This document shows, one piece after another, positions 1-64,000 of a stretch of 64,000 bases of DNA. The position numbers were made by a program, and so were the translations under genes. Numbering within the stretch: position 1 is the first letter of the stretch; each line of letters starts with the position of its first letter. This stretch comes from a virus, in IMG/VR virus record IMGVR_UViG_3300047551_002812, positions 1 to 64,000 of that record; one strand, 5' to 3'. A model generated the notes under the pieces. That model saw only the letters and a list, made by a program, of their open reading frames with translations. It was not told the DNA's origin and did not search any database.

Positions 1-74
1 TGTCACGCCAGTCACGGCTGGACGGTTGTGGCCGGCGATAGGGTCCACGGACCCGATTGTCACAACGTGGACCA

Positions 75-82
75 GTTTAAAG
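75..82 (+). promoter_or_regulatory. Late-type promoter motif GTTTAAAG
   Basis: Representative copy. Others: 2993-3000(-), 7627-7634(-), 8779-8786(-), 11608-11615(-), 17957-17964(-), 24293-24300(-), 30935-30942(-), 32033-32040(-), 54519-54526(-), 55145-55152(+), 55518-55525(+), 56418-56425(+). Confidence 0.8.
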
Positions 83-103
83 TTAACTATATGGTGTTCA
101 ATC

Positions 104-556
104 ATGCTTACTACTTGGTTCTCAACTCAGGTACTCCCGTCGATTATCAGCGCGGCCAGTGGCGCCATTGCGGGCGTTGTCATCGCCGGTTGGGATAAGC
201 TCTCCGCCAAGTTTCTCCTGTCGAAACTCGGTCCGTCAGTGAAGACAGTGTATAACATCATCGACCCGATCCTCGATGGGAGTCTTCAGGGATGGAAGGA
301 CAGTGATATTGACAGGGCCCTCGGTCTAGCGATCGAGGTAGCGTACGACGGCAAACTGACCCCCGACGAGATCAACAGGATCGTGAGACTGATCTCCCAA
401 CGCTGGGTGCCTCAGATCGCCTCCGACAAAATCGCCAAGGGCCTCATCGGGGAGAAGGAACGTGCCGTGGCGGAGAGGATCAGAAGCGCCGTGGATGCTA
501 AGTCCATCAACGCCCCCGAGACCCTGCTCCTTCTCAAGAAACTCTACGTGGGTTGA
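104..556 (+). CDS. Hypothetical protein with N-terminal hydrophobic segment (possible membrane/holin-like)
   Basis: ORF 26..556; ATG at 104 lies 21 nt after a GTTTAAAG motif (75..82), so it is the likelier start. Hydrophobic stretch VLPSIISAASGAIAGVVIAGW. Confidence 0.6.
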   Translation: MLTTWFSTQVLPSIISAASGAIAGVVIAGWDKLSAKFLLSKLGPSVKTVYNIIDPILDGSLQGWKDSDIDRALGLAIEVAYDGKLTPDEINRIVRLISQRWVPQIASDKIAKGLIGEKERAVAERIRSAVDAKSINAPETLLLLKKLYVG

Positions 557-1336
557 TCAGAGATCAAAGACTCTTTTCATAAACCATGCCTTGAACCTCC
601 GTCCCCAAGTCTTCCTTGGGGTTTTCTTTTGTTCGGTAGTAGTAGTGGAGGTATAAGTGTGCTGTTGAGGCTGAGATTCCAGTTCTGGCTCGTTTTTGAT
701 CTCCTCTAAGGCCTTACTGATGCAGGGGAACTGCTCCGAGAAGACCCCGGAGATGGCGTGGGCAATCTCCATGTGCTCCTTCTGGGTACCATTAGCCCCG
801 CGGAGATCGATGTAGTGCATCCAGGAACGTAGGGTGCCGGTCATGTAGATCCGACTCGGGGAGTTCATGGGTAGGACCTTACGAGCGCACTCTTTGGCGA
901 CTCCGGCCTCCAGCATGTCATCATAGAGTTCTTGGGCCTCGGCAAAGAGCATCTTGATTCGTTGCTCGAACGCTCTTACCAGCTCAGGGTCCAGATCTGC
1001 GACGGAATTCTGGCGGTTCTTGGTGTCCTGGCGACGGAGCTCCGGCAGTTGGACAGTTCCTAGATCCTTCACGTCGGCGTAACGCTGGGAGAACTCTTGG
1101 AAACTGAAGGAGCGGTGGCGGATGATCTGGGCGGCGATATCGCGGGTGGTATTGATCTCCACGCACATAGAAGCCATCTCGAACGGGCTCCAGTGGCGAT
1201 TCTTGATGAGGTACTTGATCAGGCGGGAGGCCGTGTCGTAGTTTCCTTGGTTCTTAGGTGCCGACACACGCGCCATATCGGTGATGAGATGCTCCGCCTC
1301 AGGAGTCACCCACATTAGTTTGACCAGTTGAGCCAT
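557..1336 (-). CDS. thyX: FAD-dependent thymidylate synthase ThyX
   Basis: ThyX signature RHRSFSFQEFSQRY, plus HWSPFE, KECARKVLP and LRSWMHYIDLR. Confidence 0.97.
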   Translation of the reverse strand: MAQLVKLMWVTPEAEHLITDMARVSAPKNQGNYDTASRLIKYLIKNRHWSPFEMASMCVEINTTRDIAAQIIRHRSFSFQEFSQRYADVKDLGTVQLPELRRQDTKNRQNSVADLDPELVRAFEQRIKMLFAEAQELYDDMLEAGVAKECARKVLPMNSPSRIYMTGTLRSWMHYIDLRGANGTQKEHMEIAHAISGVFSEQFPCISKALEEIKNEPELESQPQQHTYTSTTTTEQKKTPRKTWGRRFKAWFMKRVFDL

Positions 1337-1360
1337 AAAAAAGAGGGGCTGTTACCCCTC
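1337..1360 (-). terminator. Intrinsic terminator overlapping the thyX promoter
   Basis: Minus strand GAGGGG-TAACAG-CCCCTC-TTTTTT immediately before the thyX ATG. Confidence 0.7.
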
Positions 1361-1378
1361 CATTCTACCACAGATATG

Positions 1379-2746
1379 TTAGTATGTCTCTCGCCATTGG
1401 ACTGCTGCAGCCACCCTTGCCACCGCGTTAGTCTGAGTACTTACCGTCTGGGCGGAGATCACATAGACTTCGGAATCGGTAGAATCGATGTTCTGCATGA
1501 TCACGCTTTTCTTTGAGTTGGAGATATCTCCGAAGGTGCCTGGTGACATGGAGTTCTGAGATGAACCGGAAGGGATGTATCCTGCGTTCAGCACACTCCC
1601 GCCGGTGTAACTGAGAGCATTTACACTATACTCCACTCCGCTATCGTCATCAGCCGGAGTCCATATTGCTCCGCCATTAAAAGTCAAGGATGAAGCGGAG
1701 TTCAATTTAACTAACTTGAATAGGATACTTTCATCAAGTACTGAAAATGAGATATTATTAATCCTCACCGACATCCTATTTGGTCCGGAGAACACCGAGT
1801 TCTTCAGTCTTATAGCCATGACCGGGAACGGCGTCGCGCCCGGCGTAGATGTTGTTCTGTACGAGGAGTTAGCCGCGGCGAAATCCACTCCGGTCTCCGA
1901 GTACCCGCCGGAACTGATCACCGACGAGCAGATATGCTCTAACGACCCACCTGACGTAGTACCGGTGTTAGCAACCTCCGCCCTGATAGGGAGGTTAGGA
2001 TTGCTCATGTACACCACATTCAGGTTGTTGGAGTGGAGTTGTTCGTGAGCGATGACGATCTTTCCATTATGAACAAAACCGAATCTGACCTTTCCGACTC
2101 CCAGCCACTGGAAATCAATGTAGAGAAGCTCGGTCTTTGTCGGATCGAAGTTGAATCCGGAATCTCCAGTCCCGTTACACTTATCCAATGACCAGTTAGC
2201 TTGGGTAATGCGTGTGTCTTGGGCAGTTCCGGTCGCGTACGAGCGGATCACGAAAGCCAGATCGGTTCCGGTCTGCTCTAGGAAGAGACCATTACGGGTA
2301 TCGAAGTACCCGATGCGTTTTGTCACGTTGGCCGACGCCATCCCCAGCACGAAGGAGGCGAAGATCTCCTGGGACTTACCAGGCTGGTACGGGTGGTAGT
2401 ACTTGCTCTGGTGGATGGCGTAGGAGGCGGTATTGGTTGTCGTGGAAAGAGTCACCGATGACCTATTAGAGTCCATGGTGACAAGTCCACCATTGCCGGT
2501 GGAGTCATTGAAGTTGAATCCGACTCCTGGAACATGTTTGTAGTCCCCCAGAGTGAAGGGAAGAGCGGCCTTCAGACGCCCGAAGGCATCTGTCGAATTA
2601 GCTGCGGACGAGGACGACCAACCAAACGGGTCCACGATGATCCCACGTGAGTCAGCGAGCTGATGCACGTAGAACATCTTGTTATTGGCTACGCTGATCG
2701 CCTCGTCGGTGGGGTGGGTCTCTAGCGGATTACTATAGTATGGCAT
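1379..2746 (-). CDS. Putative virion structural protein (beta-rich, lectin-like)
   Basis: 455 aa, S/T/G/N-rich; DAFGRL, YQPGKSQ and IDFQWLGVGKVRFG motifs typical of phage structural proteins. Confidence 0.65.
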   Translation of the reverse strand: MPYYSNPLETHPTDEAISVANNKMFYVHQLADSRGIIVDPFGWSSSSAANSTDAFGRLKAALPFTLGDYKHVPGVGFNFNDSTGNGGLVTMDSNRSSVTLSTTTNTASYAIHQSKYYHPYQPGKSQEIFASFVLGMASANVTKRIGYFDTRNGLFLEQTGTDLAFVIRSYATGTAQDTRITQANWSLDKCNGTGDSGFNFDPTKTELLYIDFQWLGVGKVRFGFVHNGKIVIAHEQLHSNNLNVVYMSNPNLPIRAEVANTGTTSGGSLEHICSSVISSGGYSETGVDFAAANSSYRTTSTPGATPFPVMAIRLKNSVFSGPNRMSVRINNISFSVLDESILFKLVKLNSASSLTFNGGAIWTPADDDSGVEYSVNALSYTGGSVLNAGYIPSGSSQNSMSPGTFGDISNSKKSVIMQNIDSTDSEVYVISAQTVSTQTNAVARVAAAVQWRETY

Positions 2747-2757
2747 CAGTCAGATCC

Positions 2758-2970
2758 TCACATGAGTATCTCTGGGTCCCACTCGATGGAGCGAGTAGCG
2801 ATGTTATTATTAACATCGTAGGTTATTGTCTCAGTGGCTACGGTTTTTCCACTCGCTCCGCCCTTCTTATAGACAACCTGAGTAGGCCCGTGGGAGGTTG
2901 TTGCGCCACTATGTGCTTGGTAATCGTGGCCGGGAACCTCCCAACCATTCTCGAATGCTGGATCTGCCAT
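2758..2970 (-). CDS. Small hypothetical late protein
   Basis: 70 aa ORF with GTTTAAAG 22 nt upstream. Confidence 0.65.
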   Translation of the reverse strand: MADPAFENGWEVPGHDYQAHSGATTSHGPTQVVYKKGGASGKTVATETITYDVNNNIATRSIEWDPEILM

Positions 2971-3002
2971 ACTCCATACTACTTATCCTATACTTTAAAC
3001 TA

Positions 3003-4175
3003 TCACTTCATGATCCTAACTACCTCGCCGAAGGGTAGATGGTCGTCTGGAACCCCACCCGGGCTAATGCACCACAGAACATCGCAATCTGGTTCCTTGA
3101 AGTCGTTAGTGGGAGCGTAACCGTCGGTGAACACGATACCTAAAGTCCGCACCGTAGAGTCCTCCTCGGAGACACTGCGAAGCTTCTCCATAACATTTAC
3201 AAACGAGGTACCTCCACCCCCTTCGAGTTTAGGAGTGCTAAAAATACTCTCCACCTCGCCTTGGTAGTAGAGATCGACGTCAAAGTACCACATCTCGCCG
3301 GTGATGTTAGGCAAAGCGTTTATGGCGAAACGGAGCTCGGCGATAAACTCCCCGAGAAGTTCCTCATCAACACTGCCGGACGTGTCCATGAACACGCACA
3401 CATGTATCTTACCACCACCCAGATCGTCCAGGTACATCCCGTTATGGATGAAGCGACGATCGAATCCCTCGAAGTCGGTACGGGACGCGGTGATGTACCT
3501 GTAAAGAACGTCCCTCCAGTTAATCGTGGGCTCTAGGAACTCGTCAAAGATTCTCCTTATCCCCGCACCCGTTGGTCCAGCACTCTTACTCTTCGCGATA
3601 GTCATCGCTTTGTTCAGAACGTCCTTCCAGTTTGTTTTACTACCACCTCCGATGGAAGGGTTTTCACCCTTACCCTGCTCTTTTGTCCCGGTTCCTGGCT
3701 GTAAGCACTGGTTTACATCAACGGCGGATTTACCGTATTTCTTACTGATATACTGCGGGTTGGTATGTTGCTTCTGCTTGAGAATATTGTAAATCTCGCG
3801 GACACTGAGGTGTTTTAAGTCGTTGTCGAATATGGCCTCTTCTGGTAGCACCATCTTATTATCCATGATGATGCCATTGACCACGATATCGGCCGCGATG
3901 TTGGCCGTGATGGGATCAGACTTAAACAGATCCTTCATGCGCTCGATATGTTCGAGCGCCATATGAAGAACCTCGTGAAGGAGAATAGAGCGGAAATATT
4001 CCGGGGACTGACCGTTCATAAACTCCTCGTTGAGGAACATTACGTTCCCGTTAGTCGCCGCAGTGGGTACATCGTCAGTGATCTCGTACTTGGTGTTTAA
4101 CAATAGCGTTCCGAAGAACGGCGACTGTTTTAGTAACTTCACCCTGGATTTGACTATACTCTCTTCGATACTCAT
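3003..4175 (-). CDS. Metallopeptidase (DUF2201-like) plus VWA domain protein
   Basis: TAATNG, HEVLH zinc motif, NIAADIVVN; C-terminal MIDAS DTSGS, GGGTSF and FTDGY. Confidence 0.9.
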   Translation of the reverse strand: MSIEESIVKSRVKLLKQSPFFGTLLLNTKYEITDDVPTAATNGNVMFLNEEFMNGQSPEYFRSILLHEVLHMALEHIERMKDLFKSDPITANIAADIVVNGIIMDNKMVLPEEAIFDNDLKHLSVREIYNILKQKQHTNPQYISKKYGKSAVDVNQCLQPGTGTKEQGKGENPSIGGGSKTNWKDVLNKAMTIAKSKSAGPTGAGIRRIFDEFLEPTINWRDVLYRYITASRTDFEGFDRRFIHNGMYLDDLGGGKIHVCVFMDTSGSVDEELLGEFIAELRFAINALPNITGEMWYFDVDLYYQGEVESIFSTPKLEGGGGTSFVNVMEKLRSVSEEDSTVRTLGIVFTDGYAPTNDFKEPDCDVLWCISPGGVPDDHLPFGEVVRIMK

Positions 4176-5167
4176 CGCAGAAGCTCCTGGTACTTGGTGA
4201 TGAACGCCTTGACTTGCGGGTCCTTGGCGATAAGTTTGATAAAGGCTCCTTGGAGGTTATTGGCTTTCAAGGAGATCATAGCGTCACTCATGAAGAGTCC
4301 GACGTAATCCTCAGTGGTACCTTTGATCAGCCACTTGGTCCCGTTGTAGAAGTCCTGAGCGGACTTGGCCCTAGAGACGATAGAACCGCACACGGCGTAC
4401 ATCAGGGAAGGCTCACGGGGTACCTCTACGTCCTCTCCGGAGAGGATCCGGCTGATGTCCGGAAGGCGGGAGTAGATAGACTGGTAGGCGTAGAACTCCG
4501 CGGACGTTCCCTCACCCACTGCAGAGGCGATGTCCAACTCGATATCGAGCAGGGAGTCGGCAAACTCCCAACTACGGGGGGAGGGCCAAGCGGTGGCGTT
4601 CTTGTTGAAATCGAAGAGGAGCTGGGGACGGAAGTTGAGGAAGGAGACGATCTGCTCATTGATCCCTTTCTTGATCGCGTATTCCTTCCACGAGGAGAGA
4701 TCAGACTCGACATTGAAGTGGATGAAGCGGTTGGCCACAGGAGCCGGCATCTGGGACACCGCAGCGCGATCCTCGGCACGGTTTCCGGCAGCCACGATAA
4801 ACCATCCCTCGGGGACTTTGTAATCTCCGACTTGGCGATCGAGAATGAGTTGCTGGGCGATTCCCATCATCGAAGGGGACGCCATGTTAAACTCATCGAC
4901 AAAGAGGATGCCTTTCCCGTCTCGCGGAAGGAATGATGGCGGAGCGAATTTTGCCATGCCCTCTTCGACGTAAGGTAGACCTCGGATATCAGTGGGGGCC
5001 AACTGGGAGATGCGAAGATCAGTGAGTTCTAGGTCATTGTCTTGGGCGATCTTCCTAACGATCGACGATTTACCTACACCCGGAGGACCCCATAGAAACA
5101 CCGAGTGGGGAACAGATTTGCTGATGATCTTAGTCAGAGCGGACTGGACTTCTGAGATGGTTGCCAT
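4172..5167 (-). CDS. MoxR-like AAA+ ATPase
   Basis: Walker A GPPGVGKS, Walker B LFVDE, AAGN, NRF; overlaps the VWA gene start (ATGA). Confidence 0.92.
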   Translation of the reverse strand: MATISEVQSALTKIISKSVPHSVFLWGPPGVGKSSIVRKIAQDNDLELTDLRISQLAPTDIRGLPYVEEGMAKFAPPSFLPRDGKGILFVDEFNMASPSMMGIAQQLILDRQVGDYKVPEGWFIVAAGNRAEDRAAVSQMPAPVANRFIHFNVESDLSSWKEYAIKKGINEQIVSFLNFRPQLLFDFNKNATAWPSPRSWEFADSLLDIELDIASAVGEGTSAEFYAYQSIYSRLPDISRILSGEDVEVPREPSLMYAVCGSIVSRAKSAQDFYNGTKWLIKGTTEDYVGLFMSDAMISLKANNLQGAFIKLIAKDPQVKAFITKYQELLR

Positions 5168-5201
5168 GGGGTCTTGCGTTGGTACCCACTCATCATACTA
5201 G

Positions 5202-5224
5202 AAAGGGAGGCCAAGAAGCCTCCC
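5202..5224 (-). terminator. Intrinsic terminator after hsp20
   Basis: Minus strand GGGAGGC-TTCTTG-GCCTCCC-TTT. Confidence 0.6.
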
Positions 5225-5250
5225 AGTGTTACAGTCCGTAATATGGCTAC

Positions 5251-5685
5251 TTACCGGATCTCCACTACCTTGGGTTTCTCCTCGTCGGGTACCAGTTTCT
5301 CCAGCTCGATAGTTAGGAGTCCGTCTGAGAATCTAGCGGAACGAACCTCGACGTCTCCATCGAGCTGGAACTTAACATTGAAGTCCCTGCGGGCCATGCC
5401 CCTATGCGAGTACTCGCGGTCTTTGGAGTTCTCGTCTGCTTTGCCAGATACCAGCAGGTACCCATTCTTCAGTTTGACATCAAGGTTCTCCTTCCTGTAC
5501 CCGGCGAGGGCGAACTCCATGAACGTGACGTACGGATTACCACCAATCGTTCGGTAGATATTGTACTTGGGGAAACCTATACTGGAGTTAGAAGTCCCAA
5601 AAAACATGTCCGTGAGTTGCTTCTCGAATTCCGTCGGTTCCAACCTTTTTCTTGAGTACGGCGAGACCGTGAATAAATCGATCAT
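5251..5685 (-). CDS. hsp20: Small heat-shock protein (Hsp20/IbpA family)
   Basis: FPKYNI, FALAGY, YSHRGMARRDF, DGLLTIELEKLVPDEEKPKVVEI. Confidence 0.95.
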   Translation of the reverse strand: MIDLFTVSPYSRKRLEPTEFEKQLTDMFFGTSNSSIGFPKYNIYRTIGGNPYVTFMEFALAGYRKENLDVKLKNGYLLVSGKADENSKDREYSHRGMARRDFNVKFQLDGDVEVRSARFSDGLLTIELEKLVPDEEKPKVVEIR

Positions 5686-5687
5686 TG

Positions 5688-5740
5688 TTTTACCTTAAAA
5701 AGCGTAAATGAGTGGGCGGGACCCTCTTAGGCATCCCACC
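5688..5740 (-). promoter_or_regulatory. Structured hsp20 5' UTR, ROSE-like RNA thermometer candidate
   Basis: UUUAC-G(bulge)-CUU-UUU-AAG-GUAAA stem occludes the AAGG RBS; upstream hairpin GGUGGGAUGCC..GGGUCCCGCC. Confidence 0.55.
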
Positions 5741-5786
5741 TACAGTATTTTAATCTAGGTACCGGAAAAAGTATGTAGGGGATTTG

Positions 5787-5939
5787 CTACTCCTGAGGTG
5801 GTAATTTCCCACTACTAACGTAGTTCCTGAATACCTCCATCATCTCGTTGGTCGGGATCCCGCAATGAAGAGCGGCCCGGGGGACATTCCAACGGGCCAC
5901 GTAAAGCATCTCTATGGACTCCTTGAGTCTATCGTTCAC
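5787..5939 (-). CDS. Small cyanophage-type hypothetical protein
   Basis: GTG at 5939 overlaps the endolysin stop (GTGA); MLYVARWNVPRAALHCG. Confidence 0.6.
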   Translation of the reverse strand: MNDRLKESIEMLYVARWNVPRAALHCGIPTNEMMEVFRNYVSSGKLPPQE

Positions 5940-7210
5940 TTCTCGGCGATGATCCCCCACCCTGTACCCATACCCTCCACCATCCATCTCTTGTTGAGAT
6001 TAGCGTAGGAGTAACGTTGGAAGGCACCATTTGTGGAACCGTAGTACCCACCGTTGACAAGATCCAACTCGCCGTATGGGTCGTGGACTATGTAATGGGC
6101 TTTATCCTTGTCGTAGCCTATGACGCACACCCAGTGACCACCACCACGCGGAGCGGATACGTGGCCGTGATGGAGAATGCCAATGGGGACCGGGATACCT
6201 TTGTCGATCTGAGCCTCTATATCGCTCTGGAAGAGGTTGGTTGCTTTGCTAGCTTTTATCCCCAGGTCGCGCAGGGCCTGGATCTGGGCGTTGGGATCCG
6301 TGGTGTCCCCGTACCTGAATACGTAATTTTTCATATAGTAGTCATCCTCCTGCTCCGCTACCTCGATGGCTTTAGGGTTGAGATAGTCCGCCATCATCGC
6401 GCACGAGCTGGAGAAGCACATGCGATTGGCGTGGGTAGTACGACTATCTCGCTGAGGGAAGTACTTGACCTGAAGTACCTTGTACTCGTCTGACTTGCTA
6501 TCAACTTCGCTGATACCCTGTAGTCTCCAGTGAGGATTGTATATGTACCAGGCCCCGGCACCGTAGTCAAGGATGACCTTGGAGTGGATCCCCTCGTCGA
6601 CAATGTCGGAGATCTGGTAACCCTTACCTTTCTGCACCGCCTTCTTCATGTTGAAGTCAAGCTGGTAGGATTGGAGTGGTTCCTTCTTAAGTAGGGTGTC
6701 CTGCAGGGCTACTATTTGTTGTTTTTCCATAGAGTTCTTTTTCAGACCTTTGGACCACAGGGCACCTTCCGCGATCCTTCGCCTCTTGAGTCCTTCCTCA
6801 ACGCTAGTCCCAGGGTTTCTGTAGAGTAGTAACGAGTCTGGGATCAGGTTCCATTCCTTGTTCCTCAGTCTTCTGGAGATGGTCTCGAACCCTTCGGAGC
6901 CGTAGAACCTCGCGCCCAAGTTATAGGCAAAACTGAGCAGGGCCCCTATCTGCTCCTGAGACATCTCTGACAGGTACGGGATCCGTTCGAGAGCGGGCAT
7001 ATATCCCACCTCGAGTTGGTAGAGAAGGAGCTCATCAGCCTCCTTCTGAGTTATCTCCTCGCCGGGAGAGAACGGGGACCCGTCCTTTTTAACCGTGGAT
7101 CCCCAACCGATCGTGTAGGGTTTACCGCCACTCAGCGGATCAGGGTAAGCCTTCAGGCGGCAACCCTCGAACCTCTTGATAAGATCAACACCGTAGGTAG
7201 GTGGTTTCAT
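5936..7210 (-). CDS. Endolysin: GH24 lysozyme plus C39-like peptidase
   Basis: LIKRFEGCRLKAYPD..TIGWG, ALLSFAYNLG, GLKRRRIAE; C-terminal QRD..CFSSSCAM, GGHW, VHDPYG. Confidence 0.9.
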   Translation of the reverse strand: MKPPTYGVDLIKRFEGCRLKAYPDPLSGGKPYTIGWGSTVKKDGSPFSPGEEITQKEADELLLYQLEVGYMPALERIPYLSEMSQEQIGALLSFAYNLGARFYGSEGFETISRRLRNKEWNLIPDSLLLYRNPGTSVEEGLKRRRIAEGALWSKGLKKNSMEKQQIVALQDTLLKKEPLQSYQLDFNMKKAVQKGKGYQISDIVDEGIHSKVILDYGAGAWYIYNPHWRLQGISEVDSKSDEYKVLQVKYFPQRDSRTTHANRMCFSSSCAMMADYLNPKAIEVAEQEDDYYMKNYVFRYGDTTDPNAQIQALRDLGIKASKATNLFQSDIEAQIDKGIPVPIGILHHGHVSAPRGGGHWVCVIGYDKDKAHYIVHDPYGELDLVNGGYYGSTNGAFQRYSYANLNKRWMVEGMGTGWGIIAEK

Positions 7211-7596
7211 TCTTCATCTTCTCCGTCCCCGAACACCGGGGGATAGTCACGCGCCTCGAACTTGACCCCTAGGATCTGATCTGATCCATCGATCTCCTCC
7301 ACCTCGGGGTGGTTAGGTGAGGAGACCATTAACTCCCGAAGTTTCTCCGGGATCAGTTCCTGGCTTTTTTCCGGTTCGTTTACCTTCCCCCACTGGGTAA
7401 GTTGACCTTTACCACCGGAGAGTTTACTCATATTACTGAGATGGTCGAGAAGCATCTGCTTCTGCGTTATCTCCAAGAGTTTCTCCTTTTTCTCCAACTC
7501 ACGCTTATCAATAAAACTGTTCAATCCGATCATCAAAGATAGTAATCCTAGACCCCAAGAAGAGAATACAAATATGTAAAGCAGTACTGCGGTCAT
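7207..7596 (-). CDS. Single-pass membrane protein upstream of the endolysin (lysis accessory candidate)
   Basis: N-terminal hydrophobic 27 aa; translationally coupled to the endolysin; late motif upstream. Confidence 0.6.
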   Translation of the reverse strand: MTAVLLYIFVFSSWGLGLLSLMIGLNSFIDKRELEKKEKLLEITQKQMLLDHLSNMSKLSGGKGQLTQWGKVNEPEKSQELIPEKLRELMVSSPNHPEVEEIDGSDQILGVKFEARDYPPVFGDGEDEE

Positions 7597-7667
7597 AGAG
7601 ACTCCTATGCTGATTGGTCTATGCTACTTTAAACTATGAGTCTGGATCTGTAAACCCTTCCTTGGTT

Positions 7668-8141
7668 TTATTTCAACGACTTAGCACCATTGCATCTCCA
7701 TTTTCTCCTGGAGAGGCACATTGGAGTGCTGCGATCGGGTCCGGAGCAATCCATACCCTCCGACTTCATATCCCCTAGCGAACGTGCGCAGTAGGAATCG
7801 CCACGTTTAGTCCCAGGAGCGATCTTATAACCCTTAGCCCCGTACCGAACCTTCCTCACCCTTCCGGTTTTTGAGTCTTTATACGTATGCGTATACTTCT
7901 TACCATCATCAGCGTAGGTGATGTTATTCGCCTCGTTGGAGGTTTCTGGACGTCCAGTAGCAACTGTCCTCCAGTACTCGTACTCATCCTCGGACATCTC
8001 GAGTTCGTCGTCAAGCATATCCGACTTGTCCTGGTCGCCGCGGAGATGGGACTCCTTTGTGATGGGTGGCCCGACCACCTCGCCGAATGAGGGATGAACG
8101 GACCAACCTTCGGGTAGCGTGAAATCAGTTTCTGTAGACAT
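7668..8141 (-). CDS. Hypothetical protein with basic C-terminal domain and N-terminal PEGW motif
   Basis: LPEGWSV; [22 protein letters not shown]. Confidence 0.75.
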
Positions 8142-8757
8142 TGGAACTTACCGACCAACCATCAGGAACACTGACCTCGGAGTGGTTATCGCACTCGCAC
8201 TCCCCGTTATCTGAGGATTTAGGAACGCAGTTGGGAACCGACCTACCTCCTTTTCCTTTCTTCATCCCTACCATCTCGTAATCCTTCCAGCATGGATCGG
8301 AGTCCTCGGCGTTATCGGATGTCTCTTTGTCACTACCCATAGCCTCCTTGATCGCATTGTCCCGTGAGATCTTCCAATCCTCGGAATCAACATCACCATC
8401 GTTATCTTGGTCTTTACCCTCGGCCATGTCCTCGGCACCTTCATCCTCTCCGGGGTGCGAGAGGTGCTGGGAAACGGCGGTGAGGTAGTCCTGAGCCTTG
8501 GTGATTTTCGCCTGGGCCCACTCGGGTAGGTCGGTCATCTCCGAGACCATATCGTCGATTTTTTTGGCCATCTCCATGATGGAGCGAACATCACCCTGGG
8601 CCATCTGCCCCTCCTCTGGCTCCGCGGAGTCGTACTTCGACTTACCGGCTTTATCAAGGGCGATCGCGATGGCTTGCTTCTGGGGTTTACCAGATTCCAT
8701 CTCTCGCTTTATATTGCCAGAGATGGTCTCCTGGCTAGATCCTTCTCTGAGGGGCAT
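8125..8757 (-). CDS. Multi-minidomain putative internal head protein
   Basis: [14 protein letters not shown] domain, [41 protein letters not shown]-terminal VPDGW. Confidence 0.75.
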
Positions 8758-8785
8758 AGGACTATGGCGTATATGGTGCTTTAAA

Positions 8786-8938
8786 CTACTGTTTTTCCTG
8801 CTCTTTCCAACCTTCCGGAGGTTGAGGTTTTGCCTTTATCACTCTAAATAAGGTGTCAGTATCATCACTATCAAGCGCTTTTTTTCTCATAGCGAGACGC
8901 TGTTTCTGATACTCTGTTAGATTTTCGTATGGGTCCAT
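8786..8938 (-). CDS. Unlisted 50-aa protein ending [14 protein letters not shown]
   Basis: Translated by hand: [50 protein letters not shown]; fills the gap between neighbours exactly. Confidence 0.75.
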
Positions 8939-8941
8939 GGT

Positions 8942-11584
8942 TTAGTTTGCATCCTCCAGATAGATAACTTTAACCTTACCTGCTTTAAGTTCGTTAGCTC
9001 CCCACGATATTCCTTGCCAATCCGCTAAAGAATGTTCTTCGACTTTTGCAACTCGACATTGCTTACCTCTCTGCATAAGTGATTCTCGTTCAAGTTGATT
9101 AGCCGAAAGAGGCGCTATACACTTGATATTTTTTCCTGTGTAAACAGTTATAAAATTGAACTTCTCCGGATAACCACGGTAAAAAATATCCAGCACGCCG
9201 TTTCTCCCCATTTCGTCCCCTTCGTGATCATCTGTGTAGGATGCAAATCCAGTGGATTCATAAATATCCCCAGGTCTTAGATTTTTTATCGCGTCAACAG
9301 AATCAGTGTATTTTGTAGAGATTTTATTCATTCTGTAGAACGTACCAACATTTGTATGATCAGGTATTTGGTCAAGAGCTTCCCTCATCGTGTCAGCAAC
9401 TTGGTTGAAAAATTTCACATCTCCTGGAGTAAAAGAGGCAGTTTTTCCTCTAATTAAAGCATTTAAATCCTCATATAGTACATCACTATACTCTCTCAAA
9501 ACATATTTTCCATCTGGCGAGAGTTTCTTGAGTGCGTCCGGATCACCGCCATAGGAACCCGCGTAATTAGTATTCAATTGTCTATCTACCTCATTAACTA
9601 CACCTTTGAATATTTTGTCATTAAAAAGATTTTTATCACTTGTTAAATTAAAGTCTAACTTTGAGGCAACTGGTCCCTGCGGTGTCCCTGCCTGTTGGAT
9701 GGGAACTGCGGGAGTCGCACCGCCAGGTGCCTGAGCGGGACCTTGCACCAACTGATCCAAGGCGTCCTTAACTTCACCCCTTACTTTCTTATCCCAGTCG
9801 GGGTCATTGGAGTCTATACCCGAAGCCAGCGAGAAGGCGCCTTTCATCGCCTCGTCGACATCCTTCCAGTTCAGTCCTTTGTTCCCGGAGATCTTAGCGA
9901 TCTCCTGCGCAGAGATGAGTAGAGCGTTAACTCTGCGTTTGAATTTCGCTTTAACATCCGAGTCTAGTTTGGATGAATCGACCGCGTTCAGTAGTTCATT
10001 GTAATTATCTGCCAATGCCTGGATTTGATTGGTCCAGAGGTCCTTGTAATCGTCGTCGGAAGCGTTCTGCCAGAACTGCTTACCCTGACTCCCTGACTTG
10101 AGAGTCCATAGCTCCATAGGTATGGCTCCGTAGTCCTTACTCCCGCCCATAGCGCGGAAGTTGAAAGTCCCACCGGAGTCGATCCTGATAAGATTACCCT
10201 TATCATCCACCATCATGTTATCGTTGGTCAGTCCGAGGAAATCCCAGTTAGCAACGAGAGCATCTGCCACGAAGGACTTCTTGATTTTATCTCCGATACC
10301 GAGGGCTTTTATCTCGTCGAACGGTAGATCGCTGATGGTCCGACCATTCTCTATGAACTTATTCACCAACCTACCATCGGCGGAGAGTTTGGACTGAACC
10401 GCGGAGGAGGGAAGGGACTTGCCCAAAATATTATAGATTGAGTTGGCTGTGCTTTCGGCCACATTCTGTCCAGGAGCGCCACCGTCCTTAACAACGTATT
10501 TCTCGTTTGTGGAATCACTCTCGTAGAGTCTTGGATTAGTGGAACCGGGTAGGGTCTTCGTTGGTTTGAATTCGTTACCACCGATCTTAAGTACATCACC
10601 GGTGAAAGTTGGCGTAGTATTTTTCGGAATATTCCAACCGTCTGCGACTTTAGGAGCTGGAGCTGGAGCTGGAGCTGGAGCTGGAGCTGGAGCTGGAGCT
10701 GGAGCTGGAGCTGGAGCTGGAGCTGGAGCTGGAGCTGGAGCGGGGGTCTGACCCCCAGATTTTTGATTCTGCCACTGTATTACTCCCTTCGCAGCATTTA
10801 TTAGACCTGGTTTTTTGCTATCGGGAGTCGCGTCCCAGACGCCCTTCAACTTGTCCTTGATTTGAGGGAAAGCTTTCTCGAGTAGGTCTTTGTTATCCTC
10901 AAAGAGTTTGTCATTATCCGCGGTTCCCTGGGAAGTCGGTGCGGGTGCGGGAGCAGGGGTGGCCGCCGGAGCCGGAGCCGGAGTCTTCTTAACACTCTTA
11001 GCCTGGGCTTTCTGATCGGCCTCCGCTTTGAACTTCTTCGCCTGCTTCAGGTATGCCTGTTTCTCCTTTGGAGAGAAGGTTGACCAGTTATCGCTTATAA
11101 GCGTCGCTCCTGTCCCCCACTTAGCTTTATACCCCTCCATCGTCTCTTGGAGCATCTGCTTGTCTTCCTCTGGCGACAACTGAGGAGGAGCTTTAGGAGC
11201 TTTAATAGCACTGCTCTGTGGCTTAGGTTGCTGTGTTTTCCACCCCTCAGGTACCTGAGGAGCGTTCTTATCGGCTTCTTTCGTGCTTGGTTGGGACTGA
11301 GCGGGTGGCGGAGTTCCGGCCCCCTGTTGCTCTCCCGGTTTTGCTCCCTTGGGTTCTGCTGGTGTAGACTTTACGTTTTTTGTCTTCTTGGACTCGGAAG
11401 TTTTCTTTCCGACATTGTTCCTACGACCGGCTTTCGCGTAAGCAATCGCCGCCGCCTGAGCCGGAGTATAAACCTCCCTTGCCGGATCGAGGTAGGGCGG
11501 GTCGTAACCGCACCCGTCTTTGTTAAGAATACACCGGATGTTTTCTTGGATGATCTTGTCCGAAGATCCCTCACGTAAAGGCAT
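8942..11584 (-). CDS. Kinase-like (HipA/PI3K fold) plus VIP2-like ADP-ribosyltransferase fusion with Pro-Ala linkers
   Basis: YVVK..AES..DALVANWD..DN..IRIDSGG kinase-like core; Y..LNALIRG, FYR, STGFASYT, ERE (R-S-ExE) ART motifs. Confidence 0.8.
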   Translation of the reverse strand: MPLREGSSDKIIQENIRCILNKDGCGYDPPYLDPAREVYTPAQAAAIAYAKAGRRNNVGKKTSESKKTKNVKSTPAEPKGAKPGEQQGAGTPPPAQSQPSTKEADKNAPQVPEGWKTQQPKPQSSAIKAPKAPPQLSPEEDKQMLQETMEGYKAKWGTGATLISDNWSTFSPKEKQAYLKQAKKFKAEADQKAQAKSVKKTPAPAPAATPAPAPAPTSQGTADNDKLFEDNKDLLEKAFPQIKDKLKGVWDATPDSKKPGLINAAKGVIQWQNQKSGGQTPAPAPAPAPAPAPAPAPAPAPAPAPAPAPAPKVADGWNIPKNTTPTFTGDVLKIGGNEFKPTKTLPGSTNPRLYESDSTNEKYVVKDGGAPGQNVAESTANSIYNILGKSLPSSAVQSKLSADGRLVNKFIENGRTISDLPFDEIKALGIGDKIKKSFVADALVANWDFLGLTNDNMMVDDKGNLIRIDSGGTFNFRAMGGSKDYGAIPMELWTLKSGSQGKQFWQNASDDDYKDLWTNQIQALADNYNELLNAVDSSKLDSDVKAKFKRRVNALLISAQEIAKISGNKGLNWKDVDEAMKGAFSLASGIDSNDPDWDKKVRGEVKDALDQLVQGPAQAPGGATPAVPIQQAGTPQGPVASKLDFNLTSDKNLFNDKIFKGVVNEVDRQLNTNYAGSYGGDPDALKKLSPDGKYVLREYSDVLYEDLNALIRGKTASFTPGDVKFFNQVADTMREALDQIPDHTNVGTFYRMNKISTKYTDSVDAIKNLRPGDIYESTGFASYTDDHEGDEMGRNGVLDIFYRGYPEKFNFITVYTGKNIKCIAPLSANQLERESLMQRGKQCRVAKVEEHSLADWQGISWGANELKAGKVKVIYLEDAN
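10653..10741. repeat. Perfect hexanucleotide tandem repeat (GGAGCT)14 encoding (Pro-Ala)n
   Basis: Directly visible in the sequence. Confidence 0.98.
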
Positions 11585-11609
11585 TGCAACTACACTACTT
11601 AGTAGTTCT

Positions 11610-11810
11610 TTAAACTCTGTCTTTACGTTCTTCTTTATGTATCCAGTCCTTTAGTCCGGACACGTAATCCCGGAGAATCTGGGCCTGCTCCAGGTGCCAT
11701 CTGTCCCCGGTCTCGAAGTGGAGCCGGGTGTGATTATCTATGGCCTTGAGAATGCTATGTATAGGAGCGTTCCAACACTCCCTTACAGGGGTGTTCCACT
11801 CTCGGGGCAT
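11610..11810 (-). CDS. Cyanophage-type hypothetical protein
   Basis: MPREWNTP..WNAPIHSILKAIDNH..WHLEQAQILRDYV. Confidence 0.75.
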   Translation of the reverse strand: MPREWNTPVRECWNAPIHSILKAIDNHTRLHFETGDRWHLEQAQILRDYVSGLKDWIHKEERKDRV

Positions 11811-11811
11811 C

Positions 11812-11970
11812 TCATGGCTCCTTGGAGTGCCAACCCTCGGGGACTTTTATCTGGACCTTTTGCTCCTTACTCTGAAAGAGATCCGGGCCTTCGGTCATAT
11901 CCTCCTCATCTTTTTTCTTCACGGAGATCATACCTTCTCCGCCCGCTCTTGCCTGATCCAGATTCATCAT
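11812..11970 (-). CDS. Unlisted 52-aa protein ending IKVPEGWHSKEP
   Basis: Translated by hand: MMNLDQARAGGEGMISVKKKDEEDMTEGPDLFQSKEQKVQIKVPEGWHSKEP*; ATGA overlap with the upstream stop. Confidence 0.75.
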   Translation of the reverse strand: MMNLDQARAGGEGMISVKKKDEEDMTEGPDLFQSKEQKVQIKVPEGWHSKEP

Positions 11971-12392
11971 AGTCCTAACATCTCGTCCAGTACTTTGTCA
12001 TCGATGACTTTGCCGGTGTTGATCTCGGAAAGAGCGTCACGTTTCTCCTCCGCGTGGCAGACCTTAGTGATTTCCTGGAGGAGATTCAAGACGTTAGCCC
12101 TCTCCCACTCTGGGATTGATCCCTCGGCACTTAGTTCTTTAAACTTATCAAGTATCTCCACAAGGATTATGTGGGAGAGTTCGCGGATAGCAATCCAGTT
12201 ATCCCTGACCTCGTCCTCTTCGACATCCTCCTGGAGCTGGTGGGATTGCTTGACGAGGGAAATGAGAGTTTTGCCTACATGAGCTATGGATTTTGGCCCG
12301 ATCTTCTCAAGATCGATAGATTGGATCTGATCGATAATCATCTGCTGAGCGTCGGCGCCGAACTCAGCGAAGTTTTTATGTATGCGGCTCAT
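11967..12392 (-). CDS. Hypothetical helical protein
   Basis: 141 aa ORF, coupled to both neighbours. Confidence 0.7.
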   Translation of the reverse strand: MSRIHKNFAEFGADAQQMIIDQIQSIDLEKIGPKSIAHVGKTLISLVKQSHQLQEDVEEDEVRDNWIAIRELSHIILVEILDKFKELSAEGSIPEWERANVLNLLQEITKVCHAEEKRDALSEINTGKVIDDKVLDEMLGL

Positions 12393-12910
12393 GAGTTAAA
12401 TGAGTACTTAATCAGAGATGGTTGGCTTCCCTCGACGGAGTAGAACACGGTAATCTGTGCTCCTCCGTCCTCGGATAAGGATACTTTAACCTCTAATTCC
12501 ACACCCGAGGGGACAACGGAACCTATCTGGGCCTTGATTGTCTGGGCTAACGTGTACTCATCGATACTCTCAAAGAGCAGCTCTGGAATACCAAGGAAAG
12601 GTCTGTAGACCCTCTCGCCGATCCTTGTCTGAAGTACCTCCATGATCTGCTCACCTACTCGATCGTAATTAGAGGAGAGCTTCAACCCGCCATTCCCGTC
12701 CAACTCGAGGGGGTACTTGAGTCCACTAAGGACCACATCTGTCAGTGGCGGACTGGATTGCTCCGAGAAGATCAGTCCAGGGTTCCTCCTCTCGAGTTGG
12801 GTACTCTCATACCTGTCAGAGTTCACCCTGTCTCTGATGGCGAGCTGGTTCTTTATATTCTGAAGATCGGAAGTGTCGATTCTCTGTGTTATAGCCGGTA
12901 AGTCTATCAT
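12389..12910 (-). CDS. Baseplate wedge gp25/GPW-like protein
   Basis: YPLEL..VLQTRIGERVYRPFLGIPELLFE. Confidence 0.88.
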   Translation of the reverse strand: MIDLPAITQRIDTSDLQNIKNQLAIRDRVNSDRYESTQLERRNPGLIFSEQSSPPLTDVVLSGLKYPLELDGNGGLKLSSNYDRVGEQIMEVLQTRIGERVYRPFLGIPELLFESIDEYTLAQTIKAQIGSVVPSGVELEVKVSLSEDGGAQITVFYSVEGSQPSLIKYSFNS

Positions 12911-15900
12911 ATCACTGTGGCTCCTCTGGTTACAATGTTGCCATTAGCCTGTCTCATACCATCATCCAGGATCTTGATCACTGCGGGTTGGATAGCGGCA
13001 GCGATGTCGTTACCCGCCAGACCCGTAGCATTAATCGTTATGTTATAGGTGATCCCGCCACCTAACCCGCCAGCGCCCGCCGAAGTCCTTCCAGACGTTA
13101 GTTCTCTGTTTGAGAGTATGGAACCTGACGAGGCAGGAGTAAAGATCTCCGGTCCTCTTTCCCCGACCAGCAGTGGCACCCCCCTTGTGGCCGGACCCCC
13201 CACTGCCCTCCTGTTCATCCCGAGAGCATTAGCGATGAAGTCCAGAGTGCTGCCCCACCACCCCCCTCCGTTCCCGCCACTCGAGCGGAGTCCGGTGTTC
13301 TCAGCAATCATCCTGGCCACTCCTCTGCCGGGGAAGATAACATCCAGGATGACATTTCCCCAGTCGATGTTGGAGGTGAAGTTCTTTATGCTATTGAAAG
13401 CGCCCATGATGCCATCGACGAATCCCCTTCTCAGGCCTTCGATCCACGTCATAGCATCACTGCCGAATTTGCTTACGGCCTTACCTATGGCATCCCTCAC
13501 ACCCTTATCGAAGAGGGCCGCACCGCCCCCTATCACTCCGCCTATCACTGCTCCCCACGGACCGAACATGGCCCCCATGGAGGCCCCGTTGATAGCCCCC
13601 ATACCGACCCTACCGAAGGCCTCCCCGGCACCGACCATCGGCTCACCGGTGAGAGGGTCGATCTCTGCGGCCTGGGCGGATCCACCACCGAGAAGAGCCG
13701 CGGCACCCAACCCAATACCTCCGGCTATCAGAGCACCTCTACCAAATCCACCGAACCTCCTTCCGAGTAGGGCTCTGGTGCCACCAGAACCGTACCTTCG
13801 GTTGAATCTAGCCGCGGTCTGCTCTGGGACGTCGGGGAGTATTCCGGACGTTAGAACATCATTCGGACGCGTGCCAAGTAATCTTCTACCGAAACGCGTA
13901 AATGGGTTCCTATTCCCCATCATCTGCCTACGTTCTATCTCGCGCCTTCTTCCTTCGAGTATTGCTGCTCTATTCACATTACTACCCATGTACGGGGCGA
14001 ACGTGTACTTTCCGTTCACCATCCGCCACGATCCGGGGGCAGCCGCTGGAAGTGGACCTATGGGTGATCCGTACTGCGGACCGTACCTGGCGATCTCCAT
14101 CGGGCCCTCCAGAGGGAACCTACCGTGGCCGGATAGTGCTTGAAGTCTCAGCGCTTCTCTCGCACCGTAGTTTATCTGGGACCTTCTGAACTCCCTATTA
14201 AATCGCTCCCGCTCATTGAAGTCCTGGATGTTGGCGAACATGGGATCGAGCGAGTCCTCCGAACGGATCGACGAGAGAAGGTCATCTAGCCCTGGAGGGA
14301 CGTCGGGTCCGGCTCCACCGCCGCCACCACCACCGCCTCCGCGGCCGCCTCGGCCGCCCCGGCCTCGTCTCCCACCACCCAGCCCTCCTCTACCGAACAC
14401 GAAGTCCGTCGCCAATCCACCTATACCACCCGCGCTCCTGTACCTCCTGGTACCCGCTCCGACGAGCCTGGTAAGTCCTAAAGCCCCTCCGCCAATCGCG
14501 AGAAGTGAACCTATCTGTGGAATCATACCCCCCTCGCCGGAGAGCACTCTACCGAGTAGACCCACTAGAGTCGGTACTAGAGTCTTACTCAGTTCCAAAG
14601 CTACTGTCCCCGCTTTGGCTATCAAGGCATTACCTACCTCCCTGAAGAAGGTAAGCACTGTCTTCCCAGCCTCGTCGACTATGGTCGCGACGATGGATGC
14701 TCCACTCTCCGCCTCGTCGGTAATATCCTCACCACGTATAAACGCTCCAACCTTCCTCAAGAACCCCCGGACATTCTCACCTATCTCCTTGATAAAGGAT
14801 CGGATACTTTCCTTGGAGATATCGGGGAACTTCGGAGGGTTCTTGGCGATATCATCGAGTCTTTTAAAGAAACCGATTATACCCGAGAAGGCGGACTTAA
14901 CGATCTCGGTGATACGCTGGACGGTAGGATTGCTCAGTACGTCATCGATGAGACTTTTCAGTCCGTTGATGAAATTCGTGATGAATCTGATCCCGCGTCC
15001 CAAGAAACGAAGCAGGGCGGTATCGTCCTTGATACCAAACGCCTTGCCCAACTCGCTACTCAGTGTCTTTATGAAGCCCTCCGGGCCGAAGATGCTCTCG
15101 AAGAGTTTAGTGGTCTCCTTGAAGATATTTGTTGGGGCCTCACCGGCTCGGATGGTGAAGTCCCTCATTGAGCCCAGTAGTCCGGCTTTAGGGTTGAAGA
15201 GGGAGGCCGAGAACTGCTCGAGTACGGCCTTGAATCCCCCGGTCTCCTTCGCGAGCTTTTCTATGTCGATGTTCGCGAGAGCCGCTCTGAGTATCCGAGT
15301 ACGCTCGTCGATGGACATCGTCTCCGTACCTAGACCCCCACCGACCCTGGAGAGTTGGGCCCCGAGCATTTTGGAGAGGGCGTCCCCGGATTCTTGGAGC
15401 TGTATGCCACTGGTCTGCCCGGTCAAGAACTTACCGAGGATGTCAGCGGCATTGCCCCCCAGTCCGGCCCTGCGCGCTGCTGTCTGTAGATTCTGGATAT
15501 CGGTAAGCACGCCGAGTCTGGCACCTTGGGACAGGTTCCTGGAGAGATACGGCGATACCCCCAGGGTCTTCTGGATGTCGCTTATCGTGGAACCAGTCTT
15601 CACAGCCACCTGACTGAGGGCCGAGGAGAAGTCCTCGACGATCCTGCTTGAGGCGGTCTTGCTGAACCCCGCGTAGATGTTGGTCAGGATCAACGCCTGG
15701 TTCTCGGCCGCCTTTATCGCCTGAGCGGACGCGAGTCCCTGCTCGCCCATGCTTCTCTGGAACTCCCTGTTGATCTGGGAGAGCGCATTACGGACCACAT
15801 CGAGTTTTAGACCCGACACGAGGAACTTGTTGTCGAGCTGGGAGGAGAAGGCCTTGAACTCGCTGAGGGCCTTCTGCGTATTTGCTCTTATGTCTAGGAT

Positions 15901-15918
15901 TACGGATGTAGTCGCCAT
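12907..15918 (-). CDS. Tape-measure-like protein
   Basis: 1003 aa, Ala/Gly-rich helical with hydrophobic GxxG segments; C-terminal RAVGGP..LVGERGPEIFTP. Confidence 0.75.
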   Translation of the reverse strand: MATTSVILDIRANTQKALSEFKAFSSQLDNKFLVSGLKLDVVRNALSQINREFQRSMGEQGLASAQAIKAAENQALILTNIYAGFSKTASSRIVEDFSSALSQVAVKTGSTISDIQKTLGVSPYLSRNLSQGARLGVLTDIQNLQTAARRAGLGGNAADILGKFLTGQTSGIQLQESGDALSKMLGAQLSRVGGGLGTETMSIDERTRILRAALANIDIEKLAKETGGFKAVLEQFSASLFNPKAGLLGSMRDFTIRAGEAPTNIFKETTKLFESIFGPEGFIKTLSSELGKAFGIKDDTALLRFLGRGIRFITNFINGLKSLIDDVLSNPTVQRITEIVKSAFSGIIGFFKRLDDIAKNPPKFPDISKESIRSFIKEIGENVRGFLRKVGAFIRGEDITDEAESGASIVATIVDEAGKTVLTFFREVGNALIAKAGTVALELSKTLVPTLVGLLGRVLSGEGGMIPQIGSLLAIGGGALGLTRLVGAGTRRYRSAGGIGGLATDFVFGRGGLGGGRRGRGGRGGRGGGGGGGGGAGPDVPPGLDDLLSSIRSEDSLDPMFANIQDFNERERFNREFRRSQINYGAREALRLQALSGHGRFPLEGPMEIARYGPQYGSPIGPLPAAAPGSWRMVNGKYTFAPYMGSNVNRAAILEGRRREIERRQMMGNRNPFTRFGRRLLGTRPNDVLTSGILPDVPEQTAARFNRRYGSGGTRALLGRRFGGFGRGALIAGGIGLGAAALLGGGSAQAAEIDPLTGEPMVGAGEAFGRVGMGAINGASMGAMFGPWGAVIGGVIGGGAALFDKGVRDAIGKAVSKFGSDAMTWIEGLRRGFVDGIMGAFNSIKNFTSNIDWGNVILDVIFPGRGVARMIAENTGLRSSGGNGGGWWGSTLDFIANALGMNRRAVGGPATRGVPLLVGERGPEIFTPASSGSILSNRELTSGRTSAGAGGLGGGITYNITINATGLAGNDIAAAIQPAVIKILDDGMRQANGNIVTRGATVI

Positions 15919-15924
15919 GGGTTA

Positions 15925-17928
15925 TTACAGTGGAGTCCAGACACCGCCGGAGCATACCACCCCGCGATTGTTATTCACGAAGGGGCACTGGCCTGCTGTC
16001 CCGAACCTCTCCCCAGGAGTACTACACTTACCGGAGTACTTGGCGCATAGTTTCTGCTGAGCAGGAGTTCCGTTGGTTCTCTCGTAGGTTCGTCTAGTTG
16101 TCCTCTGGCCCTCGCACTTCTTACTTGTTCTCACCCACTGATCGAGTGCTTTCTTGGTAGTCTCGGTGCAAGCTCTCATGAACTGATATGCTCTAGTCTC
16201 AGGTTTCTCAGCACGGTTTATATCTCCGGGGACAAAGAGATCCTTTGACTTTAGAATATCCTCAATAGTTTTCCTGTACGCGGACTTCTTGCACCCGGAC
16301 TGAAGTTTATTATCCACGTAGGTTGATAACTCGACTGAAGAACTATATAGGTTACCTTTGATACTGTAGAATTGCGACTTTAGATCATTTATATCCCAGT
16401 GCGGGATAAACAGTGGGTTGTCCAGCTTTACGTAGAGTTGTTGAAGTTGCTTACTCTGCTTCAGTCCGAAGTCGCATAACTTCGCATCCCCGGACTTCTG
16501 ACCTGCTGGCTCAGACGATTTCTGGTCGGGATTATCCCCCTCACCCGGATCAGACGAAGAAGGACCAGCAGGGGTGCTCGCACTGGTAGCTCCTTGGGAT
16601 TGCTCCGTGGCATCGTAGACCATTGGGATCCTTCCCGGTCTTGCCACGTCAACGTACCCATCGTTGATCGTCCACTCCGGTACCTGCTCGAGTGTGAAGG
16701 ATAACTCGGCGTTCACGACCTCCCCCTCGTCCCACATTTTCTCCTTGATCGATATCTCCTTGATCACGCACGGGCCGAAAACCCTCTTACCCCACACGAA
16801 CTCCAGCACCGGTGGACCGTCCTGTCCCTCGCCATCCCTAGCCATGAAAAGCTCGAAGATCCCCTGCTCTAACTCCTCTACCTTACGCCCGAAAACGTAC
16901 CCGTTGAGAAGTACCGAATTGAACTTGAGTTGGGCGTTCTTGTTGTGACTCCAGTTCAACGGTTGGCCTGAGTTCGCCTTGTCACTTACCCCCCACGTCT
17001 CCGCGGTCTTGAACTCCGGTCCGGCGTTTACCTCAAGTTCGGACGGGTTGAAGAGGAACTGCCACATTCCCTCGGTGAGGGTCCCGCTCTTGGCCGGAGT
17101 GAAATTACTTTTCGAGTCTGTCCTCTTACTCTGAGCTGGATTTACAAATCCATTCGGATTAGCCGGTTTCAACTTACCGACGCCGGACGTCCTGTAGTTT
17201 GTCCCAAGAGCCGACTGCCCGTTCTTCTTCTGCGACGAGTCGGCCACAGTACCTGGTAGTGTAGTTGTGGTTGGTTTTGTGCTTGGGGATTGCGTGGCAA
17301 GTGCTACCTGCCTGATCTCCTGCTGAGCCTGATCGACCGATAGTTTCTCATTGTATCTAGCTATCCTGGTCTCCATGAATCCACTCTCTATCTCCCCGTC
17401 GTCGTTGATAACCACGTTATCCGGATCGATATTCGTCTGGACTATTCTCCCTTGGGCCGTATCTATAACCTCTGTGCTGATCCGGGTGGTCGTTCCATCC
17501 TCTCCCGTAACTACCGCCGCGGTGAAGTCGCTGGTGTACTGGATGAGTTGAGCACCCTCGCGCTCTATACCGTACCTCTCATTTATCACTCTGTTCAGTT
17601 CGGACTGAGGATCGGTACCCGGATCGAGTTGGGTGGCATCTATCGCTTGAGTGGTGGTCTCCGCCGTGGACTTACTCCCGGCTCTCTTCCATCTCCTGAT
17701 GTACGCTACGGAGTTGCGAAGTGACCCGTCACCGAGCGGACCTTTCATGGAGAACTCCATGGAGTCCAGCACCGAGACAACATCGAGATTGGCTCCGAAC
17801 AGACTACGGTGAGAGGAGAGCGCGGGTTTCTCTCCTCCAGTGGGAGGTTGCTGCTGAGCACTATCCACCTTAGCCTTCGTTTTGGCTCTTGAGATATTCT
17901 GCTGTATGAGATCCTCGCGGCCAGGCAT
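15925..17928 (-). CDS. Tail tube initiator / CIS-tube-like protein with extensions
   Basis: FLFNPSEL..PPVLEFVWG..CVIKEISIKE..AELSFTLEQ. Confidence 0.7.
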   Translation of the reverse strand: MPGREDLIQQNISRAKTKAKVDSAQQQPPTGGEKPALSSHRSLFGANLDVVSVLDSMEFSMKGPLGDGSLRNSVAYIRRWKRAGSKSTAETTTQAIDATQLDPGTDPQSELNRVINERYGIEREGAQLIQYTSDFTAAVVTGEDGTTTRISTEVIDTAQGRIVQTNIDPDNVVINDDGEIESGFMETRIARYNEKLSVDQAQQEIRQVALATQSPSTKPTTTTLPGTVADSSQKKNGQSALGTNYRTSGVGKLKPANPNGFVNPAQSKRTDSKSNFTPAKSGTLTEGMWQFLFNPSELEVNAGPEFKTAETWGVSDKANSGQPLNWSHNKNAQLKFNSVLLNGYVFGRKVEELEQGIFELFMARDGEGQDGPPVLEFVWGKRVFGPCVIKEISIKEKMWDEGEVVNAELSFTLEQVPEWTINDGYVDVARPGRIPMVYDATEQSQGATSASTPAGPSSSDPGEGDNPDQKSSEPAGQKSGDAKLCDFGLKQSKQLQQLYVKLDNPLFIPHWDINDLKSQFYSIKGNLYSSSVELSTYVDNKLQSGCKKSAYRKTIEDILKSKDLFVPGDINRAEKPETRAYQFMRACTETTKKALDQWVRTSKKCEGQRTTRRTYERTNGTPAQQKLCAKYSGKCSTPGERFGTAGQCPFVNNNRGVVCSGGVWTPL

Positions 17929-17973
17929 CGGAAAGTGGACTATATCTCTATAGTTTCTTTAAACCCGAATAGT

Positions 17974-18552
17974 TTATTGGTACTTCCAAATGTAAGGGCG
18001 GGTGGAGGGAGGCGTTGGTGGTGATGAGGCGGTTGTATTAGGTGAGGATCCTTGGCCGGTTGACAGTGCTGAAGTTCCTTGAAGTCCAGATCCGTCAATA
18101 TTTGAGTCTACTCCAAACTCACTCTGCGGCACGTCATTAAACTCTGATCCCCAACTATCTAGTTTATCTCCAGTATCACTACCTGTCATATCATTAACTG
18201 GTCTCCAAGCGTTTCCTCCAGAATCCCATAGTGGCTCGTCACGTAATGGAGCGTTCGCGTCTGTCTCATCTGATTCCCAAAGAGCCTCGGTTCTTAGTGG
18301 TGCGCCTCCTTCTCCAGAATCCCACAGTGGTTCTGGTCTTAATGGTGGATTATAACTACTCTCACCTGAGTCCCATAGCGGTTCATAACCTCCAACTGCC
18401 TGAGTAGGAACCGGATCGATCCCCCAAAGTTGACCATTTGTCAAATTTGTCCTGACTGGTTCCACACTTTCTTGGAGTTCAGAGCCAAAGGAAATAGTTT
18501 GCACAGTTGCTTCTGGACTCCAGGCATCTAATTTAGGATCATTATACGCCAT
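17974..18552 (-). CDS. Acidic low-complexity protein with EPLWDSG repeats
   Basis: Four copies of E[PA]LW[DE]S[GD]; GATTAAAG variant 21 nt upstream. Confidence 0.7.
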   Translation of the reverse strand: MAYNDPKLDAWSPEATVQTISFGSELQESVEPVRTNLTNGQLWGIDPVPTQAVGGYEPLWDSGESSYNPPLRPEPLWDSGEGGAPLRTEALWESDETDANAPLRDEPLWDSGGNAWRPVNDMTGSDTGDKLDSWGSEFNDVPQSEFGVDSNIDGSGLQGTSALSTGQGSSPNTTASSPPTPPSTRPYIWKYQ

Positions 18553-18580
18553 ATTACTGCTCTATATGGATAACTTTAAT

Positions 18581-19570
18581 CTATACAGGCTCGTCAGCGT
18601 GATCAGAACTCCATTGGATAGCACTCATTACCACATTGCCGGCATCCCAGTCCCAGTCGGAGAAGTGTGGATTCTTCTCGATACTCTCCATCATCCACTG
18701 GTACACCGCGCTCCCCACGACCTCCGGCATCCTCGCCAGCCTTGAGGTATTCCTCCACACGCACTCGTACCTCGATCCCTTCTTCCCGTCGAATGTCTCC
18801 ACGTCCTTAAGAATACCCAGGACTTTCTTCTTGACGTAGGATCGTTTGGAAGCGGTGAGTTCACCGAGGATCTTACGTTGAAGCTTGGAATCGCCCCATT
18901 CCGATCCTTCTGGCTTTACAACGTTCCTCTCTGATTTGGTCAGGTATTGTTCCGCGTTGATCGCCTTAGCGATCTTCTCCAGATCATCAACCGAGGCGCA
19001 GTACTCAGCCTCAACAGAAATAACGCTATTTGCAAGTGAGCCAAAATATAACCTAGCGACATCAACACATTGCTTATCGCCATCGAAGGCGTAGGCAAGT
19101 CCGGTCGAGAGTCTTTTCGCCTGATCAAAGTCAACGACCTCCCGGTCAGCGAAGATAATCCCGCGGTGTTTCGGATGTTCCGGGGAGGAACTGAAACTGT
19201 GGTGGATTATAGAGAACTTTAGACCTAACTCCGCGGCTCGGAGTTGGATCTCCTCCGTCGACTCTCCGTTGTCGAAGTCGATAGCGAACACCTGACACGA
19301 CTTGAAGAGTCCCTCGACGCGACGGGGACGTTTCCAGTTGGGACAGACGTTGAAGACGAACGGACTCCAGGTCTGACCACGGGAGATGAAGCGAGCGAGG
19401 GACTTCGGAGTTACCTCCTCGATAGAGGAACCGAGACGGGCGCCGATGACCCGGACCTCGGTCTTGGGGTTGCCGAACTTATCCACCTCGGAACGGTACT
19501 GAAGCTTCGAGGAGGGTTTGTGGTCCCACTGCTCGGAGTCGATGGATACACTGGCGGAGATTTTAGTCAT
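18581..19570 (-). CDS. Putative primase (AEP/PrimPol-like)
   Basis: FAIDFDNG, HHSFSS..HPKHRGI, DKQCVDVARLYFG; adjacent to the helicase. Confidence 0.7.
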   Translation of the reverse strand: MTKISASVSIDSEQWDHKPSSKLQYRSEVDKFGNPKTEVRVIGARLGSSIEEVTPKSLARFISRGQTWSPFVFNVCPNWKRPRRVEGLFKSCQVFAIDFDNGESTEEIQLRAAELGLKFSIIHHSFSSSPEHPKHRGIIFADREVVDFDQAKRLSTGLAYAFDGDKQCVDVARLYFGSLANSVISVEAEYCASVDDLEKIAKAINAEQYLTKSERNVVKPEGSEWGDSKLQRKILGELTASKRSYVKKKVLGILKDVETFDGKKGSRYECVWRNTSRLARMPEVVGSAVYQWMMESIEKNPHFSDWDWDAGNVVMSAIQWSSDHADEPV

Positions 19571-19635
19571 GAGATTATTCTACCAAAGGATGAGTACAGG
19601 ATCTAGCCATTTCACATGTTGTCACAAACCCCCTA

Positions 19636-21477
19636 TCACACTTTTTGGGGATCGTAGGTTGGATCATAAATCCACTCCACGTTAGCTTTTGTCCTATCGG
19701 AGTAGATCGGTTCCAGTTCCTCGTCGGTCATCTGCTCGATAATCTTTTTAGCCAGTTCGTAAATCTTATTCTTCTCCCCTTTCACCATCTCCCACGTGCG
19801 GACGATATGCGTCATCTTCTTGCCCATCGAGAATCCGTCGCGGAGTCGAAGAACATCGAATACGTTCTCAGTAGTGAGAGCTACATCCTTGTCGTTCTTG
19901 TACGTGTTGAAGATCTCGTAGGCTTTATCAATGGAGGTAATGAGGAGTTTCCGTTGAGCCCAGTACGGGTGCCACTGGCTCCTATGGCGATCATTCCAGT
20001 CCTCCTTGAGCAGGTTGCGGAACTTATCGGCCCTCTTATCGATCATCAGGAACCTGGTTGCTTCGAGGATCTCCGCCAATGACCCCAAAGTAAGTTCTGG
20101 GAGCCAGTTCCCCTCGCCCTTGCGCTGGCGGATCGCGTATGCCAGAAAACCGAAGCGGATGAAGCACTCCAGTGAGTTCTTGTGGATCTGGATCCGCATG
20201 TACGGTAACAGAGACTCGGAGTAGAAGTGGACATCCTCGGAATTCCCGCACTTCTCCAAAAAGAAGTCGGTGCAGTCACGGAGAACTCGTAAGTAGAGAG
20301 ACATGGGGTCCGTGTCGTACTTCTCACAGAGCCACCTGATATGGGAACCGGGGTGGATGTCATGACCCTCCTCACCACTCATCTCCTCGATCTCGAAGAG
20401 TCGGTAGGTGGAGATGGGGGCGAGGCGACTGATGGCTCCCGAGTCGAGAGAGTAAGTGATCTCTGGTTTCCACTCGTTACAGTTGGCAAGAATGACTGTA
20501 TTAGCGACAACTTCCACGGCATCTACACCTTTATTCTCAATTTTTTCTGTTCCTCCAGTGACTACCGATTTGAAACTGTGAGCCTTGAGCATCTTCTCAA
20601 GACTCTCTAGTGTGAGATCGTCATTGTACGCCAGATGGGACGTGATCACCGATCCCTGGTTGAAACGAGATCCAAAATCCCCCATCGCGGAGACATCGTA
20701 TCCAACGTACTTCATAGCGTTAAGAATACCGTTTAGGGTGATTGTCTTACCTACTCCAGGTTCACCAATTACCACACCGGCCTTCCTGAACCCGTGCTCG
20801 AGGATCTCTCCGGTCCCCGGGTGAATGGAACCGCTCCGACCCACACAGGCCCGACCGATGATCAGTTTGACCATCTGGGCCTCGTGGTAGGGAAAGATCT
20901 TCACGATATCCTCGAAGGTGAGTTCCTGGAGTTCCTCGGTAAACCAGTCCTTCTCTGGGACGTAGGCGTAGGTCTCCTCGATGGCCTTCTTGTTACCTTT
21001 ATTTTTATTTGGTGAGTGAGCGATGCCAAGTTTGTACTGCCCCCCGCCCATCTTCTTGTGGCGCAGGGCCTTGAGGTTCTCCAGACCGAGAACATGGTCA
21101 GTGATCTCGCTACTTCTCCCGCTGCGGTAGACGAAGAGAGGAACGGCGAACTCCTGTTCCTCCGCGCCGATCTCCTCTACGCAAGTCTCGTCGAGGATCA
21201 GATCCTGCGCAGCCTCAAGGCGATATTCAGAAGCCGGGACCAGAAACTGGAACCACTTGGGATACCGGATACTCTTCGGTGCCATAGGATCCATAGAAGG
21301 ATCATGCTCTTCGTAGAGAGAGTGGAAGCTTTGGAGTTTTGCATTGTAGTCAAAGCGAAGATGATAACCCTTATTCTCGAGCCAGGCTAGAATCGACTTG
21401 TACATTTTCGAGGGACCCTTCACCCCCAGAGTCTCCTTAGCGGAGGAGTGTCCTTGTTTCTTTGATTCTGCTGCCAT
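19636..21477 (-). CDS. SF3 (D5-like) helicase/NTPase
   Basis: GEPGVGKT, YNDD, FKSVVTGG..IENKG, LANCN. Confidence 0.8.
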   Translation of the reverse strand: MAAESKKQGHSSAKETLGVKGPSKMYKSILAWLENKGYHLRFDYNAKLQSFHSLYEEHDPSMDPMAPKSIRYPKWFQFLVPASEYRLEAAQDLILDETCVEEIGAEEQEFAVPLFVYRSGRSSEITDHVLGLENLKALRHKKMGGGQYKLGIAHSPNKNKGNKKAIEETYAYVPEKDWFTEELQELTFEDIVKIFPYHEAQMVKLIIGRACVGRSGSIHPGTGEILEHGFRKAGVVIGEPGVGKTITLNGILNAMKYVGYDVSAMGDFGSRFNQGSVITSHLAYNDDLTLESLEKMLKAHSFKSVVTGGTEKIENKGVDAVEVVANTVILANCNEWKPEITYSLDSGAISRLAPISTYRLFEIEEMSGEEGHDIHPGSHIRWLCEKYDTDPMSLYLRVLRDCTDFFLEKCGNSEDVHFYSESLLPYMRIQIHKNSLECFIRFGFLAYAIRQRKGEGNWLPELTLGSLAEILEATRFLMIDKRADKFRNLLKEDWNDRHRSQWHPYWAQRKLLITSIDKAYEIFNTYKNDKDVALTTENVFDVLRLRDGFSMGKKMTHIVRTWEMVKGEKNKIYELAKKIIEQMTDEELEPIYSDRTKANVEWIYDPTYDPQKV

Positions 21478-21506
21478 AAAGAGAAAAGTCCCAGGTTATC
21501 TGGGAC
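21478..21506 (-). terminator. Terminator-like hairpin overlapping the helicase promoter
   Basis: Minus strand GTCCCAG-ATAAC-CTGGGAC-TTTTCTCTTT-ATG. Confidence 0.6.
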
Positions 21507-21525
21507 CATTATAGGATAGAAGCGG

Positions 21526-22806
21526 TCAGTCGTCGAGGACTGATACGAGAGATTTAAGATCCTTCACGATCGAGTCCTTAAGCTCCTTTAGTCTTTTGAT
21601 GGTTATTCTTAGGTCCTTGACGCATTTTTTATCGTCTTTCTCCTTGCACTTCGAGACCTGTTCGGTTTGCTCTTTGATCTGGAGTTTCAGATCCTCCTGC
21701 TCTACGACTAACTTCTTGCATTTATCGAACATCTCGAGTTCCTCCGCGACGCTGAGGCAGAGGGTCTTATTCTTCCCGCGCAGTTCCGGGTTGGAGTTCT
21801 CCAGTCTGACTTTCCTCGCTTTGGAGAGGAAGAACTGCTTCTCGTCGTGGTGGGTCTCTCCGATCTCTGGCATGAAGAGTCCCTTTGACCGGAGGAAGTT
21901 TCTCGCGGAGAGTAGGTGGTCTTCTCGATCGGACACTAGATCCGAGTTGAGAACCTTAGAGAGCGTCTTCGTATCCTCCTTGGTGAATCTCCACTCTGTA
22001 TCCTCGTTGTACAGGTCGAAGAACCTCAGCGGGGTCCCTGGGAGCAGGTTGTCCCCGGCGTCTCCTAAGTTCTCCTTGACTATGTAGCAACCGTACGCTG
22101 ACTCGATGACGAACTTGTCCTTTCTGAGGTAGTAGTCGCAGACCTCACGTTCCGACCGGAGTCTAGGTAGCCACGGACCGGTATTGGCCCACACGATGCC
22201 ATGTGAGTCGGACACCAGCCCCTGCCAGTCCCCGTCTACCGTGGAGAGGATGATCTGCCGCTGAGACAGTGGAGTACCCTTCCGGGCCTTACGCTTAAGC
22301 CTGCAGATATGCCCGGCTATATCATCCGCCTCGAAGAACTCTTTGGCGAAGTAGGGGAACGAGGAGCCCTTGGATAAGATGTACTCGTACCCCGCGGCCT
22401 CGGTGAGATCGAAGTGCGGGGTCTTCTCCCCTCGGCCGCCTTTGTACTCCGCCAGGTCAAGTTTGTGAGCCTCGATATGCCTCCAATATCCCACCCCAGT
22501 TGTCGAGGCTTCGGAGAACTCCGGATCGAATCGTCCCTTAAGGTCATCTACCACCACTCCGACGAACGGGAAAGGCCGGAGCATATCCGGCCCGCGATTG
22601 AGCTTATAGGCCCACATCGCCTTCATGATGGTTCTCAGTTCTTTCTCGTCTTTTGCAACTTCGGAGGCCAGTTGGGCGTACTTGTTGATCGCGTGGGCGT
22701 ACACCTTGAAGTCGATAACAACAACCGGGCAGTACGGATCGGTAATCGGCTCGAATACGTCCTCGAGTAGGGTGGAGGTGTGGTCGTATGAGGGAAGCGA
22801 TATCAA
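21526..22806 (-). CDS. 5'-3' exonuclease (PIN/FEN, T4 RNase H-like)
   Basis: YWR..YKGGR, FEADDIAG, TVDGDWQGL, GDAGDNL. Confidence 0.88.
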   Translation of the reverse strand: MISLPSYDHTSTLLEDVFEPITDPYCPVVVIDFKVYAHAINKYAQLASEVAKDEKELRTIMKAMWAYKLNRGPDMLRPFPFVGVVVDDLKGRFDPEFSEASTTGVGYWRHIEAHKLDLAEYKGGRGEKTPHFDLTEAAGYEYILSKGSSFPYFAKEFFEADDIAGHICRLKRKARKGTPLSQRQIILSTVDGDWQGLVSDSHGIVWANTGPWLPRLRSEREVCDYYLRKDKFVIESAYGCYIVKENLGDAGDNLLPGTPLRFFDLYNEDTEWRFTKEDTKTLSKVLNSDLVSDREDHLLSARNFLRSKGLFMPEIGETHHDEKQFFLSKARKVRLENSNPELRGKNKTLCLSVAEELEMFDKCKKLVVEQEDLKLQIKEQTEQVSKCKEKDDKKCVKDLRITIKRLKELKDSIVKDLKSLVSVLDD

Positions 22807-23639
22807 TTCGCCACCTCCATGCGGACGGAGGGATGGGACTCGTAATTGATGATCTCGAAGTCGGTCTCTGGATCTAGGTCGAAGATGTTCTTCTCGTTGT
22901 TGATCCAGACATCACAAGCGGACATGGGTACGTTCTTGATGATGGACTCGATCGCCATCTCGTTCTGGGAGTAGATGTGGTTGTTGGCCGAGGCGAACAT
23001 CACGAACCGAGGTACGAGATTAGCGTCTTGGGCCATCTTGGTAGTAAGAAGGCCATAGCGGAACATATCCAGAGGTACTCCGGTGGCCATGTCATTACTC
23101 CGCGCGTTGACCATCAGATCAAGATAAGTCCCATCGCTAGAAAACACGAGGTTAGGATGACAAGGAGGGCAGTGAAGAGAATCGTAAGAAGGATTGAAAG
23201 TCTGAAGCACCAACTGGCGATTGGTCGGGTTGGTTCGGAGTTGCTCCCAGATCCACTTGAGTTGGTCGAATGGCGCATTACGAAACTTCTCCCACTGCAT
23301 ACTCTGCTCTGGACAGGCCTGGGGCCAGGATCGCCAGGAACGCCCGTAGGATCCCGCGAGACGGCCCTCGGTATCCGCCAGAAAGTCCCAGAAGTGCTTA
23401 GCGGGACCGAGATTCGTGACTCGGTAGTCCCCGTTGACATCCCACATGAACTCTCGGAAGAGGTTACGCACGGGCATCTTGCGGAGAGTGAGAGCGGGAA
23501 ATCCCTCCCGAAGGTCGATCTTGATGGTCTGGCCGAACATCTGCTTATAGCGGAGATTATTCCGACCGACAACCTCGGTTCCCTCGGTCAGGATCTCCTT
23601 GGCGATCTTGATGTACTGGTAGTCAAATGGCAGAGTCAT
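22803..23639 (-). CDS. Thymidylate-synthase-family enzyme, predicted dCMP methyl/hydroxymethyl-transferase
   Basis: FPALT, PPCH (C160), RSNDMATGVPLD with Asp191 at the E. coli ThyA Asn177 position, HIY. Confidence 0.85.
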   Translation of the reverse strand: MTLPFDYQYIKIAKEILTEGTEVVGRNNLRYKQMFGQTIKIDLREGFPALTLRKMPVRNLFREFMWDVNGDYRVTNLGPAKHFWDFLADTEGRLAGSYGRSWRSWPQACPEQSMQWEKFRNAPFDQLKWIWEQLRTNPTNRQLVLQTFNPSYDSLHCPPCHPNLVFSSDGTYLDLMVNARSNDMATGVPLDMFRYGLLTTKMAQDANLVPRFVMFASANNHIYSQNEMAIESIIKNVPMSACDVWINNEKNIFDLDPETDFEIINYESHPSVRMEVAN

Positions 23640-23691
23640 GGTCTCCCTTGATGAATGATTTGATTGTCATTCTATCATGGGTAGGAACCGA

Positions 23692-23934
23692 TCACTGAAT
23701 GTCGAAATATTTTTTAACTAGTAGTTTTTGGAGCTTCACGAACTTGCGGAGGGGGTAGTCGTACTCCATCGCCCACTGGAGGAGGGAACGGCTTCCCATC
23801 TCCACGAGGTCCATGTCCGGATCTTCCGCTATAACATTCTCCTTCGCTACGAAGAATTTTTCACCGTCGCGAGCCACGACGAGCCATGGGATCTGCTTGT
23901 CAAAGCGGATCGGTTTTGAGATTCTTTCGATCAT
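23692..23934 (-). CDS. Hypothetical protein
   Basis: 80 aa ORF in the coding direction. Confidence 0.65.
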   Translation of the reverse strand: MIERISKPIRFDKQIPWLVVARDGEKFFVAKENVIAEDPDMDLVEMGSRSLLQWAMEYDYPLRKFVKLQKLLVKKYFDIQ

Positions 23935-23973
23935 TATGTATTTAAGTCGGTGTTTGGTTGCTAAGAACCACGT

Positions 23974-24270
23974 CTACGCTTCTCTAGCTTTATTCACGTC
24001 CTTAGCGGTTTTTGCTGCGTTTAGTCTCTGAATCTGTCGAGGATCTACGCCCCCAAGGTCCTGTTTCCATCTCTTCCCGGAGGAGTTCGCAGCGTTCAGG
24101 CCCGGGGATCCTTTCGGAAGGCAGGTGTTACCGGATTTTGTAGAACCCGGAGGGCATTTTAGCATTACTTTGCCTTTGTAGAAGATACGATCGGCGTAGT
24201 CGTACGTTCCATCCTGGCGTTTCTTTCTCAGGATTTCCATGTAGTCCTGCGCCGAGAGTTTCCTTTCCAT
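23974..24270 (-). CDS. Small basic late protein with CPPG..TCLP minidomain
   Basis: 98 aa; GTTTAAAG 22 nt upstream. Confidence 0.7.
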   Translation of the reverse strand: MERKLSAQDYMEILRKKRQDGTYDYADRIFYKGKVMLKCPPGSTKSGNTCLPKGSPGLNAANSSGKRWKQDLGGVDPRQIQRLNAAKTAKDVNKAREA

Positions 24271-24292
24271 CGTTAAGTTTATCCTCCAAGAT

Positions 24293-24345
24293 CTTTAAAC
24301 CAGAGATTTTCGGTCTAAAGAACTTCAGACTACATCATCATACCA
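24293..24345. promoter_or_regulatory. Divergent promoter region: GTTTAAAG (-), GTCTAAAG (+), TGGTATGAT (-)
   Basis: Motifs at 24293-24300, 24313-24320 and 24337-24345. Confidence 0.65.
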
Positions 24346-24346
24346 T

Positions 24347-25564
24347 ATGACTAAGTACACTCACGGGCACATCATCCCCTTGGTAGGGGGGAGCGTGGTG
24401 GGAACCTCCCTCGCTCTCCGCTCCGATCCCCAGTGGATCGCGTCCTGGGGAAGTGTATTCGGAGCGAATGACCGGTACTGCCTGCAGTACATGGAGAAAG
24501 TACCGTTTTACGATTTTGAGAAGGAACAGTCTCCATCCTCCTACGTAGATATAGTAACCTCCTTACCACCCTGTGCCGGCCTGTCGATGGCAAATACCAC
24601 TTCTGGGGACGCAGTCAATAATCCGCGTGGGTGCTCCGCCCCGAGTAACATACATATGTACAACGCGGCGGAGTTCGCTATGTCGAAGATAGGACCCAGG
24701 GCCATGATGGTCGAGAACGCCCCGACTCTCTACTCGAAGATGGGAGAGGAGTTCGCGGAGAAGATCAACACTCTGGCCCAGAGTCACGGGTACGTCATGA
24801 GTCTGGTAAAAACAACCTCCATCAACCATGGGGTCCCGCAGGAGAGGACGAGGAGCTTCTTCTTCCTGTGGAAGGGTGACAGGGTGCCGGTTCTCTCCCC
24901 GATCAAGAGGGACTTCGTTCCCTTCCACCAGTTCCTGAAGGAAGGTCGATTCGCTAAGTCGGAGTCGGTCTCTAAATCCAAGAAGTTCCCGAGCGAGGAT
25001 CCGCTGTGGCAGTTCATCGAGTCGAAGTACGCTGGCTGCACCAAGCAGGATGTCCTCTCCCGGGTAGCTTCCAAACGTATGACATCCACCTGGAACGTTA
25101 TATACGACTCCGGATGGCTGGAGGAGGCCGCGAGAGTTGTCAAGGACGAGAAGGCGAACCGTTGGCTCAATTACACCCTGGAGAAGAAGAGAGCTGGTAA
25201 GAATATCATGGACGGGAGCATGAAACTCGCGTGGTTTAGGACCCAGAGCCTGATGTGGAAGAGTCTCCCGTACCTTATGCACCCCCACGAGGACAGGTGG
25301 CTCACGGTAGCGGAGGGTCTGGGACTGATGGGATTCCCCGATGACTACGCGGCCAAGGTCTCCATACCCACGAAGCATAGTAACGTGATCTGCCAGAACG
25401 TTCCAGCCTGCACCGCTGGGGATTGGGTGGGGGAGATCGTTGAGGCTCTGGATGGAAATAGGGAATGGATCGAGCCGGAGAGGAATCCCGATGGTAGTTA
25501 CAGAATCCTGAGGCAGAACAATACTGCCTCTAAGAATCCGATGGAACCACTCTGGTCAGTGTAG
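24347..25564 (+). CDS. Divergent DNA (cytosine-5)-methyltransferase-fold protein
   Basis: Motif IV PPCAGLS, VI VENAP, VIII GVPQERTR, IX RWLTVAE..LMGFP, X CQNVP; motif I is IPLVGG rather than FxGxGG. Confidence 0.85.
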   Translation: MTKYTHGHIIPLVGGSVVGTSLALRSDPQWIASWGSVFGANDRYCLQYMEKVPFYDFEKEQSPSSYVDIVTSLPPCAGLSMANTTSGDAVNNPRGCSAPSNIHMYNAAEFAMSKIGPRAMMVENAPTLYSKMGEEFAEKINTLAQSHGYVMSLVKTTSINHGVPQERTRSFFFLWKGDRVPVLSPIKRDFVPFHQFLKEGRFAKSESVSKSKKFPSEDPLWQFIESKYAGCTKQDVLSRVASKRMTSTWNVIYDSGWLEEAARVVKDEKANRWLNYTLEKKRAGKNIMDGSMKLAWFRTQSLMWKSLPYLMHPHEDRWLTVAEGLGLMGFPDDYAAKVSIPTKHSNVICQNVPACTAGDWVGEIVEALDGNREWIEPERNPDGSYRILRQNNTASKNPMEPLWSV

Positions 25565-26047
25565 AGAGTAGTTATACTGCTGCCACTCCGGGTCGTTTGT
25601 CTGGGAGATAGTGAAGGTGATCTTACTGATCGGAGCGGCGGGTTTTCTTAGTAGTCTCATTCCGGTATGCTCCAAGAGTTTGTCGCTCTTAAGGGTGTTG
25701 CACCTGCTACAGGCTACCACTAAATTCTGCCAGGTGTCCTGCCCTCCTTTGCTTTTGGGCAGGACGTGGTCTATAGTCAGTTTTCTGGTGGCTCCGCAGT
25801 ACTGGCATTTATGCCCGTCTCTTTTGTAGATCATTGATCTGGATGGTTTGGCTTCCATCATCTTAGAGACGGGTATCCGTACGTACTCGACGAGACGTAT
25901 GACCCTCTCGGAGATTATCTTGGCCTTCTCCTTGACGAGGAGAACTATAGCTCTCTTCCAGCTCGTGATGTTTATTGGTTCGTAGGTAGCGTTTAAAACT
26001 AGAACCGACGACTCCGGCCTAATCCCCCATCGAGTTTCCTGTGCCAT
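25556..26047 (-). CDS. HNH endonuclease (McrA-like)
   Basis: VLVLNATYEP, RDGHKCQYCG..TIDHVLPKSKGG..WQNLVVAC..CN; ATG at 26047 preferred. Confidence 0.92.
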   Translation of the reverse strand: MAQETRWGIRPESSVLVLNATYEPINITSWKRAIVLLVKEKAKIISERVIRLVEYVRIPVSKMMEAKPSRSMIYKRDGHKCQYCGATRKLTIDHVLPKSKGGQDTWQNLVVACSRCNTLKSDKLLEHTGMRLLRKPAAPISKITFTISQTNDPEWQQYNYSLH

Positions 26048-26195
26048 CGCAATACTCGCACTCCTGTACTTCGTTAGGTTCGGCGTAGCCCTCGGGAGAG
26101 GTGTGAGTGATGATCTTGAAACCCCTCCCGTCGCAGTAGGCACATCTGTTGTACTCTATCTGCTCTATCAGTCTCTGGACTTTTTTCTTTGTCAT
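26019..26195 (-). CDS. Small DnaJ-type zinc-finger protein
   Basis: CAYCDGRG and CEYCDGTG (CxxCxGxG x2); ATGA overlap with the upstream stop. Confidence 0.7.
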   Translation of the reverse strand: MTKKKVQRLIEQIEYNRCAYCDGRGFKIITHTSPEGYAEPNEVQECEYCDGTGNSMGD

Positions 26196-26653
26196 GTGGT
26201 CAGGGAGAATTTCGCGGAATCGCACTCTCCACGCAGTTCCTTCGAGGGATCGGACGGTGCTGACTCCGTACCATTGGTGATGTGGTCCTTACGTTTCGAG
26301 TTGTAGTTGAGTTTTTTGGCGGCGATCTCGGCGAATTCCTTTCCACTAACTCCGGCGTACGCTAGAGCGGCCCTGTGGAACAGGAGCACGTCGAACATCT
26401 CAGCGATAAACTCCTCCCGGTTCTCTCCGGAATCCAGGAACGAGGGCTCGTTGATCTTCCAACTACGCCGGGGAACGTACACGCGGGCCTCGATAACCTC
26501 CTCGATGAGATGTCCGAGGTGCTCGATGACCTTGGCGTGGCGTGTGTCCCTGGAGATATCCTCGTCGAGAGGGCCGGGTTGTCCGGCCGCCCCGGCGTAC
26601 TTCTGCTGGGAGGCGTACCCGTCGTCGATAAACTGCGCGTAATCAAAACTCAT
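26192..26653 (-). CDS. All-alpha NTP pyrophosphatase (dimeric dUTPase / T4 gp56 dCTPase-like)
   Basis: EEVIEA..RRSWK..EMFDV..KKLNYNSKR. Confidence 0.8.
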   Translation of the reverse strand: MSFDYAQFIDDGYASQQKYAGAAGQPGPLDEDISRDTRHAKVIEHLGHLIEEVIEARVYVPRRSWKINEPSFLDSGENREEFIAEMFDVLLFHRAALAYAGVSGKEFAEIAAKKLNYNSKRKDHITNGTESAPSDPSKELRGECDSAKFSLTT

Positions 26654-26680
26654 TGGTTCGGTGTAAGTAGATGAGATCTA

Positions 26681-26689
26681 ATTCTATCA
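26681..26689 (-). promoter_or_regulatory. Sigma70-type extended -10 TGATAGAAT
   Basis: Representative copy. Others: 1362-1370, 19577-19585, 23669-23677, 28644-28652, 30367-30375, 31989-31997, 55110-55118 (all -) and 47664-47672 (+). Confidence 0.8.
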
Positions 26690-26705
26690 CGGAGAAGGAC
26701 TTACA

Positions 26706-28622
26706 TCAACCCTCGCAGGCTGCGCACTCCCCGTACTGTTTCTCCGGGGTGCCGATCCTCTCCGCCAGCTCAGTGTACCCGCCGATGTGGTGTCCGTTGA
26801 TCCAGATCTGGGGCACTGTGCGGTAGGGAAACTCCTGGTCGGGTACGTTGACCCTGTCGATCTCCTCGATCGTGTAACCTTTAGACCTCAGTAGTGATTT
26901 TGCCATGGTGCAGTACGGGCACGTCTCCTTGGTGATGATTTTAGCTACCCTCGAAATTGTCTCCAGTTTCTTACGTTTCACTAGGAGCGAACTGCTCTTA
27001 AGATAGTAAAGTGACTTTAATCCTCCCTTCCATGCACTCAGGTGGAGTCTGAAGAGGTACTCGGGAGAGGATTCGGGATCGACGAAGAGGTTGATGGATT
27101 GTCCTTGGCAGACGAATGGTTGACGATCGGAGGCCTGTTTGATTATCTCGAACTGATCGATCTCCCTCGCCGTCTTGAATACTTCCTTGGCGTGTTCGTC
27201 TAGGAAGTCGAGATGCTGTACCGATCCTCGGAACTCCAAGATCGACTCCCAGGTCTCCTCGGTATTGCGCCCGATCCGCTCGAGATGCTCAACCAGGTAC
27301 TTATTCTTGCGTACGAAGGTACCCTTGGCCTGTTTGGCGACGTAGTAGTTAGCATCGATGGGTTCGATACCCTCACTTCCAGCACCGCAGATGACCGAGT
27401 TGGATTTGGTGGGGGCGATCGCCATCAGGTGCGTGTGGCGGAGACCGGTACCCTGGCACCACTCCGGCTCCCCGTAGGTAGTGGCCATGTCGCGAGAAGC
27501 CTTAGTGGCCTTCTCCTTGATAAACCTGTGCATCTCTACGTTAAGTTGGCGGGCCTCCTCAGAAGCGAATGGTAGGTTTTTGGACTGATAGAGAGCGTGA
27601 AGACCCATGGTCCCGAGACCCAATGCCCTGGACTTGCGAGCGAAGCGAACAGCTCTACCAAGCGAGGTGAGTCGTTCGGCCTTGTGGCAGAACTCCTCCA
27701 CCACAGCATCGAGTAAATAGATCGCCAACTCTGGCACGGTCTTGCCAGTCGCTGGACCCTTCCAGTCCTTCCACTCCTCCCACCGTGAGAGGTTCAATGA
27801 GGAGAGTACGCAGACAAAAGTATGACTCTCGTCGGTGTGAAGAAAGATCTCGGAACAGAGATTGCTGAGTTTAACACTGAGACCACGCTGAGTGTAGCAC
27901 TCCGGATTGGCCTTATTGGCATTGTCGATGAAGATGATGTACGGTGACCCACTGATCATCCGAGCCTTGAGCACCTCACCAAAGACCTTCTGCTTCTCCC
28001 TGTCGCCCCTGAGCATACTCTCCACCCACTCGTCGGTGACAGTCACAGCGATGTTACTGTCGATGAAGTCCCTCGGATCGCCCTGGGAGTGGTCCTTAGA
28101 ACGTAGGACTTCGGGTAGATCGGGGTGGTCGATGGGAAGATAGAGAGCGAAACTTCCGCGCCTCACGCCTCCCTGGGAGACTACGGAGGCACACTGGTCG
28201 TACTGCCTCATCCAGGGTACGACCCCGGTGCTCTTACCACCGGAGGAGATAGGGGCTCCTGAGGGACGGATATCCCCGAAGTACGTACCGACTCCACCGC
28301 CATGCTGGGACAACGCCGCGGACTCCTTCAAGTGCGAGTAGATCGATGGCACGGAGTCGTAGAGATGGTTGGAGTAGCATGAGATCGGAAGTCCGCGTGA
28401 GGTGCCGAAATTACTAGCCACCGGAGTAGCCGGCCCGAGAAACCCCCGCCAGAGAATCTCGAATACGTCCCGTGAGAGTTCAGGGTAGTTAAGTAATTTT
28501 GCGGACTGATTCGCGATCCTCTCGTACATCCCTCTTGGGGTCTCCCCCTGATAAAGGTATCCACGAGACAACGTGTCGATGGCCTCCTTAGTCATCCATT
28601 CAGGTACTTGAAGTTCTGGCAT
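26706..28622 (-). CDS. nrdA: Class I ribonucleotide reductase alpha subunit with glutaredoxin domain
   Basis: PISC, SNLCSEI, CVLSSLN, AIAPT, KSLYY; Grx CPYC..TVPQIWING..IGGY; terminal CAACEG. Confidence 0.95.
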   Translation of the reverse strand: MPELQVPEWMTKEAIDTLSRGYLYQGETPRGMYERIANQSAKLLNYPELSRDVFEILWRGFLGPATPVASNFGTSRGLPISCYSNHLYDSVPSIYSHLKESAALSQHGGGVGTYFGDIRPSGAPISSGGKSTGVVPWMRQYDQCASVVSQGGVRRGSFALYLPIDHPDLPEVLRSKDHSQGDPRDFIDSNIAVTVTDEWVESMLRGDREKQKVFGEVLKARMISGSPYIIFIDNANKANPECYTQRGLSVKLSNLCSEIFLHTDESHTFVCVLSSLNLSRWEEWKDWKGPATGKTVPELAIYLLDAVVEEFCHKAERLTSLGRAVRFARKSRALGLGTMGLHALYQSKNLPFASEEARQLNVEMHRFIKEKATKASRDMATTYGEPEWCQGTGLRHTHLMAIAPTKSNSVICGAGSEGIEPIDANYYVAKQAKGTFVRKNKYLVEHLERIGRNTEETWESILEFRGSVQHLDFLDEHAKEVFKTAREIDQFEIIKQASDRQPFVCQGQSINLFVDPESSPEYLFRLHLSAWKGGLKSLYYLKSSSLLVKRKKLETISRVAKIITKETCPYCTMAKSLLRSKGYTIEEIDRVNVPDQEFPYRTVPQIWINGHHIGGYTELAERIGTPEKQYGECAACEG

Positions 28623-28725
28623 CTGGTAAGAGTTGGTAGGTTAATTCTATCATTGGGTATTGCAAAGTCACCCTGTGAGTAACATAGTATTACTCCAAGG
28701 TAGGTTGGTATGGTCTGACTAAGCG

Positions 28726-29136
28726 TTAGTTACTGTTATCGATCAAGCCATCATCCCAAGCCTGTTGCACGTTCTGAGATTTAGTTCCCCACTTCAGATT
28801 TGAGATAGCGTTGTTAGTCCCATCATTGTCTTTGTGAAGAATGACAATATTCTCTCCTTTGGGTTTAGGCGGACCGAACAACTCCATCACCATTTGATGA
28901 AGTGGTGGTTCTTCACGGTTACCACTCCACGTTAGATTCACTCTCTGATGCTTACGTCCATCATCGCGAGGTTTACGGAGTTCAGAGTCACCTTTTCTTC
29001 TCACTTTGCCGGTATTACTCACTTCGTATGGAGAGTTGTGCCACTGTTTCCATACTTCTCTAGAGTCAGAGAAGTTCCTACCTCCCTGTTCTCTACCTCT
29101 CACTCTCCATCCGTCCGGAGTCCGAAAATTATTCAT
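28726..29136 (-). CDS. NUMOD4/HNH homing-endonuclease-like protein with N-terminal PDGW
   Basis: EVWK..YEVSNTGKVR, HQMVMELF, HKDNDGTNNAISNLKWGTKSQN. Confidence 0.85.
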   Translation of the reverse strand: MNNFRTPDGWRVRGREQGGRNFSDSREVWKQWHNSPYEVSNTGKVRRKGDSELRKPRDDGRKHQRVNLTWSGNREEPPLHQMVMELFGPPKPKGENIVILHKDNDGTNNAISNLKWGTKSQNVQQAWDDGLIDNSN

Positions 29137-29344
29137 GCCATCTCTCCACGAAATCGTCGAAACCCCCGCGACCGCCGCAGGGTCTGGAGTACCTATCCGA
29201 AGGTGGTGTGGTTACGTTCATTCTATGAACTTTACTTAGGTACCTGTCCGCTTTTGGATCGGTGATCAGACACACCGTTCCATGATCGAGTTCCATGAGA
29301 TCGATATTTCTGTCCGGGTTGGGGTGAATTGCCATAACTATCAA
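29129..29344 (-). CDS. Hypothetical protein
   Basis: 71 aa, coupled to the nrdB stop. Confidence 0.55.
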   Translation of the reverse strand: MIVMAIHPNPDRNIDLMELDHGTVCLITDPKADRYLSKVHRMNVTTPPSDRYSRPCGGRGGFDDFVERWHE

Positions 29345-30336
29345 GTCAAAACAAGATCCAGTGTGGAGAGATCAACTGCCATGAAGTCCTGGGAGACTTT
29401 AGCCACGTAGTTAGCCCCGTCCTTAGAGGCGGCGAAGAAATCAGTACTACTTGCTCCTTTGACCATCGGATCAAACCACGATGAGATTGACTTAGCTTTT
29501 GTTAGCTCTTCGGTGGATAGTTTGAATACCTGGTCAAGACCAAGAAGAAGCAGACGTTCGTTCGCTCTGTTCCTAATATAAGCCTTCAACTCACTAGCGT
29601 CGATCGAGGAGATATCCGCGTAGTTGAAAATGTGATCGATAAAGGAGCATTCCTTCTCCACGACCAGGCGGAAACCCTCGTAGATCGCCTTCCTCTCCGA
29701 ATCTGATAATCCGACCTCCTCGGTTAATCTCTTGAAGAGTTGGCATCCAGCTTCGGAGTGAGTCTGCTCGTCGATGGCGGACCAGGAGATGATCTGGGCC
29801 AGTCCCTTATACCTTCCATCACGATTGAAACTGAGAAGTACCGCGAAAGAACTGAACAGACTTACCCCCTCTCCGGCTCCTGAGAATACCGCTAGGGAGA
29901 CCTTGTCGGGATACTTGGAGAAGAACGTGTCGATTTTGGAGCAAGCGACCGGGTCATTGATGAACTCCTCATACTCATTAAGTCCGAGTACGTCATTCAA
30001 GTAGGAGTAGGCGGCGGCGTGGATCGTCTCAAAAAACGAGAAGGCTCTGGCCATAGCCCTGATCTCCGGTTTGGGGAAGATACGGCAGACCTCGTCGGCC
30101 CAGTAGCATCCAATACCTAGTTCCGCGCTTACAAATCCTTTGAGGATCCCGGCGATAACTGCCCTCTCATCGGGAGTAGAGTTGAACTGCCAGTCCCGTA
30201 GATCGGACTCCATCGCCACTTCCTGGTGACGCCATACACTCGCCACGGTTTTTTCGTAGTAGTCGTAGAACTCCGGGAAATCGAATCCGGTGTCCTTCTT
30301 GAACACCATCTTGTTATGCTCTAGGATACTACTCAT
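29341..30336 (-). CDS. nrdB: Class I ribonucleotide reductase beta subunit
   Basis: ETIHAAAYS, EGVSLFSSF, DEQTH, TDFF. Confidence 0.95.
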   Translation of the reverse strand: MSSILEHNKMVFKKDTGFDFPEFYDYYEKTVASVWRHQEVAMESDLRDWQFNSTPDERAVIAGILKGFVSAELGIGCYWADEVCRIFPKPEIRAMARAFSFFETIHAAAYSYLNDVLGLNEYEEFINDPVACSKIDTFFSKYPDKVSLAVFSGAGEGVSLFSSFAVLLSFNRDGRYKGLAQIISWSAIDEQTHSEAGCQLFKRLTEEVGLSDSERKAIYEGFRLVVEKECSFIDHIFNYADISSIDASELKAYIRNRANERLLLLGLDQVFKLSTEELTKAKSISSWFDPMVKGASSTDFFAASKDGANYVAKVSQDFMAVDLSTLDLVLT

Positions 30337-30384
30337 AGGACCGGGAAGTACTGCGGAAAGAGTTCTATTCTATCACAGATCACG

Positions 30385-30912
30385 TCAGATCTCACTCTCT
30401 GGGTAGGTGTAGTGCATCTGGTCGGAGATGGAGGCGGGGAGGGTGACGTTAAGAACCTTGTACGCGGCCTCTAGGGCCTCCTTGCGGGTGGATTTGTGCG
30501 GACTCTTGTAGGTTCCTTGATTGCCACGGAGCTTGGGGATGACGGAATAGAAGTACTCCTTGTCCGGGTGAGTGACCAGGTAGTAGTGGTAACCCCTCTG
30601 CCGGCCATCTTCAACCACCACCTCTTTATCCTCAAGGTGGAGTTGTCCGACGTCGTAGGGTTCGGAACCTTCCGGCTCCTGCTGGTTGGATTCCTCACCA
30701 CCGTACGAGCAGTGCTCGGAACTCCCACGCGTAGTCTTTGCAGCCCCAAACTTTCCTTCCGGATCGACGTACTTGGAGTGGTAATCATCCTCACCGGTCT
30801 GAGGACCCGGTCTGACCAACTCCAGGTTTTTACTGGTTTTGCCAGTGTCGGCCCCCGGTTCGGCGTACTCGGCCAGCCCCCAACCCTCGGGGATCTTTAG
30901 TTCGTTCTTCAT
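30385..30912 (-). CDS. Hypothetical late protein with N-terminal PEGW
   Basis: MKNELKIPEGWGLAEYAE; GTTTAAAG 22 nt upstream. Confidence 0.75.
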   Translation of the reverse strand: MKNELKIPEGWGLAEYAEPGADTGKTSKNLELVRPGPQTGEDDYHSKYVDPEGKFGAAKTTRGSSEHCSYGGEESNQQEPEGSEPYDVGQLHLEDKEVVVEDGRQRGYHYYLVTHPDKEYFYSVIPKLRGNQGTYKSPHKSTRKEALEAAYKVLNVTLPASISDQMHYTYPESEI

Positions 30913-30945
30913 AGTAGACCTAGTGGTAATATGTCTTTAAACTAT

Positions 30946-30975
30946 AAAGCCCCAGGGAGATAAATCCCTGGGGCT
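30946..30975 (-). terminator. Intrinsic terminator
   Basis: AGCCCCAGGGA/TCCCTGGGGCT 11-bp inverted repeat with a short T tail on the minus strand. Confidence 0.75.
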
Positions 30976-30998
30976 ACAGGTATTAACCTACTTACCTA

Positions 30999-31928
30999 TC
31001 AGAAGTCCAGGTTGAGGGACGTGTCGTCACTCTCCTGCTGGGAGAGAAGGAGCGTAGAGCGGATACGGATCTTACCCGAATCCAACTCCTCCTTGCTTCG
31101 GAGGGTCAGTGTGGCAGGCTTCTCCCGATTGATCTCGGGTTTGGTCGCCAGGAGTGGTCGAATGGAGCTATGAGCCCACGCTCCGGATACCTTACCTTCC
31201 TCGGGGAGGTTATCGATGAGGATCCGGTAGGTCAGACCGTAGGAGGTCTTACACGGATAGTACCCAACGACCTGGTAGGGAGTATTGATATCCAACTCGC
31301 GGAAATCGACTTCCTCGTCGGCTTCGATCCGGGGTCCGGACGCTGTACCCTTCGGAGTTACTGGCTGCAGAAGAGCCACTACATCCTCGGGTTTCTTCTT
31401 GAGAAGCGCGTTGAGGGCTTTCGGTTCGGTTGGATTCTCCCAGTCGGTGAATCGTACCGCCACTGGAAGGACCGTCTGACCGTCTTCGGTGTCCACGGAT
31501 ACGAACAAGCAGGGATCCTCGCCGCGTCCTGAGAAGTTGAAGGAGCCGAACTCCGCCTCCATCTCGCGACCGTCGGAGGTGGTGAATCCGCCCTTAGCGA
31601 TTCCCACGGGCAGGAATCGTGGTCCCCACTGGATGTAGAGTTTACCGGTCTCCGTACCCTCGACGCCATCAGCGCCGACTTTAAGTACGGGTCCGAAGAG
31701 GCGGGAGTACACACCGTCCCGAGCCTTGATCAAGAAGGTGTTCTCGTCGAGGGGAAGATCCTCGTTTGTGAGGAACTTGAACACGACATCGAGGTCCTTT
31801 CGCATCGCCTTAGGAAGGTTAGCATTGGGGAGCTGGGTGTACTCGGAAGTGTACTCCCGGCCACTGAGCGGTACCAACTGTGGGGAGTTGGTGCTCAGGT
31901 CGATGGTCGTGATGCTGAAATTTGCCAT
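30999..31928 (-). CDS. Hypothetical protein, possible ssDNA-binding protein
   Basis: Beta-rich with an acidic tail ending ESDDTSLNLDF; both promoter classes upstream and a terminator downstream. Confidence 0.5.
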   Translation of the reverse strand: MANFSITTIDLSTNSPQLVPLSGREYTSEYTQLPNANLPKAMRKDLDVVFKFLTNEDLPLDENTFLIKARDGVYSRLFGPVLKVGADGVEGTETGKLYIQWGPRFLPVGIAKGGFTTSDGREMEAEFGSFNFSGRGEDPCLFVSVDTEDGQTVLPVAVRFTDWENPTEPKALNALLKKKPEDVVALLQPVTPKGTASGPRIEADEEVDFRELDINTPYQVVGYYPCKTSYGLTYRILIDNLPEEGKVSGAWAHSSIRPLLATKPEINREKPATLTLRSKEELDSGKIRIRSTLLLSQQESDDTSLNLDF

Positions 31929-32034
31929 GTTAGGTTCTCTTTGTGTTAAGGGTCTCTTGGAGAAAGATCTCTCTTTGCTCACTTAGAAATCATACCACGA
32001 TTTCGGATTTCAGGTCCGGTCGTGATACACTTCT

Positions 32035-32352
32035 TTAAACTGGATCTCCGCCTTTTCTCAGTTCTGAGAGGTAGGTCTGGGCCTCCAGGCGGATCTCGTA
32101 GAGTTGGTGGGAGAAGGGATTGAGCGGGCAGAGCGGAGGAACGTAGAGAATCAGAGTCTCTCCCCACCATATCTGCCTCTCGAAAGGGCACTTGGAGGGA
32201 ACCCACCTCACCCACCTCTCGGCGAGTTGCGGGGTCCAGGATCTTGGTCCGAGCGCACGCAAGTAGAGGCGGGGAAGACCATCCAGCAATCTCCCCCACC
32301 ACTTCGGTGCCCTCGCCTTGGCCCCGGAGGACGAACGAGAGAAACTAAGCAT
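32035..32352 (-). CDS. Mo-dependent-nitrogenase C-terminal-like domain protein (cyanobacterial family)
   Basis: VPSKCPFERQI..VPPLCPLNPF..LRLEAQTYL-type motif. Confidence 0.8.
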   Translation of the reverse strand: MLSFSRSSSGAKARAPKWWGRLLDGLPRLYLRALGPRSWTPQLAERWVRWVPSKCPFERQIWWGETLILYVPPLCPLNPFSHQLYEIRLEAQTYLSELRKGGDPV

Positions 32353-32355
32353 AGA

Positions 32356-35300
32356 TCACACTTTGGCTATAACGATCATACCGTGGTTAGCGTGCTCGTT
32401 TATCACCGAGTTACCCGACTGCTGGTAGAGGTAGTGGATGTTATGCAGTCCGGGGGTCAGTGATCTTGCCCACTGCGACCCCGCCGTGGTGTTATTGGTC
32501 TGGTTCTCGCCGTAGAACGCGTCGGACGGGGGTTTCCGTTCGGTGTCGGAGTCGACATTGACATCGATCCCCGGAGCCACGTACGCAATAGAGGCGTCGC
32601 CCGGAGGGTTGTTGTAGATGTCCAGGAAGGCTGTGACCAGGGTCGAGGAGGCCTGGACGAAACTCACGCGGGCGTTGGACAGGTACACAGGGGGAGTCTT
32701 CCATAACGCGTTCACCCCTACCGCCCCGCCATTCGTAATCGAGTTCCAACCATTACCGAAGAAGTAGATCGCCCTAGCATCGTACTGGTTGTGTAGGTTT
32801 GCGAGGTAGAGCTTAGGGTAGTCAGCGGCGTCTAATTGCCCGGTACCTGGGCTGGTGTAGTACGTCCCCCCGAGGTGCATTATTGACTTACCTGCAGTAG
32901 CTGTGGTTCTCACAATGCCCACCAGTCTCCTCGTCGGATCACCGCTCTTGTGAGGAATTCCATCCTTACTCCCCCTGGTCGGCGGGGTGGTATTTCCTCC
33001 CCAGGACTGGAAGTCCATCGCCAGTACCGGAGCCTGAAGAGTACCGGAGTTGTAGAGGTACACGTCGAACGTGGTATCTGCCGTGAGGGCAACTGCAGGA
33101 TTGCCGCTCTTGAGCTCAAATGATGGCAGGGTGGAGGTGGGAAACTTGAGCAGGAACCATCTCTGTGTGGTGGAGTCGTACAGGGCGATCTCATTGCCAT
33201 TCCACGGATGGACATATATCTTATCCGACTCCGGGATCGTCTCCGATGGCACATTCAGAGTGCTGCTGAGGCTCAACCTCAGGTTCACGACGTTTTTGAT
33301 CGAGTCTCCTATGGCCTGGATCAGTGTGGCCGGAGTGACTGCGAGGGTGGTGGAGGTAAACTCCCTTACCTCGTCCGCAGTGGCGATCTCTATGATCCCC
33401 TTCTGGGTCTCCGAGGCCTCCTTGGCCGAGACTGTGAACCTGGTTATGTTATCATCCGGGGTGTTCGGATCGCCTCCGGGTAACTCCACCGACGCCGAGG
33501 TCACCTCGATGCCGGTTCCGCCCTCGATAGCGTTATCGAATCTGGCCTTCAGTTCGTTGGATAGAGCCGCGGCGGTAACCACCAGTTTGTCCGCGGCACC
33601 CACATTACCGGACACCTTAGACCCCCTGATAGTCGAGGTATCCGCCAACTGCACCAGACCGGCCTTTGTCGTGGAGGCATAGACTTCCGGGAGAGGAGTC
33701 TGATTAGCGGTTATCGGCCCGGTAGTTGTATTGAAACTGGTCTTGGAGTCGAAGTAGATCTTGGTATCAGCACCGAAGTATACGGAAGCGTCGTCGTTGA
33801 GGGCTAGACTGGACTTCACCACTACACTATTGAAGACCTGGTTAGTTACCGAGCCAGGCTCATTATCCGCCTCGAGTGGGATGGCGAACTGCTCGCCGGT
33901 TCTCAGATCGAAGACCGTGGTACCGATGTAGAAACTGCCCTCCTCGTTCATGCCGGTGGCGTAGACCTTACCGCCATTGCTCTCCACGATGATCTTGCCC
34001 AGGGCAAAGTCCTGCTCCAGAGGCTCACCCTGGAAGGTCGGGAAAGCGGTGTCGTAGTTCAGGTACCCGGTCCACTCCCAAGTGTGACCCGAGGCTCTGA
34101 TGACTGACGGTCTGCGAAGTCCGATCAGGATACCGGACGAGGCCGATGTGGAGCGTACTTTCAGAGGTACTGGATTCACCCCGGGCTCTATGACCCCAGG
34201 GATATAGACGCCGGGGCGATTGATCATCTCCGAGAGCGCGATTCTCGTGATGGATCCGACCGGATCCGCCGTCTGCTCCGGCTCGTCGTAGTTCAGAGCA
34301 GGATACAGATCTCCCGAGGAGACTTTCCGTGCTTGAGTGCCCTGCGTGAGGTAAGCGACAAATCGACCATCCGAAGCACCCTTCTCCGCGAGTCTTCTCC
34401 TGTAGGCCTCGGGGTCGAATACCTCATCGTAGTCTCGGATCTGGGAGATGGTGAGAGGATCGTCGAGAAGCGTCGAACTTCCGTTGAGCGGATAACCATT
34501 CACCCCGAGTTGCTTCTCAAGGATGTAGTAGTTCTGAGGTCTCCTCATTCCCTCGTCTTTGATGAAGCCTTCGAGCACGATCCTGTAGATTCTCTCGTCA
34601 GACTTTCTCTTGTCGATACCTCTCACCGTGGAGATGGTGGCGCTCTGGAACAGGAAGTCTAGCGAGGAGTACGACAGTTCGGTTGGGGTGGGATTCTGGA
34701 GAATTTTGTACCTGAAGGCGTAATTGATCCGCTTGAGCAGATACCCGTCTCCGTCAACATCCTCCAGTTCCTCTAAGATGGTTGAAGTGGAGACATTAAC
34801 GTACCACTGGGATTTCTCCGTGTCCCACACGAAGATCTTGGAACTGTCATCCAGCTCGTTAAACCCAGGATAGGATGGAAGCGCTAACTGTATGTCCCCC
34901 GTGTAGAGGATGGAGTTGCCTTTCTCGTCGAAACCTTTGATATACAGTCTCTTTCTGTTGGCTCTCGAAGACCCCCCGGAGAGTTCGTAGGTACCATCGG
35001 ACTTCTTGATGGTATAGGTAAATTGCCCGAAACCCATCTTCGAGCTGGATGGGACATTACCCGTAGCGGAAAATGGAGAACTCGTGTTAGAACTCTTAAC
35101 GTAGACCTTGATAAGGCTAGGGGGAACACCATTGACAGACTCGGAGATGTACTTTGTCTTGGTGAGTTCGTAGTCGAGTACCAGTCCGGTATTTATCTCC
35201 GTGTCCACAAGAGTCGGACCGGAACCGTCGGCGAGCACGGAGTAGGAGAGGGGCCGTGGTGGGACTATCTGCGAGATCTTCGTGCCACCGTAGGATCCTG

Positions 35301-38055
35301 ACGGGACCCCTTCATCCTGGCTGAAAGACCTGGTCTTATACCCAACCGCGTGGAGCGAGATGTCACCAAAATCAGAGCAGGAGTTAGTGATGGATAGATC
35401 CGAACCGCTCTCGGAGACGAAGTGATCCGCATTTCCAATAACGAAGCAACTTACAATCTGGATGGTGGCATTATTACTACCTTTGAAACCAAAGTGCCTG
35501 TACTTGAAAGGATCGGCCGGGCAGGGTCTGTACTGCTTGCCTGTGCCCTGCTCCTTGTTGGTGGGAGGATCGAGGTAGTAGGTGTTATTGGTGTAGCAAG
35601 TCGGGTCGGTCTGCAGTGAGACCTGGGTGAAGTTCGCGGTGACCATGGACCTGAATCCCGACACCAGAGCTCCGTCGGCGTGTAATCCATTCATACCGAA
35701 GATTGATCTTACCGAGCAGTTGAATACGTAAGGTGAGGAGGATCTGGTGGAGTTGATGTCGGGAAGATCGAACACCCGCTGATCACCGGAACCCTGGTTT
35801 TTGATCTTGGAGGCTCCGGGGTAGGAGATCGGAGAGTCGACACGGGAATCACCCGCCGGGAAACCGGTCTGGTTCTCCTCGGAGTCCGTCTGGCGAAGGT
35901 TCTTGGAGTCATAGATAGGGGCAACGATCGTGGTCTCTGCCTGGATCGCTTCGAGTCCCTGCGACCCCCACCCGTCGTACTGACCGAACAGACTGTTCAG
36001 TTTGGAGTAGTAGGATGTCTCGACCGAGCTTCCAACGATCTCCGACTGCGAAGCGAATCCGATAGCAGTCACGGTGTTGTGACTTCTGGAGATCTGAGGG
36101 TTGTCGGTAAAAGTGATAAGTGAGATATAACTACCACCCGTTACTTTGAAAATGCTAGTCCTATCGCGCTGAGGCTCCTCCTCAATCGGATTGAGTTCGG
36201 GGACATACATCGGCCTGACTCTGACCTTACGGGTATCGACGCCGTTGACCGAGATACCGCGTGGGACAATCAGACCGCCCCCGGTAGGATTGATGAGGGA
36301 GAGGTTGTCGTAGTAAAGATTGTCGTCAAGCGGAAAATCACCTTTAACATACTCGAGAGTTATCTTCCAGATGGAAGAACTGAGACTCTCCTTCTCTACC
36401 TTGGAGATATTTCCAACACCTCCACTCTGCGAGTACAGGATCCTTCCGAGACTGAGTGTTCTCGGAGGTTGGGACAGAGTCGGGCTAAGAGAGTCTACGT
36501 AGATGACTAAAGCTCTATCCTGTTGTTCCCTATTCAGAACCTTGAACCCGGTGGGAACTCTCTGCACAAGGCCCGTCTCCGCCGACAGTCCGGATACGCT
36601 TCCGGCCCCGGGGGAGTTATCCACGTAGTAATCGCCCGGGGCCAACTCGATGACGATTTTGTCGTACCGGTCGTTGTACTGTCCGGCTCTGCGACTCTCC
36701 CTCACGGCCTCTACGAGGGCTCTCTCCACCGAACGGAAGGGTCTTGTTTGGGCAAATCCGTTATTATTTACGGAGTCGTCTCCAACCGCTGGATCGACAT
36801 AGATGATATTTTTTACAGTGGGATCGATGGTGGTACCGGTCCTGTCGCACCGAGGCGCGTTCTGCACCTTTATAAGACCACCCTGGCCATCGGCGTACAC
36901 CGCGACCGACTGGTAGAACTCCTTGTAGCACTTGGAACTGGAGACCTCGTAGCGGTACACCCCGTCGGGAGGGTTGGGATAGACGGCAGGGATGGTCTGC
37001 CCATCCGGGCATTCCTCGGCGAGTCGCTGTCCGACAAACTCCCTACCACCACAACTGAGGAAGGTGCCTAGAACAGGCGAGCAGTCCCCTCCGGGAGTCT
37101 CCTCAAACTTCCACTCGGAGGTAGCGCTGTGGTAAAACAGTTCGATGTGGGCATCCTTGATATTGATGATCCAGTCATCCACCGAATTGGCGATCTTGGT
37201 ATCACCACCGGGCCTTATGACGATTGGGAACCGGTCGAAGGTCCCAGAGATGTCCACAATGGCCACCCTGTCAGAGTCGGTCGGAGTGGCCGGTAGGGAG
37301 ACGATCAAGGATCCATTTGACGTGTCCGCGATGACCCTCTCCCAGCTTTTTGCTGAGTACGAATCTACCTTGATACCCGTATTCTTCAGGATCCGGGGGT
37401 AGGTGTTCAGACTACCGACATAGAGGCCAGGTCTCAGGTCCACGTATCCCGTACCCACCACCTCGCCATCGGAGTCGGTGGCTAGAGCGCTACCCGCGGA
37501 GTTCGTGACGAGTTTAGCGAGGGGGATATGCGGTACTGATACGGAGGGAAGGGCGGGTCCTATACTGAGCTGGACCGGGACACTAGCAGCGATATTCGCC
37601 TTGGCCACCGCCTCGTCAATGTAGATGTAGTTGATCTCCTCGCCGCTGATAAGCGCTACCGACTGGATCTCCCACGAGATCGGTTGACCGTCACTAGAGA
37701 TGATACTACCGGCCTCCACCCAGACGCCGTAGATGGTGGGATTGGTTCCCAGTTGTACCAGAGTAGGAGGTCCGATCTCCTTCGCCAATGTTGTGGGATT
37801 GTAGGATTTCAGAACGATACCGTCGTGAGCCAGGCGTCCAATCGCGGTCTCTTTATCCTCACGTGGATCGGCTACCTCCCAGTCCTTAAGACTGTCCCGT
37901 TGACCGATCTTCCACCCTGCATGCTCGATGGAGGTTGGTTCGGAGTAGAAATCCGAACGGTTAGTCCCGGCCGAGAAGCTAGAACCTTTCTGTACCTCGT
38001 TCAGGTATTCTACATTTACGATTGTTCCGTTATGGAACTGAACTTTGTCTAACAT
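32356..38055 (-). CDS. Large tail fibre / virion structural protein
   Basis: 1899 aa; IYVDP..GDDS..PFRSVERAL, beta-helix-like region, fibre repeats ASTTKAGLVQLA and ASETQKGIIEIAT. Confidence 0.85.
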   Translation of the reverse strand: MLDKVQFHNGTIVNVEYLNEVQKGSSFSAGTNRSDFYSEPTSIEHAGWKIGQRDSLKDWEVADPREDKETAIGRLAHDGIVLKSYNPTTLAKEIGPPTLVQLGTNPTIYGVWVEAGSIISSDGQPISWEIQSVALISGEEINYIYIDEAVAKANIAASVPVQLSIGPALPSVSVPHIPLAKLVTNSAGSALATDSDGEVVGTGYVDLRPGLYVGSLNTYPRILKNTGIKVDSYSAKSWERVIADTSNGSLIVSLPATPTDSDRVAIVDISGTFDRFPIVIRPGGDTKIANSVDDWIINIKDAHIELFYHSATSEWKFEETPGGDCSPVLGTFLSCGGREFVGQRLAEECPDGQTIPAVYPNPPDGVYRYEVSSSKCYKEFYQSVAVYADGQGGLIKVQNAPRCDRTGTTIDPTVKNIIYVDPAVGDDSVNNNGFAQTRPFRSVERALVEAVRESRRAGQYNDRYDKIVIELAPGDYYVDNSPGAGSVSGLSAETGLVQRVPTGFKVLNREQQDRALVIYVDSLSPTLSQPPRTLSLGRILYSQSGGVGNISKVEKESLSSSIWKITLEYVKGDFPLDDNLYYDNLSLINPTGGGLIVPRGISVNGVDTRKVRVRPMYVPELNPIEEEPQRDRTSIFKVTGGSYISLITFTDNPQISRSHNTVTAIGFASQSEIVGSSVETSYYSKLNSLFGQYDGWGSQGLEAIQAETTIVAPIYDSKNLRQTDSEENQTGFPAGDSRVDSPISYPGASKIKNQGSGDQRVFDLPDINSTRSSSPYVFNCSVRSIFGMNGLHADGALVSGFRSMVTANFTQVSLQTDPTCYTNNTYYLDPPTNKEQGTGKQYRPCPADPFKYRHFGFKGSNNATIQIVSCFVIGNADHFVSESGSDLSITNSCSDFGDISLHAVGYKTRSFSQDEGVPSGSYGGTKISQIVPPRPLSYSVLADGSGPTLVDTEINTGLVLDYELTKTKYISESVNGVPPSLIKVYVKSSNTSSPFSATGNVPSSSKMGFGQFTYTIKKSDGTYELSGGSSRANRKRLYIKGFDEKGNSILYTGDIQLALPSYPGFNELDDSSKIFVWDTEKSQWYVNVSTSTILEELEDVDGDGYLLKRINYAFRYKILQNPTPTELSYSSLDFLFQSATISTVRGIDKRKSDERIYRIVLEGFIKDEGMRRPQNYYILEKQLGVNGYPLNGSSTLLDDPLTISQIRDYDEVFDPEAYRRRLAEKGASDGRFVAYLTQGTQARKVSSGDLYPALNYDEPEQTADPVGSITRIALSEMINRPGVYIPGVIEPGVNPVPLKVRSTSASSGILIGLRRPSVIRASGHTWEWTGYLNYDTAFPTFQGEPLEQDFALGKIIVESNGGKVYATGMNEEGSFYIGTTVFDLRTGEQFAIPLEADNEPGSVTNQVFNSVVVKSSLALNDDASVYFGADTKIYFDSKTSFNTTTGPITANQTPLPEVYASTTKAGLVQLADTSTIRGSKVSGNVGAADKLVVTAAALSNELKARFDNAIEGGTGIEVTSASVELPGGDPNTPDDNITRFTVSAKEASETQKGIIEIATADEVREFTSTTLAVTPATLIQAIGDSIKNVVNLRLSLSSTLNVPSETIPESDKIYVHPWNGNEIALYDSTTQRWFLLKFPTSTLPSFELKSGNPAVALTADTTFDVYLYNSGTLQAPVLAMDFQSWGGNTTPPTRGSKDGIPHKSGDPTRRLVGIVRTTATAGKSIMHLGGTYYTSPGTGQLDAADYPKLYLANLHNQYDARAIYFFGNGWNSITNGGAVGVNALWKTPPVYLSNARVSFVQASSTLVTAFLDIYNNPPGDASIAYVAPGIDVNVDSDTERKPPSDAFYGENQTNNTTAGSQWARSLTPGLHNIHYLYQQSGNSVINEHANHGMIVIAKV

Positions 38056-38070
38056 GATCAGGAGGATAAA

Positions 38071-38607
38071 TTAGGAGTTGGTGTTAACCCAAATGACTCT
38101 TCCCATCCAGTGAGTATTTGGACCAAAAGAGCTTAGTTCTATGAAGATGATTCGCCCGGGAGCCTTGTAGAAATCGATGGGATTATCAGCCGTTACATCA
38201 CCGTCTCCTCCCCACGTAACGGGAGAAGACTTCCAGATCGCCTCACTTCCCCAATCCACCGGATAGTCGAAGTAGGTGGTGGTGGTCTGTGGTAAAGACT
38301 CCGGGAACCTGAGTAGTATGCTATTCTGCCTGTAGTACCCCGGAGGAATATCCAGAGGATTCGTGTTGGAGATAGGCAGGTTGTCCGGCGAGGATACGTC
38401 CACGTCCAAGTAGTTACAGGTTAGAAGTGAGCCAGTGGGGTTGTTTTTAACCGCTCCTCCCAATTCAACCGGACTACCAACAGAGTCACCGGCCCAGATC
38501 CTCCCGTCCGCAACGTTGATACATACCTCACCTTCTTCAAGGTCGCCGATGAATGGCTCCTCTCCCGGTAGAAGAGTTGTGAGTTGCTGGAATGTCGCTT
38601 CGGCCAT
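38071..38607 (-). CDS. Tail-fibre-associated protein
   Basis: LEEGEVCINVADGRIWAG fibre N-terminal-type motif; GATTAAAG upstream. Confidence 0.6.
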   Translation of the reverse strand: MAEATFQQLTTLLPGEEPFIGDLEEGEVCINVADGRIWAGDSVGSPVELGGAVKNNPTGSLLTCNYLDVDVSSPDNLPISNTNPLDIPPGYYRQNSILLRFPESLPQTTTTYFDYPVDWGSEAIWKSSPVTWGGDGDVTADNPIDFYKAPGRIIFIELSSFGPNTHWMGRVIWVNTNS

Positions 38608-38631
38608 CAACAATACGATTTGTCTGATAAA

Positions 38632-38658
38632 CTTTAATCTACTTGTTATGGTTTAAAT
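38632..38658. promoter_or_regulatory. Back-to-back late promoter variants GATTAAAG (-) and GTTTAAAT (+)
   Basis: Each lies 24 nt from a start codon of the divergent tail-fibre and baseplate operons. Confidence 0.65.
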
Positions 38659-38682
38659 TCTAATATAGCAAAGAGTTTCGCC

Positions 38683-39735
38683 TTGAAGACGGGGTACATT
38701 ACCGACAGATTCAGCACACTGAGCGGTCTCTCCTCCGTAGCGTACGGCGCTGCGGACTCGTTTCGAGACGTGCAGAATCAGATTATAAGTGCGTCCCCGA
38801 CAAGAATCTTTGATACTCACAGACCTTCCGACATCTTCCAAGGATCTCTGATCTCGGAAACCCACCTCGTTGAGACGGTGATAAGCGCGCTCCAGGAGGA
38901 GTACTCCTCGAATGAGATCTTCGGGGACTATATCGACGAGGTACTAGGAGCGAATTGGGTGGAGAGAATCAGGCCATTTGTGGCGAAAGATCTGTACTTA
39001 GAGGCGGATCTCTCTTCGGACTATGGAAGTAGACTGGAGGATTACGTACTAGGGAGTTTAAAACGAGTATTCCCTGGCCATAGCGAACTACTATCTCTTC
39101 GAGATAAGGTCATCTCCTCTATCCTTTCCGACCCTGCTCTAGGGACCGATGTAAGGCTTGTAGCGTTGGTAGCCTCGAATAATCCGCACAGTAAATTAAG
39201 CACTCCACCCCCGGACAGCGTTGTGGTTCTACTAGAGAGCATCGATCTGGATCGCGATCACAGGGGGATCTCGTTTTCGACGGGGTACCTGACTCCACAA
39301 GACTACCAATCAGAAGTAGCGTATCCTGGGTTTTCAAACTCCACTTCAGTTCCGTCAACGTTCAAAGATTCCGTACTAGATGGTTACGTCGGGTACCCTC
39401 CTGGAACATTGATGGAGCAGGTGTTCAATCCCGCCGGATCGGAGTCAGTGAGAGATACCACGTTATCCTCAGTCGATGTTCTCTCCGACTCGGATGTATG
39501 GAATGCCTCGTCTGTACTCGGCCAGTTGGCGGATATACCTGGACTGATGAAGGGTGACAGGGATATCTACGAGATTAGCCTTATAGGCCCAAGGATCAAC
39601 AATCTTCTCTCGTTTGATCCGTCGACAATGTCGAATGGGGACTACTTTGACACTAGCTCACTACCTAAGATCCTGAACGCTGACGGGGAGGATGGGGTGC
39701 CGATGTCCTCACGTAATTTCTCCAATACATTCTAA
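38683..39735 (+). CDS. Hypothetical baseplate-region protein
   Basis: 350 aa, TTG start 24 nt after GTTTAAAT; coupled to baseplate J. Confidence 0.65.
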   Translation: MKTGYITDRFSTLSGLSSVAYGAADSFRDVQNQIISASPTRIFDTHRPSDIFQGSLISETHLVETVISALQEEYSSNEIFGDYIDEVLGANWVERIRPFVAKDLYLEADLSSDYGSRLEDYVLGSLKRVFPGHSELLSLRDKVISSILSDPALGTDVRLVALVASNNPHSKLSTPPPDSVVVLLESIDLDRDHRGISFSTGYLTPQDYQSEVAYPGFSNSTSVPSTFKDSVLDGYVGYPPGTLMEQVFNPAGSESVRDTTLSSVDVLSDSDVWNASSVLGQLADIPGLMKGDRDIYEISLIGPRINNLLSFDPSTMSNGDYFDTSSLPKILNADGEDGVPMSSRNFSNTF

Positions 39736-41024
39736 TGTCAAATATCTACGGACCTATTCTCCCGCTGCAACTTGATAGTCGTAATACCGCGGCTCTAGTT
39801 CGTGCGATACAGACCAGGATAAATCTAGAGTCGGGAGGAAAACTGAACGACTTTACTCCCGCGTCTCCTCTCTCGGCCATAAGTGAGGGTCAGGCACTCG
39901 CGCAGTCCGAACTCCTTTACTACCTTAACAACTTACCCGAGGCTTTCAGTCTCCAGTGGCTTAGACAACTTGGTATTCAGAGGAGGATCGGCTCCAGAGC
40001 GTTTGTAGATGTCACCTTCTACAAAGCACCTGGATACGGCAGAGTCGTTATCGTGCCTAAAGGAACTAGATTGTACTCAAATGCCGGACTCGAGTACGAA
40101 CTTCTTGAGGAAGTGAGAATGCTGGAGACACAGGACTCCTTCACCGCGACCTGCAGATCGAGGAAATGGGGATCGTCCTACAACGTAGGGGAGGGGGAAA
40201 TAAATAAGATAGAGAAAGCCTTTGTAGGACTAGAATCACTACGTAATAACCTACCTGCCTCTGGAGGAAGCGATCTCGAATCCGTGAACGCTATGAAGAA
40301 AAGGGCATTCGAGGTACTGAGTAGGAGGAATCTCACCACCTCCACCGACTTCGAGAATGAGATTACCAATCTTATCGGCTCCACCCCCATCATCAAGGTT
40401 CTTACATACGAGGAGAGGTATCAACTCTCCCGAATGCTATCTGGAAATGTCGTGATATGCCTAGGGGATGAGAACGGTAAAGCACTCTCCGAGACAATCC
40501 TTCAGTACGTCATAGATTCGATGAGAAATAGGATCGCCATGGGTACTAATGTATCCCTAATAAGTCCGGAGATTGTGCCGGTAGATCTAGTACTAGAGGT
40601 ATATTATGATCCAGCGGAGATAAATGGCAACACGGACCTGAAATCCAACGAGATACTACAGGCGCTGAAAGACTACCTCAACCCGCTAAATCTCCCACTT
40701 GGAAGCGATCTTTTCTACCAGGACCTACTGAGAAAGATCTACGAGTTACCATTTATCAAAACCATTAACAACCTAGATATCAAACTGATGCTAAGGGACA
40801 CCTCGATCACGGAGGGGTTCTGCGCGGGATTCAGCGGAACAGAGTCGGAGGAGCAGAAAAAATGTCTCTACAATTACCTCTCCGTAGTGAACTCCGACAA
40901 TCAACTATTCTCTTCGGTGTCAGGAATCTCCTCTTACAAGCTTTATAACGCGCAGATAACATTCACGTCGGTGAATGACTTTAGTCCACTGACATACACG
41001 TACACCGAGTTATACACACCATGA
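39735..41024 (+). CDS. Baseplate J-like wedge protein
   Basis: LNDFTPASPL, GIQRRIG, VPKGT, GSSYNV, GGSDLES. Confidence 0.9.
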   Translation: MSNIYGPILPLQLDSRNTAALVRAIQTRINLESGGKLNDFTPASPLSAISEGQALAQSELLYYLNNLPEAFSLQWLRQLGIQRRIGSRAFVDVTFYKAPGYGRVVIVPKGTRLYSNAGLEYELLEEVRMLETQDSFTATCRSRKWGSSYNVGEGEINKIEKAFVGLESLRNNLPASGGSDLESVNAMKKRAFEVLSRRNLTTSTDFENEITNLIGSTPIIKVLTYEERYQLSRMLSGNVVICLGDENGKALSETILQYVIDSMRNRIAMGTNVSLISPEIVPVDLVLEVYYDPAEINGNTDLKSNEILQALKDYLNPLNLPLGSDLFYQDLLRKIYELPFIKTINNLDIKLMLRDTSITEGFCAGFSGTESEEQKKCLYNYLSVVNSDNQLFSSVSGISSYKLYNAQITFTSVNDFSPLTYTYTELYTP

Positions 41025-43156
41025 ATCTAGAGATATGGAACAGTATCAGTGTCAGACGGAGGAACCCCTCACTCTCGTCTGGCCATATAGTCCTGGAATT
41101 TGATAGAACAAAGAAACCGAAACTATTCTCTCATAAGCTTGGAAGGATAACCTTCGAGGCAAAAAATATCAACTCCGACCGAGATAAAATCATTGAGGTG
41201 CAGAAGGGCAACCTCGGTGTAAACGGATTCGTATTCAAGAATGTCGGGCATACCTACTCCGACAGTATTGTGATAGATAAGGATCAACTTTCTGGCTCCT
41301 ACCCGGTGTACGCTCACGGGCATCCGCTTGGGGGGACGGAGCATGCCGGCATGGAGAGCTGCTCCAAGGAAGGGTTAGTATGTAAGGATGGAGAGGGCGA
41401 GGATAACCTGTGTAATCCTGGTAAGTGCATGATAGGAAAAATATCTTACGTTAGAAACAGTAAGTGGAGATACGAGTCGAGTAATAAGTACAACTCCAAC
41501 CTCCCTCTCGTCTACTACCTTAATGGCACGGAGGCAATAGAGCTCCGTTCTATACTACGGGGAAAAGTGGTGGGGTTTAGTGACTCCGGGGCTGTTACGT
41601 TGAGCATCGATGCTCCAGCATCGAAGTACTCAAAGATCCTGCTTCCTCCAAAGTACTACTTCTCAGAGGATTTTATAGACTCCGCCGTAAAGGTAATTGA
41701 TAGTAGGCTGGGGAGCGTGCACAACCCGCCTAAACTAGATCTTATCGGAGTAGAGAATAGAAAGAGTGAGTTTATATCGTCGTTCATGATTTCAGTATAT
41801 CCCGGTACGTCCGAGGGGTACATCTCGAGTATATTGCATAGTAGTGAGGTAAACGAGAAGATTAAGTCGAATCTGTTATCCGTATTCTCCTCCCTACCAC
41901 CTGAGTGGTTTGAACAGTGTTTCTCCGTTATCGAGGAGGAGTATCTGTATAGCGAAGTACGAAACTACACCAATCTCACCTTCATCTCCGCGGTTTACGA
42001 CAGGGTCAAAAACTTATTTGAAAGTATCATACAGATCACCGGCAGTTCGTTTAAGAGCGGGTCTTTGGAGTACGGTAAGGACTCTATAGCTAGACCGGTG
42101 TACTCCAGACTACCGGGAGTATCAGAAGCGTACCGCTCCGACCCTCTCTTCTCCGAGAACGAGACTCCCGCAATGTGGTTGACTAGTGGCGTCGATGACT
42201 TTCTATCCAAGAAGAGGGAGCAGATCACCGCATTCTACCAGGACTATCTAGATGTAAGCACTTGTTCGCCTCTGGTTCTTGACTGGCTCGCCCAGCACGT
42301 GGGTCTATTCGGGGACCTGTGGGACCAGAGGTGGAACAGGGATATCAAGATGGCGCTCATAAAGAATGCTTTTGGGTGGTTTGATAGGCAGAAGACAAAT
42401 ACCATTCCCGGCGTTGGTGATGTAAACACTCCAAAAGGCGAGGCGTTAAACCAATTTCCCTTCTCCTCCGGGGTAACATGGACATCAACACTTTCCCAGG
42501 ACAATAGCGACAGGGTGAAGTACGACGAGATAGGAAGAGCCACGTACAACGGGACGGAACTCGTCTCCGAGACGTTCTTCTCGCAGAGAACCTACAACCA
42601 GACCACAAACCTGGTATCTATCTCTAGTGTAAATGAGGTAAAAGTCTACGATGGTAAGTGGAATGGTCTTATAGAGGCCAAAGGTAGCCTTCTCTCGTTC
42701 GCGTTTCTAGCGTCCGTATTTGGTCTGAAGTCCCACTCGGCGCAGGAGTTGCAGGTGACAGGCACGATTACTGAGACCTTGGACGATCAGACTCAGAGGC
42801 AGGTACTGATCAAGAGACCCAAGAGCGGACTTCGTAACGCCGAGGTGAGCGCTCCTGCACTGTGGCCATATAAATGCGATCCTCTTCAGGTGGGAGGAGA
42901 GACAGACGCGAAGATAGGTAATTATGTTAATCAGATGGTGGCCGGTGTTTCCAAGGCAACGGACCCCTTGAATTGCAAAAACGTGTTCTTCAGGGTTCCT
43001 TACTACTACAACAGGGACGGGAAGTCGTGGGACAGGGTAAAGTACATAGTGGATAACTGGCTTCCAGACAACATGAATAAGAGAGTCCAGTACGCGTATC
43101 TCTCGGCGGGATTATGGGCCGTCGGGGACGCTTTCTTCGACCCTAACCAGGACTAA
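41021..43156 (+). CDS. Baseplate/tail protein with P2 gpI-like domain
   Basis: YSRLP..Y, YLDVSTCSPLVLDWLAQHVG..W. Confidence 0.75.
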   Translation: MNLEIWNSISVRRRNPSLSSGHIVLEFDRTKKPKLFSHKLGRITFEAKNINSDRDKIIEVQKGNLGVNGFVFKNVGHTYSDSIVIDKDQLSGSYPVYAHGHPLGGTEHAGMESCSKEGLVCKDGEGEDNLCNPGKCMIGKISYVRNSKWRYESSNKYNSNLPLVYYLNGTEAIELRSILRGKVVGFSDSGAVTLSIDAPASKYSKILLPPKYYFSEDFIDSAVKVIDSRLGSVHNPPKLDLIGVENRKSEFISSFMISVYPGTSEGYISSILHSSEVNEKIKSNLLSVFSSLPPEWFEQCFSVIEEEYLYSEVRNYTNLTFISAVYDRVKNLFESIIQITGSSFKSGSLEYGKDSIARPVYSRLPGVSEAYRSDPLFSENETPAMWLTSGVDDFLSKKREQITAFYQDYLDVSTCSPLVLDWLAQHVGLFGDLWDQRWNRDIKMALIKNAFGWFDRQKTNTIPGVGDVNTPKGEALNQFPFSSGVTWTSTLSQDNSDRVKYDEIGRATYNGTELVSETFFSQRTYNQTTNLVSISSVNEVKVYDGKWNGLIEAKGSLLSFAFLASVFGLKSHSAQELQVTGTITETLDDQTQRQVLIKRPKSGLRNAEVSAPALWPYKCDPLQVGGETDAKIGNYVNQMVAGVSKATDPLNCKNVFFRVPYYYNRDGKSWDRVKYIVDNWLPDNMNKRVQYAYLSAGLWAVGDAFFDPNQD

Positions 43157-43168
43157 GAGAGGGCGTAC

Positions 43169-46087
43169 ATGTCATTTTTCGACGATTTACAGGCGTTCAA
43201 GGAGCTTACGATACGCACCTCGGAGAGTGTAGGTGGGCCATTTGGTGACCCGTTCAACGAGATAGGCACTATAGTCTCCGTCTCCGATCCTAAAAGGCTG
43301 GGAAGAGTTAAAGCGCTTTATGCTGGAATGACGTCGGACTGGATGTACGTCCAAGGTAGCCATAAAGGCCATCTTAGTTCGCAGTATATTGGAGCTCCGT
43401 GTCTGATCTCGAAAGCCGGCGGGAATACGGGTGATGCCTTCGTGAGTCAGATCTTTAATAAGGATCCTAGGGGCAGTGGGGTGGGGACTCCGATTCAACT
43501 CACAGTGATCGGGGAGCAGATGGAGGCGAGTAACTCCTCGTCCGATCCGGGAATGAAGTGCAATGAGGATAATGCGGGAAGGATATACCTGCTGGAGAAC
43601 GAGATAAATCAGGACGTGGTGATATGTCTACGCCGTAGTAATACCCAGGAGGGCGGGGATCAGGTCTACGCCTGGAAATCACTGACCCATGGCAAGATGG
43701 TGGAGAAGGGTTTCGATCCCGGTGTCACCGACTCCCAGACTACAACGGACCTCTCGAAGAAGGTGGGACTGCCCAAGTGCTCTAAGGCGCTGGAGGGTGA
43801 GATAAGGGAGTTCGCCGAGGACCGGAAGTTCAGATCGACCATGCTAACCTGCCGTAGGGACGAGAATGGCGACTTTTCGTGGATGCCGGTATCCTCACCT
43901 CCGGTGGATTTCCGTACCACTCTTCCACCGTGCACCGAGAAGAATCACGGAATGCAGAAGGTTGTGGATACTGGACTGGACTCGGAGTCTGTTATGTGCC
44001 TTCGGTACCAGAAACAGATGAAGTGGGTGAGTTCCGGCTCGAGGAAACCCATACAGTTTCACAAGGAGGACCCGCCTCCTACCCGCGAGGAGTTCCTCTC
44101 GTCGAAGAAGCCGGTGGGCGCTCTGGCGCAGAATGCCTCGCCATCCTCCCAGGACTTTGTTGGTCAGGCCGGGGATAAAGTACTGGAGGCGGCTGGTAAG
44201 GCTGTAGCGCCAGTCTCACCGGACTCCAAGTTAAAACCGCCAACTCAGTCCGATGCGGGATTTGACGGGAAGCAGGTGCTCAGCGACCTCGGTAAGTTGG
44301 TCATAGCGAGTAACTCCGGCTTGTCCGTAGACGCGATCACGTCACAGATAGCATCGGCGATGAGCAAAGGTGGGGTTATAGATGAGGACCTGGAGAAGGT
44401 ACTCAAGGTTCTCGGTGGAGCAGGTGATGCCATCTTTCAAGGAATCAAGAGTAACTCCTTGGAGAGCGCGTTCAACACCATAGGAAGAAATTCCTTTAAC
44501 CAGGCGTTCAATGGTCTTCCGGCTCAAGTAGCCAGTGTGTACTCCGCATACATGTCCGGTGGCGCTTTGGGTGCCATAGATAGTGCTGCTATGATAGGAC
44601 TTTCCAAGCTCCCACCCGAGGTGTCAAGATTTGTGGCGCCGGTGTGGGACCTCGGGCAAGACGTGATTAGCAACCAACCAGTATCTATAAAAAAAGTTCT
44701 TGGAAGTGCCCTCGGGGCTTTGGAGTCATCGCTCCCAGACTCTATCAATCAGATCATCACTGTCGCTGGAGGAGCGGGCGGGATCTCCGAGATTCTTTCC
44801 GGAGAGATCTTTGATAAACTCTCCAAGGGTGATCTGGGGGAGATCGCTAAGATGGCCTCTAATTTTGCTAATCTTCCGGGTCTGCGGAACCTTGGCGGTC
44901 TTCAAGGAGTTCCCCAGTTAGCTACTTCCGCGCTCCAACTCGTGGGGCTGGGAGGTCAGTTCACCTCACTTCTAGGTCCCGCGGGCCTCGGGTTGAGTGG
45001 GTTCTCGGCTCTGACGGGTATAAACCCTGTCTCGGCTATACTCGGTGGGGTACCGGGACTTGGTGGACTATTCAACAGCGGAAGTGATTGCCCGTGTGAT
45101 CCGAAGTGCAGGAAGACTCAGCATGGCGAGGATTCCGATGGGAATAAGTTGCTCGATCCGTGTGGGAGCGTTATCGCATCAAATCATAGCTCCTACGCCC
45201 CAAATGGTGATCCAACAGATAATAATAATAACCCGGTCTCGGCGGTTCTGAATCTCATTCCTACAAAGATAGGGGAGGACCTATGCAACTCCGGAGGGAA
45301 TCAGTGGGACCTTACCCAGCTCATCAAGAACGTGAAACGCCTCTCGGAGATGGCCGACAGGCTCGAGGGAGCCAAACACGCTGACTGGCCAGAGTTGTGG
45401 TCTGAACTTACTTATACCTTCGAGGCGGTTGAGAAGGCTTTTAAGCAGACGGATAATAACATCACGAAGGTGGAGTCCATAGAGAGAAAACTAATAGATG
45501 CTCAGTATCGTCTGATAAATAACCTGATGGTGGGTAACTCCTCGTTCCTCTCTCAGACCTTTATGAGTATAGTAGAGACATCAAAAGCGATAAAGGATAC
45601 ATACGATTACGTTAAAGCGTTGGATAATGTGAAAAACGGAGGGAAGTTAGGTGTGACTCCGACAAATAGTATGGTGAATGTCTTCGATAATATTGTTAAG
45701 ATCGCCAGACTGAACGCATTGTCAAAGAAGGAAGCTAAGTTCATAACCGATAATTTTCTGAAATCAGCTCATGACGAGTGGAAGGAGCTAGAACCCGCCA
45801 AGGACCTTGTAAATATCACCGATTTTGTTCTAGGCGCGATCCCAAAATCCCTCCCAGCAACTTTTGGTAATTGTAAGACGAAACGGGATAAGGATAAAGT
45901 GCTTAAAGACTCGCTGGAGGCCAAGATAAACTCTCCGGTTCCGCCCGAACCAGATTCTCTACTCAATAGTCTATTGCCATCGAAATACTTTGATAAAGCA
46001 TTTGATAAACAGAAAGAGATCTCGTCAATCCTGGACCAGATAAACTATGAACAAGGCAGAAGCAAAGAAGGAAAAGCAGACTGTTAA
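43169..46087 (+). CDS. gp5/VgrG OB-fold spike protein with long C-terminal extension
   Basis: IGTIVSVSDPKRLGRVKA..SDW at the N-terminus. Confidence 0.75.
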   Translation: MSFFDDLQAFKELTIRTSESVGGPFGDPFNEIGTIVSVSDPKRLGRVKALYAGMTSDWMYVQGSHKGHLSSQYIGAPCLISKAGGNTGDAFVSQIFNKDPRGSGVGTPIQLTVIGEQMEASNSSSDPGMKCNEDNAGRIYLLENEINQDVVICLRRSNTQEGGDQVYAWKSLTHGKMVEKGFDPGVTDSQTTTDLSKKVGLPKCSKALEGEIREFAEDRKFRSTMLTCRRDENGDFSWMPVSSPPVDFRTTLPPCTEKNHGMQKVVDTGLDSESVMCLRYQKQMKWVSSGSRKPIQFHKEDPPPTREEFLSSKKPVGALAQNASPSSQDFVGQAGDKVLEAAGKAVAPVSPDSKLKPPTQSDAGFDGKQVLSDLGKLVIASNSGLSVDAITSQIASAMSKGGVIDEDLEKVLKVLGGAGDAIFQGIKSNSLESAFNTIGRNSFNQAFNGLPAQVASVYSAYMSGGALGAIDSAAMIGLSKLPPEVSRFVAPVWDLGQDVISNQPVSIKKVLGSALGALESSLPDSINQIITVAGGAGGISEILSGEIFDKLSKGDLGEIAKMASNFANLPGLRNLGGLQGVPQLATSALQLVGLGGQFTSLLGPAGLGLSGFSALTGINPVSAILGGVPGLGGLFNSGSDCPCDPKCRKTQHGEDSDGNKLLDPCGSVIASNHSSYAPNGDPTDNNNNPVSAVLNLIPTKIGEDLCNSGGNQWDLTQLIKNVKRLSEMADRLEGAKHADWPELWSELTYTFEAVEKAFKQTDNNITKVESIERKLIDAQYRLINNLMVGNSSFLSQTFMSIVETSKAIKDTYDYVKALDNVKNGGKLGVTPTNSMVNVFDNIVKIARLNALSKKEAKFITDNFLKSAHDEWKELEPAKDLVNITDFVLGAIPKSLPATFGNCKTKRDKDKVLKDSLEAKINSPVPPEPDSLLNSLLPSKYFDKAFDKQKEISSILDQINYEQGRSKEGKADC

Positions 46088-47663
46088 GGAGATGGAGGAG
46101 AGTATCTCGTCTCTCTCCCCGTCTGACAAACAGGAACTACTAAGACTGAAGTGTCGAACAGACTTTCTGACGTACGCCAGGTTCATCACGTCAGAAGTCC
46201 CTGTCGCGGGCAAATTTAAACCATTTCGTGTCCACGAGGTAATCGGAGGATTTCTTCAAATGATCGGCGATGGGGAGAAGGATTATAAGCAGAGCGCCAT
46301 ATCCCTTCCGCCTCGAACGGGAAAATCCCTACTTATCTCTAAGGTGTTCCCGTCGTGGCAGATGGGAAGAAGTCCAACGGCTCAGTTCATCATGAGTAGT
46401 TATGCGCTTCAACTCACCAATGAGAACTCCAGGGCGGTCATCGAGTACATTTCCCACGAGAGTTTCAAGTGGTTATTTCCCGAGTGCGAGATAGATAGAG
46501 ATAAATGCAATCTGAGCGTGATCCGGAACAATAACGGTGGGTTGATTAAGATTGCCTCAGCGGGCGGTAATGTTACCGGTTTTGGTTTTGGAGTAATCAG
46601 CGACGAGGAGTTGCCAGGAGTCGGGATACTGGATGACCTTCTCGCGGATGGTAACTCTCCGACCGTCATGGAGAGCACTTTTGCCTGGACTCAAACACAA
46701 TTTTTGACAAGAGGTCTACCTAACAACTCCATTATCTCCATGGGAACGAGGTTTCACGTGGATGATGTAATCGGCAGGCTTCTTAAGGCTGACCCGGAGG
46801 GCTGGAAGGAACTGAATGTTCCTGCATTGTGCATCGACGAGGACTCCGATGTTCTTCAGAGGAAACTGGGAGAGTCCCACTGGCCGGAGTTCTTTCCCGT
46901 TGAGAACCTCGAAGCGATCAAGAAATCCATCGGGGACAAGGACTTTAACTCACTCTACCAGGGAAAACCCGCCGGTGAGCAGGGTGCTATCTTCAAGGAG
47001 CACTGGTTTGACTACCATGACAAGAATAGATCGAAGTACTCCTACATCTACGCCACTATAGACACCGCCTACAAAGCCGACAGGATAAACGACTACACCG
47101 CCATCTGCGTGTGGGGGTACGACAAGAGTAACTCCAAACTCCATCTAATCCACTACATCCTGGAGAGAATGGAGTTCCCCGATCTTGAGAAGATCTTTCC
47201 TCAGCTCGTTAAAACCTGGAAGATACGATGTATATACATCGAGGGTCGGGCTCAAGGGGTTCCGTTGATACAGACACTGAGAAGGACTATAAACATCTCG
47301 ATTAAGGAACTAGTACCGAACAAGGACAAAGTGCTTAGGGCGAACGCTGTTGCTCCTCTGGCGGAAAGCGGTCTGGTGTCACTGTATGATAATCTGCCAA
47401 ACCTCGCGGAGAGACTCTCCGAACTCACCTCGTTTCCGTTCATCAAGAATGATGACTTTGTCGATGCGTTCGTGTACGGTATAACGGTATACAGGGACGA
47501 GATCATGGGTGGAGGAGCAGTACACGGTGGGGATAGAAGCAAACTCCCGCGTCTTGTCCACGATCCCTTCTACAAAGGGGGTTCTAGGAGATTGTCAAGT
47601 GATCTTGGGAGGGTCGGTGTAGGCGTCTCAGGGCAGAAATCCTCGGCGACTCGGTACCTTTAA
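46047..47663 (+). CDS. terL: Terminase large subunit
   Basis: LPPRTGKS, GILDD, MGTRFHVDD, LYQGKP, IDTA..DYTA, FP..KNDDFVDA. Confidence 0.95.
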   Translation: MNKAEAKKEKQTVKEMEESISSLSPSDKQELLRLKCRTDFLTYARFITSEVPVAGKFKPFRVHEVIGGFLQMIGDGEKDYKQSAISLPPRTGKSLLISKVFPSWQMGRSPTAQFIMSSYALQLTNENSRAVIEYISHESFKWLFPECEIDRDKCNLSVIRNNNGGLIKIASAGGNVTGFGFGVISDEELPGVGILDDLLADGNSPTVMESTFAWTQTQFLTRGLPNNSIISMGTRFHVDDVIGRLLKADPEGWKELNVPALCIDEDSDVLQRKLGESHWPEFFPVENLEAIKKSIGDKDFNSLYQGKPAGEQGAIFKEHWFDYHDKNRSKYSYIYATIDTAYKADRINDYTAICVWGYDKSNSKLHLIHYILERMEFPDLEKIFPQLVKTWKIRCIYIEGRAQGVPLIQTLRRTINISIKELVPNKDKVLRANAVAPLAESGLVSLYDNLPNLAERLSELTSFPFIKNDDFVDAFVYGITVYRDEIMGGGAVHGGDRSKLPRLVHDPFYKGGSRRLSSDLGRVGVGVSGQKSSATRYL

Positions 47664-47704
47664 TGGTATAATACACGTGTATTACTTGCAAGTATACAAA
47701 AACT

Positions 47705-48019
47705 ATGACAGATCAACAGTTTAAATACAGAGTAGTCTTCTTTCACCAGCCGGGTTGCGTGGCCTGTAACACGATGAAACCCATCTGGGTCGAGACGGCT
47801 AATGAGATCGCCGAGGAGTACCCTCATTACTCGGTGGGATTTGGCGAGTGGGATGTTACAACAGACGACTGGGCGTTCTGCGACCAAATCGAGTGCGACG
47901 GAACACCTAATTTCGCCGTGTTTAACGAGGACTCTGAATTGTTCGGACTGAATACCGACGGAATGCTGGCAAAGTCCCAACTCAAGGAGTTTATCATCAA
48001 TGCTATCGAAAAAGTATGA
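47705..48019 (+). CDS. Thioredoxin-fold protein
   Basis: FHQPGCVACNTMKP..GTPNF. Confidence 0.85.
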   Translation: MTDQQFKYRVVFFHQPGCVACNTMKPIWVETANEIAEEYPHYSVGFGEWDVTTDDWAFCDQIECDGTPNFAVFNEDSELFGLNTDGMLAKSQLKEFIINAIEKV

Positions 48020-48801
48020 CAATTGAATCTGATAAGCAGGAGGGTTGCAGGTCTAGAAGGAGACTCTCCGAGAGGGACGAGCAAATTGTATCACAGATGT
48101 GGAAGGCCTCACAGGTAGCGAGGAAGATCTCCTCGTTCACAGGATTGCCCTACGAGGAACTGAGGGACGCAGCTCTTGAGTACATAGTTAAGATCTACGA
48201 TTCTTGGGATCAGACGAAAGGCGCGAATTTTTCCACCTGGGTTAACAGATGCCTTCAATTTCACATGCTGAACTACCTGCGCGATAATTCTCGGTTGGTT
48301 AAGATCCCACGTTCCTACTCGGATCTTTACCTCAAGATCCGAAAATACACTACGACTGATCCTAACATCACCGACGAACAGATCGCCGAAAAGATCCAGG
48401 TACCAGTTAAGAAGGTTAGGGCGGTTCGTCAAGCTTTTGCCATGAGTTTCTCCCCGGTAACAGAGTACTCTAACATCACCGAATCGGAGTACGAATCCGA
48501 CATGACTATGGGCGATTTTATGGCCAGTCATAAGGAACTTCTACACAAGATCACTGATCTTGACCCGAACGACGAGACGTTCCTCATGGACTACCTGGTG
48601 AAGAAAAGATCAGTTTCTACGCTGGTGCGTAAGAACCCTCATCTGAAAAATGCCGATGATATCAGAAGATACTCGGAGCAACTTATAGAATTCATCCTAT
48701 GCGACGCATCGTATCCATCCAAGGCACAGAATACACGAAAGGAAACTTCGAAAAGAAGTGGACAGAGGTCGTCAACGGAACAGAGTGTAACTACTTTGTA
48801 A
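48016..48801 (+). CDS. Phage RNA polymerase sigma factor (SigF/SigB-like)
   Basis: Region 2 YEEL..WDQTKGANFSTW..LNYLRD..VKIPR; region 3 TDEQIAEKIQVP; region 4 looks degenerate. Confidence 0.88.
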   Translation: MTIESDKQEGCRSRRRLSERDEQIVSQMWKASQVARKISSFTGLPYEELRDAALEYIVKIYDSWDQTKGANFSTWVNRCLQFHMLNYLRDNSRLVKIPRSYSDLYLKIRKYTTTDPNITDEQIAEKIQVPVKKVRAVRQAFAMSFSPVTEYSNITESEYESDMTMGDFMASHKELLHKITDLDPNDETFLMDYLVKKRSVSTLVRKNPHLKNADDIRRYSEQLIEFILCDASYPSKAQNTRKETSKRSGQRSSTEQSVTTL

Positions 48802-49397
48802 AAGGCCGTGATGAGGAGTTTCTTAGCGAGGTGGTAGATCTGATCCCCAGGTGGAAGGTTGTGAAGGACCGAGGGGACGTAAAGTACAAGATTAGAAGTA
48901 AAAAGTTTCAGGGTAGGGCAGTAAAAGGAATCGTCATGATAACTCCCAATTCTAAGAGGGAGGTCTGGATGGGGAAAGGCAAAGTCACTGACGAGCTCTT
49001 CCCGAGGGAGAAACCGGTTCCGGAGTACAAGCAGAATAAAAAGGATGCTCTGATTGCCATGAGGCAAATCGTGGAGCCTCAGATCAAGACATTCAGGATG
49101 AGTGTTAATCGTCAGCTCAAAAGGAAACCATTAAGGTGTCCCATGAGTGGGGATTTTATCAACTCCGGAGAGTTCCATATAGACCACTCGTACCCATTTA
49201 AAAATCTCGTCGAGGAGTGGTGTAGGGATGAGAAGGTGGACTTGGAAAGGGTGGATGTTTACTGCCACGGGACAAAGTGCTACTTCAGAGACACCACTCT
49301 AGCTGAGAGTTGGTTTGACTACCACGCTATCAACGCGCGTCTTCAGGCATTGAGCGCAAAAGCCAACCTTGAGAAGGGTTCTAAGTACTACGGGTGA
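48699..49397 (+). CDS. DCL/DUF3223-like protein with HNH-like C-terminus
   Basis: CPMSG..FHIDHSYPFKNLV..WFDYH..LQALSAKANL. Confidence 0.6.
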   Translation: MRRIVSIQGTEYTKGNFEKKWTEVVNGTECNYFVKGRDEEFLSEVVDLIPRWKVVKDRGDVKYKIRSKKFQGRAVKGIVMITPNSKREVWMGKGKVTDELFPREKPVPEYKQNKKDALIAMRQIVEPQIKTFRMSVNRQLKRKPLRCPMSGDFINSGEFHIDHSYPFKNLVEEWCRDEKVDLERVDVYCHGTKCYFRDTTLAESWFDYHAINARLQALSAKANLEKGSKYYG

Positions 49398-50075
49398 TCA
49401 CTTCTTTTTCTTTTTCTTCTTGGGTTTGGTAGTAGATTTCGTAGTATTGTTACCAATGGTGGGTTTGAATCCCTGTCCTGGGAACTTTAACAGAGCGAGA
49501 TCGGAACTAAGATCGAGGTTCTCAAAACTCAACTCAAATATCTCCTGGGCAGCGTTTGCTAACATCTCCTCGATACCCTGAGTTGTCTTCTCACTGGACA
49601 ACCAGGGTTTTCTACTATTTACCGGAGCAGCGTAGCCCATTTTATTCGCCACCTCGTAGATACCTTGGGACTTTCTACCAACGTAATGTCCAGCGTACAG
49701 TCTCCCAGTGATAATATTGATACCCTCTTCCGCGTACCTTCTCTTTAGAAACTGAATTACCGCTCCATCCGGATTCTGATGGTCCAGGTAACTCTCTAGT
49801 TCTTGCACAGCAGACTGCGCTCTTGCTATAAGCGCTTCTCCGGGCTTGCCCTTGAAACTTATCTCCACCTGGGCACTCTCCAGTGCTTCTATGTACCTAG
49901 TGAGATTATGCCTGGCTTCTTTGGAGTACTGAGCAGCTACTTTTGCGAGTATGTCTTTTCTCAACGACTCCTTCTGTGCTTTGATTATCTCCGCTTTCGC
50001 GACTTCTAAGATCTGTTTCTTAGCCGAGTTGAGTACCGCGGCCATTATTCCAGAGGCGATAACTTGTGGTATCAT
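49398..50075 (-). CDS. Hypothetical protein (possible neck/tail completion) with poly-Lys tail
   Basis: TGRL..N..GYA..V..KPW pattern; ends KKKKKK. Confidence 0.55.
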   Translation of the reverse strand: MIPQVIASGIMAAVLNSAKKQILEVAKAEIIKAQKESLRKDILAKVAAQYSKEARHNLTRYIEALESAQVEISFKGKPGEALIARAQSAVQELESYLDHQNPDGAVIQFLKRRYAEEGINIITGRLYAGHYVGRKSQGIYEVANKMGYAAPVNSRKPWLSSEKTTQGIEEMLANAAQEIFELSFENLDLSSDLALLKFPGQGFKPTIGNNTTKSTTKPKKKKKKK

Positions 50076-53000
50076 CTATCGCACTTCATTGTTTTTACGA
50101 TCTGCTCGGCGTACTGCTGTCTTCTCCTGCCTCCTCCACTTGCCACCTCGTACTTACTCATCCAGAGGTCAGCGGCGGCTGATGCCGAACCCGAGGAATT
50201 CATACTTTCCACCAACCCACCACCGCGGGTCTTGATCTCCTGCACCATAAACTCGAGTTGGCACTGCAGGGTGCTGTTCTGCCCACACTTGCTTAGAACC
50301 TGGGACTTTCTCGATCCTCCCCACTGCACTATACCATAGCACTTCTCCTTCTGCCCGGAGACACTGCGGCAGGTAAGTCCCTGCCGCGAGGTGTTATGAA
50401 CATTCGGATCGAATCCACTCTCCTCCTGCAGATTACCCAACGCGCCGGCAAAAGCATTCGGAGTCTTTAACCCAGCGGCGTAGAGCGCGCTTATTATAGT
50501 GTCCTTGGTTGCGTCTCCGGTCTTGCAGTTTGCCGCCGGGAAAGAACTTGTACTCCCGCCGTTACCTCCGGTCTCCTGTCCTCCTCCGCTTCCGCTTCCG
50601 TACTTCCTGTAGAATTCTTGGGATTCTCTGCATAGTTCTTTGCACGAGCTCGTGTACTCGCCGGTATCGGACTTCTTGACCGGGAAGCAGAGATCCCCAA
50701 CGGAGCGTATGTACCCGTAGTAGTCGCGTGTGACATTGAACTCTCCGGTACTTTGCTGACCCTGCAGGTACTCGGAGAATGTTGGGGCGGAGATAACACT
50801 GTTCCCCCACGCATTATTAGCTTCTATATCCACCCTTAAATCTCCCTGCCTCCACATAAACTGCACCTCTCCCACAAACCAGTTCCTGAATCTTGAGGGA
50901 ATCCAAACTCCAGGATCGGTGGATGGGTCCTGGCCACGTGGCCCTCCGTTCTCCACCCAGTTGTCGTATTCAGTGATGAAGGACAGAATGGTCCTACCAG
51001 GAGTGATACGTAGGGCCCGAGGCACTCCCTTGAATGATGTCTCTATCGTCAGTGCTTTATTTGCTGGAGCACCGGCAATGGACGGACTGGTGTTACCTCC
51101 GGAGTCGGAACTTGTTAACCCCGGGAGGTTAGGAGGGATGGATTCTGGGGCGAGATGGGCCATTATCACGTCTCCCTCGGGGGTTCCTATCGTGACGTAA
51201 TTTCCGAACCCACCACCGCACTGATCCGATAGGCTATTCTCCCTAACACACTTTGTCTCGTTTACTTGTTTTACGCTTGCTCCGTTCGTTATGTAGATAT
51301 TTGACCTGTTACCGGGAAAGAAATCTATGCCCTGGTGGTTTCTACCCGCGCCATACCCTTGGTTCCGCTCAGCGTCCCCGAGAGGTTTATTTCCGGCGAT
51401 CACGTACTTCCTCGCGATCTCCGTGAGTTTTGCCTCGGATCCTTGACCGGATCCTCCCGCAAACTGGAAGTGGACGTGGGGTGCGCTAGATCTTCCGGTC
51501 GATCCCACCTTCCCCACAAACACGGAGCCCTGCTGGCCGGACTGACCGGTTGTGGGTGCTGAGGTGGTGGGGGTTTTGCCCATCTCGGAGGCGATGGATC
51601 TCATGAGAGGGTCCATCAGTTGTTTGTACAGCGCCTCCTTCTGAGCAGTGGTCCCAGAACGCACTATGTTTCTGACTGGTGGGTCCATCCTCCCCACCTC
51701 CAGTATCGTACCTCCTCTTTTTGGCACTCCAAGGCCGTCCCGGTGGTTGACACTGAACGCTCCGTAGGAAGAGGAGAGGGCTTCATCAAGAGGCCATATC
51801 CTCTTCCCTCCGGTGGGTGGGATCACACCACTTTTCCCATCAGTCTGGTCATTGTGGATCTCTATTACCTGCTTACCTGCGGCGATAGCCTGTGTTGTCT
51901 TGCTAAACTGCGATCGAGGATCGGTGTCGGTCAGGTTCGATGACGGGGGGAGGTAAGTCTCGATAAGATCGGAGATACCGTACGCCTGGGCATTCCTTCC
52001 CGCCCACTTCACCAATTCTATGTTCAGTTTGTACTCGTCGGCTGCTCCGGAGGATGTTAGGTCAGCGTGACCGGCCATCAGCAGAATCTTAGATGGTTTG
52101 GCCGTGGTTGTCGCCTTCCAGTCCTTCAGCGATTGCTTAGGAGCGGGCTGAACGATCGCATTGGACGGACCGGTGGGAGCGTTCTTATTCTGAAAATCGG
52201 AGGTTGTCTCGGCGGGTGCGGCCCAGTTCCAGATCAACTGGGGGTCAATGGTTACCGTCTCGTTGCTATGACCATTTATGTAGAATCGTACTAGCTCCTT
52301 CTTGGCAGAGGTGGATGATCCGATCTCCTGCGAGATCTTTACCTCCTCGCGATTTTTGACCTTGACGCTGGAGAGGTTGGTCGACTCCTGGTAGATGTAG
52401 CGACCGAAGCATTTCTGCGAGTCGTCCTCCTTGCAGACCTGGAACCAGAACTCGGTTTTTATAACAACTTTCCCCTCACTCTCCGAAGCGCTCTCCACGA
52501 TGCCCGGAAGATAGGAGATGGACGTGAGGCCATTGGGGGCGAGTCCGTACATGCCCGCCTTGGTGTACCGCTTGTTCTCCACCAGGGGACCCTGGCCGCT
52601 CCAACCGTACCCGTCCGCCTGGGGACCTTGGCATCGCTTCTCGCAGGGTTTGAACAGGTCCGGGAACGTGACTTTCTTGACATCCTGCAGCGCTTTGATC
52701 CTCTTCTGCTTTATAACCTCCTTTAGTGAGTACTTGCTCGCGGCAAAACTCGCGGAGAGATACGGATCACCATTGTTGATAGTAGCGCCGCTCTGCATAT
52801 TCTGACCGGCGAAAGTGACTGGCGGCTCGCCATCTATCTGAAAAGTCTCGTAGAGGCCCTTGCCGAGATAGAAGACCATGCAACTCTGAGTTATCTCGCC
52901 TCGGGTGCATATACTTACTCTGTTTCCGTACTCCTTCACCGGCAGAGAGAGCATGGAACCACCAGTAGCCGCGACAAGTTTCTTCATCGCCTCGTCCGGA

Positions 53001-53740
53001 GTGACTCCTTTGTAGATGATGGAGCGGGGAAGAATGTATGTTGACGCTGTGTCTTGGTTAGGAGGTACGCAGAAATCCGCCCTGTACCCGTTCTCCTCGG
53101 AGATCTTCTTCAAGGCCTCCTCGACGGATATTCCCTCGTCGAACTTAACGTTTATCAGGTTCTGATTGAACACCACCGCCTTTGGATCAGTGCCGCTCAG
53201 CGTTACTGACGGGAAGTTAGACCCGTGGTTTACACTGATGCGATTGACCCGGAAGTAGTAATCGGAGCCGAACGCGGTTCCGTTAACCTCGTACCAGAAC
53301 GAGATGATTATGTGGGCAAAAGTATCCTGAAGTGGTCGGGAGGAACCGTCGGAGTTGATAAGAGCGCTGTCGTCTATGGATGCGTAGCGAAAGCACTTAT
53401 CCTTTACGGGGTCCTGGTTTTCCCCGCACGGCGGAAGAATTATGTTGTTGGTCTGCGCGGTGTTAGACGCGGACCACATCGAGGCAGCGTCAAAAAGTGC
53501 TGGCCAGGCGGCCCCGGTTAGGTACGGATCGGAGATAACTACCTGGCAGGTAGATTGGTTTATCCCCGACGCGTACGATTCAGCTGCACTGCTGCCTTGA
53601 GAAGCCATCGTGGGAAAAGTATTATTCCACTTTAGCTTTACGCTTGCCTCCTGGATGTGTTTTTCCTCAAAGACAATAAGCCTCTCAGATTTGAAAGGCT
53701 TATAAGCTACTCTGGTTCGGCAACGATACAGACTAGACAC
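50072..53740 (-). CDS. Baseplate hub protein with amidase, M23 peptidase and tail lysozyme domains
   Basis: Amidase_3 LMAGHAD..E..EIHND..LEVG; M23 PHVHF/HQGID/MAHL; lysozyme GALGNLQEESGFDP..YGIVQW. Confidence 0.85.
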   Translation of the reverse strand: MSSLYRCRTRVAYKPFKSERLIVFEEKHIQEASVKLKWNNTFPTMASQGSSAAESYASGINQSTCQVVISDPYLTGAAWPALFDAASMWSASNTAQTNNIILPPCGENQDPVKDKCFRYASIDDSALINSDGSSRPLQDTFAHIIISFWYEVNGTAFGSDYYFRVNRISVNHGSNFPSVTLSGTDPKAVVFNQNLINVKFDEGISVEEALKKISEENGYRADFCVPPNQDTASTYILPRSIIYKGVTPDEAMKKLVAATGGSMLSLPVKEYGNRVSICTRGEITQSCMVFYLGKGLYETFQIDGEPPVTFAGQNMQSGATINNGDPYLSASFAASKYSLKEVIKQKRIKALQDVKKVTFPDLFKPCEKRCQGPQADGYGWSGQGPLVENKRYTKAGMYGLAPNGLTSISYLPGIVESASESEGKVVIKTEFWFQVCKEDDSQKCFGRYIYQESTNLSSVKVKNREEVKISQEIGSSTSAKKELVRFYINGHSNETVTIDPQLIWNWAAPAETTSDFQNKNAPTGPSNAIVQPAPKQSLKDWKATTTAKPSKILLMAGHADLTSSGAADEYKLNIELVKWAGRNAQAYGISDLIETYLPPSSNLTDTDPRSQFSKTTQAIAAGKQVIEIHNDQTDGKSGVIPPTGGKRIWPLDEALSSSYGAFSVNHRDGLGVPKRGGTILEVGRMDPPVRNIVRSGTTAQKEALYKQLMDPLMRSIASEMGKTPTTSAPTTGQSGQQGSVFVGKVGSTGRSSAPHVHFQFAGGSGQGSEAKLTEIARKYVIAGNKPLGDAERNQGYGAGRNHQGIDFFPGNRSNIYITNGASVKQVNETKCVRENSLSDQCGGGFGNYVTIGTPEGDVIMAHLAPESIPPNLPGLTSSDSGGNTSPSIAGAPANKALTIETSFKGVPRALRITPGRTILSFITEYDNWVENGGPRGQDPSTDPGVWIPSRFRNWFVGEVQFMWRQGDLRVDIEANNAWGNSVISAPTFSEYLQGQQSTGEFNVTRDYYGYIRSVGDLCFPVKKSDTGEYTSSCKELCRESQEFYRKYGSGSGGGQETGGNGGSTSSFPAANCKTGDATKDTIISALYAAGLKTPNAFAGALGNLQEESGFDPNVHNTSRQGLTCRSVSGQKEKCYGIVQWGGSRKSQVLSKCGQNSTLQCQLEFMVQEIKTRGGGLVESMNSSGSASAAADLWMSKYEVASGGGRRRQQYAEQIVKTMKCDR

Positions 53741-53752
53741 ATCGGGTTCTTA

Positions 53753-54484
53753 TCAGGACACGGCAGTAACTTGCGCCAGAGCCGCAGTCTTCTGGGTAGC
53801 GCCAGTGGACACGTTGGTATTGACATTGAGGGCCACGATCTGACCGACTTTGAATCCTGCTCCGGCGGTAGTGATGGCGCCGATCGCGGTAACCTTGCCC
53901 GCTGTGAGAGTCGCTGTGGCCACACCGAAGGCGTAACCCGCTGGATTGGTGGTCTCCGTCGACTCGATCTTGATGGAGACCGTACCGGAGGTAAGGGTAC
54001 CGTCGGTGGTGTATCCACTTCCAGCTTTCTGCAGAGTGAGGGTGACAAGGCCACCGGTCGGGGCCTGGGGAGCCGGGACGACCTCGGCGATGACGGAGGA
54101 GATGGCCTCCGCGATGTTGAACGTGGCTACCATGAAGTGGAAGTCCCCGTCTCCGGTTAGTCCGACGTACTTCGTGGCGTTAACGAGGAGTGCGTTGAGC
54201 GCGGTCTTGTCATCCGCGGGCACATCAGCGTTATCCGCCAGGGCTCCGATGACCATCTCAAGGGTAGCGTAGGCGAACTTTTTGGCCTCGAAGCTCATGG
54301 ATGGACCACAGGCCACGAACTTATCCTTAGCGCTGGTGCGAGCAGTTGGAGTGTTACTTCCGGAGCTGTACGAGGAGACCAACGGGGAGGCGATGGCCTC
54401 GGTCAGAAACTCTTGAAAGGAGATCTTGTATTCAAACTCCATACCGATCTTGCGATAAAGACCGGTGTTAAGTACGGTTGCCAT
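53753..54484 (-). CDS. Virion structural protein
   Basis: T/A/G-rich AGSGYT and AGAGFKVG motifs; late motif upstream. Confidence 0.65.
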   Translation of the reverse strand: MATVLNTGLYRKIGMEFEYKISFQEFLTEAIASPLVSSYSSGSNTPTARTSAKDKFVACGPSMSFEAKKFAYATLEMVIGALADNADVPADDKTALNALLVNATKYVGLTGDGDFHFMVATFNIAEAISSVIAEVVPAPQAPTGGLVTLTLQKAGSGYTTDGTLTSGTVSIKIESTETTNPAGYAFGVATATLTAGKVTAIGAITTAGAGFKVGQIVALNVNTNVSTGATQKTAALAQVTAVS

Positions 54485-54520
54485 AGGTGGTAATGATTCC
54501 TATATCTAATCAGTTAGTCT

Positions 54521-55081
54521 TTAAACCATGTGAGCGAGGGAGGAGTCCTTTGATGGGGAGATGACTTGGATATCGGTCAGAAGCGAACGATGGGAGAGGT
54601 AGTCGCACATATACTTGTAGTACTCTCGGTGCTCCTTCTCACGAGCTTTTAACTGCGTACTCACGAAATACTCGGAGCAGCCCGGGTGAAGATCCTTGAT
54701 CTCTTCGATGTGAAATGGCCTGGACCACTCCCACGATCTGCGTACGAGGAAGACCTTTATCTTGGAGCTGTAGGCTGCGAAAAACGACTCCGCGGAGTTA
54801 GCCCACTCCTCCGAGATGCTGATGTTCCTTCTGAACCGCTCGTAGAAGCACACCTCGGAGAAACCACGATCACAGATAACCACCTCGGCTTTTTCCTCCA
54901 GAGCGGACTGGAACGGATCGATGTACTGCTGGATCGGGGAGTGGTGGTGGGGTTGGGGTCCGAAGAAGTGGAGGGAGCGTACACAGATGTCCTTGGACAC
55001 TAGGTCTTTTTTTGTATTTTCCACGAGGGTGGACTTGCCGACACGATCGGCTCCGAGCACAACGATAGTCTTCGGACGCAT
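54521..55081 (-). CDS. Deoxynucleoside monophosphate kinase (dTMP-kinase-like)
   Basis: P-loop GADRVGKST and ICDRG; extended -10 promoter upstream. Confidence 0.78.
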   Translation of the reverse strand: MRPKTIVVLGADRVGKSTLVENTKKDLVSKDICVRSLHFFGPQPHHHSPIQQYIDPFQSALEEKAEVVICDRGFSEVCFYERFRRNISISEEWANSAESFFAAYSSKIKVFLVRRSWEWSRPFHIEEIKDLHPGCSEYFVSTQLKAREKEHREYYKYMCDYLSHRSLLTDIQVISPSKDSSLAHMV

Positions 55082-55181
55082 ACTGGAAAAACACCGACTT
55101 TACAGCCTTATCATACCACGATCCTTGGCCGCGGGGGTAATAAAGTTTAAAGAAGTATATAGTCAGTAACCGAGACGTAGC

Positions 55182-55523
55182 ATGCCAGCGACTCCACAGC
55201 CTCCGTTCCACAGGTGGGGCGTTAGATTTACATCAGATACAACTCACAACCTATCCTACATCCAGACTCAGCATAACGAAAACTCATCCAACACCTACCG
55301 GGGAGAACTCTTTCTCAACGAGGCACTAGATGAGATCTACTACGTCGATTCCACCGGAGTCGCTAGAAGATTCGGGGACAGAGCCTCCGTTCCCTTCTCT
55401 CGGATAAGTTTCACGGGGCTCAGGGAGTTTGTGGATGATGCCGCGGCCGCGGCTGCGACTCCCCCGGTGGTGGTCGGGGGGATGTACAGGACGGGCAGCG
55501 TGCTAAAAGTGAGAATAGTTTAA
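55182..55523 (+). CDS. Small structural/fibre-associated protein
   Basis: GELFLNEALDEIYY, FVDDAAAAAA..VGGMYRTG..LKVR. Confidence 0.7.
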   Translation: MPATPQPPFHRWGVRFTSDTTHNLSYIQTQHNENSSNTYRGELFLNEALDEIYYVDSTGVARRFGDRASVPFSRISFTGLREFVDDAAAAAATPPVVVGGMYRTGSVLKVRIV

Positions 55524-55587
55524 AGTATGTCAGGATGCGAAAACATTAGCGCATGTCCAGACCACTAGCAAGCACTACATGACCCGG

Positions 55588-55623
55588 AGACCCTGGAAGT
55601 AACGCACTTCTGGGGTCTTTTTT
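55588..55623 (+). terminator. Strong intrinsic terminator upstream of phoH
   Basis: 13-bp stem AGACCCTGGAAGT/ACTTCTGGGGTCT (2 G-U pairs) plus T tract. Confidence 0.8.
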
Positions 55624-55647
55624 CGTATCCCACACAGAAAAAACCTC

Positions 55648-56409
55648 ATGGCTAGAAAATCTACACGGAAGCAGCGCCGGCTCGAGGAGAACCAGGTGTT
55701 CGCGATGGAGAGTAACAGCAACAGTGGCGGTAATGAGTCGGGATCCAAGTTCCAAGACAACAGGATACTGATGCCACGTAACCCGAACCAGGTCGATGCT
55801 ATGAGGTACCTAAGGACCAAGGTCCTAACTCTGCTTTCCGGACCACCAGGCACAGCGAAGACCCTCTTAGCGACCTACGTAGCATGCGAGAAACTGCAGA
55901 AGAGGGAGGTGGATAAGATCTACTACGTGAAACCCGTTGTGAGTGTCCCCGGAGAGCAGGGACTCGGCTTCCTTCCGGGAAATCTCGACGAGAAGATCGC
56001 GCCCCATATCAGTCCCGTCCGTGACGCCCTTGAGGTTTTCATGTCGAAGGGCAAAGCGGAGTACCTCCTCTCGAAGAAGTACATAGAGTTTCTGCCCATA
56101 GAGCACCTGCGCGGGCGATCGTTGAATAGGTGCGTGGTTATCGCCGACGAGATGCAGAACGCAACAACCCACAGTCTCATGACTATTCTCACTCGTCTTG
56201 GAGACTCGTCGAGTGTCGCCGTTCTCGGGGACGTCGTGCAGAGAGACCTGGCTAATCGCTTTGGCGGTGACGGACTGTCGGATGCCATCAAGAGGCTGAA
56301 AGACATGCCTGATGTTGGTTCGGTGGAGTTCGGATTTGATGACATAGAACGGTCCTCATTCGTCCAGTCCGTCATCCGGGCCTACTCGGACCTGTACTTG
56401 TCTAGATAA
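55648..56409 (+). CDS. phoH: PhoH-family ATPase
   Basis: GPPGTAKT, LGFLPGNLDEK, LRGRSL, DEMQN, LTRLG, GDVVQRD. Confidence 0.96.
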   Translation: MARKSTRKQRRLEENQVFAMESNSNSGGNESGSKFQDNRILMPRNPNQVDAMRYLRTKVLTLLSGPPGTAKTLLATYVACEKLQKREVDKIYYVKPVVSVPGEQGLGFLPGNLDEKIAPHISPVRDALEVFMSKGKAEYLLSKKYIEFLPIEHLRGRSLNRCVVIADEMQNATTHSLMTILTRLGDSSSVAVLGDVVQRDLANRFGGDGLSDAIKRLKDMPDVGSVEFGFDDIERSSFVQSVIRAYSDLYLSR

Positions 56410-56455
56410 CTTTGCGGGTTTAAAGTAAGTTATATTGACATAGTGCCCTGGAAAG

Positions 56456-59400
56456 ATGCCAAAATCAAAGAGCGGCGGGAGACTTAGAACCTCGCGAGTG
56501 GAACCACAGCCTTTTTCTCAGAGGGACAGCGCTGAGACCGAGGTAAAGTACTACGGTCTGGTTCGTGATAACGCGCTCGGTGACCTTGCATCCAAGGACA
56601 GGGCGCTGGCCGAGGTCCTCACGGATATTCAAGATTCGGCCGAGGCGTCCGTCCTAGGCAGATTCGTGCCAAACGACCTTCAGGTCTTGGACGGAGTCGT
56701 GAGGTACGACCTCAAACGTGAGGATTTTGAGATCCTAAAGGGCGCATCCATTAACGCCGAGGATGAAAGCGGAAGGACCGTTCCGCTAGTTAATCCACGC
56801 CAGCGCATCTCGGACAGGATCGCCCAGGCTGAGAGGTTCGCGGGCAGGGGAACAAACTACCAAGGTCAGGGTACCGTGCTCTACAAGTACTACGTACCCG
56901 AGACCCAGCCAACCGACTCGGTGAGTAAGTACTCGCACACGAACCCTCCGCCATTCTTCACCGAGGCGATAACTTCCACTGCGGAGAACTCCGCGGATTT
57001 TATCCCATCGACCGTGACTCAGATATCGAACACGCATCGAATCGGGTATATCCAGAATGGCCGGTTTGTTCCTGACTCCGAGTCGGAGTACTGGTGGAGT
57101 GGTGAGTACGACCACTATATGAACAGTGCCTCGGAGTACGGTGATCCAACACAATCCGCCCTCACCAACCCGAAGTTCCCTATAGTCCGGGACGGGAATA
57201 TGAAGTTCGACCAGATTGCCCCTCGGGGGATCAGTACTCGCTACAACTGGGGGCTAAGGTTCGACGCTTGGTTCAAGCGAGGCGATTTTGCCTCCACCTC
57301 CACCATGATGAGGTGGGCAGCCCAGGTCAACGGGCATCTTCGCATAGACTATTTCGACAAGACCGGATACAACCCCACAACTAGAGCGATCGAGGGTACC
57401 TGGAGAACGGCCCTTAACACGGCGGACTCGACCACTTACTACACCCAGGTCTCTCGGGAGAACTCAGTTCCTAACGTTCTTGGAGGTAGGTTGTACTATG
57501 TCCAAGGAGGTCCGACAATGCCCCTTGGTACCGGATCGGGATCCGTGCCGTCCCAACGCTCCTTGGCGAATGGTGGAGCACTTGACCTAGCTAAAACTTA
57601 CACCGGGTTAGAGGGAAGCGCGATCAAGAACTTCTTGGACGATTACGTCCCTGTGGTAATACGGTTCTGGTATGGTCAACCCTCCACCGACCCGGCCCAG
57701 ACCGATATTGTTACGAGACGCCCGCTGGGGACTCCGAGTTTCTTTATCCAGATGCTGGATACGAATCTCAGCACCGCGGACATCTCAAAGTGGAATGACT
57801 ACTCCGCGCAGTTAAGACTGACGTGGAATTCGGCGCAGAGTGCGTGGTCCGTGGACACCTCCTCAGGTGGCAGTGCGGCCGAGGAGGCAAATTTCGCAAA
57901 CTACAGTACTAACTTTGAGGTCATTGCGTACACCACCCTCGGAGCAAGTAAACCGGCGGTGCTAACCGGCTACACCATACCCTCTACGACGATCATAGGG
58001 ACAAAGGGTGCTCCCGTAAGCGGAGTTACCTACGCCAGCTTTAGCGTGCCTGGAGTAAGTCCGACTAATGGCCAGACAATATGGGCGGTCGTGAAGAACC
58101 GACCTTTTAACGTTGTTCCGGGGACGGCGACATTGAACATCGTGTCGATGTGGCAGAAGTATCTTTTCAATCCTAATCCCACAGGCAAATACGGAAGTAT
58201 CAGTGATCTTCTTGAGAACGTAGGTAAGAACTACGTAGAGCCTGACCCGTCGAAAATCGCGTTCGAGGCAAACCTGGATCTGTATAGAGCTACGTTGGGA
58301 GGTCTGCCAAAACCCAGCACCTACACCTCAACAAGGTATGACGGAACCCTGACAAACTCCGTAACAAGTTCCAACACCGAAAGAGACTACGACTACAACC
58401 ACTCAAAACTGTTGATGATAGGTCGTCAAAAGAAAGGTACGGTAGCCGAGATCGGTACCACCTCGCCGTATGCTGGGAAGAATCTGGCAACCGGTGAGAC
58501 CAGAAAGAAAGGGGAGAACTATACCTTCATTGAGGTGGTGGAGAACGCTGCAGGATTCGGGGGTACTGTGACTATAAACGCCTACCCGTCAAACGACCTA
58601 GGAGTCATCTCGACAACTTCCACGACCACCTACGGGAAAGCGCTTCATATGCTCGATAACACTACCACTTTCTCTAAGAGCAGTAGGCAGAACATCTCCA
58701 CTATCGCGCTAAATAAACTGCCGTCGGATGCTAACTTTGCCTCCACATCCAGGGTTCTCTATGAGGAGGTCGATGGGGTAGGGAGGCTGAGTGTCGGAAC
58801 GTGGAACGGTTCGGCCTTCACCTACGATAATACCGGGATCATCGCCCAACTGACCATGGGCGCCACCGGATCCAGAAACCACGTCGCTAAGTCGATGTTT
58901 ATCGCCGAGTTCACCAAAGGCACAACCCCCTATAGTTTTTACGGGCTCATAGGGGCTCAGAGAACATCATTCTCCGGAGTGACCCTTACCGTGAACTCAG
59001 GAGAGGTTACGATAACGTCCTCCGGTGGGGTATTTACCCCCGACTCGACCAACTCCAATAACAATCAGTACATCGGTTCCGAGATCATCTTCCCCAACGA
59101 CGCAACGGTGAGAAGAGTGACGTCATATAACGCCTCCACCGGAACAGTGACTTTCACGCCGTCCATCGCGGCCGGTCAGTACACGAGTTGTCAGGTGTAC
59201 TACAATCACCTCCAGCTTGGTAGTACTCTACCCGCGAATATCGTGAGTTCCACCGGGGCCAAAGTCGTGAGAACCACCGTTATCCCCGTGCCTAGCGGCG
59301 GTAATATATCCGATCGTCTGGTACAGATCCGATTTGTCTTCAACTCGGCGTACCAGTTCCTCAGGGCTGATAGCGGTTCCAGCCTGAGTTTCGGGGAGAC

Positions 59401-59989
59401 ACTGTACGTAAAGGCCGGAAGCTCACCCACCGAGATCCAGCCATTCTCCTCCGATACCGAGCTTCCCGCCCCGCCGGCCGACATCGTAGTTCCATTCGGT
59501 TACGATAATACTTCTGGGGCATCGGATCCAGGGCTCGGAGGGCTCTGCTATCCACCCTACTCGATTCAGAATATCTCACTTCAGGCCATCACTAAGACCG
59601 ACACAGCGCTGTACGCCTCCACCGAGGGGCAGTTTGACATCTGGTGGGGAGGACGGGTTAATAGTTCCGATGATATGGGGCAGAAGTACCTCTACGTTAC
59701 TGACAAACTGATGTTTGACTTCAGTAGTTCTGAACGTAGCAATCTCCTTTCATCGCTGCTGACGGCACAGAAACCTGTATTTGGTGGATCGGAGTACACC
59801 CATAAACTCGAGGTGGAGTTAAATGTAGGTCTTCCTGATGGTCCCGTGCAGAATGCAAATCTGTACAAAGACGTTAGATTCTACTCCAATAACAAACCGG
59901 TGAAGGACCGGTACTACCTTTTCATCCGTAAACAGACTGGCGGAAGCCAACTCAGTGTGCTTTCCGCCAATAACCCATCGTGGACCTGA
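56456..59989 (+). CDS. Large virion structural protein with PA14-like domain
   Basis: YYGLVRDNALGDL N-terminus; NWGLRFDAWF..YVPVVIRFWYG. Confidence 0.7.
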   Translation: MPKSKSGGRLRTSRVEPQPFSQRDSAETEVKYYGLVRDNALGDLASKDRALAEVLTDIQDSAEASVLGRFVPNDLQVLDGVVRYDLKREDFEILKGASINAEDESGRTVPLVNPRQRISDRIAQAERFAGRGTNYQGQGTVLYKYYVPETQPTDSVSKYSHTNPPPFFTEAITSTAENSADFIPSTVTQISNTHRIGYIQNGRFVPDSESEYWWSGEYDHYMNSASEYGDPTQSALTNPKFPIVRDGNMKFDQIAPRGISTRYNWGLRFDAWFKRGDFASTSTMMRWAAQVNGHLRIDYFDKTGYNPTTRAIEGTWRTALNTADSTTYYTQVSRENSVPNVLGGRLYYVQGGPTMPLGTGSGSVPSQRSLANGGALDLAKTYTGLEGSAIKNFLDDYVPVVIRFWYGQPSTDPAQTDIVTRRPLGTPSFFIQMLDTNLSTADISKWNDYSAQLRLTWNSAQSAWSVDTSSGGSAAEEANFANYSTNFEVIAYTTLGASKPAVLTGYTIPSTTIIGTKGAPVSGVTYASFSVPGVSPTNGQTIWAVVKNRPFNVVPGTATLNIVSMWQKYLFNPNPTGKYGSISDLLENVGKNYVEPDPSKIAFEANLDLYRATLGGLPKPSTYTSTRYDGTLTNSVTSSNTERDYDYNHSKLLMIGRQKKGTVAEIGTTSPYAGKNLATGETRKKGENYTFIEVVENAAGFGGTVTINAYPSNDLGVISTTSTTTYGKALHMLDNTTTFSKSSRQNISTIALNKLPSDANFASTSRVLYEEVDGVGRLSVGTWNGSAFTYDNTGIIAQLTMGATGSRNHVAKSMFIAEFTKGTTPYSFYGLIGAQRTSFSGVTLTVNSGEVTITSSGGVFTPDSTNSNNNQYIGSEIIFPNDATVRRVTSYNASTGTVTFTPSIAAGQYTSCQVYYNHLQLGSTLPANIVSSTGAKVVRTTVIPVPSGGNISDRLVQIRFVFNSAYQFLRADSGSSLSFGETLYVKAGSSPTEIQPFSSDTELPAPPADIVVPFGYDNTSGASDPGLGGLCYPPYSIQNISLQAITKTDTALYASTEGQFDIWWGGRVNSSDDMGQKYLYVTDKLMFDFSSSERSNLLSSLLTAQKPVFGGSEYTHKLEVELNVGLPDGPVQNANLYKDVRFYSNNKPVKDRYYLFIRKQTGGSQLSVLSANNPSWT

Positions 59990-62338
59990 TCAGGATAGAG
60001 TGAAGAGTGGTACGGCGTAGATTGTCGATTGGACCCCGTTCTTCACGGTGGGGATTCCAGTAACCGCTGGGGCGGTCTGCCTGTGGAAGTAGAAAGCCCC
60101 ATCGCGGCCATTGGTGTGGATTCTCTGGGCCAATTCCGAAATCGTGGTGTTATACGAGTACCAGTCCGTTGAAGCCGGATTTGTCGTCACGGAGGTGCCC
60201 TCGGCGCTAAGGACCCCGAGGTTCTGTCCTGTTATGCTCGGGTTCATGGTCACAGTCACTCCGCCGGCATCGGTGATCTCTTGGAAGAACGGTTTATCTG
60301 TAGTGGAGAAGGCCCTGCGGTAGTCATTTCCCACCTTGATGAATAGACCTGGCACCCTTACCTGGAAGTTCGGGTCAGGGAGCATGAGATCGAGTGTACC
60401 CGACCCTGCCACTGTGGCGGATGTCTGTATGGAAAACTCGTTAGCATTGATATACTTGGCAGTGTAGGTACCCGAAGAGAACTTACTTCCAGTGTTAGCT
60501 ACTACATTGGACACTTTAACACTGTCCCCGGTTTTCACCGAGTGGGAACTCAGTACGATCGTAACGACTCCGGACGCCACTGAGGACCACTGAACAACCG
60601 GTCCGAGAACAAACTCACTCACCGAGGATCTTAGTCTATCACCTGTAATGGATCCTGCGCCAAGAGTTGTGTCAGAGGGATTCAAGACGAAATCTTGATC
60701 GCGGAGTACGACTCTCTGCCATACCACCACATCTTTACCAGAAAAGGAGTTGTAGGTGTAACCTAGAACATTCTCCGCCGAGGAGACGGGGGTTGGTCGC
60801 TTAGTGTTCTGAATAGCCAACCTCGATCTAGTCTTCAGATCGGATGCGCTGCTACTCACGGAGTTTATCGCCGAGGAGATACTGCCGCTTACGGAGAAAA
60901 CCTCCGATGTGTAACTCCTGAGATAGATCGGCGACTGAGCAAATTTGAACTGTAGGATATTGGTGATGTTCGATCCGTCGAATCTTCGGATCTCTATGGC
61001 CTGCTCAGATGTCAGACCGGTCTCCGAGGTGTCCCTGTCAAGGTACACGTACTTACCCAGTTCCTCGTCGAAGAGGAAGAATCCATCCTCGGTAGCGTTC
61101 TTGACAGTGTACGTGAAGTTACTCGTGCGGATTATCTCGGGGGTTCCCTCGAAGTAAACACCTCTTTGCCTCCGCACCTTCACCACCTGTCCGGTGTTGG
61201 AGTCGTTAACGCTCGCCTCGACCACCTCAAGTTCCTCGGGGATCACGTAACTGTATCCGGGATCGGTTATCCTCACGGAACTGACGTAGTATCTCGTTAC
61301 GTTAGCGGTCGTGAATCTGAGTAGTTCCCTTGGATCGCATACCTCACAGTTCTTGGATGTATTCGTGCTGGTGGACGGAAGAACAACAGTGAAAGTACTG
61401 GAACTGGTGACAGTGACCGACCCAACAAACCCGCTCTTCAGCGTGCCAGACAGGACTCTGATGTACACGCTATCTCCCGTGGAGAGTCCGTGGTTGGTGA
61501 GAGTCACCGTAGCCGAGGCAGTAGACCCGAGTTCGGTACCGAACGAGGTGTTAGTGTAAGTGGCCGGAGTACCGGGCAGGTAGTCGAATGCCATCTTGGT
61601 GAATGTAACATCGGCTCTAAGGCTTGTCGCGTTACTAGTCTTACCCCGAAGCTGGATATTGGAGAGTCTTACATCGTAACTAGAGACGAGTGCTTGCCCG
61701 GAACCACTTATGGAACCCCCGGAGTTGGCAACGGTGAAGGTGTTTGCCGTCACGGACACCACGGCGTAGTCACCGGACGTCGCGTTCGTACCACCTCCGG
61801 AGTTATTGAATCTGATACCCACGACCTGGTCCTTTACGAATCCGTGGGAGTTAAGTGTTATGGTGATGGTGGAACTAGCGTCAGCTATCCACGTGGCTGC
61901 GAAGTTCTCAAGGGAGGCGATCTGGTCTTGGGAGTTTAGAAAGTAGAACCCTCCGCCTCCGGATATCAGACGGAGAGCCGGAACGGAACCACCGACGGAA
62001 TAGCGAAGAGGAGTCACATTATCTGAGTTACCCGTACCGACCTCGTACTTTGTGAAGTACACCCGATTCTCATCGGTAAAAGTAAAGTACTTAGAGCCGA
62101 ACTTGGTGCGGTTTATCACGTCACCAGAAAGAGTACTTAGTTTTTCGGTCGTCAGCCTGTATATCTGAGACGTTTTATCATCGAGTACTCCGGACACGCA
62201 GAGAGACTCCACCGACGACGAGAGGGAGTACAGCTCGATGTCAGTCTCTATCCCAGGAGCGTACAATTTCTGCAGCGCGGTTTTGAGGTTGAGGTTGGAC
62301 TCCGATAGGTTTTTAGATCTAGTTAGACCGATTGCCAT
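59990..62338 (-). CDS. Virion structural/tail protein with three beta-barrel repeats
   Basis: Repeats of T.TL..HG...GD.V.I......SG.Y.V......FTV; N-terminus GLTRSKNLSE. Confidence 0.7.
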   Translation of the reverse strand: MAIGLTRSKNLSESNLNLKTALQKLYAPGIETDIELYSLSSSVESLCVSGVLDDKTSQIYRLTTEKLSTLSGDVINRTKFGSKYFTFTDENRVYFTKYEVGTGNSDNVTPLRYSVGGSVPALRLISGGGGFYFLNSQDQIASLENFAATWIADASSTITITLNSHGFVKDQVVGIRFNNSGGGTNATSGDYAVVSVTANTFTVANSGGSISGSGQALVSSYDVRLSNIQLRGKTSNATSLRADVTFTKMAFDYLPGTPATYTNTSFGTELGSTASATVTLTNHGLSTGDSVYIRVLSGTLKSGFVGSVTVTSSSTFTVVLPSTSTNTSKNCEVCDPRELLRFTTANVTRYYVSSVRITDPGYSYVIPEELEVVEASVNDSNTGQVVKVRRQRGVYFEGTPEIIRTSNFTYTVKNATEDGFFLFDEELGKYVYLDRDTSETGLTSEQAIEIRRFDGSNITNILQFKFAQSPIYLRSYTSEVFSVSGSISSAINSVSSSASDLKTRSRLAIQNTKRPTPVSSAENVLGYTYNSFSGKDVVVWQRVVLRDQDFVLNPSDTTLGAGSITGDRLRSSVSEFVLGPVVQWSSVASGVVTIVLSSHSVKTGDSVKVSNVVANTGSKFSSGTYTAKYINANEFSIQTSATVAGSGTLDLMLPDPNFQVRVPGLFIKVGNDYRRAFSTTDKPFFQEITDAGGVTVTMNPSITGQNLGVLSAEGTSVTTNPASTDWYSYNTTISELAQRIHTNGRDGAFYFHRQTAPAVTGIPTVKNGVQSTIYAVPLFTLS

Positions 62339-62359
62339 GTTCTAAGTGCTCCTGGGTGA

Positions 62360-64000
62360 TTAGAAGAGTTGTATTACGATACCCGGGTACATGCCCCCTG
62401 TCCCGAGCCTGTTGAACTTAGTCTCCAGCGGATCGGGAATCGTTATCGTCTCACCCGCGGCATTAACAGTGGTGGAGGATTGATCGAAGATCTCGGCTCT
62501 CGTCCAGTTCTGATATTCCTTGTTCACGCTGTCGTACTTGGTGGAGTACAGACCTATGATAAAACTCGGGGAGATGTTTTTGGATCTGAAGTAGACACCT
62601 ATATCGAAAGCGTCACTGATGATGTTCTTGATAGACTGCTTGGTGAGTGCGTTGCCCTCAAGACTGAATCTTCTTAACGCCGGAGTGAAGTTGGCTCCGG
62701 TTGCCATGCCGGTGATATTTTTAAGGGTGCCAGACCTGTATGTTGTGAGAAGATTGTTATTCAGGTAGGCGAATCTCAGTCCCACACAATTCTTGAACAG
62801 AGGTACGGATCCGGTCGCTCGCACACCTTGGAGATAGATCTGGTCTATCGCGATGTGATTGTCGAAGAAGGAACTTATGTCTTGACCTGCTCTGCGGAAT
62901 TTTAACGTTGCGGAGGTGACAGACACCTCACGATTAACGTACACGAATCGATTTCCCCTATCGATCTGGGTCACTCTTCCGACCTCAGTCGATCCGCTGT
63001 AGACAATATCCCCGACCATAACTTGGGAGTCGATCTGGAATCCACCAGGGTTACTCTGGTACAGTTTATCCGAGGTGGCGTTGGATGTATCATTGTTGTT
63101 CCTCGATGTCCAGGTTACACCCGGAGTTGTCTCCTCCGTCTCTCCGGTTACCAGAGGCGCGATCAATCTGCCCCTGCTCTCGGGCACAGTCCAGTTTCCC
63201 GGGTACCTCTGCGAGAGGGTCCCATCAAGGTTGACGTAGTTAAGAACTCCATTGTTCGACGAGGTGAAGAAGCTAGGCAACAGTGACCCACCCACGCCGG
63301 TGCCATTGGAAGGTCCGTAGATTGTCTGTACTCTGCTTGTTGCGGAGGATCCGAGCGAGGAGAGGTCCCTGAATCTGCAGTTATGGAACCAGGTATTGAA
63401 GTTTACGCCGGACGTGTTATTACTGGAGTATATTGTGGGGAACTTGCCAGTTATATACGAGTCGCCGATGTAAAACGTGGAGATGCGAGGTAGGTTCTTC
63501 AGATCTGTGGATCTGAACTCGAGATCTCTCGATGAGCTATTGAACAGTGAGTGAAGGTATACTGTTTGCAGAGGATGATAGGAGGTTCCGACCGACTCGT
63601 TTACAAAGTTTGATGGGAGGAGGTACTGTAGTCCGTCGGATGTCTCATAGCCGCTCCAGTTGTTGGCTCCGAAGTTGATGAAGGAGAGACTTGTGGCTCC
63701 GGACACCGAGGGGATCTTACCGTACCAGCCCGCGTACCAGGCCTCTATCGTTCCGAGTCTGGGGGCCTGGATGATATCCACCGAGGATAACGTCCCCACA
63801 TCTACCGAAGCGTTATACTTAACTTTATCGGATGTCTCCTGCGTGCCACAGTAGATGCAGTTTATACTGCTTAGTTTGTTCCAAGTAAGACTGGTTCCGG
63901 AAGCGATCCTGACCGCTATGTCCCTGTTATAGACATTGAGGCTCTGAGTCTCCGCTAACCACCCACTCCAGGCATCCGCGGCTGTCCCAGACGCTACAAA
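62360..64000 (-). CDS. Leucine-rich-repeat-like virion protein, 5' end outside the window
   Basis: Frame stays open from 63799 to the window end (checked by hand); LRR-like units AYLNNNLLT and FSLEGNALT. Confidence 0.7.
   Translation of the reverse strand, partial: FVASGTAADAWSGWLAETQSLNVYNRDIAVRIASGTSLTWNKLSSINCIYCGTQETSDKVKYNASVDVGTLSSVDIIQAPRLGTIEAWYAGWYGKIPSVSGATSLSFINFGANNWSGYETSDGLQYLLPSNFVNESVGTSYHPLQTVYLHSLFNSSSRDLEFRSTDLKNLPRISTFYIGDSYITGKFPTIYSSNNTSGVNFNTWFHNCRFRDLSSLGSSATSRVQTIYGPSNGTGVGGSLLPSFFTSSNNGVLNYVNLDGTLSQRYPGNWTVPESRGRLIAPLVTGETEETTPGVTWTSRNNNDTSNATSDKLYQSNPGGFQIDSQVMVGDIVYSGSTEVGRVTQIDRGNRFVYVNREVSVTSATLKFRRAGQDISSFFDNHIAIDQIYLQGVRATGSVPLFKNCVGLRFAYLNNNLLTTYRSGTLKNITGMATGANFTPALRRFSLEGNALTKQSIKNIISDAFDIGVYFRSKNISPSFIIGLYSTKYDSVNKEYQNWTRAEIFDQSSTTVNAAGETITIPDPLETKFNRLGTGGMYPGIVIQLF

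Follow-up and report, generated by a model that had tools for sequence, protein, structure and literature searches.

A TIM5-like phage protein that joins a predicted atypical kinase-like domain and a C3/VIP2-type ADP-ribosyltransferase behind a conserved leader: a candidate virion-borne effector

Phage enzymes that are injected or act early and rewrite host proteins play a central part in host takeover and counter-defense, and to our knowledge few have been characterized apart from T4 Alt and the T7 kinase. T4 Alt is a packaged and injected ADP-ribosyltransferase (ART) whose packaging, cleavage and RNA polymerase target have been established. The T4 ARTs ModA and ModB are unpackaged and act in the producing cell, and the T7 kinase gp0.7 is made early and is not packaged. 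A 2026 report describes gp0.7 as phosphorylating many host proteins and disarming defense systems (PMC13645617); as a phage-encoded kinase it is compared with the present protein by description only, with no homology claimed. The ART is also the commonest protein-modifying module of the polyvalent proteins (Iyer, Burroughs, Aravind 2017, PMC5512222).

The protein described here is encoded by a freshwater relative of cyanophage S-TIM5, a TIM5-like myovirus, within a window of 64,000 nucleotides, the whole stretch of DNA that was analyzed. A single open reading frame had been proposed at 8942..11584, and this is confirmed exactly on the minus strand, giving 880 amino acids plus the stop and comprising the leader, linkers, helical modules, kinase-like domain and ART. 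All of the sequence motifs listed in the original prediction are located at defined residues of this protein, and the architecture is common to 27 orthologues. It is most likely a modular protein with two predicted enzymes, for which host proteins are the likeliest targets. The gene is absent from the cultured TIM5-like phages searched, and megablast of the region against the available records of cultured phages, which may lack some close to the window, returned no match. Contigs of four independent metagenome runs cover the ORF, and an assembly artefact as the origin of the fusion is ruled out, the kinase-ART junction near 9665 being bridged by contigs from four runs in four studies.

The closest analogy is with T4 Alt, and it is drawn as an analogy. 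Each is a large phage protein whose C-terminal part holds an ART of the R-S-E type (residues 411-597 in Alt) and whose N-terminal part has no assigned enzymatic function, and the Alt gene adjoins tail or baseplate genes as is seen here. The N-terminal leaders are different, and the hhalign match between the two proteins is weak and confined to the ART (E = 6.6e-4, probability 27%). The kinase alignment gave no hhalign match to Alt, a weak test made with a single Alt sequence. The polyvalent proteins (PMC5512222) likewise place two disparate enzymatic domains on one polypeptide and are encoded among late or structural genes, as the neighborhood here holds virion genes, and the MuF or portal fusions typical of that description occur in relatives of the window kinase domain. 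The window protein itself differs in having neither a MuF nor a portal domain, with a phrog_2423-type leader and a P[ED]GW motif instead. The kinase described in PMC5512222 is without the C-terminal subdomain and occurs mainly in Verrucomicrobia, Chlamydia and Bacteroidetes; this description does not fit the window domain because the latter retains a helical C-lobe. Neither PI3K nor HipA is mentioned in the text of that paper.

The middle domain (residues 325-614, positions 9743..10612, minus strand) can be assigned confidently, from its predicted model, to the protein-kinase-like (PKL) superfamily and fold. The AF2 model has a pLDDT of 91 and a pTM of 0.88, and VIA identifies 54 chains with Z of at least 8, nearly all of them kinases, led by CotH (13.1), PI4KIIalpha (13.0) and CtkA (12.8), with HipT (11.2) and HipA (10.9) also scoring well. 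Actin-fragmin kinase, Fam20C and PI3K/Vps34 are further structural neighbors, as are lipid and sugar kinases, and Foldseek places PI3K, Vps34 and CtkA at E values of about 1e-4. The kinase-like core that had been claimed is supported by this high-confidence model and by the matches to atypical kinases. The label of PI3K-like stands for the fold, where both Foldseek and VIA report similarity, but not for the sequence; the PI3K/PI4K profile PF00454 has no match in the window protein, and the catalytic loop has WDxxGLxxDN and IDSGG in place of the DRHxxN/DFG type of PI3K/PI4K. The motifs lie at VVK 364-366, E377, NWD 446-448, DN 455-456 and IDSGG 468-472, and the residues K366, E377, D448, D455-N456 and D469 are invariant in 28 orthologues and 46 distant relatives. 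Their roles are assigned by where they fall in the predicted secondary structure rather than by superposition. The bilobal fold is common to the window domain and the atypical kinases CotH, PI4KIIalpha, CtkA, actin-fragmin kinase and HipA/HipT (Z 11-13 over 200-229 aligned residues), as are the β3 Lys, αC Glu, catalytic-loop Asp/Asn and metal-binding Asp. Differences are apparent in the sequence identity, which is only 9-16%, in the Pfam models of these kinases, none of which matches, and in the glycine-rich loop, in place of which LPGST is present. The IDxGG motif presumably resembles the IDNG of PI4KII.

The kinase domain is without a characterized close relative. Pfam (E up to 10) and NCBIfam contain no family that matches it, and a single-sequence search of the PDB returned only low-complexity Pro-Ala matches. 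The Pfam HipA_2 model is matched by one of the 46 distant relatives (E = 6.7e-4), whereas the kinase domain of the window protein has no Pfam match at E up to 10. The family comprises 3073 clusters and turns up repeatedly in polyvalent phage proteins of the MuF/ART/NUDIX kind; among the same 46 relatives, 17 are fused to MuF and one to a portal, and the domain co-occurs with ART (17), NUDIX (6) and 2H/LigT phosphoesterase domains. Atypical kinase folds sometimes carry out reactions other than phosphorylation, and the domain might accordingly act on small molecules or on NAD+/ADP-ribose groups as a kinase, or serve in AMPylation, glutamylation or regulation of the ART. Arguments for this are that the ART, NUDIX and 2H/LigT partners in the relatives all have a connection to NAD+/ADP-ribose chemistry, that the second gene after the ART-annotated one in phages ST4 and Dolphis encodes a NUDIX hydrolase or a nucleotide phosphatase, and that lipid and sugar kinases are present among the structural neighbors. 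We nevertheless judge such a role unlikely, as the full kinase catalytic set is invariant, the top structural neighbors are mostly protein kinases (CotH, CtkA, actin-fragmin kinase, HipA/HipT, Fam20C) and in sister proteins the same leader is joined to a canonical PF00069 kinase, suggesting that protein phosphorylation is the selected activity.

By profile and predicted fold the C-terminal domain (residues 650-880, positions 8945..9637, minus strand) is an ART of the C3/VIP2 type, R-S-E clade. It matches PF03496 (ADPrib_exo_Tox) with E = 1.2e-6 and 28.5 bits against a cut-off of 23.4, and all six orthologues tested score 36-60 bits. The ART profile matches the Vis toxin at E = 1.4e-13, and in Foldseek Vis is found at 7e-8 and Tre1 with a TM score of 0.75. 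The R-S-ExE ART claimed in the original prediction is therefore borne out by Pfam, profile and fold. The residues R751 (in YRMN), S782 (in S782-Y-T) and E832-R-E834 are invariant in the alignment of 28 orthologues, and R751, SYT and ERE align with YRG, STS and EAE of Vis; the ExE motif marks the domain as a predicted arginine-directed enzyme. PF03496 and the R, S-x-T and E-x-E motifs are shared with the C3/VIP2-type ARTs Vis, Tre1, Certhrax, CDTa, iota toxin and ExoS, whose folds match with TM scores of 0.61-0.75 (target side). In contrast to these, the window ART is placed inside a phage multidomain protein and has a poorly modeled insertion at residues 788-804.

The GC content is 0.38-0.42 in the ART segment compared with about 0.52 in the flanks. 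Directly downstream, and in the same low-GC segment as the ART tip, is a 50-aa ORF ending in PPEGW (8786..8938, minus strand). Since the GC content falls here and the ART identity among orthologues is bimodal, the ART tip and this ORF apparently form a swapped low-GC cassette. Comparison of two orthologous loci (L007 and L005) shows that this ORF is not the same in both, and neither is the ART type. This arrangement could be that of a polymorphic-toxin-like weapon against competing phages or neighboring cells, with the 50-aa ORF as the cognate ART inhibitor or immunity partner. The single cassette, the parallel change of the small ORF and the ART end in L007 and L005, and the presence among the nearest folds of the antibacterial ARTs Tre1 and Listeria ART-ARH toxin, both with structures that include their immunity protein, are all in keeping with this. 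The pairing comes, however, from two loci only, the small ORF itself carries a P[ED]GW tail, as the other cluster proteins do, and lysogeny genes and a secretion context are lacking, which makes a weapon of this kind quite improbable.

The N-terminal leader (residues 1-57, positions 11414..11584, minus strand) begins with MPLREGSS (residues 1-8) and extends to AAAIAYAKAGRRNN. It is the most conserved part of the protein, with 75-93% identity across orthologues compared with 44-51% for the kinase and 29-65% for the ART. Residues 1-17 match phrog_2423 (E = 8.4e-10). For the 57-aa leader, tblastn against the available records of cultured phages gave no match, the AF2 model of this region is of low confidence (pLDDT 42-62), and the ESM Atlas provides leads only (score 0.78; one cluster has DUF6496 in 11% of its members). 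The leader is followed by a disordered basic linker that ends with the first P[ED]GW motif, P112-E-G-W115 (11240..11251, minus strand; VPEGW at residues 111-115). In related phages the same leader and P[ED]GW are combined with other partners, namely a lone ART, a PF00069 kinase or a CW..NCVP protein, or have no cargo at all, and the cargo-less forms terminate 3-8 residues past the motif. The sequence [VILP]P[ED]GW occurs seven times in the six-frame translation compared with 0.25 in shuffles, and five of the seven copies lie in five consecutive genes (7668-11970). A second motif, A314-D-G-W317 (10634..10645, minus strand), is placed immediately N-terminal of the kinase domain; W317 is nearly invariant among orthologues and the E/D position is variable (A, D, E or Q). 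Cleavage at P[ED]GW by a protease requiring Glu at P1 was considered and is judged unlikely, given this variation in the second site.

Two small helical modules lie between these motifs. Module 1 (residues 135-195, positions 11000..11182, minus strand; AF2 pLDDT 73-90) is a predicted helical hairpin with an HMG-box-like C-terminal half; its match to Pfam HMG_box_2 (E = 0.006) is below the cut-off and the resemblance is a lead only. Module 2 (residues 222-276, positions 10757..10921, minus strand; pLDDT 75-93) is a three-helix repeat like module 1 and is present in some orthologues and absent in others. Neither module has a usable match in the ESM Atlas. Pro-Ala runs are seen at about 200-216 and at 277-312, the latter forming a long disordered repeat linker (10649..10756, minus strand) in which contigs break, with a 6-nt length variant nearby at 10964.

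Tape-measure-like and gp25-like genes belong to the same minus-strand run as this gene, and the conserved order of the neighborhood is tape-measure-like, gp25-like, small P[ED]GW proteins and a lysozyme/C39 protein. A neighboring gene of 210 aa (8125..8757, minus strand) encodes a short form of the same leader together with a C-terminal VPDGW, and matches phrog_2423 over residues 1-43 (E = 2.3e-17). Upstream of the window protein is a 52-aa ORF ending in VPEGWHSKEP (11812..11970, minus strand), and the S-TIM5 orthologue of this P[ED]GW micro-protein (AEZ65742.1) is virion structural by GenBank annotation alone. The MPGRE N terminus of an upstream 667-aa protein was considered as a start of the leader and dropped, as the annotated S-TIM5 orthologue begins otherwise. 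In phiEap-2 and P-HS2, the two cultured phages examined closely for gene position, phrog_2423 is a tiny gene between a MuF-type head-morphogenesis gene and the scaffold/major-head genes.

The promoter-like word AGTTTAAAG, followed by a TA-rich element, is found 24 nt upstream of the ATG (11608..11616, minus strand), and the 210-aa neighbor has its own copy at 8779-8787. There are ten copies of AGTTTAAAG in the window compared with 0.28 expected, and 14 of GTTTAAAG, mostly 20-40 nt before start codons, with structural genes among them. The T4-type late promoter TATAAATA has no match, and scans for sigma-70 promoters and terminators performed no better than shuffles. Because the word also precedes structural genes, it may be a late promoter.

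Virion packaging and injection of the 880-aa protein would follow from a reading of this gene context. A late intracellular enzyme, never packaged and acting in the producing cell as ModA and ModB do, with the leader as a host-binding or substrate-targeting module, is a fairly unlikely alternative. It would account for the leaderless stand-alone ART and kinase genes that sit at the same locus in related phages, so that cargo may not need the leader fusion, and the very high conservation of the leader would likewise be compatible with its binding a conserved host machine. Against it are the positions of phrog_2423 genes inside head-morphogenesis modules of unrelated phages, the virion genes flanking the locus and the frequency of MuF or portal fusions among the kinase relatives.

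We consider it moderately probable that the protein is a two-enzyme host-modifying effector, docked in the virion by its leader and ejected with the DNA to act on host proteins. A phage-specific promoter of the GTTTAAAG type would probably drive its transcription together with that of the structural genes. The portion of the protein that stays constant, the near-invariant phrog_2423-type leader with its P[ED]GW, would be the carrier and may dock in the assembling virion, with the disordered basic and Pro-Ala linkers and the two helical modules tethering the cargo. The putative cargo comprises the atypical protein-kinase-like domain, with its complete catalytic set, and the C3/VIP2-type ART, and following ejection these may use ATP and NAD+ on host proteins, for takeover or disarming. 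More tentatively, the leader and P[ED]GW could be an unrecognized general virion-loading system, for which a functional likeness to the T4 capsid-targeting sequence or MuF is proposed and which in TIM5-like phages would carry an exchangeable atypical kinase, canonical kinase or ART. Put forward separately and equally tentatively, the Pfam-less kinase family could be an undescribed standard component of injected effectors.

The Alt-like or polyvalent kind of effector is already known, and a phrog_2423-type leader with a kinase and an ART is a variation on it. The large kinase family, which has no Pfam or NCBIfam model, recurs in phage proteins annotated only as ADP-ribosyltransferases. One conserved leader is combined with swappable kinase and ART cargo, and the delivery signal and the substrates are therefore directly testable. 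Should the protein not be packaged, it would be an ordinary member of the polyvalent-effector theme; if it is packaged, the leader and motif would offer a new way to load proteins into virions.

The effector is encoded by a single open reading frame of 880 amino acids at 8942-11584 (minus strand), and the window derives from a parent IMG/VR record of 79 kb. Compared with cyanophage S-TIM5, the large terminase of the phage shows ~70% identity and the gp25-like protein ~49%, and several studies of freshwater and aquatic metagenomes contain near-identical DNA. Contigs from four runs in four studies span the kinase-ADP-ribosyltransferase (ART) junction near 9665, and the fusion is therefore real; no mention of a fusion of this type was found in the review literature examined. 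Contig breaks in the effector gene are confined to the long Pro-Ala repeat (10647-10964), where contigs of several runs end. A 6-nucleotide insertion, GCCGGA, follows 10964 in one run, so the length of this linker varies within populations.

The full-length AlphaFold2 model, calculated with 28 orthologues as input, begins with two short helices modeled at low confidence (residues 1-57, the leader), followed by a disordered basic region (58-134) carrying VPEGW at 111-115, a helical hairpin (135-195), a short Pro-Ala linker (~200-216), and a three-helix module (222-276). The long Pro-Ala linker (277-322), with ADGW (314-317) at its end, leads into two mixed α/β domains, the kinase-like domain (325-614) and the ART (650-880), with a disordered stretch at 616-638 between them. 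At the hairpin (11000-11182, minus strand), the segment WSTFSPKEKQAYLKQAKKFKAE shows a below-cut-off Pfam similarity (E 0.006) to the C-terminal half of an HMG box and may form a DNA-binding module within the effector.

The kinase-like domain matches no family in Pfam and NCBIfam scans, and an exhaustive phmmer search returns 3073 representative clusters of relatives, 1086 of them at E ≤ 1e-10. Modeled alone from 21 sequences (pLDDT 91, pTM 0.88), the domain retrieves the kinase folds of PI3K, Vps34, PI4K, CtkA, and Stk1 from the PDB with Foldseek (E ~1e-4). A structure search independent of Foldseek places CotH first (Z 13.1, 222 residues, rmsd 3.7), followed by PI4KIIα (Z 13.0), CtkA (Z 12.8), actin-fragmin kinase (Z 11.5), HipT (Z 11.2), and HipA (Z 10.9), with Fam20 and Rio kinases also matched. 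The description "HipA/PI3K-like" in the original prediction is thus fair as a fold class, but membership of either family is unsupported by sequence. Residues Lys-366 (VVK), Glu-377, Asp-441, Asn-446-Trp-Asp-448, Asp-455-Asn-456, and Asp-469 (IDSGG) are invariant in the 28 orthologues, and the columns equivalent to the catalytic residues are likewise invariant in 46 distant relatives. From where they fall in the predicted secondary structure, they correspond to the β3 lysine, the αC glutamate, the catalytic loop, and the metal-binding aspartate. The domain is thus classed as an atypical kinase, apparently a catalytically competent one. Among the 46 distant relatives, MuF occurs in 17, a portal domain in 1, an ART in 17, a NUDIX domain in 6, and a 2H phosphoesterase in a few, and viral proteins matched by structure include 1200-amino acid proteins annotated "portal" and "ADP-ribosyltransferase" in which both domains align. 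Repeated kinase-like stretches occur in the giant relatives P0005 (3416 amino acids, five), P0016 (3130, three), and P0117 (7004, two).

The predicted R-S-ExE ART is borne out by sequence and fold. The window protein and all six orthologues tested score above the PF03496 cut-off, and the family profile finds the Vis toxin first (1.4e-13), then CDTa, VIP2, Certhrax, SpvB, C3larvin, Tre1, and C3; the model superposes on the ART folds of Vis (E 7e-8) and Tre1 (TM 0.75). The catalytic arginine is Arg-751 (YRMN), which aligns with the Vis YRG, rather than Arg-712, a plausible choice by eye. Ser-782-Tyr-Thr and Glu-832-Arg-Glu-834 complete the set, and all are invariant in the 28 orthologues. In the C3/VIP2 clade ExE is the arginine-directed variant. 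GC content drops from ~0.52 to 0.38-0.42 precisely at 8800-9700, a segment comprising the ART and a 50-amino acid reading frame (8786-8938, minus strand), and the edge of this segment falls at the kinase-ART linker. Identity to orthologues is bimodal for the ART (49-65% or 29-43%) and flat for the kinase. In the related locus L007 both the 50-amino acid frame and the ART end resemble those of the window; in L005 the frame is unrelated and the ART end is different too. From these sequence features, the ART tip has apparently been swapped.

The promoter proposed for the effector gene, putatively late, corresponds to a real motif: AGTTTAAAG occurs 10 times versus 0.28 expected, and GTTTAAAG, which precedes the effector gene, the 210-amino acid neighbor (8125-8757, minus strand), and several structural genes, has 14 sites on both strands, including 75, 3000, 7634, 8786, 11615, 17964, 30942, 32040, 54526, 55145, 55518, and 56418. 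It lies 20-40 nucleotides upstream of many start codons, often with a TATA-like element 3-6 nucleotides after it, and is a candidate phage-specific promoter. The protein motif [VILP]P[ED]GW is also enriched (7 observed versus 0.25 expected), with five of the seven copies in five consecutive genes (7668-11970): three small proteins have it near the C terminus, one has it near the N terminus, and the effector has it internally. Another copy begins the gene at 30891, and the related TPDGW begins that at 29118.

The effector was also proposed to be packaged and injected. Leader residues 1-17 match phrog_2423, as does the 210-amino acid neighbor across 43 residues. The phrog_2423 genes of phiEap-2 and P-HS2 are frames of 43-44 amino acids with a MuF-type head-morphogenesis gene on one side and scaffold and major-head genes on the other, and in Thalassomonas phage BA3 the match adjoins the small terminase gene. 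The S-TIM5 orthologues of the 52-amino acid P[ED]GW protein (11812-11970, minus strand) and of the tape-measure-like and gp25-like proteins are annotated as virion structural. Together with the MuF- and portal-fused kinase relatives and the viral proteins matched by structure over both domains, these observations bear indirectly on packaging; absence of the kinase-ART gene from cultured TIM5-like phages and the leaderless cargo genes of related loci count against it. The likeness to T4 Alt and to polyvalent proteins (Iyer et al. 2017, PMC5512222) would lie in the way the protein works. Homology with Alt is limited to a weak ART match, the window protein lacks the MuF of polyvalent proteins, and the kinase described there differs from the kinase-like domain in stated features and taxonomic range.

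Judged by identity across orthologues (75-93% for residues 1-57, 44-51% for the kinase, and 29-65% for the ART), the leader is the constant part of the protein. The search found 77 longer leader-bearing proteins, comprising kinase-ART proteins, an ART-only protein (P0183), three with a canonical PF00069 kinase (P0190, P0210, and P0226), a CW..NCVP type, and many of 96-140 amino acids ending a few residues past a P[ED]GW motif. P0177 and P0202 join a long leader, the motif, and a short-leader CW..NCVP protein in one frame, so the units behave like beads, linked in some proteins and separate in others. Synteny around the leader gene is kept across related loci, in the order ~600-amino acid protein, tape-measure-like, gp25-like, 141-amino acid, and 53-amino acid P[ED]GW proteins, leader protein with or without cargo, 50-amino acid P[ED]GW protein, short-leader 210-amino acid protein, variable slot, P[ED][10 protein letters not shown] protein, membrane protein, and lysozyme/C39 protein. 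The last, a two-domain phage lysozyme (PF00959) and C39-like cysteine peptidase (5936-7210, minus strand), is kept at the cluster end, has no counterpart at the syntenic position in S-TIM5, and may serve as an endolysin or as a lysin carried by the virion. Assigned by N-terminal sequence alone, the variable slot holds a stand-alone ART-like gene in L009 (8881-9852) and L074 (9301-9822) and a stand-alone canonical-type kinase in L075 (9241-9891). Given these stand-alone genes and the variety of cargo, the locus is a hot spot at which kinase and ART modules recur.

Follow-up and report, generated by a model that had tools for sequence, protein, structure and literature searches.

Several phages are known to encode ThyA homologues that are directed to dCMP, and the Asn177Asp rule by which they are predicted is already routine. 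Replacement of Asn by Asp at position 177 of thymidylate synthase (TS; E. coli N177D, L. casei N229D) switches specificity to dCMP, and Asp177 has been used to predict phage dCMP enzymes, with the Xp12 enzyme and 5 of 7 predicted 5mdCMP synthases confirmed (PMC8670742; bioRxiv 10.1101/2024.12.05.627091). Other residues serve as signatures of the product: D169N is the mark of 5-hydroxy-dCMP synthases (PMC13326640), and in the literature MilA has an Asp three positions before the catalytic Cys (position -3). For T4 gp42, the structure paper equates the E. coli Val93 position with catalytic Ser94 and describes the D145N mutant as inactive. In contigs with modified cytosine, MazG/PRA-PH-type pyrophosphatases have been reported as repeated neighbours of Asp177-type TS genes.

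The window considered here, a stretch of 64,000 nucleotides, lies within a fragment of 79 kb from a TIM5-like cyanomyovirus. TIM5-like phages are widespread in the oceans, though rare; by the sequencing runs found in this analysis, they occur in freshwater as well. An earlier note had proposed that the window encodes a cytosine-substitution pathway in which a dCMP-directed ThyA homologue works beside ThyX, a gp56-like pyrophosphatase and a kinase acting on the modified nucleotide. All four ORFs are present on the minus strand (Table 1), and the Pfam matches listed there bear out the presence of both a canonical ThyX and a ThyA-fold gene. The Pfam match of ThyX is full length, and its translation contains the RHRxxSxxxxSxR motif.

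Table 1. Features of the window that bear on the predicted cytosine pathway
Feature	Position	Strand	Evidence or remark
Canonical flavin-dependent thymidylate synthase ThyX	557..1336	-	PF02511 2.5e-45, 155 bits; motif RHRSFSFQEFSQR
ThyA-fold enzyme, 278 aa, Asp at Asn177 position	22803..23639	-	PF00303 3.4e-55; predicted dCMP C5 one-carbon transferase
Asp191 codon, equivalent of E. coli ThyA Asn177 (pyrimidine specificity residue)	23067..23069	-	gap-free alignment
Extended -10-like motif TGATAGAAT	23669..23677	-	38 nt upstream of ThyA-like start
C5-cytosine methyltransferase-fold protein	24347..25564	+	PF00145 9.3e-17, phrog_116 3.9e-26
All-alpha MazG/DCTPP1-like NTP pyrophosphohydrolase, candidate dCTPase	26192..26653	-	phrog_12184 1.6e-5, AF2 fold
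Motif TGATAGAAT	26681..26689	-	36 nt upstream of pyrophosphatase start
Ribonucleotide reductase large subunit NrdA	26706..28622	-	S-TIM5 orthologue annotated NrdA; synteny
Motif TGATAGAAT	28644-28652		upstream of NrdA
Thymidylate-kinase-like P-loop nucleotide kinase, candidate (modified) dNMP kinase	54521..55081	-	phrog_761 2.8e-7

The ThyA-like ORF matched PF00303 end to end (187.5 bits; cut-off, 24.3), and solved thymidylate synthases aligned to its residues 8-9 to 277, of 278. The segment RSNDMATGVPLD aligned without gaps to RSADVFLGVPFN / RSCDVFLGLPFN, and HMMER and MAFFT agreed in placing Asp191 at the position of E. coli Asn177, as the earlier note had held; arithmetic from the start at 23639 gave the codon claimed for it. 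In E. coli numbering, the ORF retains the catalytic Cys146 (its own Cys160), Glu58, Tyr94, Arg166, Ser167, Asp169, His207 and Tyr209, together with the equivalents of Trp80 and His147, and its C-terminal HPSVRMEVAN aligns through the last TS residue. The PCH motif, W80, Y94 and TS-like C-terminus previously attributed to the protein were all found, and its description as nearer to reductive ThyA than to gp42 agrees with the BLASTP results (E. coli ThyA, 2e-38; Xp12 enzyme, 1e-19; T4 gp42, 4e-5).

At position 177, the Asn of canonical dUMP-specific TS is replaced by Asp in the ORF and in every member of its clade. This Asp is invariant among more than 90 clade relatives with identities down to 36%, whereas Asn is found in the next group, at 27% identity, and in the flanking groups. 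A phylogeny against ThyA, gp42 and dCMP methylases, which the earlier note had proposed as a check, gave the TIM5 proteins a monophyletic clade of their own (support 99/99), apart from the T4 clade and from that of the validated Xp12 enzyme, which groups with L096 (95/86); support in the tree covers these two groups and not the deeper branches. Relative to E. coli ThyA, the clade as a whole shows Trp83->Leu, Arg127->Gln, Ile79->Phe, Phe176->Leu and Asn177->Asp, and the window protein has Cys in place of Leu143, at -3 of the catalytic Cys, a position filled by Thr or Ile in a few relatives within the clade. The S-TIM5 protein, 80% identical to that of the window, is labelled only 'ThyA' or 'thymidylate synthase' in S-TIM5 records and by JGI. 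From the invariant Asp177, the dedicated clade, and the published mutagenesis and screens, the substrate is very probably dCMP instead of dUMP, with ThyX providing for dTMP, as had been proposed.

The AF2 model of the pyrophosphatase has a four-helix core (pLDDT 88.7), and its top PDB structural matches are the mouse and human dCTPase DCTPP1 and MazG-like proteins at Z ~9, which falls within the range (Z <13) that may be background for helical bundles. The 33 best VIA matches all belong to the same superfamily (MazG-like, DCTPP1, PRA-PH, dimeric dUTPase; Z 5.9-9.1), and 22 homologues share, without exception, the metal-binding residues E51-E52-x-x-E55 and E81/E85-x-x-D88. The EExxE ... ExxD residues and the modelled fold together support membership of the MazG-like superfamily. 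The ORF had no match in Pfam, and neither BLASTP (E 0.55) nor hhalign (probability 7.3%) linked its sequence significantly to that of T4 gp56; the label 'gp56-like' therefore holds at the level of superfamily and fold but not at that of sequence. It should be noted that cyanophages often encode MazG-like proteins for unrelated reasons. The kinase contains the P-loop GADRVGKST, and D71-R72 is invariant or nearly so among its homologues; the best Foldseek matches of its AF2 model (pLDDT 96.4) were thymidylate kinases, dNK and PPK2 (E ~3e-6, probability 1.00). Its P-loop, DR(Y/F/G) motif and TMPK/dNK fold place it among thymidylate kinase-like proteins. Its supposed action on the modified nucleotide is drawn from the fold. 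By this modelling both proteins are plausible partners in the pathway. Of the pathway claimed as a whole, support was obtained for dCMP as the substrate and for the separate role given to ThyX, but none from sequence for the gp56 label, and the partners are assigned at the level of fold.

The exact 9-mer TGATAGAAT is found 30-39 nt upstream of the ThyA-like gene, the pyrophosphatase gene, NrdA and a 331-aa ORF starting at 30336, which occupies the NrdB position of S-TIM5; TGGTAGAAT lies upstream of ThyX and TGGTATGAT upstream of the kinase gene. The four genes do share an extended -10 class, as was claimed, but the class is not specific to them, since ribonucleotide reductase genes carry it too. 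A gene block, NrdA-PPase-HNH-MTase-ThyA-FEN, is shared by 19 TIM5-like loci. Its C5-methyltransferase-fold gene, situated ~700 bp from the ThyA-like gene, is kept in every TIM5-like locus covering that region. The protein retains motifs IV (PPC), VI (ENA) and VIII (QERTR), but its methylase activity is uncertain, because its motifs for SAM binding, I and II, are degenerate and no PDB match was obtained by sequence. C5-modified cytosine might arise through this protein as well, in competition with the ThyA-like enzyme or complementing it. As to how far cytosine might be substituted, DNA in which every cytosine C5 is already substituted would leave a C5-methyltransferase nothing to act on; the conserved neighbour thus fits poorly with complete pre-replicative substitution and argues against it.

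Published residue signatures of ThyA-like enzymes favour a methyl product, as in Xp12, over a hydroxymethyl one, in accord with the preference expressed earlier. In our alignment, the residue at -3 of the catalytic Cys is Cys, Thr or Ile in the clade, as against Asp in T4 gp42 and SPO1 gp29. The TS-type tail, ending in M(E/D)VAN, is conserved at its exact length in the clade and is missing or replaced in gp42, gp29 and MilA; the ORF therefore shows neither the acidic -3 residue nor the loss of the tail that characterize T4-type hydroxymethylases. Asp169 is invariant in the clade, so that the D169N mark is absent, and a 5-hydroxy-dCMP synthase of the RB69 gp48 type, considered for this ORF, is ruled out by the kept Asp169. 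The set of Asp177, Asp169, a non-acidic -3 residue and the C-terminal tail is that of Xp12-type dCMP 5-methyltransferases. The full reading, in which a dCMP-directed ThyA homologue would give 5-methyl-dCMP beside ThyX, has about an even chance of being right.

In the proposed mechanism, Cys160 would attack C6 of dCMP while Asp191 reads the N3/N4 face of the cytosine, and C5 would receive the one-carbon unit from methylene-tetrahydrofolate. The exocyclic methylene would most probably be reduced by hydride transfer to yield 5-methyl-dCMP, as with the Xp12 enzyme, because the TS-type closing tail, Asp169, Trp80 and His147 are kept and there is no acidic residue at -3. The thymidylate-kinase-like protein is a candidate to phosphorylate the modified product before its incorporation during replication, and the MazG/DCTPP1-like pyrophosphatase a candidate for lowering dCTP. 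dTMP would be supplied by ThyX; a second dTMP synthase would be redundant, given the canonical ThyX in the same genome. From the observed folds, residues and clade conservation, we infer it to be probable that the phage supplies its own DNA with 5-methyl- or 5-hydroxymethyl-cytosine nucleotides of its making.

The lineage context points away from a methyl product, and it is possible, though not what we would expect, that the enzyme is a new type of dCMP hydroxymethylase whose 5-hydroxymethyl-dCMP is incorporated and then glucosylated by a T4-like alpha-glucosyltransferase, as in T-even phages. S-TIM5 encodes a homologue of T4 DNA alpha-glucosyltransferase (PF11440 2e-9, 37 bits against a cut-off of 25; PDB 1y6f 2.3e-14), which is found in all three TIM5-like genomes covering that end (S-TIM5, G001 and G004), in gyrase-AGT-psbA synteny; however, it is absent from the window contig, a fragment without that genome end, and the acceptor is presumed. 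Alpha-glucosyltransferase acts on an acceptor hydroxyl, and 5-methylcytosine has none, so that the homologue counts against a methyl product, and no TET/JBP enzyme, needed to obtain 5hmC from 5mC, was found in the TIM5 lineage. No DHFR was found in the complete S-TIM5 genome or the window contig, nor any FolA-type DHFR in 5 picocyanobacterial genomes chosen as probable relatives of the host. Reductive methylation gives dihydrofolate, and the absence of DHFR therefore also counts against a methyl product, whereas a hydroxymethylase would regenerate tetrahydrofolate directly and need no DHFR. In the protein itself, Trp83->Leu and Leu143->Cys could let water into the active site, against a methyl product, and the residue at the E. 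coli Val93 position (that of T4 Ser94, by the structure paper) is Ser. This Ser, however, alternates with Ala in close relatives, and the T4 alignment register differs. Against a hydroxymethylase, position -3, where D145N inactivates the T4 enzyme, has no Asp or Glu and tolerates Cys, Thr and Ile, and the TS closing tail is kept, unlike in the three known hydroxymethylase lineages (gp42, gp29 and MilA).

It is unlikely that 5-methyl-dCMP (or 5-methyl-dCTP) is mainly a dCMP-deaminase precursor of thymidine nucleotides, or gives partial substitution, with virion methylation chiefly post-replicative by the neighbouring C5-methyltransferase-fold enzyme. In favour, the gene of that enzyme is conserved at every TIM5-like locus and its protein keeps catalytic motifs IV, VI and VIII, all five large TIM5-like genomes encode a dCMP deaminase, and Xp12-type phages are known from the literature to deaminate 5mdCTP to dTTP. 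However, dTMP is already supplied by ThyX, the S-TIM5 deaminase has been cited as a structurally characterised dCMP deaminase, and the degenerate motifs I/II and the lack of a PDB sequence match weigh against the methyltransferase. A thymidylate synthase of the ordinary kind, which duplicates ThyX and tolerates the Asp, would fit the full TS architecture, the genuine TS among the nearest characterised relatives and the database labels, but is very unlikely: Asp177 is invariant through a deep clade flanked by groups with Asn, Asn->Asp is the published switch to dCMP, both the phage and the five sampled picocyanobacterial genomes have ThyX, and no DHFR was found in S-TIM5 or the window contig, nor one of FolA type in those five genomes. 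A dCMP-directed enzyme forming 5-methyl-dCMP beside ThyX is the reading preferred here.

A bolder proposal, which we consider rather doubtful, is that TIM5-like cyanophages carry hypermodified cytosine by an undescribed route. In one version, a hydroxymethylase without an acidic -3 residue and with the tail would feed a T4-type alpha-glucosyltransferase; in the other, 5-methyl-dCMP would be made, and the C5-methyltransferase-fold protein and alpha-glucosyltransferase would further process the C5-substituted cytosine in DNA. If either is true, no earlier modified-cytosine system would be known from cyanophages, and the enzymatic solution would be new; in the literature searched, we found no account of a cyanophage that replaces cytosine before replication. 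The host restriction and CRISPR defences that a phage can evade depend on its modified bases, which also bias virus recovery by some library and sequencing methods. Substitution of TIM5-like DNA with 5mC or glucosyl-5hmC would affect phage counts and the action of picocyanobacterial defences. S-TIM5 exists as an isolate, so the modification question is directly testable, and a natural Asn177Asp TS with His147 and the closing tail provides a useful test of the residue code that predicts methyl, hydroxymethyl and hydroxy products.

Among characterised sequences, canonical ThyA is closest to the window enzyme (28-30% identity), with the same core catalytic and folate-site residues and exact C-terminal length, and the window enzyme resembles a natural version of the E. 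coli N177D and L. casei N229D mutants. T4 gp42 (21% identity) shares Asp177, the RSND motif and the catalytic Cys/Glu/Tyr set, but has Asp145 at -3, Thr147 and no C-terminal tail, where the window enzyme has Cys, His and the tail. The pathway logic of a pyrophosphatase and a kinase is that of T4, in which gp42 is accompanied by gp56 dCTPase, gp1 dNMP kinase and alpha/beta-glucosyltransferases, and the T4 alpha-glucosyltransferase has a homologue in the TIM5 lineage, but gp1 is not among the best structural matches of the thymidylate-kinase-like window kinase. The pyrophosphatase superimposes on mammalian DCTPP1 and MazG-like proteins with an rmsd of 3.3-3.8 over 100-111 residues and conserves EExxE and ExxD, but is 14-18% identical to them and has an extra C-terminal segment. 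RB69 gp48 and DLP3 gp80, flavin-dependent 5-hydroxy-dCMP synthases that feed glycosylated cytosines, likewise have the ThyA fold and Asp177, but their diagnostic D169N and L143E are missing from the window enzyme (Asp169, Cys143). The Xp12 TS homologue, a dCMP 5-methyltransferase from a phage with fully 5mC DNA, is only 25% identical, belongs to a separate clade and has Pro at position 147 in place of His; dCMP deaminase and DHFR genes adjoin it, with no ThyX annotated in the stretch examined, whereas the TIM5 lineage has ThyX and the alpha-glucosyltransferase homologue and no DHFR. The Xp12 and window enzymes nevertheless share the ThyA fold, Asp177, Asp169, the C-terminal tail and a non-acidic -3 residue (Asn and Cys, respectively), and each is predicted to carry out the first step of pre-replicative cytosine replacement.

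All four ORFs named in an earlier note on this DNA are present in the window. The product of the ThyA-like ORF (278 aa) matches positions 2-265 of the 266 in the Pfam Thymidylat_synt model (PF00303, 3.4e-55) and aligns with solved thymidylate synthases (TS) from residue 8-9 to residue 277. As the note had claimed, Asp191 (codon 23067-23069) falls at the position of E. coli ThyA Asn177, RSNDMATGVPLD lying on RSADVFLGVPFN / RSCDVFLGLPFN free of gaps, and the ThyX is canonical by its Pfam match. A search of 5.8 billion proteins yielded 101 relatives of the ThyA-like protein. Asp is found at position 177 (E. coli numbering, as for all residues below) in every member of its clade, from 92% down to 36% identity, and all members also have Cys146, His147, Glu58, Trp80, Tyr94, Arg21, Arg126, Arg166, Ser167, Asp169, His207 and Tyr209. 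At 27% identity, the group that follows combines Asn at 177 with an active site that is canonical throughout. Maximum-likelihood analysis recovers the Asp clade as monophyletic (support 99/99) and apart from both T4 gp42 and the Xp12-type clade; the deep branches, being unresolved, accommodate a single origin of Asp177 as well as several. That the Asn to Asp change switches pyrimidine specificity has been established by mutagenesis, and phage dCMP enzymes are now routinely predicted on this basis; of the predicted 5mdCMP synthases of the Asp177 type, 5 of 7, together with the Xp12 enzyme, have been confirmed by experiment (PMC8670742; bioRxiv 10.1101/2024.12.05.627091). Given the canonical ThyX in the same genome, an enzyme directed at dCMP rather than dUMP, as the note proposed, is much the best reading and a highly probable one.

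The window makes up the first 64 kb of a virus contig from IMG/VR that is 79 kb long and has an estimated completeness of 49%. The ThyA-like protein shares 80% identity with the "ThyA" annotated in cyanophage S-TIM5 and in the related phages S-TIM54, S-TIM61 and S-TIM66, and S-TIM5 and 18 metagenomic TIM5-like loci have the same locus order as the window (NrdA, small ORF, HNH, C5-methylase-like gene, two small ORFs, ThyA, flap endonuclease). Judged by position, this contig is the counterpart, in reversed orientation, of approximately 85-162 kb of S-TIM5, so that genes of the opposite genome end can be assessed in other TIM5-like genomes and not in this contig. Matches in a scan of viral contigs were confined to close TIM5-like loci. 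A first metagenome scan (query P0078) gave no matches; a second returned TIM5-like loci, distant members on short contigs, and an unrelated Asn177 clade. This last is large (L062 and L065-L107, metagenome contigs of up to 160 kb) and shows Arg21 to Gly, His147 to Ala, Gly173 to Ala and Phe176 to Trp; with these residues its proteins, TS-like in other respects, have an unusual active site. Public runs of several studies, with the labels freshwater, aquatic and reservoir metagenome, contain a near-intact copy of window positions 21500-28700, whereas the TIM5-like phages in culture are of Red Sea origin; the copies are assembled (Logan) contigs, in which base modification is invisible. Every TIM5-like locus that covers the position of the HNH gene has it there, an unusual constancy for a mobile gene of the homing type. 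The flap-endonuclease-like ORF overlaps the ThyA-like stop by 4 nt (22803-22806), as it does in S-TIM5, which suggests translational coupling.

Locations of the genes and promoter-like motif copies discussed (window coordinates unless a contig is named; L002 is the S-TIM5 sequence, and L026 and L025 are contigs of the TIM5-like genomes G001 and G004)
Feature	Location	Strand	Remarks
ThyX	557-1336	-	
Flap-endonuclease-like ORF	21526-22806		TTG start in ORF list
ThyA-like ORF	22803-23639	-	
TGATAGAAT	23669-23677	-	upstream of ThyA-like gene
C5-cytosine methyltransferase-fold ORF	24347-25564	+	PF00145, 9e-17; 700 bases from ThyA-like gene, opposite strand
HNH endonuclease	25556-26143	-	PF01844, 3e-15; between pyrophosphatase and methylase-fold gene
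Pyrophosphatase ORF	26192-26653	-	
TGATAGAAT	26681-26689	-	upstream of pyrophosphatase
TGATAGAAT	28644-28652	-	upstream of NrdA
TGATAGAAT	30367-30375	-	upstream of 331-aa ORF starting at 30336
Kinase ORF	54521-55081	-	
Alpha-glucosyltransferase homologue	L002:1453-2733 (S-TIM5 6754-8034)		between gyrase and psbA
Alpha-glucosyltransferase homologue	L026 (G001 5948-7216)		between gyrase and psbA
Alpha-glucosyltransferase homologue	L025 (G004)		between gyrase and psbA

The pyrophosphatase ORF has no Pfam match and a weak PHROG match to nucleotide pyrophosphohydrolase. Its model (pLDDT 88.7) is closest to the mammalian dCTPase DCTPP1/RS21-C6 and then to other MazG-like enzymes, at Z about 9, a value to be read against the high background given by helical bundles. 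Because of this match and of EExxE and ExxD metal ligands that are invariant in 22 homologues, the predicted protein is assigned to the all-alpha NTP pyrophosphatases. The label "gp56-like" holds at the level of superfamily and fold and has no support from sequence, there being no significant sequence link to T4 gp56. Enzymes of this class recur beside Asp177-type TS genes in modified contigs (PMC8670742; bioRxiv 10.1101/2024.12.05.627091). The kinase ORF, at 31 kb distance, has a P-loop and a DR motif, and the best matches of its model (pLDDT 96.4) are thymidylate kinases, deoxynucleoside kinases and PPK2. This thymidylate-kinase-like protein would be a sensible candidate for phosphorylating a 5-methylpyrimidine monophosphate and may act on the modified nucleotide, as had been proposed. 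A PDB search with the sequences of these two proteins gave nothing at E <= 10. A dCMP deaminase, which would feed ThyX, is encoded by each of the five large TIM5-like genomes.

The window has four exact copies of the 9-mer TGATAGAAT, each 30-39 nt upstream of a nucleotide-metabolism gene, where about 0.5 copies in 128 kb (both strands) would be expected by chance. ThyX is preceded by TGGTAGAAT and the kinase by TGGTATGAT, so the motif or a variant does stand before each of the four genes for which a shared promoter class had been suggested. Since it also precedes NrdA and the 331-aa ORF, it marks nucleotide-metabolism genes generally rather than a private four-gene regulon.

The earlier note placed a methyl product ahead of a hydroxymethyl one, a preference that residue signatures support and genomic context opposes. 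Hydroxymethylases carry Asp or Glu three residues before the catalytic Cys146 (-3), which activates water; the D145N mutant of the T4 enzyme is dead, and Asp is likewise present in MilA. They are without the C-terminal tail that in TS seals the folate site for hydride transfer. SPO1 gp29, a third hydroxymethylase lineage that we checked directly, combines Asp at -3 with the absence of a TS-type tail. In the window enzyme the -3 residue is Cys, and a few clade members have Thr or Ile; a position that varies in this way is not a catalytic acid. The tail of the window enzyme has exactly the TS length and ends in a conserved ...M(E/D)VAN, and the enzyme resembles the validated dCMP methylase of Xp12 both in this tail and in the non-acidic -3 residue (Asn in Xp12). 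Its similarity to genuine TS (2e-38) greatly exceeds that to Xp12 (1e-19) or gp42 (4e-5), and it has the appearance of a naturally occurring N177D thymidylate synthase. Such an enzyme would be expected to reduce the methylene, giving 5-methyl-dCMP. It retains Asp169, and we rejected a 5-hydroxy-dCMP synthase, since D169N is the mark of the flavin-dependent enzymes of that kind (PMC13326640).

The alternative, that the enzyme hydrates the intermediate to 5-hydroxymethyl-dCMP and regenerates tetrahydrofolate, is disfavoured by the -3 residue and tail and favoured by context. A protein of S-TIM5, annotated by the S-TIM5 authors as "DNA alpha-GT", exceeds the Pfam AGT cut-off, and T4 DNA alpha-glucosyltransferase is its only relative of solved structure (2.3e-14). 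The homologue lies in conserved gyrase-AGT-psbA synteny in 3 of 3 TIM5-like genomes covering that end, the remaining large contigs ending before it. Its similarity to the T4 enzyme is greatest in the N-terminal (acceptor-side) domain. An alpha-glucosyltransferase requires a hydroxyl acceptor, and neither S-TIM5 nor the 79-kb contig showed a TET/JBP oxygenase; with no PF12851 match at E <= 0.1 in either, a TET-mediated route to 5hmC was rejected. Reductive methylation, moreover, would yield one dihydrofolate per cytosine, yet no DHFR was found in the complete S-TIM5 genome. The five picocyanobacterial genomes sampled (marine Synechococcus and freshwater Cyanobium; G006-G010, behind contigs L172, L136, L123, L164 and L161) all have ThyX and lack both ThyA and a FolA-type DHFR (PF00186). 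Xp12, unlike the TIM5 lineage, has a DHFR adjoining its enzyme gene. We weight the intrinsic features somewhat above context because they are consistent across three independent hydroxymethylase lineages. On balance, we give 5-methyl-dCMP an even chance of being the product and regard 5-hydroxymethyl-dCMP as a tentative second possibility; a product other than these two seems unlikely.

A C5-methyltransferase-fold gene is present in every TIM5-like locus covering the region. Catalytic motifs IV (PPC; Pro-Cys), VI (ENA; ENx) and VIII (QERTR; QxRxR) are intact, and the SAM-binding motifs I (HIIPLVGGS, not FxGxG) and II (Ser for the acidic residue) are degenerate throughout the lineage; a sequence search of the PDB gave nothing at E <= 0.01. 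A classical C5 methylase would have no substrate where DNA cytosines are already C5-substituted. Therefore, either part of the cytosine is left unsubstituted or the protein has a different function.

In the full-text literature searched, which did not include the original S-TIM5 description (Sabehi et al. 2012), nothing was found about modification of the DNA of TIM5-like phages. The conflict between methyl and hydroxymethyl is the part of most experimental worth, and it can be addressed, as isolates exist. A phage Asp177 ThyA homologue that diverts dCMP into a modified DNA nucleotide is of a known kind, represented by the T-even phages, Xp12 and many metagenomic examples. New here are a third Asp177 clade, distinct from the others and retaining His147 and the TS tail; picocyanobacteria as hosts of an Asp177-ThyA phage lineage; and, in a lineage that has no DHFR, the combination of an Asp177 enzyme with ThyX, an alpha-glucosyltransferase homologue and an odd neighbour of the C5-methylase fold.

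What the first reader, a model, noticed from the sequence alone, without database searches (positions are those of the whole stretch)
24347..25564. C5-methyltransferase-fold protein with a non-canonical cofactor motif, apparently expressed late and inverted within the nucleotide cluster
Seen: catalytic motifs PC, ENA and QxRxR are intact, but SAM-binding motif I reads IIPLVGG instead of FxGxGG, and motif X is CQNV instead of GNAV/S. The gene is inverted relative to its neighbours and has a late-type GTCTAAAG 26 nt upstream. Inference: it may act after replication with a cofactor other than plain SAM (for example a SAM derivative such as carboxy-SAM), or act on already modified cytosine. A normal C5-MTase would be redundant if C5 is pre-methylated at the nucleotide level, so the pairing with the dCMP-type ThyA homologue suggests a two-tier or novel modification.
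Basis: partly seen in the sequence, partly recalled or inferred. Interest (0 to 1): 0.75.

Follow-up and report, generated by a model that had tools for sequence, protein, structure and literature searches.

The report
Methylase look-alike tied to hydroxymethylcytosine phages
A cyanophage gene encodes a DNA cytosine-methyltransferase look-alike that keeps its catalytic residues but has a rebuilt cofactor pocket. Its virus-only family travels almost exclusively with phage genes that replace cytosine by hydroxymethylcytosine and add sugars to it, so it probably does something other than ordinary methylation, and cultured phages exist in which to test this.

Summary
ORF 24347-25564 (+) is a 405-aa protein of the cytosine-C5 methyltransferase fold, with PC, ENA and QxRxR intact. 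Motif I reads IIPLVGG and motif X reads CQNVP. It is inverted among minus-strand genes, 0.7 kb from a ThyA homologue with Asp at the dCMP-specificity position.

The odd motifs are not a local quirk. They are strictly conserved in a large, virus-only clade (about 190 clusters at 50% identity, at least 585 IMG/VR contigs). The residue replaced by Gln is the one that is Arg in the carboxy-SAM enzyme CmoX.

In 9 of 11 locus groups, and in Pseudoalteromonas phage XG4, the clade occurs with a ThyA homologue. All but the window's own carry the hmC-synthase signature. The clade usually sits beside DNA glycosyltransferases (AGT, a BGT-like fold, TAGT), NDP-sugar enzymes or a 5-hm-pyrimidine DNA kinase homologue.

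GTCTAAAG is a conserved one-mismatch variant of the phage's late-type GTTTAAAG motif. The nucleotide-metabolism genes carry early sigma-70-like promoters instead.

Carboxy-SAM is not supported: there is no Arg and no CmoA. The chemistry remains untested.

The scan has met this clade before on other DNA, with similar conclusions. Cultured carriers (S-TIM5 group, XG4) make it directly testable.

The parts
24347..25564 (+). Gene for a 405-aa protein of the cytosine-C5 methyltransferase fold, PLxGG/QNVP clade (P0001)
   Evidence: Translation. PF00145 at E 9.3e-17, aligned from residue 44. AF2 model with pLDDT 95.3, whose best Foldseek matches are all DNA C5-MTases. Clade-wide motif conservation.
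24313..24320 (+). GTCTAAAG, a one-mismatch variant of the late-type GTTTAAAG promoter-like motif, 26 nt before the ATG
   Evidence: The same octamer lies 21 nt before the S-TIM54 orthologue.
24293..24300 (-). Perfect GTTTAAAG serving the divergent small gene 23974-24270 in the same 76-nt spacer
   Evidence: The same divergent layout is present in S-TIM54.
22803..23639 (-). ThyA homologue with Asp at the E. coli N177 position (dCMP-type). It keeps PPCH, D169 and a TS-like C-terminus, and has Cys at the L143 position.
   Evidence: PF00303 at E 3.4e-55. Alignment to solved TS structures. Diagnostic residues taken from PMC13326640 and read off.
23669..23677 (-). Early-type extended -10 element TGATAGAAT before the ThyA homologue. 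The same element precedes the MazG-like gene (26681-26689), NrdA (28644-28652), NrdB (30367-30375) and ThyX (1362-1370).
26192..26653 (-). MazG-like all-alpha NTP pyrophosphohydrolase, a candidate dCTPase
   Evidence: Atlas feature score 0.97 to a viral MazG-core cluster, and all ten best named hits fall in the MazG/PRA-PH/dUTPase_2 set. No Pfam hit at E<0.01. This is a lead only.
557..1336 (-). ThyX, which supplies dTMP and so leaves the ThyA homologue free for a dCMP reaction
   Evidence: PF02511 at E 2.5e-45. TIGR02170 at 162 bits, above its cut-off.
26706..30336 (-). Ribonucleotide reductase NrdA (with a C-terminal glutaredoxin domain) and NrdB, part of the early nucleotide cluster around the finding
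   Evidence: NrdB assigned by S-TIM54 synteny.

Best explanation
What it is. The gene encodes a member of a large, virus-only branch of the DNA cytosine-C5 methyltransferase fold. This branch is a standing accessory of phage pathways that replace dC with 5-hydroxymethyl-dC before replication and then decorate the base on DNA.

Shown:
- The fold is that of a DNA C5-MTase.
- The machinery for covalent catalysis on a flipped-out cytosine is invariant: Cys76, Glu123, Arg167 and Arg169, plus motif IX.
- The canonical contacts to the ribose and methionine side of SAM are replaced by other, equally conserved residues. Motif I F-x-G becomes I/V-P-L. The motif II Glu-aromatic pair becomes Ser-Tyr/Trp. 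HhaI Leu100 becomes Trp/His. The motif X Asn becomes Gln.
- Two residues that pack on the target base are shortened to Ala: PCQ becomes PCA and ENV becomes ENA.
- An acidic residue at the end of strand 3 (the adenine-N6 contact) and the GG loop are kept.
- The clade is tied to hmC-synthase-type ThyA homologues and to DNA glycosyltransferases.
- In TIM5-like phages the gene has a late-type promoter, as do the AGT-like and 'GT' genes.

Inferred mechanism. Late in infection the enzyme works on the phage's own replicated DNA. It flips out a cytosine-type base, and Cys76 adds to C6. A group is then added or exchanged at C5, or at the exocyclic carbon on C5, with the help of an adenine-containing ligand bound in a non-canonical way.

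I favour 5-hydroxymethylcytosine or a derivative as the substrate. The phages carry dCTP-removing candidates, and the base pocket is enlarged. Leftover unmodified cytosine is my second choice.

This is neither plain restriction-site 5mC methylation nor the carboxy-SAM reaction of CmoX.
For: Fold and motifs:
- Structure: pLDDT 95.3, and the best Foldseek matches are HhaI, HaeIII, DNMT1/MET1 and CmoX 8yf3.
- Across 150 representatives, C76, E123, R167 and R169 are invariant. P11, L12, G14, G15, S33, N41, Q350, N351 and P353 are near-invariant.
- The profile-to-PDB alignments place canonical G-N-A-V-P on a-Q-N-V-P, PCQ on PCA and ENV on ENA.
- Position 58 is D/E/N and position 103 is W/H.
- In the model, strand 2 ends at Ser33.

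Genomic context:
- There are at least 585 IMG/VR relatives.
- A ThyA homologue with Asp at the N177 position lies within 10 kb in 36 of 80 loci, covering 7 groups. It lies elsewhere on the contig in groups 1 and 3, and it is present in phage XG4. All but the window's own have L143D, D169 and N177D, which is the published hmC-synthase signature.
- Neighbouring genes include AGT at E 5e-80, TAGT, a BGT-like GT-B protein, an epimerase/dehydratase, UGDH, an NTP-transferase and an HMUDK-like kinase.
- Reverse test starting from ThyA(Asp): 31 of 40 loci with at least 8 kb downstream carry this clade, and none of the 80 loci carries a canonical C5-MTase.
- Among 50,697 cultured phage records, only the TIM5-like phages and XG4 carry the clade.

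Timing:
-.
- A MazG-like candidate dCTPase lies two genes away.
Against: - No experiment exists, and no ligand could be modelled because the tools return no coordinates.
- The Rossmann subdomain, the GG loop and the acidic residue after strand 3 are kept. SAM bound by an alternative hydrogen-bond network (Ser33, Asn41) therefore cannot be excluded.
- Almost all known PF00145 proteins are SAM methyltransferases.
- Co-occurrence can partly reflect shared descent of modules. The reverse test sampled mostly one T4-like lineage.
- T4 and its cultured relatives make glucosyl-hmC DNA without any such protein, so the protein is not needed for hmC as such.
- It is not shown that C is fully replaced in these phages.
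- For the window's own ThyA homologue the product (methyl or hydroxymethyl) is ambiguous.
Confidence: 0.45

Rival explanations
1. It is an ordinary SAM-dependent DNA C5-methyltransferase with divergent SAM contacts. It acts as a late 'mop-up' enzyme that methylates cytosines left unmodified by the pre-replicative pathway (a two-tier protection), or it acts as a plain anti-restriction orphan methylase.
For: PF00145 scores above its gathering cut-off. The full catalytic motif set and the fold are present. The GG loop and the acidic residue at the adenine position are kept. A late-type promoter fits action on replicated DNA. The C-terminal LF tails in many members could tether a scanning enzyme. 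The prior also favours this reading, because nearly all members of the fold use SAM.
Against: Six or more SAM-contact positions are replaced and then held fixed across the clade. That is far more change than in CmoX, which already uses another cofactor. The clade is confined to phages with a dCMP-type ThyA, and no canonical C5-MTase was seen in 80 ThyA(Asp) loci. A generic methylase would not explain this. MazG-like or dUTPase-like genes next to the module suggest that dCTP is removed.
Confidence: 0.33
2. It is a CmoX-type carboxymethyltransferase that uses carboxy-SAM to make 5-carboxymethylcytosine.
For: The changed residue of motif X is the same position that selects carboxy-SAM in CmoX (R350) and in M.MpeI N374K. 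CmoX comes from a Synechococcus phage, and a host CmoA could supply the cofactor.
Against: The residue is Gln, not Arg or Lys. The window has LPPC rather than SPPC. CmoX keeps Phe (motif I), Glu (motif II) and Asp (motif III), whereas this clade does not. No CmoA was found in the own record, in complete S-TIM54 and XG4, or in a complete jumbo carrier, although the control rang in E. coli. No asparagine-synthetase-like ligase was noticed in the annotated neighbour clusters.
Confidence: 0.03
3. It does not modify phage DNA. It might target unmodified host DNA (methylation, SAM-less deamination or covalent trapping, as a self/non-self device of an hmC phage). It might target RNA (DNMT2-like). It might be a non-catalytic binder of modified DNA.
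For: Only host DNA and RNA are sure to offer free cytosine in an hmC phage. The association with hmC synthesis would follow from the self/non-self logic.
Against: Late-type promoter rather than an early one. Invariant catalytic Cys, Glu and Arg residues argue against a mere binder. Tight, often adjacent placement with DNA glycosyltransferases. A conserved, not decayed, cofactor pocket argues against a cofactor-less deaminase.
Confidence: 0.1

Closest known systems
Canonical DNA (cytosine-5) methyltransferases (M.HhaI, M.HaeIII, Dcm, DNMT1; Pfam PF00145)
   Same: Same fold (Foldseek TM 0.5-0.68). The catalytic Cys of motif IV, the Glu of motif VI, the Arg-x-Arg of motif VIII and motif IX are shared, as is the two-domain layout with a variable target-recognition region.
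   Different: Motif I is I/V-P-L-x-G-G rather than F-x-G-x-G-G. There is no motif II Glu. Motif X is x-Q-N-V-P rather than G-N-A/S-V-P. PCQ becomes PCA and ENV becomes ENA. The clade is virus-only and tied to hmC pathways, and its members are not partners of restriction enzymes.
CmoX of Synechococcus phage S-B43 (Cx-SAM-dependent DNA C5-carboxymethyltransferase, PDB 8YF3; PMC12783734)
   Same: It is a phage enzyme of the C5-MTase fold in which the residue at the HhaI-N304 position is changed and the transferred group is not a methyl. It installs a handle for further hypermodification.
   Different: CmoX has Arg at that position and keeps Phe25, Glu47 and Asp69. It travels with CmoA and an amide ligase. 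Here the residue is Gln, motifs I and II are rebuilt, CmoA is absent, and the partners are a ThyA(Asp) homologue and glycosyltransferases.
TET-associated phage C5-MTs with glycosyltransferases (Burke et al. 2021, PMC8256090; bioRxiv 10.1101/2023.12.21.572611)
   Same: A C5-MTase-fold gene sits in one cluster with DNA glycosyltransferases and sugar epimerases for cytosine hypermodification. One neighbour family here is the TET-associated glycosyltransferase PF20691.
   Different: In those systems the MTase makes 5mC for a TET to oxidise. Here 5hmC is expected from a ThyA homologue at the nucleotide level and no TET was detected. The MTase step therefore has no obvious place.
T-even phage glucosyl-hmC system (gp42 dCMP hydroxymethylase, gp56 dCTPase, gp1 kinase, alpha- and beta-glucosyltransferase)
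   Same: Same logic and partly the same families: a ThyA homologue with L143D/N177D, AGT (PF11440), a BGT-like GT-B protein, dUTPase- or MazG-like genes, a dNMP-kinase-like gene and T4-type replication genes.
   Different: T4 and cultured T4-like coliphages have no such methylase look-alike. The TIM5-like phage is not T4-like.
Atypical SAM-free reactions of bacterial C5-MTases on 5hmC and C (aldehyde addition, dehydroxymethylation, thiol coupling; Klimasauskas laboratory).
   Same: They show that the Cys-C6 covalent mechanism of this fold can activate C5 and the exocyclic carbon of 5hmC without SAM.
   Different: Those are side reactions of ordinary enzymes in vitro. No natural enzyme dedicated to such chemistry is known.

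Membership tests
DNA (cytosine-5) methyltransferase, PF00145 | Profile match above the curated cut-off, and the fold | tested here: met
   61.9 bits against a cut-off of 22, aligned over residues 44-343 only. In the AF2 model, all the best Foldseek matches are DNA C5-MTases.
DNA (cytosine-5) methyltransferase, PF00145 | Catalytic motifs IV (PC), VI (ENV) and VIII (QxRxR) | tested here: met
   C76, E123, R167 and R169 are invariant in 150 representatives. The flanking residues differ, giving PCA and ENA.
DNA (cytosine-5) methyltransferase, PF00145 | SAM-binding motif I, FxGxGG | tested here: not met
   The motif is I/V-I/V-P-L-I/V-G-G, with Pro in 141 and Leu in 143 of 150 representatives. The Pfam and PDB profile alignments do not cover it.
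DNA (cytosine-5) methyltransferase, PF00145 | Motif II acidic residue at the end of strand 2 (ribose contact) | tested here: not met
   Strand 2 ends at Ser33 (Ser in 129 of 150), followed by Tyr or Trp. The HaeIII Glu29 position aligns to a variable residue.
DNA (cytosine-5) methyltransferase, PF00145 | Motif X, G-N-(A/S)-V | tested here: not met
   The motif is x-Q-N-V-P. The canonical Asn aligns to Gln350, which is Gln in 146 of 150.
DNA (cytosine-5) methyltransferase, PF00145 | SAM-dependent formation of 5mC in DNA | not testable with these tools
   This needs biochemistry or LC-MS.
CmoX (Cx-SAM carboxymethyltransferase) | Arg at the HhaI-N304 position, contacting the carboxymethyl group | tested here: not met
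   Gln350. The criterion comes from PMC12783734.
CmoX (Cx-SAM carboxymethyltransferase) | SPPC motif | tested here: not met
   LPPC in the window. In the clade it is V/T/L-C/P-P-C.
CmoX (Cx-SAM carboxymethyltransferase) | Phage-encoded CmoA partner | tested here: not met
   No TIGR00740 match in the own record, S-TIM54, XG4, a complete jumbo carrier or a 140-kb carrier. The control rang in E. coli. The own record is only 49% complete.
TET-associated phage C5-MT | Adjacent TET/JBP dioxygenase that oxidises the 5mC made | tested here: inconclusive
   No PF12851 match in the window's record or in five carrier genomes, but the search had no positive control.
T4-type hmC replacement pathway (context, not the protein) | ThyA homologue with N177D and L143D/E (5hm-dCMP synthase signature) | tested here: inconclusive
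   In the window, N177D is met and D169 is kept, but the L143 position is Cys and the C-terminus is TS-like. In the other carrier groups the full signature is met.

The most novel reading that the evidence does not exclude
The clade is a natural enzyme of the C5-methyltransferase fold that no longer does SAM-to-C5 methyl transfer. Instead it uses the Cys-C6 covalent mechanism on 5-hydroxymethylcytosine (or on leftover C) in phage DNA, with a different ligand in the rebuilt pocket. It would then produce or process a DNA base not yet described. TIM5-like cyanophages and Pseudoalteromonas phage XG4 are cultured sources.
Probability: 0.33. Interest if true: 0.9.

Novelty: new variant of a known kind. 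Interest (0 to 1): 0.72.

Why it matters
Phage DNA hypermodification is a fast-moving field. The first natural C5-MTase-fold enzyme with a cofactor other than SAM, CmoX, was reported only in 2025.

This is a much larger, virus-only branch with a more deeply rebuilt cofactor pocket. In a genome whose cytosines are already C5-substituted, an ordinary C5 methylase has no obvious substrate.

Either answer is informative:
- A two-tier protection scheme would be a new piece of phage anti-restriction logic.
- A reaction on 5hmC, or a new cofactor, would add a new DNA base or a new enzyme chemistry, with uses in epigenetic sequencing and DNA labelling.

Cultured carriers make the question directly testable.

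Tried and rejected
- **Exact GTCTAAAG as an enriched late motif: rejected.** It gives 3 hits against 2.2 expected. It is replaced by the GTTTAAAG family, of which it is a conserved variant.
- **Carboxy-SAM/CmoX reading: rejected** on the Gln residue and the absence of CmoA.
- **TET/JBP partner: no match.** The search had no positive control, so this stays open.
- **MTase-like as the sole source of 5hmC in groups without a nearby ThyA: rejected.** Longer contigs of groups 1 and 3 carry an Asp-type ThyA homologue elsewhere.
- **5-hydroxy-dCMP synthase reading of the ThyA homologues: rejected.** D169 is kept in all of them.
- **Neighbour clusters u334 and phrog_1574-like:** no match by sequence to solved structures. 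Only DxD-like motifs suggest GT-A enzymes.
- **Near-identical DNA in the phage collection:** no match.
- **Sabehi et al. 2012:** the paper is not held.
- **Profile search with the 100-sequence alignment in IMG/VR:** it failed for lack of a conserved stretch, so a 12-sequence alignment was used instead.
- **Pocket geometry and ligand docking:** not possible, because model coordinates are not returned.
Full report
**The sequence**

The window is a fragment of an uncultured relative of the TIM5-like cyanophages (genus Aurunvirus). The protein of the finding is 67-68% identical to the 'DNA methyase' of S-TIM54, S-TIM5, S-TIM61 and S-TIM66, and the local gene order is the same. The record holding the window is a 79-kb IMG/VR fragment estimated at 49% complete. 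There is no near-identical DNA in the phage collection.

ORF 24347-25564 on the + strand gives a 405-aa protein, P0001. Its motifs are:
- IIPLVGG at residues 9-15
- PPCAGLS at 74-80
- ENAP at 123-126
- PQERTRSF at 164-171
- CQNVP at 349-353

Pfam recognises PF00145 at E 9.3e-17, but only from residue 44 onward. NCBIfam's dcm model scores below its cut-off. Single-sequence matches to solved structures are marginal.

All long neighbours are on the - strand:
- primase-like protein 19636-21477
- flap endonuclease-like protein 21526-22806
- ThyA homologue 22803-23639
- HNH endonuclease 25556-26143
- a 153-aa ORF at 26192-26653
- NrdA with a glutaredoxin domain 26706-28622
- NrdB 29341-30336
- ThyX at 557-1336

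**The odd motifs define a clade**

An exhaustive HMMER search of 1.84 billion cluster representatives gave 702 hits at E<1e-3 and 187 at E<1e-30. The hits align along the full length, including the N-terminus.

In an alignment of the 150 best representatives (about 30% identity to P0001), the following holds:
- C76, E123, R167 and R169 are invariant.
- P11, L12, G14, G15, S33, N41, D68, 'PCAGLS', 'ENAP.L', 'HG.PQ.R.R.F', the motif IX block and Q350-N351-V352-P353 are near-invariant.
- Position 58 is Asp, Glu or Asn, and position 103 is Trp or His.

A profile of 100 members was matched to solved structures. The best hits were HaeIII (5e-13), HhaI (1.5e-11) and CmoX 8YF3 (2.5e-11), and none of the alignments covers motif I. 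The printed alignments put canonical G-N-A-V-P on a-Q-N-V-P. The canonical Asn (HhaI N304) is therefore Gln350 here. They also put PCQ on PCA and ENV on ENA, and they place the motif II Glu of HaeIII on a variable position.

The AlphaFold2 model is confident (pLDDT 95.3, pTM 0.93). It keeps the complete Rossmann-type subdomain. Strand 2 ends at Ser33, where canonical enzymes have the ribose-binding Glu. All the best Foldseek matches are DNA C5-MTases, with TM 0.5-0.68 and 12-16% identity.

So the base-activating machinery is intact. The residues that in canonical enzymes touch the ribose and methionine side of SAM, and two residues that pack on the target base, are replaced and then held fixed. 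The GG loop and the acidic residue after strand 3 (the adenine contact) are kept.

**Comparison with the known non-SAM case**

PMC12783734 (Nat Commun 2025) describes CmoX of Synechococcus phage S-B43. It is a C5-MTase homologue that uses carboxy-SAM made by a phage CmoA. The paper's hallmarks are an SPPC motif and Arg350 in place of HhaI Asn304. CmoX keeps Phe25, Glu47 and Asp69.

The present clade has Gln at that position, has no conserved Ser before PPC, and has rebuilt motifs I and II. No CmoA was found in the own record, in the complete S-TIM54 and XG4 genomes, in a complete 360-kb carrier or in a 140-kb carrier. The control rang in E. coli.

**Genomic company of the clade**

A 12-sequence profile found at least 585 relatives in IMG/VR, and 80 loci with 10-kb flanks were kept. 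I clustered all ORFs of these loci. By methylase-like identity at 50% the loci fall into 11 groups, counting the window as its own group.

The annotated neighbour clusters are:

| Neighbour | Loci | Groups | Position or note |
|---|---|---|---|
| ThyA homologue | 36 | 7 | within 10 kb |
| NAD-dependent epimerase/dehydratase | 39 | 5 | usually directly upstream |
| DNA alpha-glucosyltransferase PF11440 (E 5e-80) | 16 | 3 | directly adjacent |
| 421-aa protein without a Pfam hit | 24 | 5 | GT-B model; best structural match is T4 beta-glucosyltransferase |
| dCMP deaminase | 24 | 3 | |
| NTP-transferase | 18 | 4 | |
| GT2 glycosyltransferase | 15 | 2 | |
| PF18723 5-hmdU DNA kinase helical domain | 11 | groups 2 and 3 | one or two genes upstream |

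Further neighbours are a TET-associated glycosyltransferase (PF20691), a UDP-glucose dehydrogenase, NTP-transferase/kinase fusions and phosphoheptose-isomerase-like genes. There is also a dUTPase-family gene and a weak dNMP-kinase-like gene next to ThyA, and T4-type replication genes.

Every ThyA homologue in these loci has Asp at the E. coli N177 position. PMC13326640 gives diagnostics for these enzymes: N177D means a dCMP substrate, L143D/E means a hydroxymethyl product, and D169N means a 5-hydroxy-dCMP synthase. By these criteria they carry the 5hm-dCMP synthase signature (D-F-x-C-T, R-S-N-D, x-D).

Groups 1 and 3 lacked a nearby copy. On longer contigs they carry such a gene elsewhere, alongside a canonical ThyA. 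That makes 9 of 11 groups. The two remaining groups are known only from contigs that are 15-25% complete.

Cultured carriers show the same picture:
- Pseudoalteromonas phage XG4 has the order ThyA(Asp), heptose-type genes, BGT-like GT, methylase-like gene.
- A more distant cousin, gp301 of Bacillus phage G, has motif I 'IFGG' with PCSGLS and ENAP. It lies near an annotated alpha-glucosyltransferase and a sugar nucleotidyltransferase.

**Reverse test**

I started again from ThyA(Asp) genes and fetched 80 fresh loci, mostly from one T4-like marine lineage. Forty-three of them contain a methylase-fold gene. All 43 have PLxGG, and the 41 full-length ones also have QNVP. None is canonical. Among the 40 loci with at least 8 kb downstream of the ThyA gene, 31 carry it.

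In 50,697 cultured phage records, tblastn finds the clade only in the TIM5-like phages and XG4. The many T4-like coliphages that make hmC do not have it. The ESM Atlas clusters nearest to P0001 are 100% viral.

**The TIM5-like case itself**

S-TIM54 encodes an AGT-like protein (PF11440 at E 2e-10; E 3e-41 to the profile of the AGTs that sit next to the clade). It also encodes a 'GT' related to the phrog_1574-like gene that follows the methylase-like gene in group 0.

The window's own ThyA homologue is unusual:
- N177D is present and D169 is kept.
- It has the PPCH motif and the C-terminus of a true thymidylate synthase.
- It has Cys at the L143 position.

It is dCMP-specific by the published criterion. 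Whether it makes 5-methyl- or 5-hydroxymethyl-dCMP cannot be decided from sequence. The AGT-like gene in the cultured relatives favours hydroxymethyl.

ORF 26192-26653 is MazG-like by language-model features. Its score is 0.97, and all ten best named hits fall in the MazG/PRA-PH/dUTPase_2 set. Pfam gave nothing for it, so this remains a lead.

**Timing**

De novo k-mer analysis of upstream spacers shows two promoter-like classes.
- TG(A/G)TAGAAT is an extended -10 of sigma-70 type. It precedes ThyX, the ORF 18581-19570, the ThyA homologue, the MazG-like ORF, NrdA and NrdB.
- GTTTAAAG occurs 14 times against 1.06 expected and lies 24-35 nt before starts.

In S-TIM54 the GTTTAAAG motif precedes the tail sheath gene and several genes annotated as virion structural proteins. 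It also precedes the AGT-like gene (20 nt upstream) and the operon holding the 'GT'.

The methylase-like gene has GTCTAAAG, one mismatch away, 26 nt before its ATG. The same variant is kept in S-TIM54 although the rest of the spacer differs. A perfect GTTTAAAG serves the divergent gene on the other strand in both phages.

I read this as follows. The nucleotide-level enzymes are early. The DNA-level modifiers, including this gene, belong to the late class. That GTTTAAAG is a late promoter is an inference from the genes it precedes, not a measurement.

**Interpretation**

Three things are shown: a virus-only clade of the C5-MTase fold, a rebuilt and conserved cofactor side with an intact catalytic side, and a tight genomic tie to hmC synthesis and to DNA glycosylation or phosphorylation genes.

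The rest is inferred. The enzyme probably acts after replication on phage DNA by the Cys-C6 mechanism, and its reaction is probably not the ordinary SAM-to-C5 methyl transfer. I favour a C5-substituted cytosine as substrate, for three reasons:
- The carriers appear to remove dCTP.
- PCQ to PCA and ENV to ENA make room around the base.
- The changes Gly to Leu in motif I and Asn to Gln in motif X reshape exactly the region where the SAM methyl would meet C5.

The main rival is an ordinary but divergent SAM enzyme that methylates cytosines missed by the pre-replicative pathway. It remains quite possible, because the adenine-side features are kept and the prior for SAM is strong. My weights are 0.45 for the non-ordinary reading, 0.33 for the ordinary or mop-up methylase, 0.03 for carboxy-SAM and 0.1 for host DNA, RNA or non-catalytic roles.

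**Literature and earlier notes**

In the held library I found no paper that treats this clade.
- The TIM5 paper lists only 'DNA meth'.
- Burke et al. 2021 describe TET-coupled C5-MTs, some of them inactive with defects in motifs VIII-X. That is a different pattern.
- The glycosyltransferase preprint notes 'methyltransferases' near GTs without detail.
- The 5-hydroxycytosine paper does not mention a methyltransferase.

The scan itself has met this clade in several other genomes, and follow-up agents reached similar conclusions. These are unchecked AI notes. I re-derived the association independently here. I tested two of their leads in part:
- C-terminal tails: 28 of 143 representatives end in LF.
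- The link to phage G.

A third lead, a BGT fusion, I could not reproduce in my set.

Noticed in passing
window 1362-1370, 19577-19585, 23669-23677, 26681-26689, 28644-28652, 30367-30375 (all - strand): An early-type extended -10 element TG(A/G)TAGAAT precedes ThyX, an unknown 329-aa ORF, the ThyA homologue, the MazG-like ORF, NrdA and NrdB. This looks like a host-sigma-70 early regulon for nucleotide metabolism.
   Followed up: partly
window, 14 sites, e.g. 7627-7634, 8779-8786, 11608-11615, 17957-17964, 30935-30942, 54519-54526, 56418-56425: GTTTAAAG occurs 14 times against 1.06 expected, 24-35 nt before gene starts. In S-TIM54 it precedes the tail sheath gene, virion protein genes, the AGT-like gene and the 'GT' operon. 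It is a likely late promoter of the TIM5-like lineage.
   Followed up: partly
window 26192-26653 (-): A 153-aa ORF without a Pfam hit looks like a MazG-type NTP pyrophosphohydrolase by language-model features (score 0.97). It is a candidate dCTPase of the cytosine-replacement pathway.
   Followed up: partly
window 22803-23639 (-): The ThyA homologue combines N177D with a true thymidylate-synthase active-site motif (PPCH), Cys at the L143 position and a TS-like C-terminus. The other carriers have T4-gp42-like enzymes instead. Its product (5-methyl- or 5-hydroxymethyl-dCMP) is open.
   Followed up: partly
window 25556-26143 (-): An HNH endonuclease gene converges on the methylase-like gene, and its last 9 bases overlap that gene's 3' end. 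S-TIM54 has small ORFs and an HNH gene further away at this place, so the HNH gene looks like a mobile insertion.
   Followed up: no
window 8942-11584 (-): An 880-aa protein with a C-terminal ADP-ribosyltransferase exoenzyme domain (PF03496, E 1.9e-5) stands behind a GTTTAAAG motif.
   Followed up: no
window 23974-24270 (-) versus L001 7246-8928: S-TIM54 has a 560-aa ORF of unknown function between the ThyA and methylase-like genes. The window has only a 98-aa ORF there, 35% identical to that ORF's N-terminal end.
   Followed up: no
clade representatives P0121-P0268; u334 cluster (alignment A6): Twenty-eight of 143 clade representatives end exactly in LF, and 58 have a hydrophobic-Phe tail. 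The adjacent putative GT-A protein (u334) ends in K-S-V-F. These tails resemble clamp-binding peptides of T4-type replication proteins. The window protein ends differently (PLWSV).
   Followed up: partly
L019 519-1565, and 10 further loci of groups 2 and 3: A homologue of the 5-hmdU DNA kinase (PF18723 helical domain, E 1.6e-16) lies one or two genes upstream of the methylase-like gene, in phages whose ThyA homologue is dCMP-type. It may be a 5hmC DNA kinase.
   Followed up: no
L004 4769-6376, L083 930-3005 and relatives: Phosphoheptose-isomerase-like genes and NTP-transferase/kinase fusion genes lie next to the BGT-like transferase. This suggests that an NDP-heptose or similar sugar is made by the phage for DNA decoration.
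   Followed up: no
P0221 (598 aa): One clade member carries a C-terminal CXXC zinc finger (PF02008, E 6.6e-7). In eukaryotes this domain reads unmethylated CpG.
   Followed up: no
L172 (Bacillus phage G) 6755-8035 and 2742-4151: gp301 is a distant cousin of the clade (PCSGLS and ENAP, with motif I 'IFGG'). It lies 2.6 kb from an annotated alpha-glucosyltransferase and close to a glucose-1-phosphate thymidylyltransferase, in a cultured jumbo phage.
   Followed up: partly
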